In this document: piece after piece, positions 1 through 42,557 of the stretch
Layout of the letters: every line of letters begins with the position of its first letter
Numbering within the stretch: the stretch's first letter is position 1
Source: Vulcanimicrobiaceae bacterium
GTDB lineage: Bacteria; Vulcanimicrobiota; Vulcanimicrobiia; Vulcanimicrobiales; Vulcanimicrobiaceae
Length of the DNA: 42,557 nt
Direction: 5' to 3'
Assembly: GCA_046262595.1 (NCBI GenBank)
Contig: JBHEMM010000021.1
Span: forward strand, 1 to 42,557
Translations under genes and position numbers: made by a program
Notes under the pieces: model-generated
Seen by the model: only the letters and a program-made list of their open reading frames with translations
The model's database searches: none
Told to the model about the DNA's origin: nothing

Positions 1-1
1 C

Positions 2-658
2 AGTGAGGACATTCCGTGCGCGACAAAGCTCCCGGTCGTGAATAACTTCGCGGCCGTCGACACCGAGCGCATCGTCGAGCTGCACGCCGACACGGCGATA
101 GCGATTCCCGCGCAGAGGCCGCTGACGGCCGGTTTGCAGCATGCAGGCGTGCGCGTCGTGTATTTACATGACGACAGCTACGCCGACATTTTTTCGGTTC
201 TGCGCTCGCTCGGCGCGTTGACGGGCCGCGAACGCCGGGCGCAGCGCTTGATTGCATCGCTGCGCGCGCGGACTGCGGCCCTGCAGGCGAGCGTGAAGGG
301 GCGGCATCGTCCCAGCGTGTTGTTCGTGGAGCAAAGCCTGCCGCTTTGGACGATCGGGCCGCGATCGTATATCGCCACGCTCATCGGTCTCGCCGGCGGC
401 CGCATCGCGACCCAGTCGCTTCCGCTCGCGTACGCGCAATTTTCCGACGAAGCGCTGCTGCGAGCGGATCCGGATGTCATCGTCGCCACCGCCGATGCGC
501 ACATCGAGAACGTTTTGCAGCGCGAGCCGTGGCGGTCGCTCAAAGCCGTCCGCGCGCATCACGTGTTCGTTGCGCCGGACACCAACGCACTCGTCCGTCC
601 CGGACCGGAATACGTTGAAGGATTGCAATGGCTGATCGCGCGCTTCTCGTCGCTGTAG
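2..658 (+). CDS. Helical-backbone metal/cobalamin ABC transporter substrate-binding protein (BtuF/TroA-like), 5'-truncated by the window edge
   Basis: The frame is open from base 2. Motifs VDTERIVELHAD, LGALTGRERRA, GPRSYIATLIGLAGG, EALLRADPDVIV, W.SLKAVR and RPGP are typical of Peripla_BP_2 proteins. Confidence 0.8.
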   Translation, partial: SEDIPCATKLPVVNNFAAVDTERIVELHADTAIAIPAQRPLTAGLQHAGVRVVYLHDDSYADIFSVLRSLGALTGRERRAQRLIASLRARTAALQASVKGRHRPSVLFVEQSLPLWTIGPRSYIATLIGLAGGRIATQSLPLAYAQFSDEALLRADPDVIVATADAHIENVLQREPWRSLKAVRAHHVFVAPDTNALVRPGPEYVEGLQWLIARFSSL

Positions 659-1677
659 ACACGGGCGACAAGGGCCGCGCGATCGAGCCGGAACTGCTCG
701 AATTGCAGGCACTCGCGCACGCCTCTGGTGCGAACGTCGAAGAGATTGTCGTGCAGAAGCGTGACGCGGTCGATGCCGCAACGCTCGTAGGCAGCGGCAA
801 AGCACAAGAGCTCGCCGAGATCATCAAGGAGAACGATTACCGCCTCCTGCTCGTGCTCAACGATCTGCGGCCGCGTCAGCGCAAGAACCTCGAGAAGATC
901 GTTCCCGTCCCCATCGTCGACCGCACGATGTTGATCCTCGACGTTTTCGCGCAGCACGCGCGCAGCCGCGAGGGCAAACTGCAGGTGGAACTGGCGCAGT
1001 TACGTTACCGCCAGTCGAATCTCATCGGCACCGGAACCGACCTCTCGCGCCTGGGGGGCGGCATCGGCACGCGCGGTCCGGGGGAAACGAAACTCGAGGT
1101 CGACCGCCGCCGTATCTCCGCGCGCGTAAGCCTTTTACGCGATCAGCTCGAGACCGTGCGGCGTCAGCGCGAAACGCGGCGCAGCGCGCCGCGCGCGGAG
1201 CCGCTCGTGGCGCTTGTCGGGTATACGAACGCCGGCAAATCGTCGCTGCTCAACCGCCTGGCGCGCTCCGATGCGTATGTCGCGGATAAACCGTTTGCGA
1301 CGCTCGACCCGACGATGCGCCGGGTGTGGCTGCGCGGCGCGCAGTATGTGCGCGTCGTGGATACGGTCGGCTTTATCACCGATCTCCCGAAAGATCTGAT
1401 CAACGCGTTTCGCGCCACCCTCGAAGAGCTCAACGAGGCAGATCTGCTCGTGCACGTGGCGGACGCTTCCAATCGCGATTGGCCCCGCCAGATGCAAGCG
1501 GTTGACGCCACGCTGCGCGATCTCGGTCTGGAAAACAAGCCGCGGCTGCTCGTGTTCAACAAGACCGACGCCGCGCAAACGCCGGCTCGGCCCGGCGGAC
1601 TCAACGTGAGTGCGCGCACCGGCGCCGGAATCGACTCGTTACGGGAGGCGCTGGCTGCTGCTGCAGCGCAATCGTAG
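628..1677 (+). CDS. hflX: GTPase HflX
   Basis: DRTMLILDVFAQHARSREGKLQVELAQL, GGGIGTRGPGETKLEVDRR, G1 GYTNAGKS, FATLDPT, G3 DTVGF and G4 NKTD. Confidence 0.97.
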   Translation: MADRALLVAVDTGDKGRAIEPELLELQALAHASGANVEEIVVQKRDAVDAATLVGSGKAQELAEIIKENDYRLLLVLNDLRPRQRKNLEKIVPVPIVDRTMLILDVFAQHARSREGKLQVELAQLRYRQSNLIGTGTDLSRLGGGIGTRGPGETKLEVDRRRISARVSLLRDQLETVRRQRETRRSAPRAEPLVALVGYTNAGKSSLLNRLARSDAYVADKPFATLDPTMRRVWLRGAQYVRVVDTVGFITDLPKDLINAFRATLEELNEADLLVHVADASNRDWPRQMQAVDATLRDLGLENKPRLLVFNKTDAAQTPARPGGLNVSARTGAGIDSLREALAAAAAQS

Positions 1678-1687
1678 CGCGCGCGCC

Positions 1688-2383
1688 ATGAACAAAAATA
1701 TCCGCCTGCCGGCTCTTGCTGCCGTGCTGCTTGCCGCGTGTTCCTCGCATGCGGCAAATCCCGACGACGCGTTCGTCGCCGCTGCGGATGCGCTGCGCCC
1801 TTCGGTCGTGCTGCTCACCATGGACGTGCCCGGTTCGAAAAGAGGCAACCCCGACAGCGAGTACGCAACGGGCACCGTCGTTGCGAGCGGCGCTTGGGGC
1901 AGCGACATTCTTACGGTGGAGCACGCAATCGAACAAGCGTGGAATCTGCGCGTGACGATCGCAAACAAGGAAAAAGTCGCGGCAAGCGTCGTTGCGAAGG
2001 ACGCGAACCTTGATATTGCGCTGGTGCGCACCACGCGAAAGAATCTTCACGTCGCGAAGCTCGGGAGTACAGCGGACGCAAAACCGGGACGCATGGTCGG
2101 CCTGCTGGGATACCCCATTCCGGATCAGTTCGACGACGAAGGTTTGGGGTTGGCCACCTCGCTCAATTCCGGCCGCATCTCCTCGCTGCGTCAAGACGCG
2201 ATTGAGGTGACGTTGCCTATCGTTCCGGGCGAGAGCGGAAGCCCCGTGTTTTTAAGCGATAACGGTGAGATCGTCGGCATTGCGGAGTCGCGCTTTGACG
2301 AAGAGCGCTCGATCGGTTTCGCGCTCCCTGCCGGCGACGCGCTCAAATTTCTGCGCCGCACGGACGCGACGCACGGCTTTTAG
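1688..2383 (+). CDS. Trypsin-like (S1C/Trypsin_2) serine protease, predicted lipoprotein, no PDZ domain
   Basis: ATG at 1688 and lipobox LAAC. Candidate catalytic triad H (TVEHAI), D (LDIALV), S (GESGSP). Confidence 0.85.
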   Translation: MNKNIRLPALAAVLLAACSSHAANPDDAFVAAADALRPSVVLLTMDVPGSKRGNPDSEYATGTVVASGAWGSDILTVEHAIEQAWNLRVTIANKEKVAASVVAKDANLDIALVRTTRKNLHVAKLGSTADAKPGRMVGLLGYPIPDQFDDEGLGLATSLNSGRISSLRQDAIEVTLPIVPGESGSPVFLSDNGEIVGIAESRFDEERSIGFALPAGDALKFLRRTDATHGF

Positions 2384-3483
2384 TGCGCGGCGCCGTGCGG
2401 CGGCGCATGAAGCAGCGAGCGGTCGCCGACCCATTGCACCGGCGGAATCTCCAGGCGGCGCGCGAGTGCGTTAAGTTGCAGGCCGTACCGCGTGCGAAGG
2501 CGCGTGAACTCGCTCCACGCGCCGGCTGCATCCCGCGTCACGTATCCGGCGTTCTCCAAACGCTCGACCGCAGCGGCGAACTCCTGTTCTTCGATGCCGG
2601 GTCCTGCCGGTTCGCCGTGCATCAGGTCGAAGTAGTGCGCGAAATCGTTCGTCAGATGCTTGCCGATCTCGTACATGAGAAGCGCCTGTCCGCGGCTTTG
2701 CGGACTCAGCACGTGTTCGGGTTCTATTGTGCTGATAACGAGCGCCGATGCGTCCAGCAGTGTGCCGAGCGTTCCGACCCATGATTGGTAGTCGTGGCTG
2801 GAACGGAAATACATCAGCGTGGGGTAGGCAAGATGCGTTTCCATGACCGCCGCGGCCCATACTTGTCCCTCGCGCAACGTTTGCGCGAGGTCTTCGCGCA
2901 GGCCCGCGTACGAGAGCGTTTCGAGTAAGCCGACGCCGCTGGGCGGCACTCCGGCGCGCGCGCCCAGCGTCACGACGAATTGCTCGCGGGTCTGGAATGC
3001 GCCGAAGATCGAAAAGAGAAACGAAATGACGACCGCGACCACCGCAAGGCCGGACGCCGCGCAGAGCAGCGAGAGCAGCCGCGTCGTCATGCTGTGCGCG
3101 ACGATATCGCCGTAACCGATCGTCAGGAGCGAAGCGCCCGCATAGTAGAGCGTGTCACCGAAGTCCAGCCCTTGCGGCTGCAGCCCGGCGCGCAGCCCGT
3201 AAAACACGAGCGCCCAGCCGCCGAGAAGCGCCGCGACCCAAGCGCACAGCAGAACGATTAAATAGAAGGGCGCATAGGTTGCGAAAAAATCTTCCTTTTG
3301 CTCGCTGCCCGCGGCAAAGAGCAGCGTTGCGGCGCGCGGCCACAAATACCACAGACCACGCACGAGGTACCGGCTGATCCGCAGCGTCGTATTGGCCGCG
3401 CGCGGCACGATGACGGCTTGAAAGACGTCGCGCAGCGTGACCGCAATAAGGATGAAGCCGCCGAGAACGGCGGCTGCGTTTAG
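2380..3483 (-). CDS. Potassium channel family protein (Ion_trans_2-type pore); start uncertain
   Basis: Pore helix and filter [17 protein letters not shown] flanked by TM helices, plus a cytosolic C-terminal domain. The protein-like sequence begins at about 3483 and the first in-frame GTG after that is at 3408. Confidence 0.8.
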
Positions 3484-3911
3484 CGTGGGGTCATCGCCGG
3501 AACGGGCGTTTCGGCACCCGGCGTGGGCGTTGGGGTCGGCGGCGGCGGGATGGTCGGTCCGCCGGCGATCGGGGCAATGCGCAGATAGCCGACGTTGGCG
3601 GTCTGCGCTTCGCGCACTTTGGCGCGGGCGGTGCTCACCGTATAGCCGGGAGCATCGGCCGTAACGTCCTGGTTGCCGATCGGAATGTTGATGAGCGTGA
3701 ATGCGCCTCGGGGGTCGCTGTAGGTCGTGTAGAGCGACCCGACGGAAACCAGCACGCCGCCCACCGGGCGGTTGTTCGTGGCGTCCAAAACGCGGCCCAC
3801 GATCGCGCCGAATTGCGAGACGCCGCCGCCGTTGGGGTTGCTGCAGCCGCCGCCGTTTGCGCCCAGGCTCAAAAGCAGAACGCCGCCCAAGATCCAAAAT
3901 CTACGCATCAT
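3480..3911 (-). CDS. Carboxypeptidase-regulatory-like domain protein, probable lipoprotein with Pro/Thr tail
   Basis: Signal peptide ending GANGGGC. Fold signature [19 protein letters not shown]...[15 protein letters not shown]...VTADAPGY, then a [10 protein letters not shown] tail. Confidence 0.8.
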
Positions 3912-4005
3912 GTTCTTGAAGAACGATGTTTCCGGCGCCGCTGTTACAGCCCTTCGTCCCCTGCCACAATTGTCGCATGCGATCGTTCAAGGGGTTCCGT
4001 ACCAC

Positions 4006-4023
4006 TTGTGAAAAAATCCACGA
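4006..4023. promoter_or_regulatory. Putative Rex (NADH/NAD+ sensor) operator upstream of nuoA
   Basis: TTGTGAAAAAATCCACGA matches the consensus TTGTGAAnnnnTTCACAA with 2 mismatches and lies 3 bp before the nuoA ATG. Confidence 0.6.
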
Positions 4024-4026
4024 GCG

Positions 4027-4380
4027 ATGACCCCCTATGCTCCCGTAGCCATGTTCGTAGCTGTCGCCTTTGCGGCGGCCCTGGGATTCAGCCTGCTGCC
4101 CGGCTTGCTCGCGCAGCGAAAGCCCAACCCCGAAAAAGAGAAAGCGTACGAATGCGGCGTCGAGCCGACGTCCAGCATCTCCGGCAGATTTCCGGTGAAG
4201 TTTTATTTGATCGCCATGCTCTTCGTCGTGCTCGACGTAGAAGCGGCTTCGATTTTCCCGTGGGCCGTGCAGATGCACGCGCTGCGCGTGTTCGGATTGC
4301 TCGAAATGGTGTTTTTTATTGTGGTGTTGGCGATTGGGTACGCCTATGTTTGGAAAAACAGAGGCTTCGAATGGAGATAG
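4027..4380 (+). CDS. nuoA: NADH-quinone oxidoreductase subunit A
   Basis: [25 protein letters not shown] and FPWAV, with three TM segments. Confidence 0.96.
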
Positions 4381-4850
4381 GACCGGGACAATTTCTTTTG
4401 GCGCGATTAGACGACGTCGCGCGATGGGCGCAAAGTTCGAGCGTGTGGCCGCTGACCATGGGGCTTGCATGCTGCGCGATCGAGATGATGTCGGTGACTT
4501 CCGCCGAGTACGATATCGCTCGTTTGGGCTCCGAGGTGTTCCGTCCGTCGCCGCGGCAAGCGGATCTGATGATCGTTTCCGGGCGGGTCGCGCAAAAAAT
4601 GGCGCCGGTCGTGAAGCGTCTGTTCGATCAGATGGCGGATCCGAAATGGGTCATCTCGATGGGCGCGTGCGCCAGCTCGGGCGGTGTGTTCGATAACTAC
4701 GCCATCGTGCAAGGCGTGGATACGATCATTCCGGTCGACGTCTATGTGCCGGGTTGTCCGCCGACGCCCGACGGTCTGCTCTATGCGGTGAATCTGATTC
4801 AGCAGCAGATCCGCGAAGGCGGCCGCGGCGGCCTGCTAGCAAGAGCGTAA
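4371..4850 (+). CDS. nuoB: NADH-quinone oxidoreductase subunit B
   Basis: [29 protein letters not shown] and YVPGCPP. The ATG at 4371 overlaps the end of nuoA. Confidence 0.96.
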
Positions 4851-4855
4851 ACGCA

Positions 4856-5455
4856 ATGCCGAGTTCCCAAGCTCCGCCGCTGATCGGCTTGGCGGCCGAT
4901 CCGACCGCCGTGCGTCCGCCGATTGCCGATGCGATCGTCGAGCGCATCGAACCGCAGCAGTTGCTCGCGCGTCTGCAGCAGCTCAAAGCGGAAGGCTACA
5001 CGATGCTCCTCGATGTCGGCGGCGTGGATTATCCGCACCGCACGCCGCGCTTCGACGTCGTCTATCATTTGCTGGCAATGCCGCTGCGCAAGGCGGACAT
5101 CGCACAAGTCGGAACGCCCAAACGCCTGCGTCTGCTGTGCGGCGTGAGCGAAGCCTCACCCGCGGTTCCCAGCGCGACGGGCCTATGGCTTAATGCGGAT
5201 TGGGCCGAGCGCGAGATCTTCGATCTGTTCGGCATCGCGTTCGAAGGCCACCCCGACCTGCGGCGCATTCAAATGCCGCACGATTGGGAAGGCGCGCCGT
5301 TGCGCAAAGATTATCCGTTGCGCGGGCCTGCGAAGGAAAAATCGCCGCGGCCCTCGTTCGCGCTCAAGAGCAACGTCGCCGCCGGAACGCCTCCGTCCGG
5401 GCGCACCCTGGAAGCGCTGCAAGAGCAGATACGTAAAGCGCGGGAATCGTCATGA
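4856..5455 (+). CDS. nuoC: NADH-quinone oxidoreductase subunit C
   Basis: GVDYP, RFDVVYHL, ADWAEREIFDLFGIAFEGHPDLRRI and PLRKDYP. Confidence 0.95.
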   Translation: MPSSQAPPLIGLAADPTAVRPPIADAIVERIEPQQLLARLQQLKAEGYTMLLDVGGVDYPHRTPRFDVVYHLLAMPLRKADIAQVGTPKRLRLLCGVSEASPAVPSATGLWLNADWAEREIFDLFGIAFEGHPDLRRIQMPHDWEGAPLRKDYPLRGPAKEKSPRPSFALKSNVAAGTPPSGRTLEALQEQIRKARESS

Positions 5456-6666
5456 CGACGCCGCTTACGCCGGAAACGGTCTCACAAGACGGCAACTCGA
5501 TGGTGCTCTCCATGGGCCCGCAGCATCCGTCCACCCACGGCGTGCTGCAGATCATGCTTGAAATCGACGGCGAGAACATCGTCAAAGCGGATCCCGAGAT
5601 CGGGTACCTGCACACGGGCATCGAAAAAAACTGCGAGAACCAATTCTGGTCGACGGCGCAAACGAACGTCGAGCGCATGGATTACCTGGCGCCCAGCAGC
5701 AACGCGCTCTGCTATGCGCTCGGCGTCGAAAAACTGCTCGGCATTACGGATGACATCCCCGAGCGCGCGCAGATCATCCGCGTTCTCAACGCGGAGCTCG
5801 CGCGCATCGCCTCACACTGCGTGTGGCTGGGAACCGGCGGCATCGATCTTGGCGCGCTCTCCGTGTTTTTCTACACGTTCGATCTGCGAGAGAACATTCT
5901 TGATCTGCAGGAGGCCGCCGGCGGCGCGCGCATGCATCCGAACTACATCCGCGTCGGCGGCGTGAACGGCGATACGCCCGAAGGCTACATGGAGCGCCTC
6001 GATGCGCTGATCGAAAAGTTTCCCGGCCGCATGAAAGACTTGCGCGCGCTCGTACAGGCAAATCCGATCTTGCAGGACCGCATGGTCGACGTCGGTATTA
6101 TCGCGCCCGAAGAAGCGGTGCAGTGGAGCCTCACCGGTCCGTCTTTACGCGCGAGCGGCATTGCGTACGACGTGCGCAAGGCGTTTCCATACAGCGGTTA
6201 CGAGACGTACGACTTTGAAGTGCCCGTTGCGGCCGAAGGCGATTCGTACGCGCGTTTTCTCGTGCGTTTGGACGAGATGGACCAATCGCTGCGCATCGTC
6301 AAGCAATGCCGCGACCGGCTCAAAGCCGTCAAAGGGCCGATCGCCGTCGACAACGCTAAAGTCGTCGCGCCGCCCAAAGAAACGATCGCGCTTTCAATGG
6401 AGGCGCTCATTCACCACTTTAAGATCATGACCGAAGGCTTCCGTGTGCCGCCCGGCGACGTCTATCAGCCCGTGGAAGGGCCGCGCGGCGAGCTGGGCTT
6501 TTACATCGTCAGCGACGGCGGCAACCGCCCGTACCGCATTCGCACGCGGCCGCCCTCCTTGTATAATTTGCAAGCGATCAAGGGAATCGCTCCGGGCAAT
6601 CTGATAGCAGATCTGGTCGTCATGATCGGTTCGCTCGATCCGGTGTTCGGCGAGGTGGACCGGTGA
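5452..6666 (+). CDS. nuoD: NADH-quinone oxidoreductase subunit D
   Basis: MGPQHPSTHGVL, IGYLHTGIEK, RMDY, EGPRGELG and C-terminal GEVDR. Confidence 0.97.
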   Translation: MTTPLTPETVSQDGNSMVLSMGPQHPSTHGVLQIMLEIDGENIVKADPEIGYLHTGIEKNCENQFWSTAQTNVERMDYLAPSSNALCYALGVEKLLGITDDIPERAQIIRVLNAELARIASHCVWLGTGGIDLGALSVFFYTFDLRENILDLQEAAGGARMHPNYIRVGGVNGDTPEGYMERLDALIEKFPGRMKDLRALVQANPILQDRMVDVGIIAPEEAVQWSLTGPSLRASGIAYDVRKAFPYSGYETYDFEVPVAAEGDSYARFLVRLDEMDQSLRIVKQCRDRLKAVKGPIAVDNAKVVAPPKETIALSMEALIHHFKIMTEGFRVPPGDVYQPVEGPRGELGFYIVSDGGNRPYRIRTRPPSLYNLQAIKGIAPGNLIADLVVMIGSLDPVFGEVDR

Positions 6667-7424
6667 ACGCGGCGTTTGCGGAATTGGAGGCGCGCCTGGG
6701 TCCGCAGTGCGAGGAGATCGTCGCGCAATACGAGCAGCCGCGCTCCGCGCTGCTTCCTCTGGTGCATCTCTTCCAAGAACACGAAGGCTACGCCAGTCAA
6801 GACGCGATGCGCGCCGTCTCGCGTATTCTGGATCTTTCGCTTGCGGTGGTGGAGTCGACGGTTTCCTTCTACACCCTGTTTTTTCGTAAGCCCGTCGGTA
6901 AATACGTGCTGCAAGTCTGCCGCGGCTTGGCGTGCCAAATCAACGGCGCGGACGAGATCCACAACTATTTTCGCACCAGACTTGGTATAGGCCACTTGCA
7001 GACGACGCCGGACGGCATCTTCAGCTATGAAGAAGTTGAGTGTCTGGCCGCATGCGATCGTGCGACGTGCATGCAGGTGAATCTCGAATTCGTTTACGAT
7101 CTCACGCCCGTGCAGATCGATACGATGATCGAAGCGATGCGCGCCGGAACCTATGACGTCGCGCCGATGGCGCAGACGGCGGCGCCGGAACAGACGTGGC
7201 TCGTCCTGCAGGACGCGCAAGTGTCGATGGGCGGCAAATCCGCCGGCGCGCTGGATCAGCCGGAGCCCAACAACGCCGGCGGACTGGATCGCGACGGCGT
7301 GATCATGGTGGACCGGATCATCAATCAGGAATACCGTTTCAAGGGACGCACGAAAGAGCGCTTGGCCAACATGGAGGCGCAGTTCGAGGACGTAATCGAT
7401 CGCCGCAACGGAGCGGCGCATTAG
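6663..7424 (+). CDS. nuoE: NADH-quinone oxidoreductase subunit E (with C-terminal extension)
   Basis: SALLPLVH, SFYTLF, and 2Fe-2S ligand motifs VCRGLAC and ECLAAC. Confidence 0.92.
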   Translation: MNAAFAELEARLGPQCEEIVAQYEQPRSALLPLVHLFQEHEGYASQDAMRAVSRILDLSLAVVESTVSFYTLFFRKPVGKYVLQVCRGLACQINGADEIHNYFRTRLGIGHLQTTPDGIFSYEEVECLAACDRATCMQVNLEFVYDLTPVQIDTMIEAMRAGTYDVAPMAQTAAPEQTWLVLQDAQVSMGGKSAGALDQPEPNNAGGLDRDGVIMVDRIINQEYRFKGRTKERLANMEAQFEDVIDRRNGAAH

Positions 7425-8684
7425 ATGCCGGTGGTGAAAGTGCTCACCGAAGGCATCGGCGAGGCGGATCTGCGCGATATCGGCGTCTACCGCAAACGCG
7501 GCGGCTACGCGCAGTTCGAACGCGCCGTCAAAACGATGACACCGGCGCAAGTGCTCGAGATTTGCGATAAGTCGGGTCTGCGCGGCCGCGGAGGCGCGGG
7601 ATTCCCGACGGGCAAAAAATGGTCGTTTTTACCTGCCAACGGCAAGCCGCGGTATCTGGTCTGCAACTGCGATGAAGCAGAACCCGGAACGTTCAAAGAT
7701 CACATGCTGCTCGAACAGGCGCCGCATCTGGTGCTCGAGGGCATTCTGCTGGGCGCGTACGGCATCGGCTGCACGCACGCGTACATCTATATTCGCGGTG
7801 AATTCAAGCGCGGCGCCGCGATCTTCGAGCAAACGATTGCGCAGGCGCGCGACGCGGGCTTTGTCGGCAAGAACCTTTTCGGTAAAGGCTACGATCTTGA
7901 AGTGACGGTGCACCGCGGTGCCGGTGCGTACATCTGCGGTGAAGAAACCGCGCTGCTCAATTCGCTCGAAGGCAAACGCGGCGAGCCGCGCCTCAAGCCG
8001 CCGTTTCCGGCCGTTGCGGGCCTCTATGGCATGCCGACCGTCGTAAACAACGTCGAGACCCTCGCCTATTTGGTGCCGATCCTCGAAAAAGGCGCGCAGT
8101 GGTTCGCATCGGCCGGCACCGAGCGCAGCAAAGGCTACAAGATCGTTTCGATCAGCGGCCACGTCCAAAAGCCGGCTAACTACGAAGTTCCGCTCGGCAC
8201 GCCGGTCCGGGAGCTGATCGAGATTGCCGGCGGTTTGCGGCCGGGACGCACACTGATGGCGATCCAGCCCGGCGGCGGTTCGTCTGCGTGCATCTTCGAA
8301 GAACATCTCGATCTGCCGTACGATTACGAATCGATGGCTAAAGCCGGCTCGATGCTGGGCTCGGCCGCGTTCCTCGTGATGGACGATACGACGGATTTCG
8401 TCAAAGCCGCATTCAACTTGGTGCGCTTCTTTTCGCACGAATCGTGCGGTCAATGCACGCCGTGCCGCGAAGGCGGGCATTGGCTCGAAACGGTGCTGCG
8501 CCGCTTCGTCGAAGGACGCGGCATGCCGTCCGACATGGACATGCTGCACAAAGTGAGTGCGGAGATCACGGGCATCAATCTCTGCGCGCTTGGCGACTCC
8601 ATCGAACCGTTCCTCAAATCCGTCCTCAACCGTTTCCCGCAGCAATTCGAAGCACGCATCCTCAAAGAAAGCGTCCCCGTATGA
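7425..8684 (+). CDS. nuoF: NADH-quinone oxidoreductase subunit F
   Basis: SGLRGRGGAGFPTG.KW, NCDEAEPGTFKD, GAGAYICGEETAL and HESCGQCTPCREG. Confidence 0.97.
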   Translation: MPVVKVLTEGIGEADLRDIGVYRKRGGYAQFERAVKTMTPAQVLEICDKSGLRGRGGAGFPTGKKWSFLPANGKPRYLVCNCDEAEPGTFKDHMLLEQAPHLVLEGILLGAYGIGCTHAYIYIRGEFKRGAAIFEQTIAQARDAGFVGKNLFGKGYDLEVTVHRGAGAYICGEETALLNSLEGKRGEPRLKPPFPAVAGLYGMPTVVNNVETLAYLVPILEKGAQWFASAGTERSKGYKIVSISGHVQKPANYEVPLGTPVRELIEIAGGLRPGRTLMAIQPGGGSSACIFEEHLDLPYDYESMAKAGSMLGSAAFLVMDDTTDFVKAAFNLVRFFSHESCGQCTPCREGGHWLETVLRRFVEGRGMPSDMDMLHKVSAEITGINLCALGDSIEPFLKSVLNRFPQQFEARILKESVPV

Positions 8685-9232
8685 AGAACGCCGTCACGAC
8701 GAACGCCCATTGTGTCATGCTGAGCCCCTCGAAGGCCCGGCCAGCGTCGAGGGCATTGACGATCGCCTTACCATTGCTTCTCGCCGCCGCAAGCCTTTGG
8801 ACGCAAGCGCTCGCTCAGGACGCGCACGCGCGAACCGGGGCCGATGCCATGAAAAGGCTCGCGTTCCTGAGCGGATCGTGGACGTGCACGATGCACGGCG
8901 GCAGCTCCGAGGGCGTCGTCGATCATTTAACGTATTCGTTTACTGCGGACGGCCGCTGGATGATCGAACGCAGCGACGTGCAGGGCGGTGAATCGTCCGT
9001 GCAGATCTGGGGTTATGATCCCGCGCAGCGCCGGCTGATCGCGCAGCAATACGGACCGCAAGGCGTCGCAACGAAAACGGTCGATGGTTGGAAGCAGAAC
9101 CAATTCGTGAGCCGCCGCGACGACAACGGTGCCACCATCGTGCTGCAGCAGAGTGCTCCGAACGCGTTCTCGTGGACCGTTCATGCTTCGGCGCCCGGGC
9201 AATCCGCCGTCAGGGAGAACTGCATCCGGTAA
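8681..9232 (+). CDS. Hypothetical secreted beta-barrel protein (DUF1579/lipocalin-like) inserted in the nuo operon
   Basis: ATGA overlap with nuoF and TAATG overlap with nuoG. Signal-like ALPLLLAAASLWTQALA is followed by L.FL.GSWTC, DGRWM and WGYDP motifs. Confidence 0.7.
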   Translation: MKNAVTTNAHCVMLSPSKARPASRALTIALPLLLAAASLWTQALAQDAHARTGADAMKRLAFLSGSWTCTMHGGSSEGVVDHLTYSFTADGRWMIERSDVQGGESSVQIWGYDPAQRRLIAQQYGPQGVATKTVDGWKQNQFVSRRDDNGATIVLQQSAPNAFSWTVHASAPGQSAVRENCIR

Positions 9233-11478
9233 TGCAGCAAGAAGCCCTCGTAACCGTAACCATCGACGGTACCGCCGTGCACGTGCCCAAAGGCACGCTG
9301 CTGGTTGAAGCTGCGAAGCAGATAAAGCGGGAGATTCCGGTTTATTGCTATCACACGAAGATGGGGCCGGCCGGGTTGTGCCGCATCTGTTTGGTGGAAA
9401 TCGAAGGCATGCCGAAACTGCAGATCGGCTGCAACACCGCCGTCACCGACGGCATGGTGGTGCGCACGCAAAGCGAGAAGGCCGCCGACGGCCGCCGCGC
9501 CGTCCTCGAGCTGTACTTGAAGAATCACCCGCTGGATTGTCCGATCTGCGATAAGGGCGGCGAGTGCGATCTGCAGGACTACGCGATGGCCTACGGACAG
9601 GATTATTCGCGCAGTGCCGACCCCAAAGTACTCAAGCCTAAAGCGGTGGACCTCGGTCCGACGATTGTGCTCGACGAAGAGCGCTGCGTCGTCTGCCAGC
9701 GCTGCGTGCGCTTCGACGACATGATCGTCGGCGAGCGCGAACTCGTGCTGAAGGATCGCGGCGTGCACAACATCATTGCCACGGCAACGGGCGAGCCGTA
9801 CCGGCATAATTTCACGGGCAACGTTACGGAGCTGTGTCCGGTCGGGGCGCTGACGTCGAAGACCTACCGATTTAAGTCGCGCCCGTGGGATCTCGCGCGC
9901 ACGACGACGTCATGCACACAGTGCCCGGTCGGCTGTCAAATGCACGTTGACGTTCGCGTGAACAAAGTGATGCGCACGATGTCCGTCGAGCAGGACGACG
10001 CCATTTCCGATACGTGGCTGTGCGACCGCGGGCGCTACAACATCGGCTTTTACGACAGTCCGGGCCGGCTCATGCAGCCGCTCTACAAACAGGACGGCGA
10101 ATGGATACAGATCGGGTGGGACGATGCGCTCGAACTGTGGGCCACCGCACTGCGGCAAGCCGCCGCGGTAAACCCGCAGACGGCCGGCGCGATCGGCGGC
10201 GGACGCTTGACGAATGAAGAAGCGTACGTGCTGCAGCACCTCTTTCGCGCCCTCGGCGTCCAGAACGTGGATTGGCGGGCGGGCCGTCAACGGCAGGGCG
10301 CGCCCGGGCGCAGCGGCGGTACGCTGAGCGAACTTGAGAGCGCGCAAGCCATCGTTCTTTTGGGCGAATCGCCCGCGCAGCGGGCCCCGGTCATGGATCT
10401 GCGCGTGCGCAAAGCCGCGTTTCAGAAAGGCGCAACGTTGATTCGCGTCGGCTCGCTGGAGCGGCGCTATCCTGCGCCCGTTCCATGCACCGACGTCGCG
10501 GATCTTCGCGGCGCGTTAAAGGCGCTCCCCAAAGATATTTCGCGCATCGCCGTGATTTGGGACGGCGAAGATCTCGCGCTCGCAGCGGCACTGCTGGACG
10601 CGCTTCCCAAGGAAGCGCACGTGCTTACGTATATTACCGGCGAACAGCCGAACGCGCGCGGCGCCGAAACGATGGGCATGCTGCCGCGCGGCGGCGGCAT
10701 GGACACGAGCGCAATGCTTGCAGCGGCGCTTGACGGCAATCTTGCGACGCTTGCGATTCTGGGCGCAAATCCCGTGCTGCATTATCGCGGCGGCGCGCAG
10801 GTTGCGCAGGCACTGAGCAAGGTGCCGTTCCTTGTCGTGAGCGATCTGTTCATGACGGAAACGGCGCAGCTTGCGACACTGGTGCTTCCGGCAAAAGGCC
10901 CGTTTGAAAAGAACGGCACCAGCATCAACGTGGGCGGCGACTTGCTGGCCCTCAATGCGGCGGCGCGTTTAGAGCCGCCCGAGGGCGTGCTGTCCGATTT
11001 GGAGATGTTTGCCGGACTTGCGGGCGTGCTGCGCGTCGAACTGCCCTCGCATGAAGAAGTGCACGCCGCGGTTATCGCACGCGCGGCGAGCGTTCCGGAG
11101 TTCACGCTTGGGGACCAGCGTTTCGCCCGCATCGCATCGCCGCAAGCCGAGCCGCAACCGCCGCAGGACGGGGCTTTGCGCGTCTGGCTTCAATCGGATA
11201 TTTTCGCGGGCGGCGGCACCAGCGCGAACGACACTGCGATTGCGGCGCTGCGGCCGCTTCCCCAAGCTGCCCTTTGCGCGGCCGATGCCGCGCGCTTGGG
11301 CGCCGCGACGGGCAGTTATGTCGATCTCGAGTCCGGCAGCACCGTCATGCGCGACGTGCTGGTGGAAGTGCGCGAGCGCATGCCCTCGGGAACTGTCGCG
11401 CTCGTGGGTGGTTTGCCGGATGACCCAGCGAACGGCTTTGCGGACGGCGCGCGCGCAACGGTGACGAACGTTCGATGA
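9232..11478 (+). CDS. nuoG: NADH-quinone oxidoreductase subunit G
   Basis: IPVYCYH, GLCRICLVE, NHPLDCPICDKGGECDLQD, CVVCQRCVRF, CPVGAL and the N7-type motif CTQCPVGC...CDRGR. Confidence 0.95.
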   Translation: MQQEALVTVTIDGTAVHVPKGTLLVEAAKQIKREIPVYCYHTKMGPAGLCRICLVEIEGMPKLQIGCNTAVTDGMVVRTQSEKAADGRRAVLELYLKNHPLDCPICDKGGECDLQDYAMAYGQDYSRSADPKVLKPKAVDLGPTIVLDEERCVVCQRCVRFDDMIVGERELVLKDRGVHNIIATATGEPYRHNFTGNVTELCPVGALTSKTYRFKSRPWDLARTTTSCTQCPVGCQMHVDVRVNKVMRTMSVEQDDAISDTWLCDRGRYNIGFYDSPGRLMQPLYKQDGEWIQIGWDDALELWATALRQAAAVNPQTAGAIGGGRLTNEEAYVLQHLFRALGVQNVDWRAGRQRQGAPGRSGGTLSELESAQAIVLLGESPAQRAPVMDLRVRKAAFQKGATLIRVGSLERRYPAPVPCTDVADLRGALKALPKDISRIAVIWDGEDLALAAALLDALPKEAHVLTYITGEQPNARGAETMGMLPRGGGMDTSAMLAAALDGNLATLAILGANPVLHYRGGAQVAQALSKVPFLVVSDLFMTETAQLATLVLPAKGPFEKNGTSINVGGDLLALNAAARLEPPEGVLSDLEMFAGLAGVLRVELPSHEEVHAAVIARAASVPEFTLGDQRFARIASPQAEPQPPQDGALRVWLQSDIFAGGGTSANDTAIAALRPLPQAALCAADAARLGAATGSYVDLESGSTVMRDVLVEVRERMPSGTVALVGGLPDDPANGFADGARATVTNVR

Positions 11479-12476
11479 ACATTTTAACACCCGCAGCGAG
11501 CATTTGGTGGATGGTGCTGATCAAGTGTGCCGTCCTGCTGCTCGTCGTCGTCACGACGTTCGCTTACGCGATGCTGTTCGAGCGCAAGGTGATGGGGTGG
11601 ATGCAGCTGCGTCCCGGCCCCAACCGCGTCGGTCCCTGGGGGCTCCTTCAGCCGGCCGTCGATGCGGTGAAGCTGATCTTAAAAGAAGATCTTACTCCGA
11701 AGACCGCCGATCCGCTGATTTACCGTCTGGCGCCGTTTATCTCGCTCCTGACGGCATTTTCCGTCTACGCGGTGATCCCGTTCTCCGAGCCCTCGCCCGG
11801 CAGCATCTGGGCGATCGGCGACGTCAACGCCGGCATTTTATTCATTCTTGCACTAACGTCGATTGGCGTGTACGGCATATCGTTGGGCGGCTGGGCGTCG
11901 GGATCGAAGTATCCGCTGCTCGGCAGCGTGCGCGCGACCGCACAGATGATCAGCTACGAGCTCTCGATGTCGCTCTCGATTATCGGCGTGCTGATTTTGG
12001 CGGGAACCACCTCGCTTTCCGGCATCGTGAACGCGCAGACGCGGCTTTGGTTCATCATTCCGCAGATCGTCGGCTTCTTTATTTACATTATCACGGCCAT
12101 CGCTGAAACCAACCGCGCTCCGTTCGACTTGGTCGAAGCCGATGCGGAGCTCGTCGGCGGATTCAACACCGAATACTCGGGGCTGCGTTTCGGGCTGTTT
12201 TTCATCGCCGAATACATCAACATGCTGACCGTTTCGTGCATCGCGACGCTCTTGTTCTTGGGCGGCTGGAATGCCGTCGCGGGCTTGAGCTTCATTCCGG
12301 GCATCGTGTGGTTCTTACTGAAAGTGGCGCTGTTCATGTTTTTGTATATTTGGCTGCGCTCGACGTTCCCGCGCTTCCGGTATGACCGGCTCATGGCCTT
12401 CGGCTGGAAAGTGCTGCTGCCGGCGGCAACGTTGAATCTCGTCGCCACCGCGGTGATCGTGGCGGTGCGTCCGTGA
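11475..12476 (+). CDS. nuoH: NADH-quinone oxidoreductase subunit H
   Basis: ERKVMGWMQLRPGPNRVGP, QMISYE, AETNRAPFDL, GFNTEYS and PRFRYD. Confidence 0.97.
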   Translation: MNILTPAASIWWMVLIKCAVLLLVVVTTFAYAMLFERKVMGWMQLRPGPNRVGPWGLLQPAVDAVKLILKEDLTPKTADPLIYRLAPFISLLTAFSVYAVIPFSEPSPGSIWAIGDVNAGILFILALTSIGVYGISLGGWASGSKYPLLGSVRATAQMISYELSMSLSIIGVLILAGTTSLSGIVNAQTRLWFIIPQIVGFFIYIITAIAETNRAPFDLVEADAELVGGFNTEYSGLRFGLFFIAEYINMLTVSCIATLLFLGGWNAVAGLSFIPGIVWFLLKVALFMFLYIWLRSTFPRFRYDRLMAFGWKVLLPAATLNLVATAVIVAVRP

Positions 12477-13078
12477 GCAGCCGCAAGAATCTTTTCAACG
12501 TCGGCGCACTTGCGGCAGGCTTGGCCGTGACGTTCAAGCACATGTTTTCAAAGAAGCCGACCATTCCGTATCCATCGCAAAAGAAAAAGCATGCGCCGCG
12601 CTTTCACGGTCTGCACGAACTGCGGCGCTATGCCGACGGCAAAGAGCGCTGCATCGGCTGCGAGCTGTGCTCGAGCGTCTGCCCGGCAAACGCTATTACG
12701 GTGATTGGAGCGGAGAACGCTCCGGGCGATCGCCGATCGCCCGGAGAGCGCTACGCCGCGCGTTATGAAATCGACGAGCTGCGCTGTATTTTTTGCGGCA
12801 TGTGCGAAGAAGCGTGCCCCACGGACGCCATCGTCCTCACGCCGCGGTTCGAGATGTCGGAGTACCGGCGGGGCTCGCTGATCTACGCGAAGGATCGTTT
12901 GCTGGTGCCGCCCGAAGCCGGCGTCGGAGAAGCGCCCGACGGCCGCCCGAACGGCATTCCGTGCGATCTCGGCAGCGTCGCGGAGAGAAAATCGACGGTG
13001 GATTGGCGGACCGGCTACGATGCGACGTGGCGCGGGCAGATTCTCAAGACGCAGAAGAAGGGCCTGGCCGAAGAGTGA
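12473..13078 (+). CDS. nuoI: NADH-quinone oxidoreductase subunit I
   Basis: Two 4Fe-4S motifs, CIGCELCSSVCP and CIFCGMCEEACP. Confidence 0.96.
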   Translation: MSSRKNLFNVGALAAGLAVTFKHMFSKKPTIPYPSQKKKHAPRFHGLHELRRYADGKERCIGCELCSSVCPANAITVIGAENAPGDRRSPGERYAARYEIDELRCIFCGMCEEACPTDAIVLTPRFEMSEYRRGSLIYAKDRLLVPPEAGVGEAPDGRPNGIPCDLGSVAERKSTVDWRTGYDATWRGQILKTQKKGLAEE

Positions 13079-13674
13079 TCCTCTTTTACGGCGCGGCGTT
13101 CGTTCTGATTGTGACGGCCATCTTCGTCGTCACGGCAAAGAAGCCGGTCCACAGCGTGGTTGGCCTGCTGGCACACTTTGCCGCTCTTGCGGTTTTGTAT
13201 TTTTCGCTTTCCGCTGAATTTCTCGGCGTCATTCAAATCATCGTGTACAGCGGCGCGATCCTCATTTTGTTCGTCTTCGTCATCGCGCTGCTTTCAAGCG
13301 GCGTTGCGCCGTTCCGCGAAGGGCCCAACCGTTTACCGAAAATCGCCTTTCCCGCTGCCGGCGGCATCGCGGTGCTGCTCGGATTTTTGATTTCTGCCGC
13401 CGGGCGCGTTCGCGTGGGCGCGCCGGGGGGCGCTTCGGGCGGTTTACCGCCGGTCGGCGCGGCCAACGCCTTCGGTTCGATCGCCCAGTTCGGACGGGCA
13501 CTGCTCACGACGGACTTGCTGCCGTTCGAAATCACCGCCTTCATTCTTATGGTCGCGGTCATCGGCGTTATTCTGCTGGTCGGCGACACTGCACCGTACG
13601 TGCCGGTTCGTAAACGCGAACGGTTGGCCGACCGCGAAATGCGTGAAGCGGTGCTGCGCGAAGGCGGCAAGTGA
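13075..13674 (+). CDS. nuoJ: NADH-quinone oxidoreductase subunit J
   Basis: GTG at 13075 overlaps the nuoI stop. Motifs PVHS, AEFLGVIQIIVYSGAILILFVF and LPFE. Confidence 0.94.
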   Translation: MILFYGAAFVLIVTAIFVVTAKKPVHSVVGLLAHFAALAVLYFSLSAEFLGVIQIIVYSGAILILFVFVIALLSSGVAPFREGPNRLPKIAFPAAGGIAVLLGFLISAAGRVRVGAPGGASGGLPPVGAANAFGSIAQFGRALLTTDLLPFEITAFILMVAVIGVILLVGDTAPYVPVRKRERLADREMREAVLREGGK

Positions 13675-14000
13675 TGATGCCGCACGCCGGCCTGCTCCCC
13701 GTCGCCCTTTTTAACTACATCAGCCTCTCGCTGGTGATTTTCTGTATCGGCCTTGCCGGCGTGCTGCTGCGGCGCAATCCGCTGATCATGCTGATGAGCA
13801 TCGAACTGATGTGGAACGCGGCCAATCTGCTGTTCCTCACGTTCTCGCGCGCGTGGCTCAACAACAGCGGTCACATCTTCGCTTTCCTCGTGATCACCGT
13901 CGCGGCCGCCGAAGCTGCGATCGGTTTGGCGATTGTGGTGGCGGTTTTCCGCGATCGGCAGAACGTCGATGCCGATGAAGTGGCGCTTCTCAAAGGATGA
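13671..14000 (+). CDS. nuoK: NADH-quinone oxidoreductase subunit K
   Basis: RRNPLIMLMSIELM and VAAAEAAIGLAI. Confidence 0.96.
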   Translation: MMMPHAGLLPVALFNYISLSLVIFCIGLAGVLLRRNPLIMLMSIELMWNAANLLFLTFSRAWLNNSGHIFAFLVITVAAAEAAIGLAIVVAVFRDRQNVDADEVALLKG

Positions 14001-14020
14001 GCTGCGCATCTCATCCTTTT
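13992..14020 (+). terminator. Palindrome / terminator-like hairpin between nuoK and nuoL
   Basis: AAAGGATGAG-CTGCGCAT-CTCATCCTTT forms a perfect 10-bp stem ending in TTTT and includes the nuoK stop codon. Confidence 0.4.
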
Positions 14021-14041
14021 GGAAGCGCGGTGGAGAAATGA

Positions 14042-16039
14042 TTGGAATACGTACGCATGCATGAGATGGGTGTCGGGGGGAATTATCCCGTGCTTTGGGT
14101 GATTTGGCTGATGCCGTTACTCGGAGCGGTTCTGTGTTGGGCATGGGGGCCGCAGCTCAAACGCGGCGCCGGCGTGCTCGCAAGTGCGGCGGCCGGCGTT
14201 TCGTTCCTCGCCGCGCTGGCCGCTTGGGGAAGCGCGACGCAGCATGTGGGCGGGCTCTTAGGTGCGCATCAGGCGTTGTTTTCGTGGCTGCCCGGATTCG
14301 ATTTCGGCCTGCTGCTCGATCCGCTTGCGCTGATTTGGACGCTGATCATCTGCGGCGTGGGCTTCTTGATCCATGTCTATTCCATCGGGTATCTGTGGTC
14401 GGACCGCGCGATTGCGCGCTTCTTCGCGTACATGAACTTCTTCGTGTTCGCGATGCTCACGCTGGTGCTCAGCGATAACTTCGCCGGCTTACTCGTGGGT
14501 TGGGGTTTGGTGGGTCTGGCTTCGTACTTCCTGATCGGCTTTTGGTTCTTCAAGCCCTCAGCGGTCGCCGCCGCGCGTAAAGCGTTCGTCATCAACGTTG
14601 TCGGCGACGTCGGCATCATGTTCGCGATTTTTTTGATGTTCTCGAAGGTCGGCTCCGTCCGCTTCGCCGACGTCTTCGCCAACCCGCACGCGCTCGATCC
14701 ATGGCTTTTTTGGACGTGCGTGTTTTTGTTCATCGGCGCCGCCGCGAAGTCGGCGCAGCTGCCGCTGCATACCTGGCTTGCCGACGCGATGGAAGGGCCG
14801 ACCCCGGTCTCGGCACTTATCCATGCCGCAACGATGGTCACCGCCGGCGTCTATCTCGTCGCGCGCTGTTCGCCGCTTTGGACCGCCTCGCACGATGCCC
14901 AGACCTTGGTCGGAACGGTGGGCTGCCTCACGGCGCTGGCCGGCGCGATGCTCGGAATCGCGCAGTGGGACATCAAACGAATTCTGGCCTATTCCACCAT
15001 GTCACAGATCGGATACATGATCATGGGCGTCGGCGTTGGCGCGTTCGGCGCGGGCGTGGCGCATTTTTTCACGCACGCGTTCTTTAAAGCGTGCTTGTTC
15101 TTGGGCTCGGGCATCGTCATCCACGAGCTCGCCGACGAACAGGACATCCGCCTGATGGGCGGCATGCGTAAACGCACACCCGTCGCGTTTTGGGCCATGG
15201 GGGCTTCTGTGCTCGCCATCAGCGGCTTTCCATTTTTTTCCGGATACTTCAGTAAGGATCAAGTCATCTACGGCGCGCTGCAGAATGGGTATCCATGGAT
15301 GTGGGCGGTGGGGCTTCTGACGGCCGGCATCACGGCGTATTACATGTTCCGGTTGTTCTTCGTCACCTTTTTTGGCACGTACCGCGGCGCTTTGGATCCG
15401 GCGCAGGTCGGCGTGACGCGGCAAGCGCAGTCCGGCCCGGGCGCCGTCATCTCGCACCAGCATGCCGAACCGCACGAACGCGATGCGCACGCGCCTGGCT
15501 GGATTATGGCGGTGCCCGTTGCGATTCTCGGCGTTTTCGCCGTGACAGCCGGCTACCTCATGATCGGCCCCGAGTCGCCATGGGCGCATTTTTTCGCGTC
15601 TTCCTTTCCCGCGCGAGCATTGCCCACGCCGGCCATCAGCGAAGTGGCGACCACACTGATCGCCGTCGCAATGTTTGCGATCGGCTGCGCGCTGGCGTAC
15701 GGCCGCTACATGAGCCGTGCGTTCTTGGAAAACGCGGCGCAGCACCTCGCGCGCGAAACGCGAACGCAGCCGCGCGTCCTCGTGCATTTATACTACTTCA
15801 ACGAAGCGATCGACGTGCTGTTCGTGCGGCCCGCCCTGGCGCTGGGCACATTTTGCGGGCGCTGGTTCGATCCGCATCTGATCGACGGCGTGGTGCGTGA
15901 AACACTGTTGGGAAGCCGCTTCGCGGGCAGTGTGATGCGTGCGGCGCAGACCGGGCTGGTCCGTTCGTACGCGCTCGTGCTCGTCTTGGGCGCGGCTGCG
16001 TTTGCGGTGTACTACGCGCTCGAAGGGGCGGCGCACTGA
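14042..16039 (+). CDS. nuoL: NADH-quinone oxidoreductase subunit L
   Basis: RFFAYMNFF, ARKAF, AKSAQLPLHTWLADAMEGPTPVSALIHAATMVTAG and THAFFKA. TTG start with GGAG 6 nt upstream; alternative ATGs at 14057 and 14066. Confidence 0.95.
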   Translation: MEYVRMHEMGVGGNYPVLWVIWLMPLLGAVLCWAWGPQLKRGAGVLASAAAGVSFLAALAAWGSATQHVGGLLGAHQALFSWLPGFDFGLLLDPLALIWTLIICGVGFLIHVYSIGYLWSDRAIARFFAYMNFFVFAMLTLVLSDNFAGLLVGWGLVGLASYFLIGFWFFKPSAVAAARKAFVINVVGDVGIMFAIFLMFSKVGSVRFADVFANPHALDPWLFWTCVFLFIGAAAKSAQLPLHTWLADAMEGPTPVSALIHAATMVTAGVYLVARCSPLWTASHDAQTLVGTVGCLTALAGAMLGIAQWDIKRILAYSTMSQIGYMIMGVGVGAFGAGVAHFFTHAFFKACLFLGSGIVIHELADEQDIRLMGGMRKRTPVAFWAMGASVLAISGFPFFSGYFSKDQVIYGALQNGYPWMWAVGLLTAGITAYYMFRLFFVTFFGTYRGALDPAQVGVTRQAQSGPGAVISHQHAEPHERDAHAPGWIMAVPVAILGVFAVTAGYLMIGPESPWAHFFASSFPARALPTPAISEVATTLIAVAMFAIGCALAYGRYMSRAFLENAAQHLARETRTQPRVLVHLYYFNEAIDVLFVRPALALGTFCGRWFDPHLIDGVVRETLLGSRFAGSVMRAAQTGLVRSYALVLVLGAAAFAVYYALEGAAH

Positions 16040-17436
16040 TGTCCGTGCTGCTCATTTTGATTCCCATGATCGCGGGTGCGCTGCTGTTCGCACTTCCCGC
16101 TGCGGATCGCACTGTAAGCCGCATCGCCGGCTGCGCTGTCGCCGCATTCACCTTTTTACTGCCGCTCGCAGCAGGCCCCGGCGGAACGTTCAGCGCGCAT
16201 TGGCTGTCGCGCCCGTTCGACGCCGCGTTCCACTTGAGTTGGAGCGGCATCTCGCTCTGGCTTGTGTTGCTGCTTGCGGTCTGTACGTTCTGTGCGGTGC
16301 TTGCCGCAAACGTGACGCACACGCGGACGATGATCGCGCTGCTGCTGCTGCTCGAGGGCAGCATGATGGGCGTCTTTACGGCGCGCGATCTGCTCGCGTT
16401 CGCGCTGTTTTGGGACCTGATGCTCATTCCGCCGTTTTTTGCACTCGTGGGATGGGGCGGTCACCGTGAAACGGCGTGGCGCTACTTGCTCTATAATTTT
16501 GCCGGAGGATTAACGCTGCTGCTCGCAACGGCGGCCTTCGGCGTGATCCAAGGCAGCACCGACGTACTCGCCGGCGGGGCACATGCGGTGATCGGCGCCT
16601 GGGCGCCGTGGATCTTTGCCGGGTTTGCGTTTGCGTTCGCCGTAAAGACGCCGCTGTTTCCTTTGCATACGTGGATGCCGGCGACATATGCGGATACGCC
16701 GGCGCCGATGGTCAGTGTGGTCAGCTCGGTGCAGTCGAAGGCCGGTCTCTACGGATTCTTGGTGATCGGATTGCCGTTCTTGAGCGGCCAGATGGCGCAA
16801 TGGCGGGGATTGTTCGTCGTCATCGGGTTGATCTCGCTGCTCTACGGCGCATTTATCGCGCTCGCGCAGACGGACGCAAAGCGTATCGTGGCCTACTCGT
16901 CGCTCTCGCATCTGGGCCTCATCGCGCTCGCGGTGTTCAGTCAGAATCCCGTGGCCTTACAGGGCGCGCTGATCTATATTGTCGCGCACGGATTGTTCAG
17001 CGCAGCGCTCTTTCTCATACTCGGTTACGTGGAACAGCGCGAAGGAACGCGGTCGCTGCGCCGTCTGGGCGGTTTGGGCGCGCTCAATCCGAAGCTCGCC
17101 GGCGCGTTCACGATCGCCGCGTTGGCGGCACTCGGGCTTCCGGGCCTTGCCGGCTTTGCGGGCGAAATCGTCATTCTGACGGGCGTGCTGCGCGCGGGAC
17201 TGTTCTGGCCGGCGATGATCGCGCTTATCCCGATCGTTCTGGCTTCCGCCTACGTGCTGCGCTTGCTGCAAGACGTCATGAACGGCCCGCCGGTTGAGGA
17301 CTTGCCCGAGCGGCGCGATCTGACGCTCGTCGAAGGATTGGCCGTTGCTCCGCTGCTCGGCGCGCTCGTCGTACTCGGCGTGAACCCGCACGCGCTGACC
17401 GCAAGCGTCGCGGCAATTTTGGGAGCGAAACCATGA
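16039..17436 (+). CDS. nuoM: NADH-quinone oxidoreductase subunit M
   Basis: FAVKTPLFPLHTWMP, KRIVAYSSLSH, AHG and LPGLAGFAGE. Confidence 0.95.
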   Translation: MSVLLILIPMIAGALLFALPAADRTVSRIAGCAVAAFTFLLPLAAGPGGTFSAHWLSRPFDAAFHLSWSGISLWLVLLLAVCTFCAVLAANVTHTRTMIALLLLLEGSMMGVFTARDLLAFALFWDLMLIPPFFALVGWGGHRETAWRYLLYNFAGGLTLLLATAAFGVIQGSTDVLAGGAHAVIGAWAPWIFAGFAFAFAVKTPLFPLHTWMPATYADTPAPMVSVVSSVQSKAGLYGFLVIGLPFLSGQMAQWRGLFVVIGLISLLYGAFIALAQTDAKRIVAYSSLSHLGLIALAVFSQNPVALQGALIYIVAHGLFSAALFLILGYVEQREGTRSLRRLGGLGALNPKLAGAFTIAALAALGLPGLAGFAGEIVILTGVLRAGLFWPAMIALIPIVLASAYVLRLLQDVMNGPPVEDLPERRDLTLVEGLAVAPLLGALVVLGVNPHALTASVAAILGAKP

Positions 17437-18866
17437 TCCTCAACCCGTACGGGGCGCTCGATTGGAACGCGGTCGCGCCGCTCTTCATCGTCGCAGGCGC
17501 CGCCGTCATCGTTCTGCTTGCCGATCTGCTCGTGCGAAAGCCGAACGGCTGGATATCGATTGGAATCGCCATTGCGGGTCTGCTCGCGGCGGGCGCATAT
17601 GCGGCGCGCAGCTTCGGCACGGTCCACTCCGCGTTCGCCGGCGGCTTTTTGCTCGGCGGATTCGGCATCGTGATGCAGGAAACGATTGTCATCGGCGCTT
17701 TGCTCGCGCTCGCAATGATCCGCGTCGACCGCAATCCGCAGCGCATCGGCGGCAGCGTCGCGCTGCTTCTGTGGGCGACCAGCGGCGCCATGCTGATGGC
17801 GGGCGCCGGGAACCTCATGACCGTGTTCTTGGGGCTGGAGCTGCTCTCGCTCGCACTGTATTGTTTGTGCGCGCTCGGCCGGCGTGCTGCGTCCCGCGAA
17901 TCAGGCTTCAAATATCTCATCCTATCCTCGACGGCTTCCGGGTTTCTGCTTTTCGGCATGGCGCTGCTGTTCGGCGCCACGGGAAGCATGGCGCTGGGCG
18001 CGCTCACCGCTCCCGCGCTCTCGCACGATCCGCTCTATTGGATCGGCGGCGGCCTATTTATCGCGGGGCTTGCGTTCAAATTGAGCTTGGTGCCGTTTCA
18101 CGTGTGGTCGCCCGACGTGTACGAAGGCGCTCCGCTCGCGGTGACGGCCTACATGAGCGTGGTTACGAAGGTCGGAACGCTGGCGGTGCTCGCGCGCTTC
18201 ATCTTCTCCGCATACGCTGCCGGAACCGGCGACGCGCTTCTGCTGCCGCTGTTCATCATCGCCGGCATATCGATGGTCGCCGGCAATGCGGCAATGATCG
18301 CGCAGACCGACCTCAAGAGGCTATTGGCGTATTCCGGCATCGCGCAGGCGGGGTATATCGTTGCGGCGCTCGCGGGCGGCACGGCACTGGGCGCGCGCTA
18401 TGCGATCTACTACGTCGTCGCCTACACACTTATGAACCTGGGCGCGTTTGCCGTTGCGGCGCTCTGTTCTCACGATGCCGAAGAGGGCGCGCACTTGCCA
18501 TCATACCGCGGGTTGGCGCGGCGCAGACCGTTCCTGGCTGCGGCCATGACGTTCTTTCTGCTCGCGCTCGCCGGCTTTCCGCCGACGGCCGGATTTCTGG
18601 GCAAAGTGCTCATCCTGTCGGTGAACGTGACGGCCGGCTTTGCCTGGCTGGGCGCGTTGCTCATCATCGGCACCGCGATATCGCTTTACGCCTACTTTAA
18701 AATCATCCGCGCGATGTACGAGCCGCAAGCGCGGCCGACCGCAGCGGCCGCGCGTTGGACGCAGTTGCCGTTGGCCTACGTGTCCATCGTCGTGTGCGCT
18801 GCGGCGATAGCGGTGATGACGTTCTATCCGCTCACGCCGAGCAGCGTTCTCCCGCTTGCGCGATAG
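17433..18866 (+). CDS. nuoN: NADH-quinone oxidoreductase subunit N
   Basis: LELLSL, ESGFKY, FKLSLVPFHVWSPDVYEGAP, KRLLAYSGIAQ and AGFPPTAGFLGK. Confidence 0.95.
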   Translation: MILNPYGALDWNAVAPLFIVAGAAVIVLLADLLVRKPNGWISIGIAIAGLLAAGAYAARSFGTVHSAFAGGFLLGGFGIVMQETIVIGALLALAMIRVDRNPQRIGGSVALLLWATSGAMLMAGAGNLMTVFLGLELLSLALYCLCALGRRAASRESGFKYLILSSTASGFLLFGMALLFGATGSMALGALTAPALSHDPLYWIGGGLFIAGLAFKLSLVPFHVWSPDVYEGAPLAVTAYMSVVTKVGTLAVLARFIFSAYAAGTGDALLLPLFIIAGISMVAGNAAMIAQTDLKRLLAYSGIAQAGYIVAALAGGTALGARYAIYYVVAYTLMNLGAFAVAALCSHDAEEGAHLPSYRGLARRRPFLAAAMTFFLLALAGFPPTAGFLGKVLILSVNVTAGFAWLGALLIIGTAISLYAYFKIIRAMYEPQARPTAAAARWTQLPLAYVSIVVCAAAIAVMTFYPLTPSSVLPLAR

Positions 18867-18878
18867 GCTAAAAGTCCC

Positions 18879-18898
18879 GACACGCGCCGCGGCGTGTT
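18879..18898 (+). terminator. Hairpin just after nuoN (possible terminator or 3' stabiliser)
   Basis: GACACGC-GCCGCG-GCGTGTT, with only a weak U-tract. Confidence 0.3.
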
Positions 18899-18918
18899 AA
18901 GTGTTCGTAGGAGCGCGC

Positions 18919-18945
18919 TCAGTAAGTAGACGGGTGTGCCGATAA
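18919..18945 (+). promoter_or_regulatory. Putative sigma28 (FliA/SigD) promoter for the DUF11 locus
   Basis: TCAG-N15-GCCGATAA. The -10 is a perfect consensus match at the canonical 15-nt spacing, and the -35 is TCAG versus consensus TAAA. Confidence 0.6.
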
Positions 18946-19009
18946 TCTGGTAGTAACGACGTAAGGGAATGCGGGTGCTCCCCCTCGTGTTGACGTGGGA
19001 GAGACTAAA

Positions 19010-19510
19010 ATGGATTTTCGGCGCGCGCTCATAGCGCTCTGCTTTTTGACTTCTACGCTGCCCGGAATCGCGCTTGCGCGACCGCAGGTGGCTTTGCATT
19101 TGTCCGCATTTTTAATTCAATCGTCGCAAGGCCGCAGCTCGCAAGTGCCGCTCGGCGATAAGAAGGCGCAAGCCGGAGATCGCGTGCGCTTCATTATCGA
19201 AGCGCGCAACAGCGGTTCGTCTTCCGCCTTGCATCTGACGCCCACCGATCCGATTCCGGCGCACATGACGTATGTGAGCGGCAGCGCACAGGATGGCCAA
19301 TCCACCGTGCAGTTTACCGTGGACGGAAAAACGTGGGCCGAACATCCCACCGTTCACGTCAAGACGAGCAAACGAACCATCAGCAAGCCGGCTGACCCCT
19401 CGATGTACAGGGCAATCCGCTGGGTGACGCACGTAGCATTACCGGCAAAGCATACGTTCACGTATTCGTACGAAGCGCAAGTGGACGGTCTTAAAAAAGG
19501 CGCGAAATGA
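19010..19510 (+). CDS. Small secreted DUF11-like (conserved repeat domain) protein
   Basis: GGGAGAG Shine-Dalgarno, ATG at 19010 and a signal peptide ending ALA. DUF11-like GDRVRFIIEARNSG...TDPIPAHMTYVSGSA...IRW...FTYSYEAQV. Confidence 0.8.
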   Translation: MDFRRALIALCFLTSTLPGIALARPQVALHLSAFLIQSSQGRSSQVPLGDKKAQAGDRVRFIIEARNSGSSSALHLTPTDPIPAHMTYVSGSAQDGQSTVQFTVDGKTWAEHPTVHVKTSKRTISKPADPSMYRAIRWVTHVALPAKHTFTYSYEAQVDGLKKGAK

Positions 19511-22080
19511 ACCGGATTCTTTTGCGCGCCTGGTTCGGCGTTTTTGTCTTTGCCTGCGTTCTGGGATTGGCGCTCTCGCGGCACTCCGCCATGACGCCCG
19601 TAATGGCCGTTACGCCGAGTCCTACGCCCGTTCCGCTGCCGTACGCTTCGGCGACGCCGACACCGGCGAGTCCCTCGCTCACCGGCCCGGGACAAACGAT
19701 CACCAACGCCGCGTCCGCAACGTACAGCGACGGCACGAATACGTACAATATTCTCTCGAACACGGTCACCGTTTACGTGCAGAACGCTCCCACGCTCGTC
19801 GTACTCACGAACAACGGCACGAGCGTGGGAAGCAACACGACCCGCTATCCGGGCGTCTACACGTACGATCTGTACACGCTCGTCAACACGGGTAATGGGA
19901 CGGGCTATTTCACCGTCGCATCGGGCCCGCAAGCCTCGCCCACGCCGTTGCCCGCAACGAACAGCGGCACGGGAACGACCGGCACGGTCACCAACGTCAG
20001 TTACGATGTCAGCTGCAGCGGCGGCGCGACTTTGAACGACATCGTCACCACGATCGCCGCGCTGAATACCGACTTGCAGAACGCTGCGTGCAGCGTTGCT
20101 TCCAACGGCTCGGTGAGCATCGAAGTGGTCCTCGACCCGACGGCGGCGCCCGCTTCGGACGGATCGACGCTCGAAGCGCAGATCACCTATTCGACGAGCG
20201 GCACCGGCTACAATGCCGCGAGCTCGCTCTATGCAAGCAACTCGTACGTCGACCCGGTCGTCACGGACGAGCGAATCGACGTGCAGAAATCCCCGGCACC
20301 GATCGCGACGGACGGTACCGTCACGTATGCGGTCACCGCCAACAATGCCGGCAACGGCCCGGCGCAGTACGTTACCGACTATGGCACTACGTGTACGGGC
20401 ACCGTTACGGTGTGCGGCCCGGCATTGACGGGCCCCGGCTTGCTGATCGCGGATAAGATTCCGCTCAATGCAAGCAACACGCCGCTCCCCGTCGTTACGA
20501 TGTCGCCCTCGCCCGGGCCGCAAGCGCTGCCGCCGAGCACGACCGTTTCCGTCGTTTACACCACCGACAGTACTGCGAAGACGGGCTGGACCGTGAAGAC
20601 GGCCGCAACCTTCCCGCCGACGACGCGATACGTCGGCGTGTTCCTCACGGGCGGCGCATATGCGCTCGGCGCGGACCCCACGCCTGCGGCAACGACGACG
20701 CCGGGCTTCGTGCCGGCGGCGAGTTCGCAGATCGGTTTTAGCGTCACGCTCGGGCCGCTCCCCGCGAACCTCACCGTCAGCAATATCGTGACGGCTGCGG
20801 CGGGAGACAACAAGACGACGCCGTGCATCGAAGGGCCCGGCTTGGTGACGACCTCGACGAGCTGCGATCCGAACGGACCGAACGGCCCCGGCGGCGATCC
20901 GTCGATTCCGCTGGCAACGGCGCCGCCTTCACCGAGCGCGCCCGGACCGGGCCTCTCGAACACGACGACGACGTTTACTCCCGCGCTTTACAACGGCCCG
21001 CTCACTGCTCCGGATGCACAAGGCTGTTTCAACAGCAGCGCAGCTCCGGTGCCCCTGCCGACGTGGAGCCCGATGCCCAATCCGTTCCCGACGATTTCGC
21101 CCACAACGTCGCCGACCTGTGCCGCAACGGACAACCAAGACGACTTCACGCAAGCCGTGAGCACGCCGAATCCTTCTACGACCAACATGCCGTACGGCAC
21201 GCAGATGTCCGCCGCATCGACCGTGACGGTGGCGAACTCGATTAAAAACCCGGGCGCGCAATCCACCGTGTATCAGTTGACGTTTCCAACGCTTCCGGCG
21301 GGCATTACGGTGACGAGCGTCACCTACGGCGCCGCGTCGTGCTCGACGACCTCAACGCCGGCCTCGGGCGTATATCCGCTGGGAAGCATCGGCGCAGGTG
21401 CAACGATCCAATACTGCGTGCTCTATACCACCGCGACCGGTGCGAGCGCGCCGTATTACTTCCAGCCGCAGTTCGTTCAACTGCGCGTTGCATACTCGTC
21501 GGCGCCGGCGGTGTACTACAACGACACGTGGAACGTGCTGATGCCCGGCGGTTTCGTTGAAATCGTTAAGACCGCCAACATCCTGACCGCGCTTCCCGCA
21601 ATCTCGAACTTCTCCGGAAACTGCTCGGGAACGATTACGGGCGGCTTGCCGACGCTGGGCGTCTGTCCGGGCGGCATCATCCAATACGCCGTCGCCTACG
21701 TCAACACGTTACCGCCCACCTCAAGCGGCACGCCGGCCGAACCGGCTGGAGCATCCGTTGCGATGACGGGCAACTTGGTGATCACGGAAGACGGCGCTGT
21801 GAACGGCAGCAATTGGACGACGTACACGGGCGGCATGTTCGACCCTGCCGGCGCGGGTACGGTGCCGCTTGTTGCGGGGCTTTCATTGAGCACGCTCTCG
21901 GCGAATTGCGGCATCGTAACGCTCAAATGCGGCGCGACATCCGCTTCGGCGACCTTCGGCGGCGGCGCCTCACCGAATGGCAACCTCTACGGCTCGACGC
22001 ACTTCACCGCTACCATTCCCGCTGCGGGCATTACGGCGCAGAGCGTCGGCACGTTGATGTTCGCCGCAAAAGTGCACTAG
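19507..22080 (+). CDS. Secreted Thr/Pro/Cys-rich DUF11-family surface protein (candidate major fibre subunit)
   Basis: Signal peptide and N-terminal GQTITNAASATYSD...SNTVTVYVQ. One internal DUF11 (VQKS...DKIP...VSNIV) and a C-terminal IVKT...CPGGIIQY...ITEDG...FAAKVH. There are 14 Cys in the mature part. Confidence 0.8.
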   Translation: MNRILLRAWFGVFVFACVLGLALSRHSAMTPVMAVTPSPTPVPLPYASATPTPASPSLTGPGQTITNAASATYSDGTNTYNILSNTVTVYVQNAPTLVVLTNNGTSVGSNTTRYPGVYTYDLYTLVNTGNGTGYFTVASGPQASPTPLPATNSGTGTTGTVTNVSYDVSCSGGATLNDIVTTIAALNTDLQNAACSVASNGSVSIEVVLDPTAAPASDGSTLEAQITYSTSGTGYNAASSLYASNSYVDPVVTDERIDVQKSPAPIATDGTVTYAVTANNAGNGPAQYVTDYGTTCTGTVTVCGPALTGPGLLIADKIPLNASNTPLPVVTMSPSPGPQALPPSTTVSVVYTTDSTAKTGWTVKTAATFPPTTRYVGVFLTGGAYALGADPTPAATTTPGFVPAASSQIGFSVTLGPLPANLTVSNIVTAAAGDNKTTPCIEGPGLVTTSTSCDPNGPNGPGGDPSIPLATAPPSPSAPGPGLSNTTTTFTPALYNGPLTAPDAQGCFNSSAAPVPLPTWSPMPNPFPTISPTTSPTCAATDNQDDFTQAVSTPNPSTTNMPYGTQMSAASTVTVANSIKNPGAQSTVYQLTFPTLPAGITVTSVTYGAASCSTTSTPASGVYPLGSIGAGATIQYCVLYTTATGASAPYYFQPQFVQLRVAYSSAPAVYYNDTWNVLMPGGFVEIVKTANILTALPAISNFSGNCSGTITGGLPTLGVCPGGIIQYAVAYVNTLPPTSSGTPAEPAGASVAMTGNLVITEDGAVNGSNWTTYTGGMFDPAGAGTVPLVAGLSLSTLSANCGIVTLKCGATSASATFGGGASPNGNLYGSTHFTATIPAAGITAQSVGTLMFAAKVH

Positions 22081-22096
22081 GCACAATCGAGGTCTG

Positions 22097-24256
22097 GTGA
22101 AGGGTGCCTTCGTCCGACTAATACCGGTCGCCACGGTCCTCATGACGCTCGTTGTCATGTTGGGCCGTGGCGAATCGGCATATGCCGGGCCGTCCGATCC
22201 GGCCGCTAACACAACGATAATCAATTCGGCTACGGCGACCTGGTCCGACAGTGCCGGGCATAGTTTCGAAGAATCGTCCAATCAGATTACCGTTATCGTC
22301 CAAGGCGTTTCGGCGCTTACCGTGACGCCGAAGGAAACCGCTGCGAATCCCTCGCTGGATGGTTATCCCGCCGCTCAAAACGTGACGCGGACGTTCGTGA
22401 TCGAAAACGCGAGCAACATCGCCGACGCGTACCGCATATCCGCATTTACGGCCGACCGCGGAACGCTCGTTTCGCTTGCGTTCGTCACGTCCGGCGGGAA
22501 CGTTCCCATCACCGTCGGTTCCACCGTCTCGCCCACGCTGCAGCCGGGCGAGAGCATCACGGTGCAAACGGTCGTCTCAACGGCGGGCATTGCGGTAGGC
22601 ACCTCGTTTGCGCTGCATCTCACGGCGCAGACCACCGTCACGGGAACCGCGAACGGCGTGCAGAGCGACAGCGGCGAGCAATGGCTTGTGGCGGCGGCCG
22701 GTCCGGCTTTGAGCGGCCCCGGCGGCGGCAGCACGCCGATCTCGAAAACGGTGAACCGCGAACAAGTGCTGCAGTCGCAGTCGGGCGCGATCGTCACGTT
22801 CGACATCGTCGTAAAGAACAACGGCGGGACGCCTGCCGACAACGCGGTGATGACGGATACGATACCCGCCGGCCTGACGGCCGACCTGACGACGCTTAAA
22901 CTCAACGGCGTTGCGGTTTCGGGAACGCAATCCGGTCAAACGCTCACGGTGCCGCTTGGCATGCTGGCGGCAGGCGCGGTCGACGACGTCTCGTTCAATT
23001 CGCAGATCGCTGCTATCGATACGCTCGGCACGACGTTCGTGAACGTCGCGGCGATCGCCGCAGACGGTATTGCGCCGGCCTCGACGACGCCGGCCGCCAT
23101 TTTGATCGGCACGGCCGACATCGTTTTCGACCCGTCGAACAACAACGCGCCGATCGCCGGCGCGACCGTTTCGCTCCTCGACCAGAACAGTCACTTGGTG
23201 CCCCTGGGCGCCGGCAGCAACGGCGCGTTCCGCGCGAAGACTTTTTCCGCTCCGCAGTCGGCCAATTCGCAGAACCCGTTGCTCACGGGTCCCGACGGCA
23301 CGTACGGGTTCGCGCTCGAGCCGAATCAAATCGGCCCCGGCGCAGGCACGTTTTACATTACGATTCAGGCTCCCGGGTATCTTAACCGCCGAATCAAAAT
23401 CGTTCTCACGGCGTCCACGCAAGGCATGCTGTACGACGTGACGACCTCATCGCAGGACGGCCAGCCCTTAGCGCACGCGGGCGGGTATGCGCTTACAACG
23501 GGCGCCGTTGCGCTCAATAATATCTTCGGTTTGTTCGGCAACTTGCCGATGTTCAAAACGCAGGCGATTACCATCGATAAAGTGGTCGACCGCACCAGCG
23601 CGCAACCCGGCGACCGGCTCGTCTACACGCTCGATGTTGCGAACCCGTCCGGCGCGCCGCTGATCGCGGCCAAGGCGATCGACACGCTGCCCTCGGGCGA
23701 ATCGTATGCGCCCGGATCCGCGCGCGTGGATGGGGTCCCGCGCGAACCCGCCGTCAACGGACGCGCGCTGACGTGGAATCTCTCGACGATCGCCTCGGGC
23801 GCGAAACATCAGATCGTTTACGCGGCGATCGTCTATCCCAACGTCCCGGCCGGTACCACGTTGACGAACTCCGCGGTCGCGCAGGCGGTCCTCTCGGGAA
23901 CACTGGTCAACGTAAATGCCGCGGCCAATGCCGACGTCATCATCACCGAAGGCGCATTGAGCGACCGCTCCGTCATCACCGGCCGGGTGTTCGCGGACCT
24001 GATGCACACCGGCCGCTTCGTTAAAGGCGATCGCGGCCTGGCCGGCGTGCGCGTCTTTCTTGAAGACGGCACCTCGGTGACGACGGACTCGCAAGGGCGC
24101 TACAGTTTCCCGGGCGTCCGGCCGGGCATGCACGTGCTTCGCGTCGACCGGACGACGCTTCCCGACGGCGCAAACGGGACGTTTCAGCGTCTCATCCACG
24201 GCGTGCTCGACGACGGGCTGATGCAAGACGTCGAGTTTGCGGTGGGTTCGCCATGA
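22097..24256 (+). CDS. Secreted protein with two DUF11 domains, a carboxypeptidase-regulatory-like domain and a C-terminal SdrD B-like domain
   Basis: DUF11 copies ISKTV...TDTIP...FVNVA and IDKVV...IDTLP...LTNSA. C-terminal ITGRVFAD...GDRGLAGVRVFLEDG...TDSQGRYSF.GVRPG.H. Confidence 0.8.
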   Translation: MKGAFVRLIPVATVLMTLVVMLGRGESAYAGPSDPAANTTIINSATATWSDSAGHSFEESSNQITVIVQGVSALTVTPKETAANPSLDGYPAAQNVTRTFVIENASNIADAYRISAFTADRGTLVSLAFVTSGGNVPITVGSTVSPTLQPGESITVQTVVSTAGIAVGTSFALHLTAQTTVTGTANGVQSDSGEQWLVAAAGPALSGPGGGSTPISKTVNREQVLQSQSGAIVTFDIVVKNNGGTPADNAVMTDTIPAGLTADLTTLKLNGVAVSGTQSGQTLTVPLGMLAAGAVDDVSFNSQIAAIDTLGTTFVNVAAIAADGIAPASTTPAAILIGTADIVFDPSNNNAPIAGATVSLLDQNSHLVPLGAGSNGAFRAKTFSAPQSANSQNPLLTGPDGTYGFALEPNQIGPGAGTFYITIQAPGYLNRRIKIVLTASTQGMLYDVTTSSQDGQPLAHAGGYALTTGAVALNNIFGLFGNLPMFKTQAITIDKVVDRTSAQPGDRLVYTLDVANPSGAPLIAAKAIDTLPSGESYAPGSARVDGVPREPAVNGRALTWNLSTIASGAKHQIVYAAIVYPNVPAGTTLTNSAVAQAVLSGTLVNVNAAANADVIITEGALSDRSVITGRVFADLMHTGRFVKGDRGLAGVRVFLEDGTSVTTDSQGRYSFPGVRPGMHVLRVDRTTLPDGANGTFQRLIHGVLDDGLMQDVEFAVGSP

Positions 24257-27200
24257 TCCGCCGCTCGTTTGCGCGCCTGCTGCAGGCCGTCGCGGTGCTG
24301 TTGATCTGCGTAGCCGGCGTGGGTTCGACGTTGTTCTTCACGCGCGCGCAAGACGATTCGAAACCGCAATACAGTGACCTCTCCCATCTGAAGCTGACGG
24401 CGACGCGCAGGCTGCCGGCCAACGTGATCGCTCCGCAGGACGGCGCATCGATTTCGGGCGCCGCAACGCAAGTCACCGTGGAAACCGTGAACGGTGCGGG
24501 CGTCGAGCTCCAGGTGAACGGCGAGATCGTTCCGGTTCGGAACTTGGGACGCATGAGCGTTTCGAAGGCGGGAACGACGCAGTTCGAGTACTTCGGCGTG
24601 CTCCTTCGTGCCGGTCCGAACACGCTGCTTGCCACGGCAATCGGCGCCGGCGGCGCACGCGGAGCATCACAGAGCGAAACGATCTTCGGCGCCGGGCCGC
24701 CCGTCGCGATCCATGTATCGATGCTTGGTTCGCTTGTCGCGGACGGTAAAACGACGGCCCGGCTCATCGTCGATGCGGTCGACCAATGGAATCATCCCGC
24801 CATGTCGGGATCGGAAGTGCGCGTGAAGATTCTGCAGGGCCGCGCGCGCGTGGGCAACGCCGGCCAAAGCGATCCCGCAGCTGGCGCGTCGCCGGCTCCC
24901 TCGGCGTTTGCAACCTCGCTGCCCGCAAGCGGCACATCGTCGCCGCAAGCGCATTACGTTCTGGCGCAGGGCGGCCGCATCGTCATTCCGCTGACGGCCT
25001 CACTCGAGCCCGGAACGCTGCAGCTGCAGGTTGCGGTCAACGACATCACCGATACGCAGAGCTACACGATTGCGCCGTACCTGCGCGCTCCGTTCGTCAA
25101 CGGCATCATCTCCGCCGGAGCCGGGAACGTCCCGGCCGCCGTTGACGGCGACGGACGCTATGACGGCGGCGGCGCGCGCAAAGAGCGTCTTGCGATTTAT
25201 GCAAACGGCAAAGTAGGGCGCGCAAGTTCTCTCACGTTCTCGTACGAATCGCAGAACCGTTTAGAGGAATCGTCCTCGCTGGGTCCGTTCGTTTCGAATC
25301 CTGACGAGCGTCCGTATCAAACGTACGGCGACTCCTCGCGCGTAACCAGCGATTTTCACTCGACTGACCGCCTTTATGCACGCATCGATAACGGCCGCAA
25401 CAATCTGATGTGGGGCCAATACACGGCGGCCGTCGGAGATCCGCAGGGCGTTGCGCATTACGAGCAGCAGATCAGCGGCCTCAAAGGCGAGGCGACGCTG
25501 GGGCGTCCGGGACAAGGCCATGTCATGGCGTTTACCGCGCACGATCGCACCGGCTACGTGGCGTTCACCACTCCGGTTTCGGGGTTGGGAGCGCTGCTTG
25601 CGCCGCTGCACCCGAACGTCGTGATCGGCTCGGACGTGCTCACGCTCGTGGCTTTGGACCGCCGCACGGGCGCAGCCGCGTCGCAGACGCCGCTCACCCG
25701 CAACGTCGACTACACGATCGACTACGCGACGGGCGCGCTGCGTTTCCTCAATGTTCCGTTACCGTTCGATCAGAACTTCAATCCGCAGTTGCTGTACATT
25801 CAGTATCAATACCAGGGCCCCGACGTAAAATCCGAGACGAGCGGATTCGACTTCCGCTATGCACTGGCGCGCAACGGCTCCGCGACGTTTGACTTCGGCT
25901 ACTTGAACGATGCGAGCGGTACGACGAACTACTCGCTCGCGACGCAGTCCTTGAGCGGCCGCATGCCGACGGGCGATTGGCGTTTCTCGCGCGCAACGAG
26001 CAACGGTTCGGCGCCGACCGCCGCAAGCTTCGGCGAAACGCCGGCCTCGCGCGGAAGCGCAACGTCGTTCGCGCTTAACGAACACGTTCGCGGCAACGAG
26101 ATCGCTTTCAACTACCAAAATACAGGCGCCGGATTTGCGAATCCGTTCGGCGGCTTTAACGTGACGGGTTTGGAGAACATCCAGGCCACGTTCGCGCACC
26201 GCACGCGCAGTCAAAGCGCGTTCACGCTTTCTCTCTCGCAGCAGCGCAATACCGGAGGTTCGGGCGGATCGACCGGCGTTGAGCAAAACGTCGTGGCGAG
26301 CTGGCAGGCTGCGATCGCCAAAGCGCTCGCCGTTACCTTGGGATTTCAAGCGCAGCGCGAGACGAACGGCCCGGGCGCGATTGTGCCCGGACACACGCCG
26401 GTGCAGCCGGTCAACGGTTCGAGCGCCGGGCTGCAGGCGGGATTGCAATGGAAGGCGTCGCGCCGGCTCAGCGTGAGCGTGCAGCATGCCGCCTCACTCG
26501 GCGGCAACAGCCAAATTTTGCCTTCGCAAACCGCCGCGGAAGCCGACTACGATCTGCCCACGCAAGGCCGGCTCTACGTGCGCGAGCTGCTCGGCGGCGG
26601 CGTCTCGAGTTTTGCCTCGTCCACGTCGAGCCTTACAAACGCTTCCCTCGGCTCTCGTTCAACGCAGATCGGCATTCAGCGCACGATCGGCTCCACAACG
26701 GCGCTCGACACGTCGTATCTCATCGCCGACACGGGCAACGAAACGAACGTGTATACGACGCTGGGCGTGCAGGAAACGTTTCACCTTGGTAAGCGCCTCT
26801 CCGGCAACGCGACGTTCGAAAGCGCGCGTTCCACCGGCGCAAGCCCGGGCGGATTCAGCACGCTCGGAACGGGGTTGACGTACAGCGATCTCAAAGATTT
26901 CCGCGCCTCGTTTTCAATGCAGACGCGCGGCGGGGGCGGCGGCGGAATGACGATGAACGGAGGCGCTGCGGGGCATATCGGCCAAAATCTCGCGCTCATG
27001 GGATCGTTCAATGAAACGTTCGGCAACGGCCTTTCCATTGTTGACGACCGCATCTCGCTCGCGTTTCGTCCGTCTCAGAACGACAGGTTTATCTCGCTGC
27101 TCGGGCTGGACCGCCAATCCGGCGGCTATACAAACACTGCCGGAACCTCCGACATCCTCTCGTTTGAGGAAGTGTACCGGCCCACGCTTACGACGGAAAT

Positions 27201-27528
27201 TGCGGGCCGCGTCGGCTACAAGCTCAATGGCGACGGATACTATCTCGCGCACAGTTCGGTTGCGGGCGTGCGCATCACCCAATCGCTCGGCGCGCGGTTC
27301 GACATCGCCGGCGAAGTGCGCGCGATGGCTGCCGGGAACGTTGCGTCCGCGCGTTCTTCGGATTTTGCAGCCGAGATCGGCTACAAAGCGGGCGGCGCGC
27401 GGCTGTCGGGCGGGTACAATTTCTCTGGTGCGGTCGACCCGTCGCTTACCGGACATCCGCAGCGCAAAGGCTTGTATGTGATGGTAACGGCGCTTGTCGA
27501 TCGCATCTTCGGCTGGGGCAAGCCGTGA
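24253..27528 (+). CDS. Large putative outer-membrane beta-barrel protein with N-terminal Ig-like domains
   Basis: Signal peptide and Ig/Big_1-like segments (LVADGKTTARLIVDAVDQW). About 750 aa of Gly/aromatic-rich amphipathic strands follow, ending GLYVMVTALVDRIFGW. Confidence 0.7.
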   Translation: MIRRSFARLLQAVAVLLICVAGVGSTLFFTRAQDDSKPQYSDLSHLKLTATRRLPANVIAPQDGASISGAATQVTVETVNGAGVELQVNGEIVPVRNLGRMSVSKAGTTQFEYFGVLLRAGPNTLLATAIGAGGARGASQSETIFGAGPPVAIHVSMLGSLVADGKTTARLIVDAVDQWNHPAMSGSEVRVKILQGRARVGNAGQSDPAAGASPAPSAFATSLPASGTSSPQAHYVLAQGGRIVIPLTASLEPGTLQLQVAVNDITDTQSYTIAPYLRAPFVNGIISAGAGNVPAAVDGDGRYDGGGARKERLAIYANGKVGRASSLTFSYESQNRLEESSSLGPFVSNPDERPYQTYGDSSRVTSDFHSTDRLYARIDNGRNNLMWGQYTAAVGDPQGVAHYEQQISGLKGEATLGRPGQGHVMAFTAHDRTGYVAFTTPVSGLGALLAPLHPNVVIGSDVLTLVALDRRTGAAASQTPLTRNVDYTIDYATGALRFLNVPLPFDQNFNPQLLYIQYQYQGPDVKSETSGFDFRYALARNGSATFDFGYLNDASGTTNYSLATQSLSGRMPTGDWRFSRATSNGSAPTAASFGETPASRGSATSFALNEHVRGNEIAFNYQNTGAGFANPFGGFNVTGLENIQATFAHRTRSQSAFTLSLSQQRNTGGSGGSTGVEQNVVASWQAAIAKALAVTLGFQAQRETNGPGAIVPGHTPVQPVNGSSAGLQAGLQWKASRRLSVSVQHAASLGGNSQILPSQTAAEADYDLPTQGRLYVRELLGGGVSSFASSTSSLTNASLGSRSTQIGIQRTIGSTTALDTSYLIADTGNETNVYTTLGVQETFHLGKRLSGNATFESARSTGASPGGFSTLGTGLTYSDLKDFRASFSMQTRGGGGGGMTMNGGAAGHIGQNLALMGSFNETFGNGLSIVDDRISLAFRPSQNDRFISLLGLDRQSGGYTNTAGTSDILSFEEVYRPTLTTEIAGRVGYKLNGDGYYLAHSSVAGVRITQSLGARFDIAGEVRAMAAGNVASARSSDFAAEIGYKAGGARLSGGYNFSGAVDPSLTGHPQRKGLYVMVTALVDRIFGWGKP

Positions 27529-30370
27529 GCCGCGGCGGCAAACGGCTTGTAAAACGCACTGCGGTTGGACTGGTTCTGCTCGCGCAGGTGTACGCGTTCG
27601 TTCCGGCGCCGGCGCAAGAACGGCAGACGTACGCCTTTGCCGCAAGCGTCACGTGCCCAACCACGCCCGGAAACTATGTCGCCGGCGGGACGCTGGCCGC
27701 CGGCGTGAACAGCTATTGGCAGCCGCCCGCGGGGACGCTTGCGGCAGGCTCCACGACGTTTTCGCTGGGAACGATCGACACCGCGGGCGGCGGCGCCTCC
27801 ACAACGCCGAGCGCCGGCGACGAACTGTTGCTGATCCAGATGCAAGACGGATCCATCAATACGGCCAACAGCGCGGCTTACGGCGGCGGGGGCACCGGCG
27901 GCACCGGTTTCACTTCGCTCGGCAACGCCGGCTTGTACGAGTACGTATCGGTAACCGGCGTGGCGGGTTCCACAATGACGATCCAGGGCNNNNNNNNNNG
28001 ACCGCCACGAACCAGCGTTATCAAATCGTTCGCGTTCCGCAATACACCACGGCAACGCTTTCCGGAAACTTCCGCGCTGCGTATTGGGACGGGAAAACCG
28101 GCGGCGTCGCTGCTATCGACATGGCCTCGACGCTCAACCTCAACGGTGCGTCGGTTTATGCGACCGGCGACGGTTTTCGCGGCGGCGCGCTTTCCGTGTC
28201 GTCCACCTCGCCCACCGCGGTGCTCAACAGCGATTACGTGGATTCCGAGTCGATGAACGGCGGGACGAACCAGCCGGCGTTCGGCGTGAAAGGCGAAGGC
28301 GTGAGCGGTTCGCCGCACGGCGTGTTCTACTACACGACATTTACGACGCCCTCGGCGCCCGCGGGCCCCACAATCGTTACGCCGGGCAGCACCGACGGCT
28401 ATTCCGGCGGTGACATGGGAATGGGCGCGCCGGGCAACGGCGGCGGCGGCGGCACCGACGACAATCCCGTCGCCAACGATCAGAATTCCGGCGGCGGCGG
28501 CGGCGGCGACGGCGGGGCGGGCGGCAACGGCGGCTATCCCTGGACACCGTATTACAGCGGCAACACGGCGCTCTATTCGAATCCCGGCGTGCATACGGGA
28601 ACGGGCTACAGCGCGTTCAACAGCGGCGACATCGGCGGCCGCGGCGGTTCGGCGTTATCGAGCTACGCCTCCGTGTCGCGCGTCTTCATGGGCGGCGGCG
28701 GCGGATCGGGATCGAACAACAACGGTTCCAACAATAATGCTTACACCGCGGACGGCAGCTCGGGCGGTGTCGGCGGCGGCATTATCCTGATGCGTCTTGC
28801 CGATACGAGCGGAACGGCCGCGCATATTTATGCCAACGGCACGACGGGGCTCGCCCCGAACAACGACGGCGGCGGCGGCGGCGGCGCGGGCGGTTCGGTT
28901 GTCATCACTTCTCCGCAAGCGTTCAACAATATCAGCGTTGACGTGAGCGGCGCGGCCGGAACGAGCGCCGATGCAGCGGGTTCGTTTCCCGGCAACCAGC
29001 ACGGCCCAGGCGGCGGCGGAGCGGGCGGCACGCTGGTGAGTTCGAGCAGTGTGACGGCGACGAACGGCGGCGGCGCCCCGGGAACGACAACGCCCAGCGT
29101 GACGACGTACGGCGCGAGCGCCGGTTCGAGCGGCGTCACGTTCAACGGCACGGTGACTTCCGATCAGGTGCCCGGCTTAGGGTCGGGCGCGCAGTGCTAC
29201 ACGTCCGGCACGGTGAACTCATCAACCCTCTACGCGGGGCCGTACGACAGCGGCGAGGCAACGTATCTGGGCGCAAATGAAACGGGGTCGTACGACGGCA
29301 CGCAGCCCGCTTCGAATAACAACGACTTCACCGCGCGCGCCATTGCGTTTCCGACGCCCAGCCCGCAGCCCTCGCCGGTCTTGATCGACACTTCGAGCAC
29401 GGGCAGCGCATTGATTCCCGTCGGCAACACATTCTCGCTCGCCAGCGCGCCGTCGAATAACGTTGCGCATGAAATGTACTACATCGATACGACGGCGAAA
29501 GCGGCGCACACCCTCACGCTGACTGCCGTCGCGCCGATCCTGCCCGCGCAGTGGAGCGTGCAGATCTGTCCCGACGCTGCGGGGTCTCCGGGCTGCGGCT
29601 CGTACACCGCAGGTTCCGGAAAATGCAGCCAGGCGAAGCCGGCAGAGCAGAATACCTGGGAAAGCACCGCGATCGACACTGCCGGTTCGACCGCTTCACT
29701 GCAGTACTGTTACTACAGCGGCACGACGCCCACGGCCCAAGCGGTGACGTTTTGGCTTGTCTACACGGGTCCGACCGGCACGTACACGGCATTTTCGCGG
29801 TACGACGGATACGTGCAAATTCAAGACGATCAACCAACGCCTGCTTCGAACAAGACGCACGACGAACTGTACGCCGGATTTATTCCGGTCGGCAAGAGTT
29901 ATAGCGTCGTAAAGAGCAATTGCACGGGATCGTTAAGCGTACCGGCAAGCGGCGTCTGCCCGGGCGGCGTAATTCAGTACTCGATCAACTATGCGAACAT
30001 TGTGTCCGGCGGCGGCATGGGAACGGAAGGCCAAGTTGCCGCGGCGTTCCCCGTGAGCGGCGCGGGAACGCTGAAGATCACGGACGACGGTTCGGCGAGC
30101 GGTTCGAATTGGGCGACCTACACCGGCGGTTTGACCGGGGCGCTCGGCGCGGGCGTTTCAACGGCAACGCAAGCCAATTGCGGCATCACCTCAAGCAGTT
30201 GCGGCGATACGACGAGCGGGACGACGTGCGTGTACACCGGCGGTGTTTCGGGCGTGGGGGCAACGAAGTTCGTCTGTACCATCGGCGGCGCGACGGGGCA
30301 GCTTTATCCCGCCGCATTCACCGGTAAGACCTCGTCGGGGAGTCTGGTTTTCGCCGCGAAAGTGCACTGA
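27525..30370 (+). CDS. Large secreted Gly-rich adhesin-like protein (candidate tip subunit); spans an assembly gap
   Basis: GTG at 27525 overlaps the upstream stop and is followed by a signal peptide and GDELLLIQMQDG...GNAGLYEY. After the 10-N gap the 27494-frame continues with YQIVRVPQY, WDGKTGG, GFRGG, poly-Gly blocks and a C-terminal domain homologous to 19507-22080. Confidence 0.75.
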
Positions 30371-30752
30371 TCCACGCGCCGAGCGCAAGCGGGCCCGGAA
30401 CGCAGAGCAGCGCAATTGTCGCCGATTCCAGCTGCTGCGCGGCGGTTGCGCCCAAAAACGCGCGATCGATGGACAGCAGCATCGCCGCGAGCGGGACGCC
30501 CGCTAAGAGCGCGCCCATGACCGTTGCCCGGCGCGAGATCGCGATGAGGGCGATCGCAATGATTGCCGACGCCATAATCGAGAGAAACGCCTGCTGCGTA
30601 AACGCGCGCGCCGCTGCAAAGGCGGCCAGGGCGGCGATATTGAGCAGGCGCGAACCGGCATACACGCGCCAACGGCGAATTACGATGAAGCCTATGGCGC
30701 AGAGGTAAGCAGCCGCCGACGTGCCGGCAAGCAGCGTTATTGCCGCGCTCAC
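30318..30752 (-). CDS. Hypothetical multi-pass membrane protein
   Basis: 144 aa with several hydrophobic segments. The GTG start overlaps the stop of an upstream small ORF, and the 3' end overlaps the convergent gene. Confidence 0.45.
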   Translation of the reverse strand: MSAAITLLAGTSAAAYLCAIGFIVIRRWRVYAGSRLLNIAALAAFAAARAFTQQAFLSIMASAIIAIALIAISRRATVMGALLAGVPLAAMLLSIDRAFLGATAAQQLESATIALLCVPGPLALGAWISALSRRKPDSPTRSYR

Positions 30753-30922
30753 CTGCGCCAGCCGGGCGGCGCGCCAATCAGGGGTTGCGGCTGCGGCCCG
30801 TTTTGGCCGCCGTCATCGTGCTTCAGCGAGGACGCGGCTTTCCAACCGTCCGGCACCGCAAGTAAAAACAAAGCGCCGCCCGCAAGTGCGGCCAGCAGAG
30901 CGGCGGACTCGGCGGCATTCAT
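30749..30922 (-). CDS. Small hypothetical membrane protein (57 aa, absent from the ORF track)
   Basis: MNAAESAALLAALAGGALFLLAVPDGWKAASSLKHDDGGQNGPQPQPLIGAPPGWRR*. Its TGA overlaps the GTG of 30318-30752. Confidence 0.4.
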   Translation of the reverse strand: MNAAESAALLAALAGGALFLLAVPDGWKAASSLKHDDGGQNGPQPQPLIGAPPGWRR

Positions 30923-30990
30923 CAAAATGCTTTTCTGCGGTCACACCCCTGTCTCCGCGCGCGTTTTCGCGTTAAGATAGAACCGTTTTC

Positions 30991-32205
30991 ATGAGGATGG
31001 TGCCGGTGCGCCGTATTGTCTATTCGATTGCCGCCGCTTTAGCCTTCGCACTGTTGCCGGCCGGCGCATCCGCGCAATCACGCGTGCAGGTCAATCCCGA
31101 AACCAGCGTCGACCTGCCGTCGGACCCGGCCGGTGCCATGAATACTGCGCGCGAACGCGTCGCCGCCGGGAGTTTGGAAGCGGCGATCACCGGTCTGCAA
31201 AGCTACGTTGCCAACCATCCGGGCGAGGTTGCTCCCGAACGCCTGCTCGGCGATTTGTTTTACCGGAAAACGGAACTCGGCCGCGCCGAGGTGACGTACA
31301 AGCACATTCTCTCCTACGCGCCGGGCGATAAAGAAACGCACAACCGCTTAGGGTCCGTTTACGCCACCGAAAACCGCATCGACGACGCCATCGACGAATT
31401 CAACCGCAGCCTTCCGGGAACCGATTCGGTGCCCGACCTCGTGCTGCTGCACATGCGCCGCGGCGACCTGGACGCGTACAAGCGCACACTCGAAAACGCG
31501 GCGGACCGGTATCCCAACGACGCGGAAGCGCAGCTCGAACTGGGACAAGTGTACGAGGCGATCGATCAGCCGGAGATTGCCGAACGCTTTTTCAAACGCG
31601 CGCTCGATACTGAACCGAACTCGATTATCGCGATGAACAACTTGGGCTTGGCATACATGGACGAGCGCCGCTACAGCGAGGCCATCAAAGAATACACGGT
31701 ATGCCTCGCGCACGAGGCGTACAACTACGCTTGCAAGGACAACTTGGCGGCGACGTATCTGCACATGGCGCAATGGGGCGCCGCCGAACAGCTGCTCGCG
31801 CAGTCGCATCAGCTGCAGCCCGAACGGCCGGAAGCGCTCGTGAACATGGGCTATCTGGCCGACGAACGCGGCGATTGGAAGAAGGCCGTCGTCTATTACG
31901 TCGAGGCGATGACGGTCTATCCGTATGCGCCCGAAGCGTACATTGACTTGGGATATACTTACAACGAGCACGGTCTGTACCAACTCGCGCAATCCGCGCT
32001 TATCAAGGGCCTTGCCGTCTCGCCGCAGGACGGAAAACTTCACTTTCTGCTGGGGGATACGTACTCGCACCAAGGCAACGATGCGCTCGCGGCCGCGCAG
32101 TATCGCGCTGCCGCGGCCGGGCAAGACTTGGACGAAGGCTACAAACGCGTCGCGCAGCAGCGCGTCATGGCGATGACCCGCCCGAAACCTGCCTCAACCC
32201 CGTAG
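30991..32205 (+). CDS. Secreted tetratricopeptide-repeat protein
   Basis: Signal peptide ending AGASA, followed by many TPR units (THNRLGSVY, AQLELGQVY, AMNNLGLAY, ALVNMGYL, AYIDLGYTY, LHFLLGDTY). Confidence 0.9.
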   Translation: MRMVPVRRIVYSIAAALAFALLPAGASAQSRVQVNPETSVDLPSDPAGAMNTARERVAAGSLEAAITGLQSYVANHPGEVAPERLLGDLFYRKTELGRAEVTYKHILSYAPGDKETHNRLGSVYATENRIDDAIDEFNRSLPGTDSVPDLVLLHMRRGDLDAYKRTLENAADRYPNDAEAQLELGQVYEAIDQPEIAERFFKRALDTEPNSIIAMNNLGLAYMDERRYSEAIKEYTVCLAHEAYNYACKDNLAATYLHMAQWGAAEQLLAQSHQLQPERPEALVNMGYLADERGDWKKAVVYYVEAMTVYPYAPEAYIDLGYTYNEHGLYQLAQSALIKGLAVSPQDGKLHFLLGDTYSHQGNDALAAAQYRAAAAGQDLDEGYKRVAQQRVMAMTRPKPASTP

Positions 32206-32241
32206 TTTGCTCAGCGCCCGCGTAGGTTGACACAGCGGGGC

Positions 32242-32616
32242 TCACACCCGGGCGATAGCGTCGATCTCCACCAAAGCGCCCTTGGGCAGCGCACGAACCG
32301 CGACGGTGGAGCGGGCCGGTTTGCTCTCTTCGAAATGCCGCGCGTACACTTCGTTCACCGCCGGGAAATCCGCCATGTCGATCAAGTACACCGTCGTCTT
32401 CACGACATGCGCGAGCGTTGCATTTCCGGCGGAAAGCACGGCGGCAAGGTTGCGCAGTGCTTGTTCGGCTTGCGCGGGCGCATCCGCGCCCGTTAATTCT
32501 GCCGTCTGCGGGTCGAGCGCGATCATGCCGCTGCAAAAGATTTCGTTGCCGGCGCGCACCGCTTGGCTGTAGGGGCCGATCGGCGCAGGGCCGTCTTCGG
32601 ATCGAAGGTATTCCAT
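32242..32616 (-). CDS. ridA: RidA family enamine/imine deaminase
   Basis: PAPIGPYSQAV, SG...LDP, VVKTTVYL.DM.DF..VNEVY, PARSTV.V..LPKGALVEID.IA. Confidence 0.9.
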   Translation of the reverse strand: MEYLRSEDGPAPIGPYSQAVRAGNEIFCSGMIALDPQTAELTGADAPAQAEQALRNLAAVLSAGNATLAHVVKTTVYLIDMADFPAVNEVYARHFEESKPARSTVAVRALPKGALVEIDAIARV

Positions 32617-32636
32617 AAGGGCTCGAGCGTTATGCG

Positions 32637-34088
32637 GTGAATCTACGCAGTCCTGTGAAAACATTTGAAGCGGAGTTTTCCGCGGTCGTGCGTTGGATCG
32701 AGGCTTACTTCGAAAACGTGCGCGAGTATCCGGTGCTCTCGCGCTCCAAGCCGGGCGAGATCGCAGCGGCGTTGCCGGCTGCCGCTCCGGAAGAAGGTGA
32801 ACCGTTCGCGGCATTGATGAGCGATTTCGAACGTATCATTGTGCCCGGAATAACGCATTGGAACAGTCCGCGTTTCTTCGCGTATTTTGCAACGAGCTCT
32901 GCGCCCGTGGCCATCGCCGCCGAAGCGCTCGCCGCGGCGCTCGACGTGAAGGCGATGCTCTGGCGCACCTCGCCGGCGGCCACGGAACTCGAAGAAGTCG
33001 TGATGCGCTGGCTGCGCGATTTGATGGGCTTGCCGGAGTTCTTTACGGGCATCATCTACGACACCGCATCAATCGGCGGATTCACCGCGCTTGCAGCCGC
33101 GCGCGAGTCGCTCGGCTTCGACATCCGTGAAAGCGGAATAACGGGACGCGACTTACCGGTGCTGCGCGTTTACGTGAGCTCGCAAACGCATTCGCATATT
33201 GAAAAAGCATGCATCGCGCTTGGAGTCGGCACCCGCAACGTCGTCAAAATCGCGTGCGATGAAAGCGCGCGCATGGATCCGCAGGCGCTGCGCGCGCAGC
33301 TCGATGCGGATATCGCAGGGGGCAGGCGGCCGATGGCGATCGTTGCAACGGCTGGAACGACGTCCACCACATCGGTCGATCCGCTGCAAGCCATCGCCGC
33401 AGCCGCGCGTGAATACGGGGTGTGGCTTCACGTGGATGCCGCATACGCGGGCTTGGCCGCAATCATGCCGGAATTTCGCTGGGTGCTCGATGGCGCGCAG
33501 CACGCCGACTCGCTCGTCGTGAATCCGCACAAATGGCTCTTCGTTCCGATGGACTGCTCGGTGCTTTACGTGCGCGATCCGAATCTGCTGGCGCGGGCGT
33601 TCGCGCTCGTTCCCGAGTATCTGCGTACGACCGACGAAGGCGTGCGCAACTACATGGACTACGGATTGCAACTGGGCCGGCGCTTTCGTGCGCTCAAGTT
33701 GTGGTTCGTGCTGCGGTATTTCGGTGCGCAGGGTTTGCGTGAAATGCTGCGCTCGCACGTCGCGCTGGCGCAAGAGCTGGCCGCATGGGTCGCGCAAGAG
33801 ACCGGCTGGCGCGTCGTCGCGCCGCATCCGTTTTCGGTGGTCTGCATGCGTTTCGAGCCGCCGGGCGCTCCCGAGGAGTTTTGCGATAGGCTCAATGCCC
33901 GCATCCTCGACGCGGCAAACGCAAGCGGTGAGCTGTTTCTGTCGCACACAAAAGTGGGTGGACGCTTCACGCTGCGCGTCGCCATCGGTAATCTGCAGAC
34001 CACGCGGACGGACGTGCGCCGGGCTTGGGACGTCCTGCTCGAACTGAGCCGGGAGTTCCAAGGTATGAGCGCGGACGGCGGAGGATAA
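32637..34088 (+). CDS. Group II PLP-dependent decarboxylase (aromatic-L-amino-acid decarboxylase-like)
   Basis: YPVLS, PGITHWNSPRFFAYF, SPAATELE, WLHVDAAYAG, PLP-Lys motif NPHKW and LGRRFRALKLWF. Alternative GTG start at 32655. Confidence 0.9.
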   Translation: MNLRSPVKTFEAEFSAVVRWIEAYFENVREYPVLSRSKPGEIAAALPAAAPEEGEPFAALMSDFERIIVPGITHWNSPRFFAYFATSSAPVAIAAEALAAALDVKAMLWRTSPAATELEEVVMRWLRDLMGLPEFFTGIIYDTASIGGFTALAAARESLGFDIRESGITGRDLPVLRVYVSSQTHSHIEKACIALGVGTRNVVKIACDESARMDPQALRAQLDADIAGGRRPMAIVATAGTTSTTSVDPLQAIAAAAREYGVWLHVDAAYAGLAAIMPEFRWVLDGAQHADSLVVNPHKWLFVPMDCSVLYVRDPNLLARAFALVPEYLRTTDEGVRNYMDYGLQLGRRFRALKLWFVLRYFGAQGLREMLRSHVALAQELAAWVAQETGWRVVAPHPFSVVCMRFEPPGAPEEFCDRLNARILDAANASGELFLSHTKVGGRFTLRVAIGNLQTTRTDVRRAWDVLLELSREFQGMSADGGG

Positions 34089-34155
34089 CACCGGAAGGTG
34101 TGAGGCCCGGTAACGTTCGGGAAACTTTTCCATTGTGAGGAGCGGCGCACCGTCC

Positions 34156-36021
34156 ATGGCACAACTGCAGCTCGCGCCGATGCGCGTGCTGATCGTCGAA
34201 GACAGCATCACCGACGCGCATATCCTGCAAGAGTACTTGCGGCTTGGCGAGCATCCGCCGCATGCCGAAGTCGCTGTACGCCTTTCGGATGCCCTCGCGC
34301 TGGCGCGCCAGACGCCGTTCGATGCCGTGCTGCTCGATATGTCGTTGCCCGACGCGCAAGGCGCGGAAGCGGTGCACGCGATCCGCAGCGTGCTTCCCGG
34401 CGTGCCTATCGTGATCTTGAGCGGTGAAGAAGACGAGCACATCGCAACGCTCGCGGTCCAAGCCGGTGCGCAGGACTATCTTATCAAGCGGCAGGTGGAC
34501 GACGCAGGTCTGCGGCGTGCGTTGCGGCATGCGATCGAGCGGCAGCAGTTGCTCGAGCAGCTCGCGCGAAGCCAAGCCCGCTTGCACGAAGAGAATGCGA
34601 TGCTGCGCCGGTTGACCGATGCGGCGGGCCGGGTTTTTGCGGCGCTTGACGTGCGTGCGATGGTGGACGTGCTTGCATCCGAAGNNNNNNNNNNCGGCAG
34701 CGTGGCCCTCTACAAAAAGGGAGCGAAACCGGACGCCTTTTTAACCGCCGCGTTCGACGCGCAAAAGCCGCAGCTCAACCACGACCGCACGCGTTTGGCG
34801 ATGCCGGTTCCCGGCACGTCGGGCCGCAACGAATGGGTGCTGGACATTCGCAGCGCGTCGGGAACGTTCGGTGAGAACGACGTGTTCGCACTGGACCTGC
34901 TGCGCGGGTATACCGGAACGGCGATCCAAAATCTCGCGCTGTTCGGCGAGTTGCAGTCGCAGCGCGCGAGCGTCATCCAGCTCAACACGCTCAAAGACGA
35001 TCTTATTGCCGTGCTTGCGCATGATTTCAAGGGTCCGCTCACCACGATTATGGGCTTTACCGACCTTTTGGAAAACGACGGGATCGAGGGCGAAGACGCT
35101 CGCGGCGCGCTGCGGACGATCCGGCAATCGGCGGTCCGTTTGGCCGCGCTGGCAAACGACACGCTCGCGCTCTCTCGCGTCGAGCAGGGCGACCTCAACC
35201 TCGATGAAAATCCCGTCGACGTTTCAGCGATTCTGCAGGAAGCTGCCGAAGCGCTGCGCGCCGAACGCGCGATCTCGGTCGTGGCGAAAGCCGGCGGCGC
35301 CGTCGTACGCGGCGATCCTGCGCGCTTGCGTCAAGTGATCGACAATATCGTCGGCAACGCGATCAAATATTCCCCGGGCGGCGAGCCGGTGCGCATCGAG
35401 GTTAAACAGACCGAACAGACGATACGCATCTCGGTGAGCGACAGCGGCATCGGCGTGCCGGCAAACGAGATGAACCTCATCTTCGAGCGCTTCCGGCGCG
35501 CCTCGAACGCCAAATCGTCGAAGATCAAGGGAACCGGTCTTGGATTGTATCTAGCCAAAACGCTCGTTGAACGTCACGGTGGAACGATCCACGTGCAGAG
35601 CGCCGTCGGTGAGGGCAGCACGTTCACGCTCGTGCTGCCGCGCATGCGCGATGGTTTAGGGGGCGTGCTTCGGGTCATGCTGCTTACCGCCGACGAACAT
35701 CTCGCGCCTTATGTGCTCTACGAGTTACGCGCGCACGGGCAAGCGGCGCGTCACGACCGCACGTTGACGGCCGCGCTCGAGCGTCTGAGCGTGGAATCGG
35801 CCGACGTCGCCATCGTCGACTGCGACAGCATCCAGGTTCGGCTCGATCCGCCGATGGGCTTGGTGCGCATCGGCGGCCGTGCTGCCGACGCTCATGCCGC
35901 CGGCGAAGGCTGGCACGCGCACGTGCCCAAGCCGTTTTTGGCAGGCGATCTGCGCGAAGCAATTGCGATTGCCGATCGCGCGCGCACGGGCGGCAGCGCA
36001 TGGAAACGCACGCAACGTTAG
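34156..36021 (+). CDS. Hybrid sensor histidine kinase (REC - short GAF-like - HisKA - HATPase - degenerate REC); contains assembly gap
   Basis: VLIVED and LLDMSLPD, H-box AHDFKGPL, N-box NAIKYS, DSGIG, GTGLGL and GSTF. Ns at 34685-34694. Confidence 0.9.
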   Translation: MAQLQLAPMRVLIVEDSITDAHILQEYLRLGEHPPHAEVAVRLSDALALARQTPFDAVLLDMSLPDAQGAEAVHAIRSVLPGVPIVILSGEEDEHIATLAVQAGAQDYLIKRQVDDAGLRRALRHAIERQQLLEQLARSQARLHEENAMLRRLTDAAGRVFAALDVRAMVDVLASEXXXXGSVALYKKGAKPDAFLTAAFDAQKPQLNHDRTRLAMPVPGTSGRNEWVLDIRSASGTFGENDVFALDLLRGYTGTAIQNLALFGELQSQRASVIQLNTLKDDLIAVLAHDFKGPLTTIMGFTDLLENDGIEGEDARGALRTIRQSAVRLAALANDTLALSRVEQGDLNLDENPVDVSAILQEAAEALRAERAISVVAKAGGAVVRGDPARLRQVIDNIVGNAIKYSPGGEPVRIEVKQTEQTIRISVSDSGIGVPANEMNLIFERFRRASNAKSSKIKGTGLGLYLAKTLVERHGGTIHVQSAVGEGSTFTLVLPRMRDGLGGVLRVMLLTADEHLAPYVLYELRAHGQAARHDRTLTAALERLSVESADVAIVDCDSIQVRLDPPMGLVRIGGRAADAHAAGEGWHAHVPKPFLAGDLREAIAIADRARTGGSAWKRTQR

Positions 36022-37760
36022 AGGCCTTGCTGGCCTCGCTCTACGCACAAAATCCTGACGGCATCGCTGTGTTCGATCGCGACGGACTTTTAGTGTCCTG
36101 CAATGCCGGCGCGCTGTCCATGACGGGGTTTCGATCACTGCAGGACGTTTTGGGTGCACACTTCAGCCGCAGCATTTTGCGGGCAGATCGCGACCGGGTG
36201 CAAGAGGCATTTGTGCACGCGCTCGCCGGTGGAACGGACCACTTCCAATCCTTGCTGTCCTTGGAAAACGGCGGCACGATGCCGGTCGAGATTTCGATGT
36301 TTGCCGCTTCGTCCGGAAGCGAAGTGCGCGGCGTGTTCGCGCAGATGCGCGACGTGCTCACGCTGCATGCGGCCGAAGAGTCGCTCACCGTCAGTCAGCA
36401 GCGGTTCCGCTCGCTGTTCGAATACCATCCCGACGCGATTGTCGCTCTCAAACCGGATGGAACGATATCGCGCGTGAACGTCTCGCTCGAGGCGACGACC
36501 GGGTACTTCGGCGAGCACGTCATTGGAAAACCGTGGCTGACGCTCGTTGCGCCCGAGCATCACCAGGACGCGCGCAATTCGTTTGCGTCCGCAGCCGCCG
36601 GGACGGCTTCGGAATTCGACGCACATCTGCTCGATAAGTCCGGCGGCAACATCGCGGTCCAGATCAAAGTGGTTCCCGTACGCGTTGGCGAGGAGGTCGA
36701 AGGGGCCTACGTCATCGCAAAGGACGTGAGGGCGCAGCATCGCGCCGAAGCAGCGATCGCGCTGCAGAGCGAGCGCATGCGCGAGCTCTACCTCGCTGCT
36801 TCGGCACGCGGAACCTCGGTCGAGGTGCAAATCGATAACACGCTTGCGCTCGGCTGCCGTTTGTTCGGATTCGACTACGGATACGTCACGCGTTTTGAGG
36901 GCGAAACGCTCGCCGTTCTCAATGCGGTGGGGCAAGGAGCGGGGCTTGTCTCCGGCACCGTGTTCGACTTCGATAAATCGCTTTCACGTCACTTGACCGA
37001 AGAACGGCAGTCGCTTTTTGTTGCGGACCTCGATGCTCCCGCGTGGCGCTCGGATCCCGCGCGCAGCAGCGCACCGTGGAGGTCGTACTTTGCATCCAGA
37101 CTGATTGTCAACAACGCTGCCTTCGGCGCGCTTGTTTTTGCGGGCCGCGCGGCGCGCGAGGACGTGACCGAACTGGACCGCGACCTGCTGCATCTCATGG
37201 GTTTGTTCGTCGCGGCTGCGCTCGAGCGCGTGCGCTACGCTGAGAGCATCGAGCAACTCGCGTTTTTCGATTCGCTCACCGGTTTGCCGAACCGCGTTCT
37301 GTTCGACGATCGCATGCGGCAGACCATAGGCGCCGCCAAACGTTACGGCCGCGGTTTTGCCGTCATGTACTTGGACCTGGACGATTTTAAAGACGTCAAC
37401 GATCGCTTTGGTCATTCGCAAGGCGACCGTCTGCTTAAAGCCGTCGTGGAGCGGCTCACGGGTGTGTTACGAGAGAGCGATACGCTGGCGCGTTTCGGCG
37501 GCGACGAGTTCGTTATTTTGCAGCCCGTTGTGGACGGCGCCGCGGATGCCGCCGATCTTGCTCAAAAACTGGTAAATGCGCTGCGCGATCCGGTCGAGAT
37601 CGAAGGACACGTCCAGGCGGTCAGCACGAGCATCGGCGTCGCCCTTTACCCCGGCGACGGTGTCGATGCGGCCGAACTGTTGGAATCGGCGGATCGAGCG
37701 CTCTACCGCGCTAAACGGGCGGGACGCAACACCTGGCAGTTCAGCTCCCGTGAGAGATGA
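36000..37760 (+). CDS. Diguanylate cyclase PAS-PAS-GAF-GGDEF
   Basis: D.LTGLPNR, DLDDFK.VND.FGH..GD, I-site RESD, ARFGGDEF and SIG.A.YP. Confidence 0.93.
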   Translation: METHATLEALLASLYAQNPDGIAVFDRDGLLVSCNAGALSMTGFRSLQDVLGAHFSRSILRADRDRVQEAFVHALAGGTDHFQSLLSLENGGTMPVEISMFAASSGSEVRGVFAQMRDVLTLHAAEESLTVSQQRFRSLFEYHPDAIVALKPDGTISRVNVSLEATTGYFGEHVIGKPWLTLVAPEHHQDARNSFASAAAGTASEFDAHLLDKSGGNIAVQIKVVPVRVGEEVEGAYVIAKDVRAQHRAEAAIALQSERMRELYLAASARGTSVEVQIDNTLALGCRLFGFDYGYVTRFEGETLAVLNAVGQGAGLVSGTVFDFDKSLSRHLTEERQSLFVADLDAPAWRSDPARSSAPWRSYFASRLIVNNAAFGALVFAGRAAREDVTELDRDLLHLMGLFVAAALERVRYAESIEQLAFFDSLTGLPNRVLFDDRMRQTIGAAKRYGRGFAVMYLDLDDFKDVNDRFGHSQGDRLLKAVVERLTGVLRESDTLARFGGDEFVILQPVVDGAADAADLAQKLVNALRDPVEIEGHVQAVSTSIGVALYPGDGVDAAELLESADRALYRAKRAGRNTWQFSSRER

Positions 37761-39006
37761 TCTGCTGCGCCACATAAAATACCGAAAGTCCACCGACCAC
37801 CGCGACGGTGCTCCAAGCCAGAACGTTGAACGTGCGCGAATTCGTATGGCGGCCCATGACGCTGCGCTTATTGATAATGATTAGCATGAGCACGAGCTCC
37901 GGTGGCAGGAGAATGCCTTGCAGCACCTGTGCGTCGATCGTGAATTTCAGATAAGGCACGCCCGGAATCAGGACAATGGCTGCACCGGCGAGGAGTCCGG
38001 CTGCGAACAGAGTGAAGAAGACCGGCGCTTCCCTGAATTTCCGATCCACCGCAGCTTCGAAGCCCAGCGCCTCGCAAATCACGTAGCTCGTCGAGAGCGG
38101 CAGCACCGTTGCTGTAAAGAGTCCGGCGTTCAGGATGCCCAGCGCGAACACGACGCCGGCAAACTCGCCGGCGAGCGGGTAGAGTGCCCGCGCGAAGTCC
38201 GCCGCTTGCTGCGGCACCAAGTGCGCTCCGTGTTCGTTGGCCAAATAAATCGTTGCGGCGTTGGCGATAATCATAAATCCAGCCAGTGCAATCGCCAGGA
38301 TCGATCCATTCACGACGTCGGCGCGTGCCAACCCCAGGTCTTCCTCGCCGGTGCCTTTTTCGACCACTTGAGATTGCAGAAAGAATTGCATGTACGGCGA
38401 GATCGTGGTGCCGATCAAGCCGACGATCATTACCAGATATGCGCTATCGTTGAAGTGCAGGTCCGGCGCCATGGTTGCAGCTGCCACCGCGTGCCAGTCG
38501 GGATGGGCCAGTAACGCCGAAACGATATAGCTCACGTAGAGCAGCGAAAACACGACGAAAGTGCGCTCGACCACCTTGTTGTTCATGCCCAGAATGAACG
38601 TGAAGACGGCTATCAGCGCGAGCGGCACAGCGATAAAGCGCGAGATGTGAAAGATCATCTCCGAGCCCGCAGCAATGCCGACGAACTCGGTTGCCGTGAT
38701 GCCGGTGTTGATGACGAACAGCGCCGCCATCGCGAAGAACGAGATGCGCACGCCGAAGTTCTCGCGAATGAGCGCTGCCAAGCCTTTGCCGGTTACGACG
38801 CCCATGCGTGTGGCCATTTCTTGTACGACGATCAACGAGACGGCGAGCGGAAGCAGCACCCACAGCACGCGGTACCCGAACAACGCGCCGGCTTGCGAGT
38901 ACGTCGCAATGCCGCCGACGTCGTTGCCTGCGGAGGCGGCGATAAAGCCCGGCCCCAACACGCCGAACAGCAGAACGATCGAGCGCCAAAGCGATCGGCG
39001 CTTCAT
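37741..39006 (-). CDS. Nramp-related divalent metal transporter, probably the Mg2+-type (NRMT) subfamily
   Basis: LGPG, AGNDVGGIATYSQAG (not the DPGN of MntH), QEM..RMG.VTGKGL and GTTISPYMQF. It lies under an M-box riboswitch. Confidence 0.88.
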   Translation of the reverse strand: MKRRSLWRSIVLLFGVLGPGFIAASAGNDVGGIATYSQAGALFGYRVLWVLLPLAVSLIVVQEMATRMGVVTGKGLAALIRENFGVRISFFAMAALFVINTGITATEFVGIAAGSEMIFHISRFIAVPLALIAVFTFILGMNNKVVERTFVVFSLLYVSYIVSALLAHPDWHAVAAATMAPDLHFNDSAYLVMIVGLIGTTISPYMQFFLQSQVVEKGTGEEDLGLARADVVNGSILAIALAGFMIIANAATIYLANEHGAHLVPQQAADFARALYPLAGEFAGVVFALGILNAGLFTATVLPLSTSYVICEALGFEAAVDRKFREAPVFFTLFAAGLLAGAAIVLIPGVPYLKFTIDAQVLQGILLPPELVLMLIIINKRSVMGRHTNSRTFNVLAWSTVAVVGGLSVFYVAQQIISHGS

Positions 39007-40298
39007 GGCGCGGTTTGCCGGCGAACGCGGCTGCGCCCGGTGAACCGCGGAAGTTTCTTCGCCCAATCCTCGGGCATGATGGCGTCGATCGCATCGTCCA
39101 CCGTAACGATGCCGAGCATCGTGCCAGCTTCGTTTACTACGGGGACGGCGAGCAGATCGTAACGTGCGATTGCGGCGGCAACCGAGCGCGAATCATCGCC
39201 CGGCGTGACGGTGATGATCTCACTCTGCATGATGCGTTCGATCGGTGCGGCGGGGTCCGCGAGCAGCAGCGCGCGCAGCGTGAGGACGCCCAACAGCCGG
39301 TCTTGCTTGTCAACGACGTACAAATAGTAAATGAACTCGGATTCCGGCGCGATCTCGCGGATCTTGCGGATCGTTTGCTCTGCGCTGCGATGCGGATAGA
39401 TCCACGTGTAATCCGTCGTCATGAGTCCGCCGGCGGTGTCATCTTCGTACTTGACCAGTTCGCGCAGCTCGCCGGCCGTATATTCGTTCATCTCCGCAAG
39501 CAGTTCGAACTGCTCTTCGTCAGAGAGTTCTGCGAGCAGATCGGCCGCGTCATCGGAATCCATCTCCTCGATGATGTCGGCGGCGCGCTCCGTGCCGATG
39601 TCGCCGATGATCGTGCGCTGCGTATCCGCATCGAGGTGTTCGAGTGCATCGGCGGCCGTTTCATCGTCGAGCGAGTGAATGACGGCGGCGGCTTCGCGTG
39701 CAGAGAGATCGCTGATGATCTCGGCCAGCTCGCTCGGATGCAGACGCGCAAGTTTGCTTTCTTTGACCGAGAGCGTCACTTGCGCGGGTGTATTCTCACG
39801 AATCGGCGCGACGGAGTTCCAGGCGATCATCGATCGCGGCACGCTCCGGTAGATCCATGGTGTGAAACGCTTTCCGAACTGCTTGAGGCCCAGACGCCGC
39901 AGCAGGCCGCTTACGCCCACGTCGGCGGCAACCACGCGCAGCTTTCCGCCCGTGTTCGCGAGCTCGATGTCGTTGATGCGCACGACTTTACGCCCGTCCA
40001 CGTCCACGATCTGTTTGTCCAGCAGATCGTTGATGAGATACAGCGCATCCTCGTCGAGCGGCGCGGCAAGCTTTGGCGCGGCGGTCAACGCCACTGCGCC
40101 GCTGAAATCGACATCCGCCACGGTGTCCATCGGTGCGAAGCGTGGGCCTTGCGCAGTCTTGATCACCAGCCCATCGACCGCGGGGAAGACTTCGTCCGGA
40201 TTGTTAACCAGAAAGTCGGTGACTCTGCCGATCGGCAGATCGTTTACGGTCGCGCGGCGGCCGACGAGTTCGGAGATGAATCCGTCTTGGAAGGGCAT
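39003..40298 (-). CDS. Soluble PRC-barrel / MgtE_N / CBS-pair protein (MgtE cytosolic part without the membrane domain)
   Basis: GGAGGTG Shine-Dalgarno and ATG at 40298. Motifs LLDKQIVDVDGRKVVRIND, LHPSELAEI, MDSDDAADLL, YEDDTAGGLMT and YDLLAVPVV...GIVTVDD. No TM segments. Confidence 0.9.
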   Translation of the reverse strand: MPFQDGFISELVGRRATVNDLPIGRVTDFLVNNPDEVFPAVDGLVIKTAQGPRFAPMDTVADVDFSGAVALTAAPKLAAPLDEDALYLINDLLDKQIVDVDGRKVVRINDIELANTGGKLRVVAADVGVSGLLRRLGLKQFGKRFTPWIYRSVPRSMIAWNSVAPIRENTPAQVTLSVKESKLARLHPSELAEIISDLSAREAAAVIHSLDDETAADALEHLDADTQRTIIGDIGTERAADIIEEMDSDDAADLLAELSDEEQFELLAEMNEYTAGELRELVKYEDDTAGGLMTTDYTWIYPHRSAEQTIRKIREIAPESEFIYYLYVVDKQDRLLGVLTLRALLLADPAAPIERIMQSEIITVTPGDDSRSVAAAIARYDLLAVPVVNEAGTMLGIVTVDDAIDAIMPEDWAKKLPRFTGRSRVRRQTAP

Positions 40299-40328
40299 TT
40301 TTTTCACCTCCGATCTAAAGGCGCTACG

Positions 40329-40658
40329 GCCTTGCCTGCGCGCCCCCCACCTGCGGTGGGGCCCCCACCCGGTACGGCGCGTGATGCTGCATTCTGTTTT
40401 CCGACTCCCCGAGGGCGCCGCCATGGTGCGTTGAGCCTTGCCTGCGCGCCCCCCACCTGCGGTGGGGCTCCACCCGGTACGGCGCGTGATGCTGCGTTCT
40501 GTTTTCCGACTCCCCGAGGGCGCCGCCGTGGTGCGTTGAGCCTTGCCTGCGCGCCCCCCGCCTGCGGTGGGCGCCCCTGGTACGGCGCGTGATGCTGCGT
40601 TCTGTTGCGACTCCCCAAGGGCGCCGCCATGGTGCGTTGAGCCTTGCCTGCGCGCCCC
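40329..40658. repeat. Tandem array of three ~105-bp hairpin-rich units plus an 18-bp partial unit
   Basis: GCCTTGCCTGCGCGCCCC starts at 40329, 40435, 40540 and 40641, giving unit lengths of 106, 105 and 101. The intervening sequences are near-identical. Confidence 0.95.
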
Positions 40659-40675
40659 ATTTGCGTAATGCCGGC

Positions 40676-40712
40676 AAAAGAAAAAAGACTGGCCTAAAGT
40701 TGCAGGACAGCC
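40676..40712 (-). terminator. Intrinsic terminator of the M-box expression platform
   Basis: The minus strand reads GGCTGTCCT-GCAACTTT-AGGCCAGTC followed by TTTTTTCTTTT, directly after the aptamer. Confidence 0.75.
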
Positions 40713-40722
40713 TCGTGCGGTC

Positions 40723-40896
40723 ATACCCCAGTCGCAACTGCTTTGGCACCACGCATCGTAAAGCGTCCCGGCAAGGCCGCTTAGCCGCATTAGACACCGC
40801 CTTGTCTCGGCGCAGTCTGGTCTACCCGGTTGGCGTCTCTCGACGTTTCTGGGCAGCGGCTTGTGTATCGCGTGGACGCCTCACCTAGCGAGGTAT
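40723..40896 (-). ncRNA. M-box (ykoK) Mg2+ riboswitch
   Basis: The minus strand carries the conserved ykoK-leader blocks CTCGCTAGGTGAGGC...GCCGCTGCCCAGAAACGTCGAGAGACGCCAA..GGGTAGA...TAATGCGGCT...GTGCCAAAGC...GCGA, upstream of Mg-transport genes. Confidence 0.92.
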
Positions 40897-40906
40897 CCTT
40901 ATTCTT

Positions 40907-40912
40907 AGTATA
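40907..40912 (-). promoter_or_regulatory. Probable sigma70 -10 element for the riboswitch transcript
   Basis: TATACT on the minus strand about 10 nt upstream of the aptamer. No well-spaced -35 was seen. Confidence 0.45.
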
Positions 40913-41077
40913 GGCGCCCCCGTCAACCGCCTCCGTAGGGACGCGAAAAACGGTAAGGTTTCCTGCGGCGGGCGAGGCTCATGCCCAGGGCAAGCAAGTA
41001 TTCCTTGCGGCAACGGCAATCGCTGCGCGAATCATCGCTTTAGGGCCGGCGGCATGCCGGACCGATGCGAGCGCGGC

Positions 41078-42484
41078 TTAACCCAACGCCGAGCTCTGAT
41101 TGAGATTCGGCAGCGTTGCCGCGCGCGAGACCAGCTGTGCGACGAGCTGAGCGTCGACTTGCATCTGCGAGGTGACGCTGATGTCGATGTTGGTCAGAAC
41201 TTGATCTTTGATAAAGTCGCTCGAGGCCTGCGCGACGTTCGTGTCGCGAATCGCCGATTCGCTTGCGAGCTGATTGACGGTTTCAAGCGATGCGTTGTTC
41301 GCGTCTTCCTGCAAGGAAACGTTCTGCGCGCCGACCGTGGCGCGCACTTGGCTGATCGCATCGATGGCATTTGATACGCGCGCCTCGGCGTCGGCGGCCG
41401 CGGCGGCATTACTCGTCGTACCGGTGACGTTGTTTTCGTAATCGACGGCCGTCGGCTGCAGAATGCTTATCGAAGAGATACCTAAGGCGCTCGTGGAAAC
41501 GCTCGGCAAGCTGATCTGAATGATACCGCCTTCGGTTCCATTTGAATTGACCTGCAAGGCTTGCCCGGTCGGAGTCGAGGCGCTCGAAGGGTCGAACGTT
41601 TCAAAAGCCATGGTGACGCCGGCGTCTTGCGCCGAGAGATTCGCAAGTTCGAAACGCAGCATGGAAAGCGCGCCGCTTGCATTGTTGATGTACAGCGGGT
41701 TGCCCGGGCCTGCGCCCTGATTTACGCCCGTTCCGGTCGCGAGCGCTCCCGTCGATATCTGTTCCGTTGCGCCGTTCGTTCCGCCGAAATTCGGATCGGA
41801 ACTGTATTGCGTAATCTTCACGTAATCGCCGGGCATGCCGAGCGGCCCGACCACGGGGTCCACCGGATTCGTACTATACGAAAGGACCTGAAACTCGGTC
41901 AAGCCGGAAACGAAGCCGCTCTGCTGATAAAAGGCGTTGTAGATGAGCGGTCCGGCGTTCGGGGAGCCGCTGCCCGTTGCGTCGTAAACGTTCGTTCCTG
42001 TGCTGTTCGAGTCGAACGGTTTGACTTGAACGACGCGCGCCGTCGTGTTGTACGCCGACGAAAACGTTGCCAGCGATCCGTCGAAGAGCTTGATGTTGTT
42101 GAATTTTGCCGCGCCGGAAATCTTGTTGATTTCCAAAAGCAGCGTGTCTATCTCCGACTGAATGGCTTGAAGTTGGCCCGAGGAGTTAAGATCGCTTGCA
42201 GCTTGCGCGATCAGCGTATGGATGCGCGTGAGAATGCCTTCGACGCCTGCTAGGGTGGCGTCGGCGGCATTGAGCAAGTTGCTTGCGGCTTGGACGTTTT
42301 GTGCGCCTTGCTGCAGTCCGCTCACGCGGGCCTGTATCGTGTTTGCGATTTCAAGGCCGCTAGGATCGTCGGAAGCGGAAACAACGCGAAGGCCGCTGGC
42401 CAACGCGCGTACATTGCGTTCCTCGTCTTTTTGAGTCCGGAAAAGGTTTAGCTCAACCTGTCCCGTGCTCCCTAGCACATCCAT
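41078..42484 (-). CDS. Flagellin-family protein (divergent)
   Basis: N-domain LASGLRV.SASDDPSGL.IA...LQQGAQN.Q...FNNIKLFDGS and C-domain AIDAISQVRATVGAQ...SESAIRDTNVA. ATG at 42484. Confidence 0.88.
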   Translation of the reverse strand: MDVLGSTGQVELNLFRTQKDEERNVRALASGLRVVSASDDPSGLEIANTIQARVSGLQQGAQNVQAASNLLNAADATLAGVEGILTRIHTLIAQAASDLNSSGQLQAIQSEIDTLLLEINKISGAAKFNNIKLFDGSLATFSSAYNTTARVVQVKPFDSNSTGTNVYDATGSGSPNAGPLIYNAFYQQSGFVSGLTEFQVLSYSTNPVDPVVGPLGMPGDYVKITQYSSDPNFGGTNGATEQISTGALATGTGVNQGAGPGNPLYINNASGALSMLRFELANLSAQDAGVTMAFETFDPSSASTPTGQALQVNSNGTEGGIIQISLPSVSTSALGISSISILQPTAVDYENNVTGTTSNAAAAADAEARVSNAIDAISQVRATVGAQNVSLQEDANNASLETVNQLASESAIRDTNVAQASSDFIKDQVLTNIDISVTSQMQVDAQLVAQLVSRAATLPNLNQSSALG

Positions 42485-42486
42485 TT

Positions 42487-42515
42487 GGAAGGTCTGTTTC
42501 CTCCATGAAACTTCC
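42487..42515 (-). promoter_or_regulatory. CsrA/RsmA-type hairpin in the flagellin 5' UTR
   Basis: The minus strand reads GGAA-GTTTC-ATGGAG-GAAAC-AGACC-TTCC, placing ANGGA in a hexaloop that overlaps the GGAGG. Confidence 0.55.
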
Positions 42516-42528
42516 CTACGTATCAATT

Positions 42529-42555
42529 CTATCGGCGCGTAAGAGAAAAAATTGC
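42529..42555 (-). promoter_or_regulatory. Putative sigma28 promoter of the flagellin gene
   Basis: The minus strand reads GCAA-N15-GCCGATAG. Confidence 0.6.
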
Positions 42556-42557
42556 GT

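Follow-up and report, generated by a model that had tools for sequence, protein, structure and literature searches.

A candidate head-to-tail surface fibre joined by a split isopeptide-type domain in the Eremiobacterota

Five consecutive genes in a window of 42,557 nucleotides, the whole stretch of DNA analyzed here, from a Vulcanimicrobiaceae bacterium are on balance best interpreted, in our view, as encoding a modular, head-to-tail adhesive surface fibre that is likely isopeptide-locked and has an unnamed outer-membrane partner. The gene set is conserved among relatives, its products are truncated at complementary ends, the residues of the proposed isopeptide joint are retained, related genomes carry colinear unsplit versions, and the corresponding parts co-vary within genomes. 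The Eremiobacterota (Vulcanimicrobiota), to which the locus is probably restricted, are a little-known soil phylum. According to PMC9758169, the phylum is globally abundant and its only described cultured member has an outer membrane.

If true, a split self-ligating isopeptide domain would here be seen for the first time to join a pilus-like fibre in a diderm bacterium, and evolution would have reached the SpyTag/SpyCatcher trick independently. Such a system would bridge chaperone-usher-style complementation, the isopeptide pilins of Gram-positive bacteria and giant tandem-repeat adhesins, with the unsplit giants of sister genomes representing an evolutionary intermediate. With p4 it would also establish a new outer-membrane family for export or anchoring, and it would supply new orthogonal protein-ligation pairs.

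Gene set and complementary chain ends

The initial annotation had described five co-oriented, mostly start/stop-overlapping genes for secreted proteins, and the ORFs bear this out between positions 18995 and 30370 of the forward strand. They are p1 (18995-19510, 171 residues), with a single DUF11-type domain; p2 (19507-22080, 857 residues), a candidate shaft subunit; p3 (22097-24256, 719 residues), a candidate base or terminator; p4 (24253-27528, 1091 residues), a candidate outer-membrane beta-barrel; and p5 (27525-30370, about 960 residues), a candidate tip, all five being secreted. The ORF calls give overlaps of 4 nt for p1/p2, p3/p4 and p4/p5, and a spacing of 16 nt between p2 and p3. The p5 gene is broken by a scaffold gap of 10 Ns at 27991-28000, absent from the initial annotation, which accounts for an apparent frame shift.

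A signal peptide, a Pro/Thr linker, a donor hairpin, three Ig-like domains and a C-terminal acceptor domain make up p2. Structural searches covered only domains 1-3. Domain 1 spans approximately residues 94-253; domain 2 (252-493) resembles the pilin domains of BcpA, SpaD and Cna (Z 7.7-8.9) and domain 3 (493-682) the N-terminal domain of PorA (Z 10.0) in structural alignments. A complete CnaA-like domain lies within the chain (20275-20826, forward strand), its candidate triad K261/D316/N426 being invariant in 64 sequences and its VIA matches including BcpA (3kpt_B, Z 8.9, rmsd 3.1, 129 aligned residues) and SpaD (4hss_B, Z 8.3). In p3, a signal peptide and donor hairpin are followed by three complete isopeptide-type domains, with candidate triads K79/D110/N186, K217/D254/N316 and K495/D529/N591, of which the first two are invariant in 10 sequences, and by a C-terminal SdrD_B/CarboxypepD_reg-like module; there is no acceptor domain. 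Two stretches of p3 match Pfam DUF11 (E 5.6e-13, 49.6 bits against a cutoff of 24.6), and p3 also matches TIGR04226 RrgB_K2N_iso_D2 (E 6e-12). The SdrD_B-like end previously proposed for this donor-only protein holds as a resemblance, with CarboxypepD_reg above its cutoff, but SdrD_B itself scores 28.2 bits, just under the cutoff of 29.7. Finally, p5 comprises a signal peptide, a Gly-rich AgmC_N-like region (E 6e-14, far below the cutoff) and a C-terminal acceptor domain, and is without a hairpin. Genes like p5 follow p4 in 21 of 56 loci, and p5 is an exchangeable accessory tip, a point that the initial annotation did not make.

The acceptor domains of p2 (21547-22077, forward strand; residues 681-857) and p5 (29873-30367, forward strand; with the motif ITDDG) both end in FAAKVH followed by the stop codon, and the C-terminal regions of the two proteins share 30% identity over 388 columns (E 5e-22). 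Lys688 of p2 (codon 21568-21570) is invariant in 64 sequences and Glu761 (21787-21789) is at least 90% conserved; the corresponding Lys of p5 (29894-29896), within its acceptor domain, lies in the strand GFIPVGK. The two Lys codons, like the Asn codons given below, had been correctly named before. All of p1, p2, p5 and the variant tips stop after ...[F/Y]x[V/A]xV[K/H/N], and the chain ends of p1, p2 and p5 correspond to a point just past the F strand of a DUF11/CLIPPER-type isopeptide domain. A family-wide profile search recovered 136 library proteins matching the acceptor profile through to its end; in 128 of these the domain ends at most 3 residues from the protein C-terminus, and in the remaining 8 it is followed by tails of 5-15 residues, none of which carries another domain.

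These ends had been called DUF11-like. The Lys, the acidic residue and the FAAKVH stop stand, but the DUF11 identity came from motifs only and is not significant in Pfam: none of 64 p2 homologues and none of 14 acceptor domains matches DUF11, and 2 of the 14 match DUF7927 weakly (E 0.048 or worse). Profile-profile comparison of the p2/p5 acceptor with complete domains covers the B strand only (probability 18-65%). Two tip variants, L056:12339 and L056:14403, match DUF7927 over positions 14-95 and 14-94 of 132, and these matches end at most 1 residue from the protein C-terminus.

A candidate for the missing portion is found at the other end of the neighboring chains. An N-terminal Asn-bearing segment had been proposed for both p2 and p3, and the two prove to be conserved and mutually homologous: a beta-hairpin of about 40 residues, with the Asn, opens both proteins after the signal peptide. 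In p2 it occupies 19681-19803 on the forward strand (residues 59-99, TGPGQTITNAASATYSDGTNTYNILSNTVTVYVQNAP...; Asn67 codon 19705-19707) and in p3 22199-22321 on the same strand (PAANTTIINSATATWSDSAGHSFEESSNQITVIVQ...; Asn43 codon 22223-22225), while in most ORFs it lies at residues 21-62, immediately after the signal peptide. It is the most conserved stretch of the p2 family, with T59, I65, N67, A69, Y73, D75, S84, N85, V87, V91 and Q92-A94 invariant in 64 sequences; in p3 the invariant positions, across 10 sequences, are N43, D51, S61 and N62. BLASTP (40% over 47 residues) and profile-profile comparison of the hairpins (E 1.7e-15, probability 98.5%) both relate the N-terminal segments of the two proteins. 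The hairpin alone gave no match to the DUF11 model in 19 cases, and a hairpin HMM run over 23,136 residues of giants and tandem-DUF11 proteins recognized none of their internal terminal hairpins. The earlier assignment of p5 as acceptor only, p2 as donor plus acceptor and p3 as donor only is upheld.

That p1 is itself a free-standing, truncated domain of acceptor type was missed by the initial annotation. It matches Pfam DUF11 (E 1.2e-7, 32.4 bits, cutoff 24.6) over positions 10-66 of 114, ends right after the F strand, and lacks the conserved Lys and Asp. Its family ends in ...YSYEVRVK in a 10-sequence alignment, and hhalign pairs it with the truncated C-terminal domain of the variant tips (probability 97%, E 1.4e-10) such that both ends coincide.

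Conservation across loci and unsplit relatives

The survey of gene neighborhoods that had been proposed found p1, p2 and p3, in this order, upstream of p4 in 44 of the 51 loci with enough flank, and the p1-p4 order is kept in all nine loci of relatives. The p1 gene is present in 44 of 45 loci with p2 and p3 upstream of p4, and in none of the other six, namely five with a giant p3-like gene adjoining p4, plus L074.

The candidate reactive residues are likewise retained. A triad census of the window and loci L011-L089, which includes some duplicate loci, found the hairpin Asn in 117 of 118 cases (Ser replaces it in one p3 hairpin), the acceptor Lys in 86 of 89 and the acceptor Glu/Asp in 87 of 91; a few acceptors are without the Lys and/or the acid, as in L081. 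The conservation anticipated for these residues was found. The residue set of CnaA-like domains, with Lys in the first strand, a catalytic Asp/Glu and Asn in the last strand, is conserved within the p2 and p3 chains, and the same set is conserved across chains at the frequencies just given, the bond itself being a prediction.

Related genomes hold unsplit giants, single finite adhesins of 1790-2744 residues that are colinear with tip-stalk-p3 and have classical tandem DUF11/DUF7933/DUF7927 stalks. In L080 a p4 homologue is immediately preceded by the gene for one protein of 2450 residues, which resembles a tip variant across residues 34-483 (40% identity, E 4e-74) and p3 215-716 across residues 1937-2447 (38% identity, E 1e-90). 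Such single polypeptides corroborate the tip-shaft-base order advanced earlier. The pieces also fit in register: on a complete domain of the giants, 150 template positions long, the C-termini of the variant tips align over positions 23-101 (probability 86%, E 5e-6) and the p2 and p3 hairpin profiles over positions 101/102-144/146, Asn on Asn (E 0.03-0.07). This Asn-on-Asn register recurs with three further complete domains (E 4e-4 to 0.17).

Within loci, p2 and p3 hairpins are more alike than between loci (identity 0.472 versus 0.430; permutation p 1e-4, 51 loci), and so are the p2 and tip acceptors (0.446 versus 0.381; p 1e-4, 19 loci), whereas the control comparison of the first and second DUF11 domains of p3 gives 0.249 both within and between loci (p 0.55). 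This co-variation of donors and acceptors between genomes hints at lineage-specific pairs; donor-donor and acceptor-acceptor co-variation could also arise by gene conversion.

The proposed joint and its precedents

We propose that a CnaA-like isopeptide domain of the DUF11/CLIPPER-DUF7927 kind has been cut genetically in its F-G loop. The tip, be it p5 or the tips of other genomes, and p2 would end with the first part of this domain, containing the Lys strand and the catalytic Glu/Asp, and p2 and p3 would open, once the signal peptide is cleaved, with the missing last two strands bearing the Asn. An incoming subunit would insert its hairpin into the C-terminal domain left open by the preceding one, thereby rebuilding that domain and linking the chains head to tail in the order tip <- (p2)n <- p3; the apposition of Lys, Asn and Glu/Asp would allow an autocatalytic Lys-Asn isopeptide to lock the joint. 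The SdrD_B-like C-terminal module of p3 may then couple the fibre to p4, a probable outer-membrane barrel, for export and/or anchoring. For p1 the candidate roles are those of a cap and of a hairpin chaperone: being a free acceptor-type domain that has neither the Lys nor the Asp, it might hold hairpins non-covalently, serving as a cap or, if later displaced, as a chaperone. We also put forward, tentatively, a more specific version for the Eremiobacterota: the naturally split CnaA-like domain would be a self-ligating connector producing a covalent tip-(p2)n-p3 fibre without a sortase or a PapD/PapC-type pair, the p3 C-terminal module would anchor it to p4 as a new outer-membrane family, and the Lys-less p1 would be a reverse-polarity chaperone holding the donor hairpin until handover and lock.

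It might be argued that the hairpin instead completes the acceptor of its own chain, giving a cyclized p2, or is just a part of the N-terminal domain in p2 and p3, with no link between proteins. Self-complementation is common in monomer models of pilins, and AlphaFold2 places a confident, clean two-stranded hairpin in both p2 monomer constructs. However, deleting the acceptor domain leaves the hairpin confidence (pLDDT 80-90 without it, 70-88 in full p2) and the pTM (0.60 versus 0.59) unaffected, so that the models give no sign of the hairpin docking into the acceptor, at least in cis, which weighs against the proposed joint as well, and most single-domain structural alignments of p2 domain 1 begin after the hairpin and leave it outside. 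Moreover, the hairpin of p3 occurs without an acceptor, and the acceptors of p5, p1 and the variant tips occur without a hairpin; hence completion in cis cannot be general, and we consider this explanation highly improbable.

Joining by split domains could also be real, covalently or non-covalently, and yet yield a defined one-to-one-to-one segmented adhesin of tip, p2 and p3 rather than a polymer. The unsplit giants, being finite adhesins, suggest that the split form may simply copy their architecture, and the genome of the window has only two acceptor domains, p5's among them, and two donors. Against this, the donor and the acceptor of p2 are of the kinds found in its partners, and the close homology of the p2 and p3 hairpins points to no obvious feature in the sequences that would bar p2-p2 joining. 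We regard a fixed stoichiometry as unlikely, though worth weighing beside the polymeric fibre that we favor.

The principle of complementation combined with an intermolecular isopeptide, which the initial annotation overlooked, is already described. Archaeal threads (Saci_0406, PMC9715654) and Clostridium perfringens BsaA of the TasA family (PMC11580942) are natural filaments that both achieve it without a sortase ('exchange and lock'), the former through a bond between the N-terminal amine of Asp24 and Asn57 of subunit n+2, the latter through N35-K74-E56. These subunits are small and single-domain, have other folds and residues, and belong to an archaeon and a monoderm, in which no outer membrane has to be crossed, whereas here a recognizable intramolecular isopeptide domain family is split between genes; no TasA-type match is listed for p1-p5 in Pfam or NCBIfam. 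DUF11 has been experimentally shown to be an intramolecular Lys-Asp-Asn isopeptide domain (PDB 9IFR) and DUF7927 is a predicted Lys/Asp/Asn family (PMC12617251). Like these DUF11/CLIPPER adhesins, p1 and p3 match DUF11, and p3 and the internal domain of p2 keep the Lys/Asp/Asn pattern; the bond described there is intramolecular, whereas here the Asn strand and the Lys/acid part are on separate polypeptides.

The chaperone-usher pili (FimA-FimH-FimD, PapA-PapG-PapH-PapC) also have Ig-like subunits completed by the N-terminal segment of the next subunit, as predicted here, an acceptor-only tip, a donor-plus-acceptor shaft and a donor-only base, and a large outer-membrane protein in the operon, for which p4 is the candidate; tip-to-base growth would be implied in both. 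In the present system, by contrast, the donor has two strands and forms a hairpin that corresponds to the end of a CnaA-like domain, multidomain subunits of 700-960 residues provide just their final domain as acceptor, a covalent lock is predicted, and the small p1 would offer a groove, not a strand. Pfam detected no PapD-like chaperone and no PapC/FimD usher among the operon proteins and 24 other ORFs of the window; in line with the claim that known pilus machinery is lacking, PapD, usher, sortase and type IV pilin families are absent from the 26 window and locus proteins scanned. Sortase pili (SpaA, RrgB, BcpA) consist of covalently linked multidomain pilins with CnaA/CnaB domains, which find their counterparts in p2 domain 2 and the RrgB match of p3 and in the covalent link predicted here. 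Here, however, the host is diderm and the bond between subunits would form autocatalytically within a rebuilt domain. The window has no sortase gene, and p1-p3 and p5 have no LPXTG-type C-terminus, p1 (...GLKKGAK) as well as p2 and p5 (...FAAKVH) ending directly after a beta-strand and p3 ending in ...FAVGSP. SpyTag/SpyCatcher is an engineered split CnaB2 in which a short strand piece binds the remainder and a Lys-Asp bond forms spontaneously; the present isopeptide domain is likewise split, but is natural, CnaA-like and head-to-tail, with a predicted Lys-Asn bond.

The probable outer-membrane partner

The N-terminal part of p4 contains Big_1/invasin-like Ig domains. The protein itself has no significant Pfam relative and no PDB relative by sequence or profile, and neither p4 nor any of 42 homologues matches an usher. 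Among these 42 homologues, Big_1 occurs in 7, Invasin_D3 in 5, DUF2490 in 2 and CopB and OmpA_membrane in 1 each, the barrel-type matches being weak and confined to 4 of the 42. For residues 520-1091 the nearest ESM named clusters score 0.94 and 0.90, with OMP_b-brl or Porin_4 in a minority (14-33%) of the members of the neighbors. These weak hits make the C-terminal ~570 residues a candidate outer-membrane beta-barrel for export and/or anchoring. As in type V secretion (autotransporters, intimin/invasin), a beta-rich outer-membrane partner would be genetically coupled to an Ig-repeat passenger: Big_1 and Invasin_D3 recur among p4 homologues, and in P0198 a single chain combines a p3-like DUF11+SdrD_B part with a p4-like one. 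In contrast to type V systems, whose families p4 does not match, p4 greatly exceeds a 12-strand autotransporter barrel in size, and the passenger is separate and, in this locus, segmented.

The constant presence of p4 allows a further explanation, by which p4 reads the shared C-terminal domain as a tag for export or sorting, following the logic of the T9SS CTD; the hairpin would be unrelated and the proteins separate adhesins with no joined fibre. The tag reading draws on the position of the domain, at the very C-terminus of 128 out of 136 homologues and followed by a short tail in the remaining 8, since an always-C-terminal domain also resembles a secretion or sorting signal; on the p2/p5 domain not being recognizably DUF11; on p4 being always adjacent; on the stability of the hairpin alone in AlphaFold; and on the likeness of p2 domain 3 to PorA, which is T9SS-associated. 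Yet no T9SS sorting-domain model in Pfam or NCBIfam matches p1-p5 at E <= 0.1, and the sole T9SS-related line for p4 is an insignificant SprA match (E 0.011, 12.9 bits against a cutoff of 200). A tag also leaves unexplained the near-invariant Lys and acid of the domain together with the hairpin Asn, the tip variants that stop inside a Pfam isopeptide-domain match, and the co-variation within genomes. Further, p3 is without the domain and yet is the protein with the tightest link to p4, through its C-terminal module, through the giant adhesins and through the fusion in P0198. We therefore judge a tag rather unlikely, and retain the joined fibre as the preferred reading. The start of p4 overlaps the p3 stop here and in most relatives, and the p3 C-terminal module, whose position as the part linked to p4 the initial annotation had missed, is common to the giant adhesins adjoining p4 homologues.

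Organization and conservation of the candidate fibre operon

The five genes of the candidate fibre operon lie on the forward strand at 18995-19510 (p1, a free acceptor-like domain), 19507-22080 (p2, the candidate shaft), 22097-24256 (p3, the candidate base), 24253-27528 (p4, a candidate outer-membrane barrel) and 27525-30370 (p5, the candidate tip), with 4-nt overlaps at three of the four gene junctions. They are carried by contig C21 of a 2.4 Mb genome that comprises 122 contigs, is about 90% complete and, judged by the names of homologues, falls in Candidatus Eremiobacterota/Vulcanimicrobiota. Immediately before them on the same strand is a complete-looking nuo (complex I) operon (3813-18863), with 131 nt separating nuoN from p1, and on their 3' side are genes for a TPR protein, RidA, a decarboxylase, a hybrid kinase and a GGDEF protein. 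The p5 gene is broken by a 10-N scaffold gap (27991-28000) across which the reading frame differs, and a few p5 residues are therefore absent from the assembly; intact homologues, such as the 968-aa protein encoded at L017:10122-13025 in a related locus, identify p5 as one gene. Among the neighbors, a hybrid histidine kinase adjoins a PAS-GAF-GGDEF diguanylate cyclase (34135-37757, forward strand), and a flagellin gene is present downstream of the operon (41081-42526, reverse strand); the accessible text of PMC9758169 reports the flagellin gene as missing from a cultured member of the phylum. The initial annotation saw no recognizable PapD, usher, sortase or type IV pilin genes in the locus, and a Pfam scan extends this to the whole window, none of these families being detected anywhere in it.

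The order p1-p2-p3-p4 is retained in 9 of 9 relatives' loci. A wider scan for p4 relatives recovered 70 loci, almost all labelled Eremiobacterota/Vulcanimicrobiota, with binning being a possible cause of the few labelled otherwise; none of the 70 bears the name of the cultured Vulcanimicrobium alpinus. Upstream of p4, where 51 loci offer 5.6 kb of sequence or more, p1, p2 and p3 occur together in 44, p2 and p3 in one and a single giant p3-like gene in another; none of these genes is found there in the remaining five, four of which have a giant p3-like gene downstream instead. Downstream, 56 loci extend 3 kb or more beyond p4 and contain p5-like genes (21), other acceptor-bearing tips (4), genes detected with the p3 HMM (6, namely two variant-tip loci and four giants) or with the p1 HMM (2), and nothing recognized in the other 23.

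Detached hairpins and truncated domains

The locus was initially proposed to encode DUF11 domains split between proteins, with an Asn-bearing segment behind the p2 and p3 signal peptides acting as donor and a C-terminal domain of p2 and p5 with a Lys and an acidic residue acting as acceptor. The observation itself is confirmed: every codon position cited for it is correct, the segments behind the two signal peptides are homologous (hhalign E 1.7e-15), and p2 and p5 are related over their last ~350 residues (30% identity, E 5e-22), both finishing in FAAKVH. Likewise, the signature K...D.xP...T.xN.A corresponds to an established isopeptide triad, because the accessible text of PMC12617251 gives an intramolecular Lys715-Asp748-Asn806 isopeptide, determined by crystallography (PDB 9IFR), for DUF11, now renamed CLIPPER. 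Pfam matches DUF11 in p1 and p3, to which NCBIfam adds an RrgB K2N isopeptide domain in p3. The description of the C-terminal domain of p2 and p5 as 'DUF11-like' holds for the motif alone, the Pfam family matching none of 64 p2 homologues and none of 14 acceptor domains. Isolated hairpins likewise gave no DUF11 match (0/19), and two of the 14 acceptor domains matched DUF7927 in Pfam, at E 0.048 or worse.

Across the 64 p2 homologues, the most divergent of which have 29% identity, conservation is highest in the N-terminal hairpin, where T59, I65, N67, A69, Y73, D75, S84, N85, V87, V91 and Q92-A94 do not vary; the C-terminal domain has K688 in every sequence, with conservation of T760 and E761 at 90% or above. 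A census of the triad in the window and 79 fetched loci, some of them the same record twice, found the hairpin Asn in 117 of 118 cases, the acceptor Lys in 86 of 89 and an acceptor Glu or Asp in 87 of 91. The one hairpin without Asn, that of a p3 (L069:276-2492), has Ser instead; one p2 (L081:4184-6721), in a locus without p1, has an acceptor with neither Lys nor acid, and the Lys is shifted two residues earlier in the p2 proteins of L015 and L057. The L081 p2 and L069 p3, as rare exceptions to the triad, may be non-covalent variants. Separately, p3 residues 77-200 (gene starting at 22097) form a domain without a Pfam match and with its own invariant K79/D110/N186, which may represent a further isopeptide domain family.

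When a complete DUF7927/DUF11-type domain of 150 columns, taken from giant unsplit adhesins, was used as template, the truncated tip domains occupied columns 23-101 (probability 86%, E 5e-6), and the p2 and p3 hairpin profiles occupied columns 101/102 to 144/146 with Asn aligned on Asn, the latter matches being weak (E 0.03-0.07). The hairpins took the same register against the first and second DUF11 domains of p3 and an internal p2 domain (E 4e-4 to 0.17). Searched against the giants and tandem-DUF11 proteins, the hairpin HMM recovered only the p2 and p3 hairpins themselves at iE < 0.05, and shuffled controls gave zero matches. In the donors the hairpin runs directly into the opening strand of the domain behind it, in the fashion of a tandem array; the hairpin is therefore structurally part of a domain, the first portion of which the chain lacks.

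When 1.84 billion representatives were searched with a profile of the 14 acceptor domains, 222 proteins were retrieved at E <= 0.001. Among the 150 matches listed, 136 extend to the profile end, and 128 of these terminate within three residues beyond it, the other eight having tails of 5-15 residues. The rest of those listed comprise fragments as well as canonical tandem DUF11 repeats, which cover only profile positions ~19-86 and continue after the F strand with ...LTNxVTLNYNDTNGNPYDELSDSVNVT, which closely resembles the p2 and p3 hairpins. One match, P0276, considered as a Rosetta stone in which the chain continues past an acceptor, was rejected as a chimeric or frameshifted fragment that runs into p4-like sequence; P0204, P0211 and other short matches, considered as minimal pilins, are gene fragments. 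An HMM based on the five P0292 repeats, which are nearly identical, proved too narrow, giving consistent placements with insignificant scores.

Unsplit relatives, variant tips and co-variation

The more distantly related p4 loci have, in place of the split genes, giants of 1790-2744 aa (L080:1529-8878, L084:1517-8896, L083:11319-19550, L086:11846-17224, L087:11517-17843 and L088:11880-17249), which combine up to 15 DUF11 stretches with DUF7933, DUF7927 and a C-terminal module as in p3; p1 and p2 are absent there, p1 being found only alongside the split form. The giants represent the same system in unsplit form. Residues 34-483 of the L080 giant match a variant tip (E 4e-74) and are followed by a stalk, residues 1937-2447 match p3 215-716 (E 1e-90), and its gene overlaps the start of the adjoining p4 homologue. 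In addition, the metagenomic protein P0198 (1802 aa) has a p3-like part with three DUF11 domains and an SdrD_B-like domain, similar to p3 491-690, fused to a p4-like part with similarity to p4 236-1086, a layout resembling that of an autotransporter in placing adhesin and p4-like parts in one chain. As Rosetta stones, these proteins argue for the N-to-C order tip-shaft-base-p4 and for contact between p3 and p4.

The gene after p4 differs between genomes (L056:12339-14390, L056:14403-15911, L058:12512-14059, L062:12342-14567, L060:12294-14198 and L064:10693-12828), some loci having two tips. These variant tips are exchangeable; at the N-terminus they are legume-lectin-like, tachylectin-like or Kelch-like, or of unknown type, and all have a truncated acceptor domain behind it, which in the lectin-like, tachylectin-like and Kelch-like tips terminates in ...FRVTVN. 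Two of them match DUF7927 in Pfam at positions 14-95 and 14-94 of 132; these matches stop at most one residue from the tip C-terminus, before the Asn position of the family, the triad positions being those in the accessible text of PMC12617251. p1, whose homologues terminate in ...YSYEVRVK, aligns end-to-end with the variant-tip domains (probability 97%, E 1.4e-10) and has no conserved Lys or Asp.

Donors also co-vary with donors, and acceptors with acceptors. The p2 and p3 hairpins have an identity of 0.472 within and 0.430 between genomes (51 loci, permutation p 1e-4), and the p2 and tip acceptors 0.446 and 0.381 (19 loci, permutation p 1e-4), against 0.249 and 0.249 for the control of two complete p3 DUF11 domains (50 loci, permutation p 0.55). 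Such a pattern is consistent with the evolution of donors and acceptors in matched sets, with gene conversion being an alternative source of the co-variation.

Proposed assembly and structural predictions

The fibre interpretation of the initial annotation is partly supported, and we give somewhat better than even chances to the locus encoding a modular head-to-tail fibre that is likely isopeptide-locked. In such a fibre, Sec would export the subunits and their signal peptides would be cleaved, whereupon an incoming p2 would insert its mature N-terminal hairpin into the C-terminal domain left open in the tip or in the preceding p2, rebuilding a CnaA-like sandwich in which Lys, Asn and Glu/Asp could then form the isopeptide. 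The chain would be ended by p3, because it has a donor and lacks an acceptor, and its C-terminal module would remain at the outer membrane together with p4. In topology the joined product would be equivalent to a giant tandem-repeat adhesin whose N-terminus is secreted first. As an acceptor without Lys and Asp, p1 may cap the distal hairpin or hold hairpins before hand-over. Strand complementation with an intermolecular isopeptide is known, from the accessible texts, in Sulfolobus threads (PMC9715654) and C. perfringens BsaA (PMC11580942). Compared with these, the splitting of a recognized intramolecular isopeptide domain between genes, the large multidomain subunits, the diderm host with a dedicated candidate outer-membrane partner and the free acceptor domain p1 would be new; a literature search of open-access article texts found neither the operon nor trans-joining of split DUF11/CnaA domains in a diderm.

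AlphaFold2 models of full-length p2 from the 64-sequence alignment have pLDDT 75 and pTM 0.59, with 70-88 for the hairpin. On removal of residues 665-857 with the same alignment, the hairpin is cleaner (E17-27 and E32-43 in construct numbering) with pLDDT 80-90 and pTM 0.60; hence its confidence is independent of the acceptor domain, and the deletion model lends no support to docking in cis and is neutral on docking in trans. Foldseek with the whole model gave only generic tandem-Ig matches. VIA related domain 1 (residues 94-253) to macroglobulin/RrgB-like folds (Z about 8, most rows beginning behind the hairpin), domain 2 (252-493) to BcpA/SpaD/Cna-like folds (Z 7.7-8.9) and domain 3 (493-682) to a PorA N-terminal-domain-like fold (Z 10.0), these Z values being middling on the tool's own scale and their alignments spanning domains 1-3 rather than the acceptor domain.

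No PDB relative of p4 was found. Its N-terminus reads as signal-peptide-like, and its homologues contain Big_1 (7/42), Invasin_D3 (5/42) and weak matches to the barrel families DUF2490, CopB and OmpA_membrane (4/42). The ESM feature neighbors of p4 520-1091 include clusters with OMP_b-brl (14% of members, score 0.94) and Porin_4 (33%, score 0.90), and p4 is likely an outer-membrane barrel; the accessible text of PMC9758169 describes the envelope of the cultured member of the phylum as typically Gram-negative, including an outer membrane.
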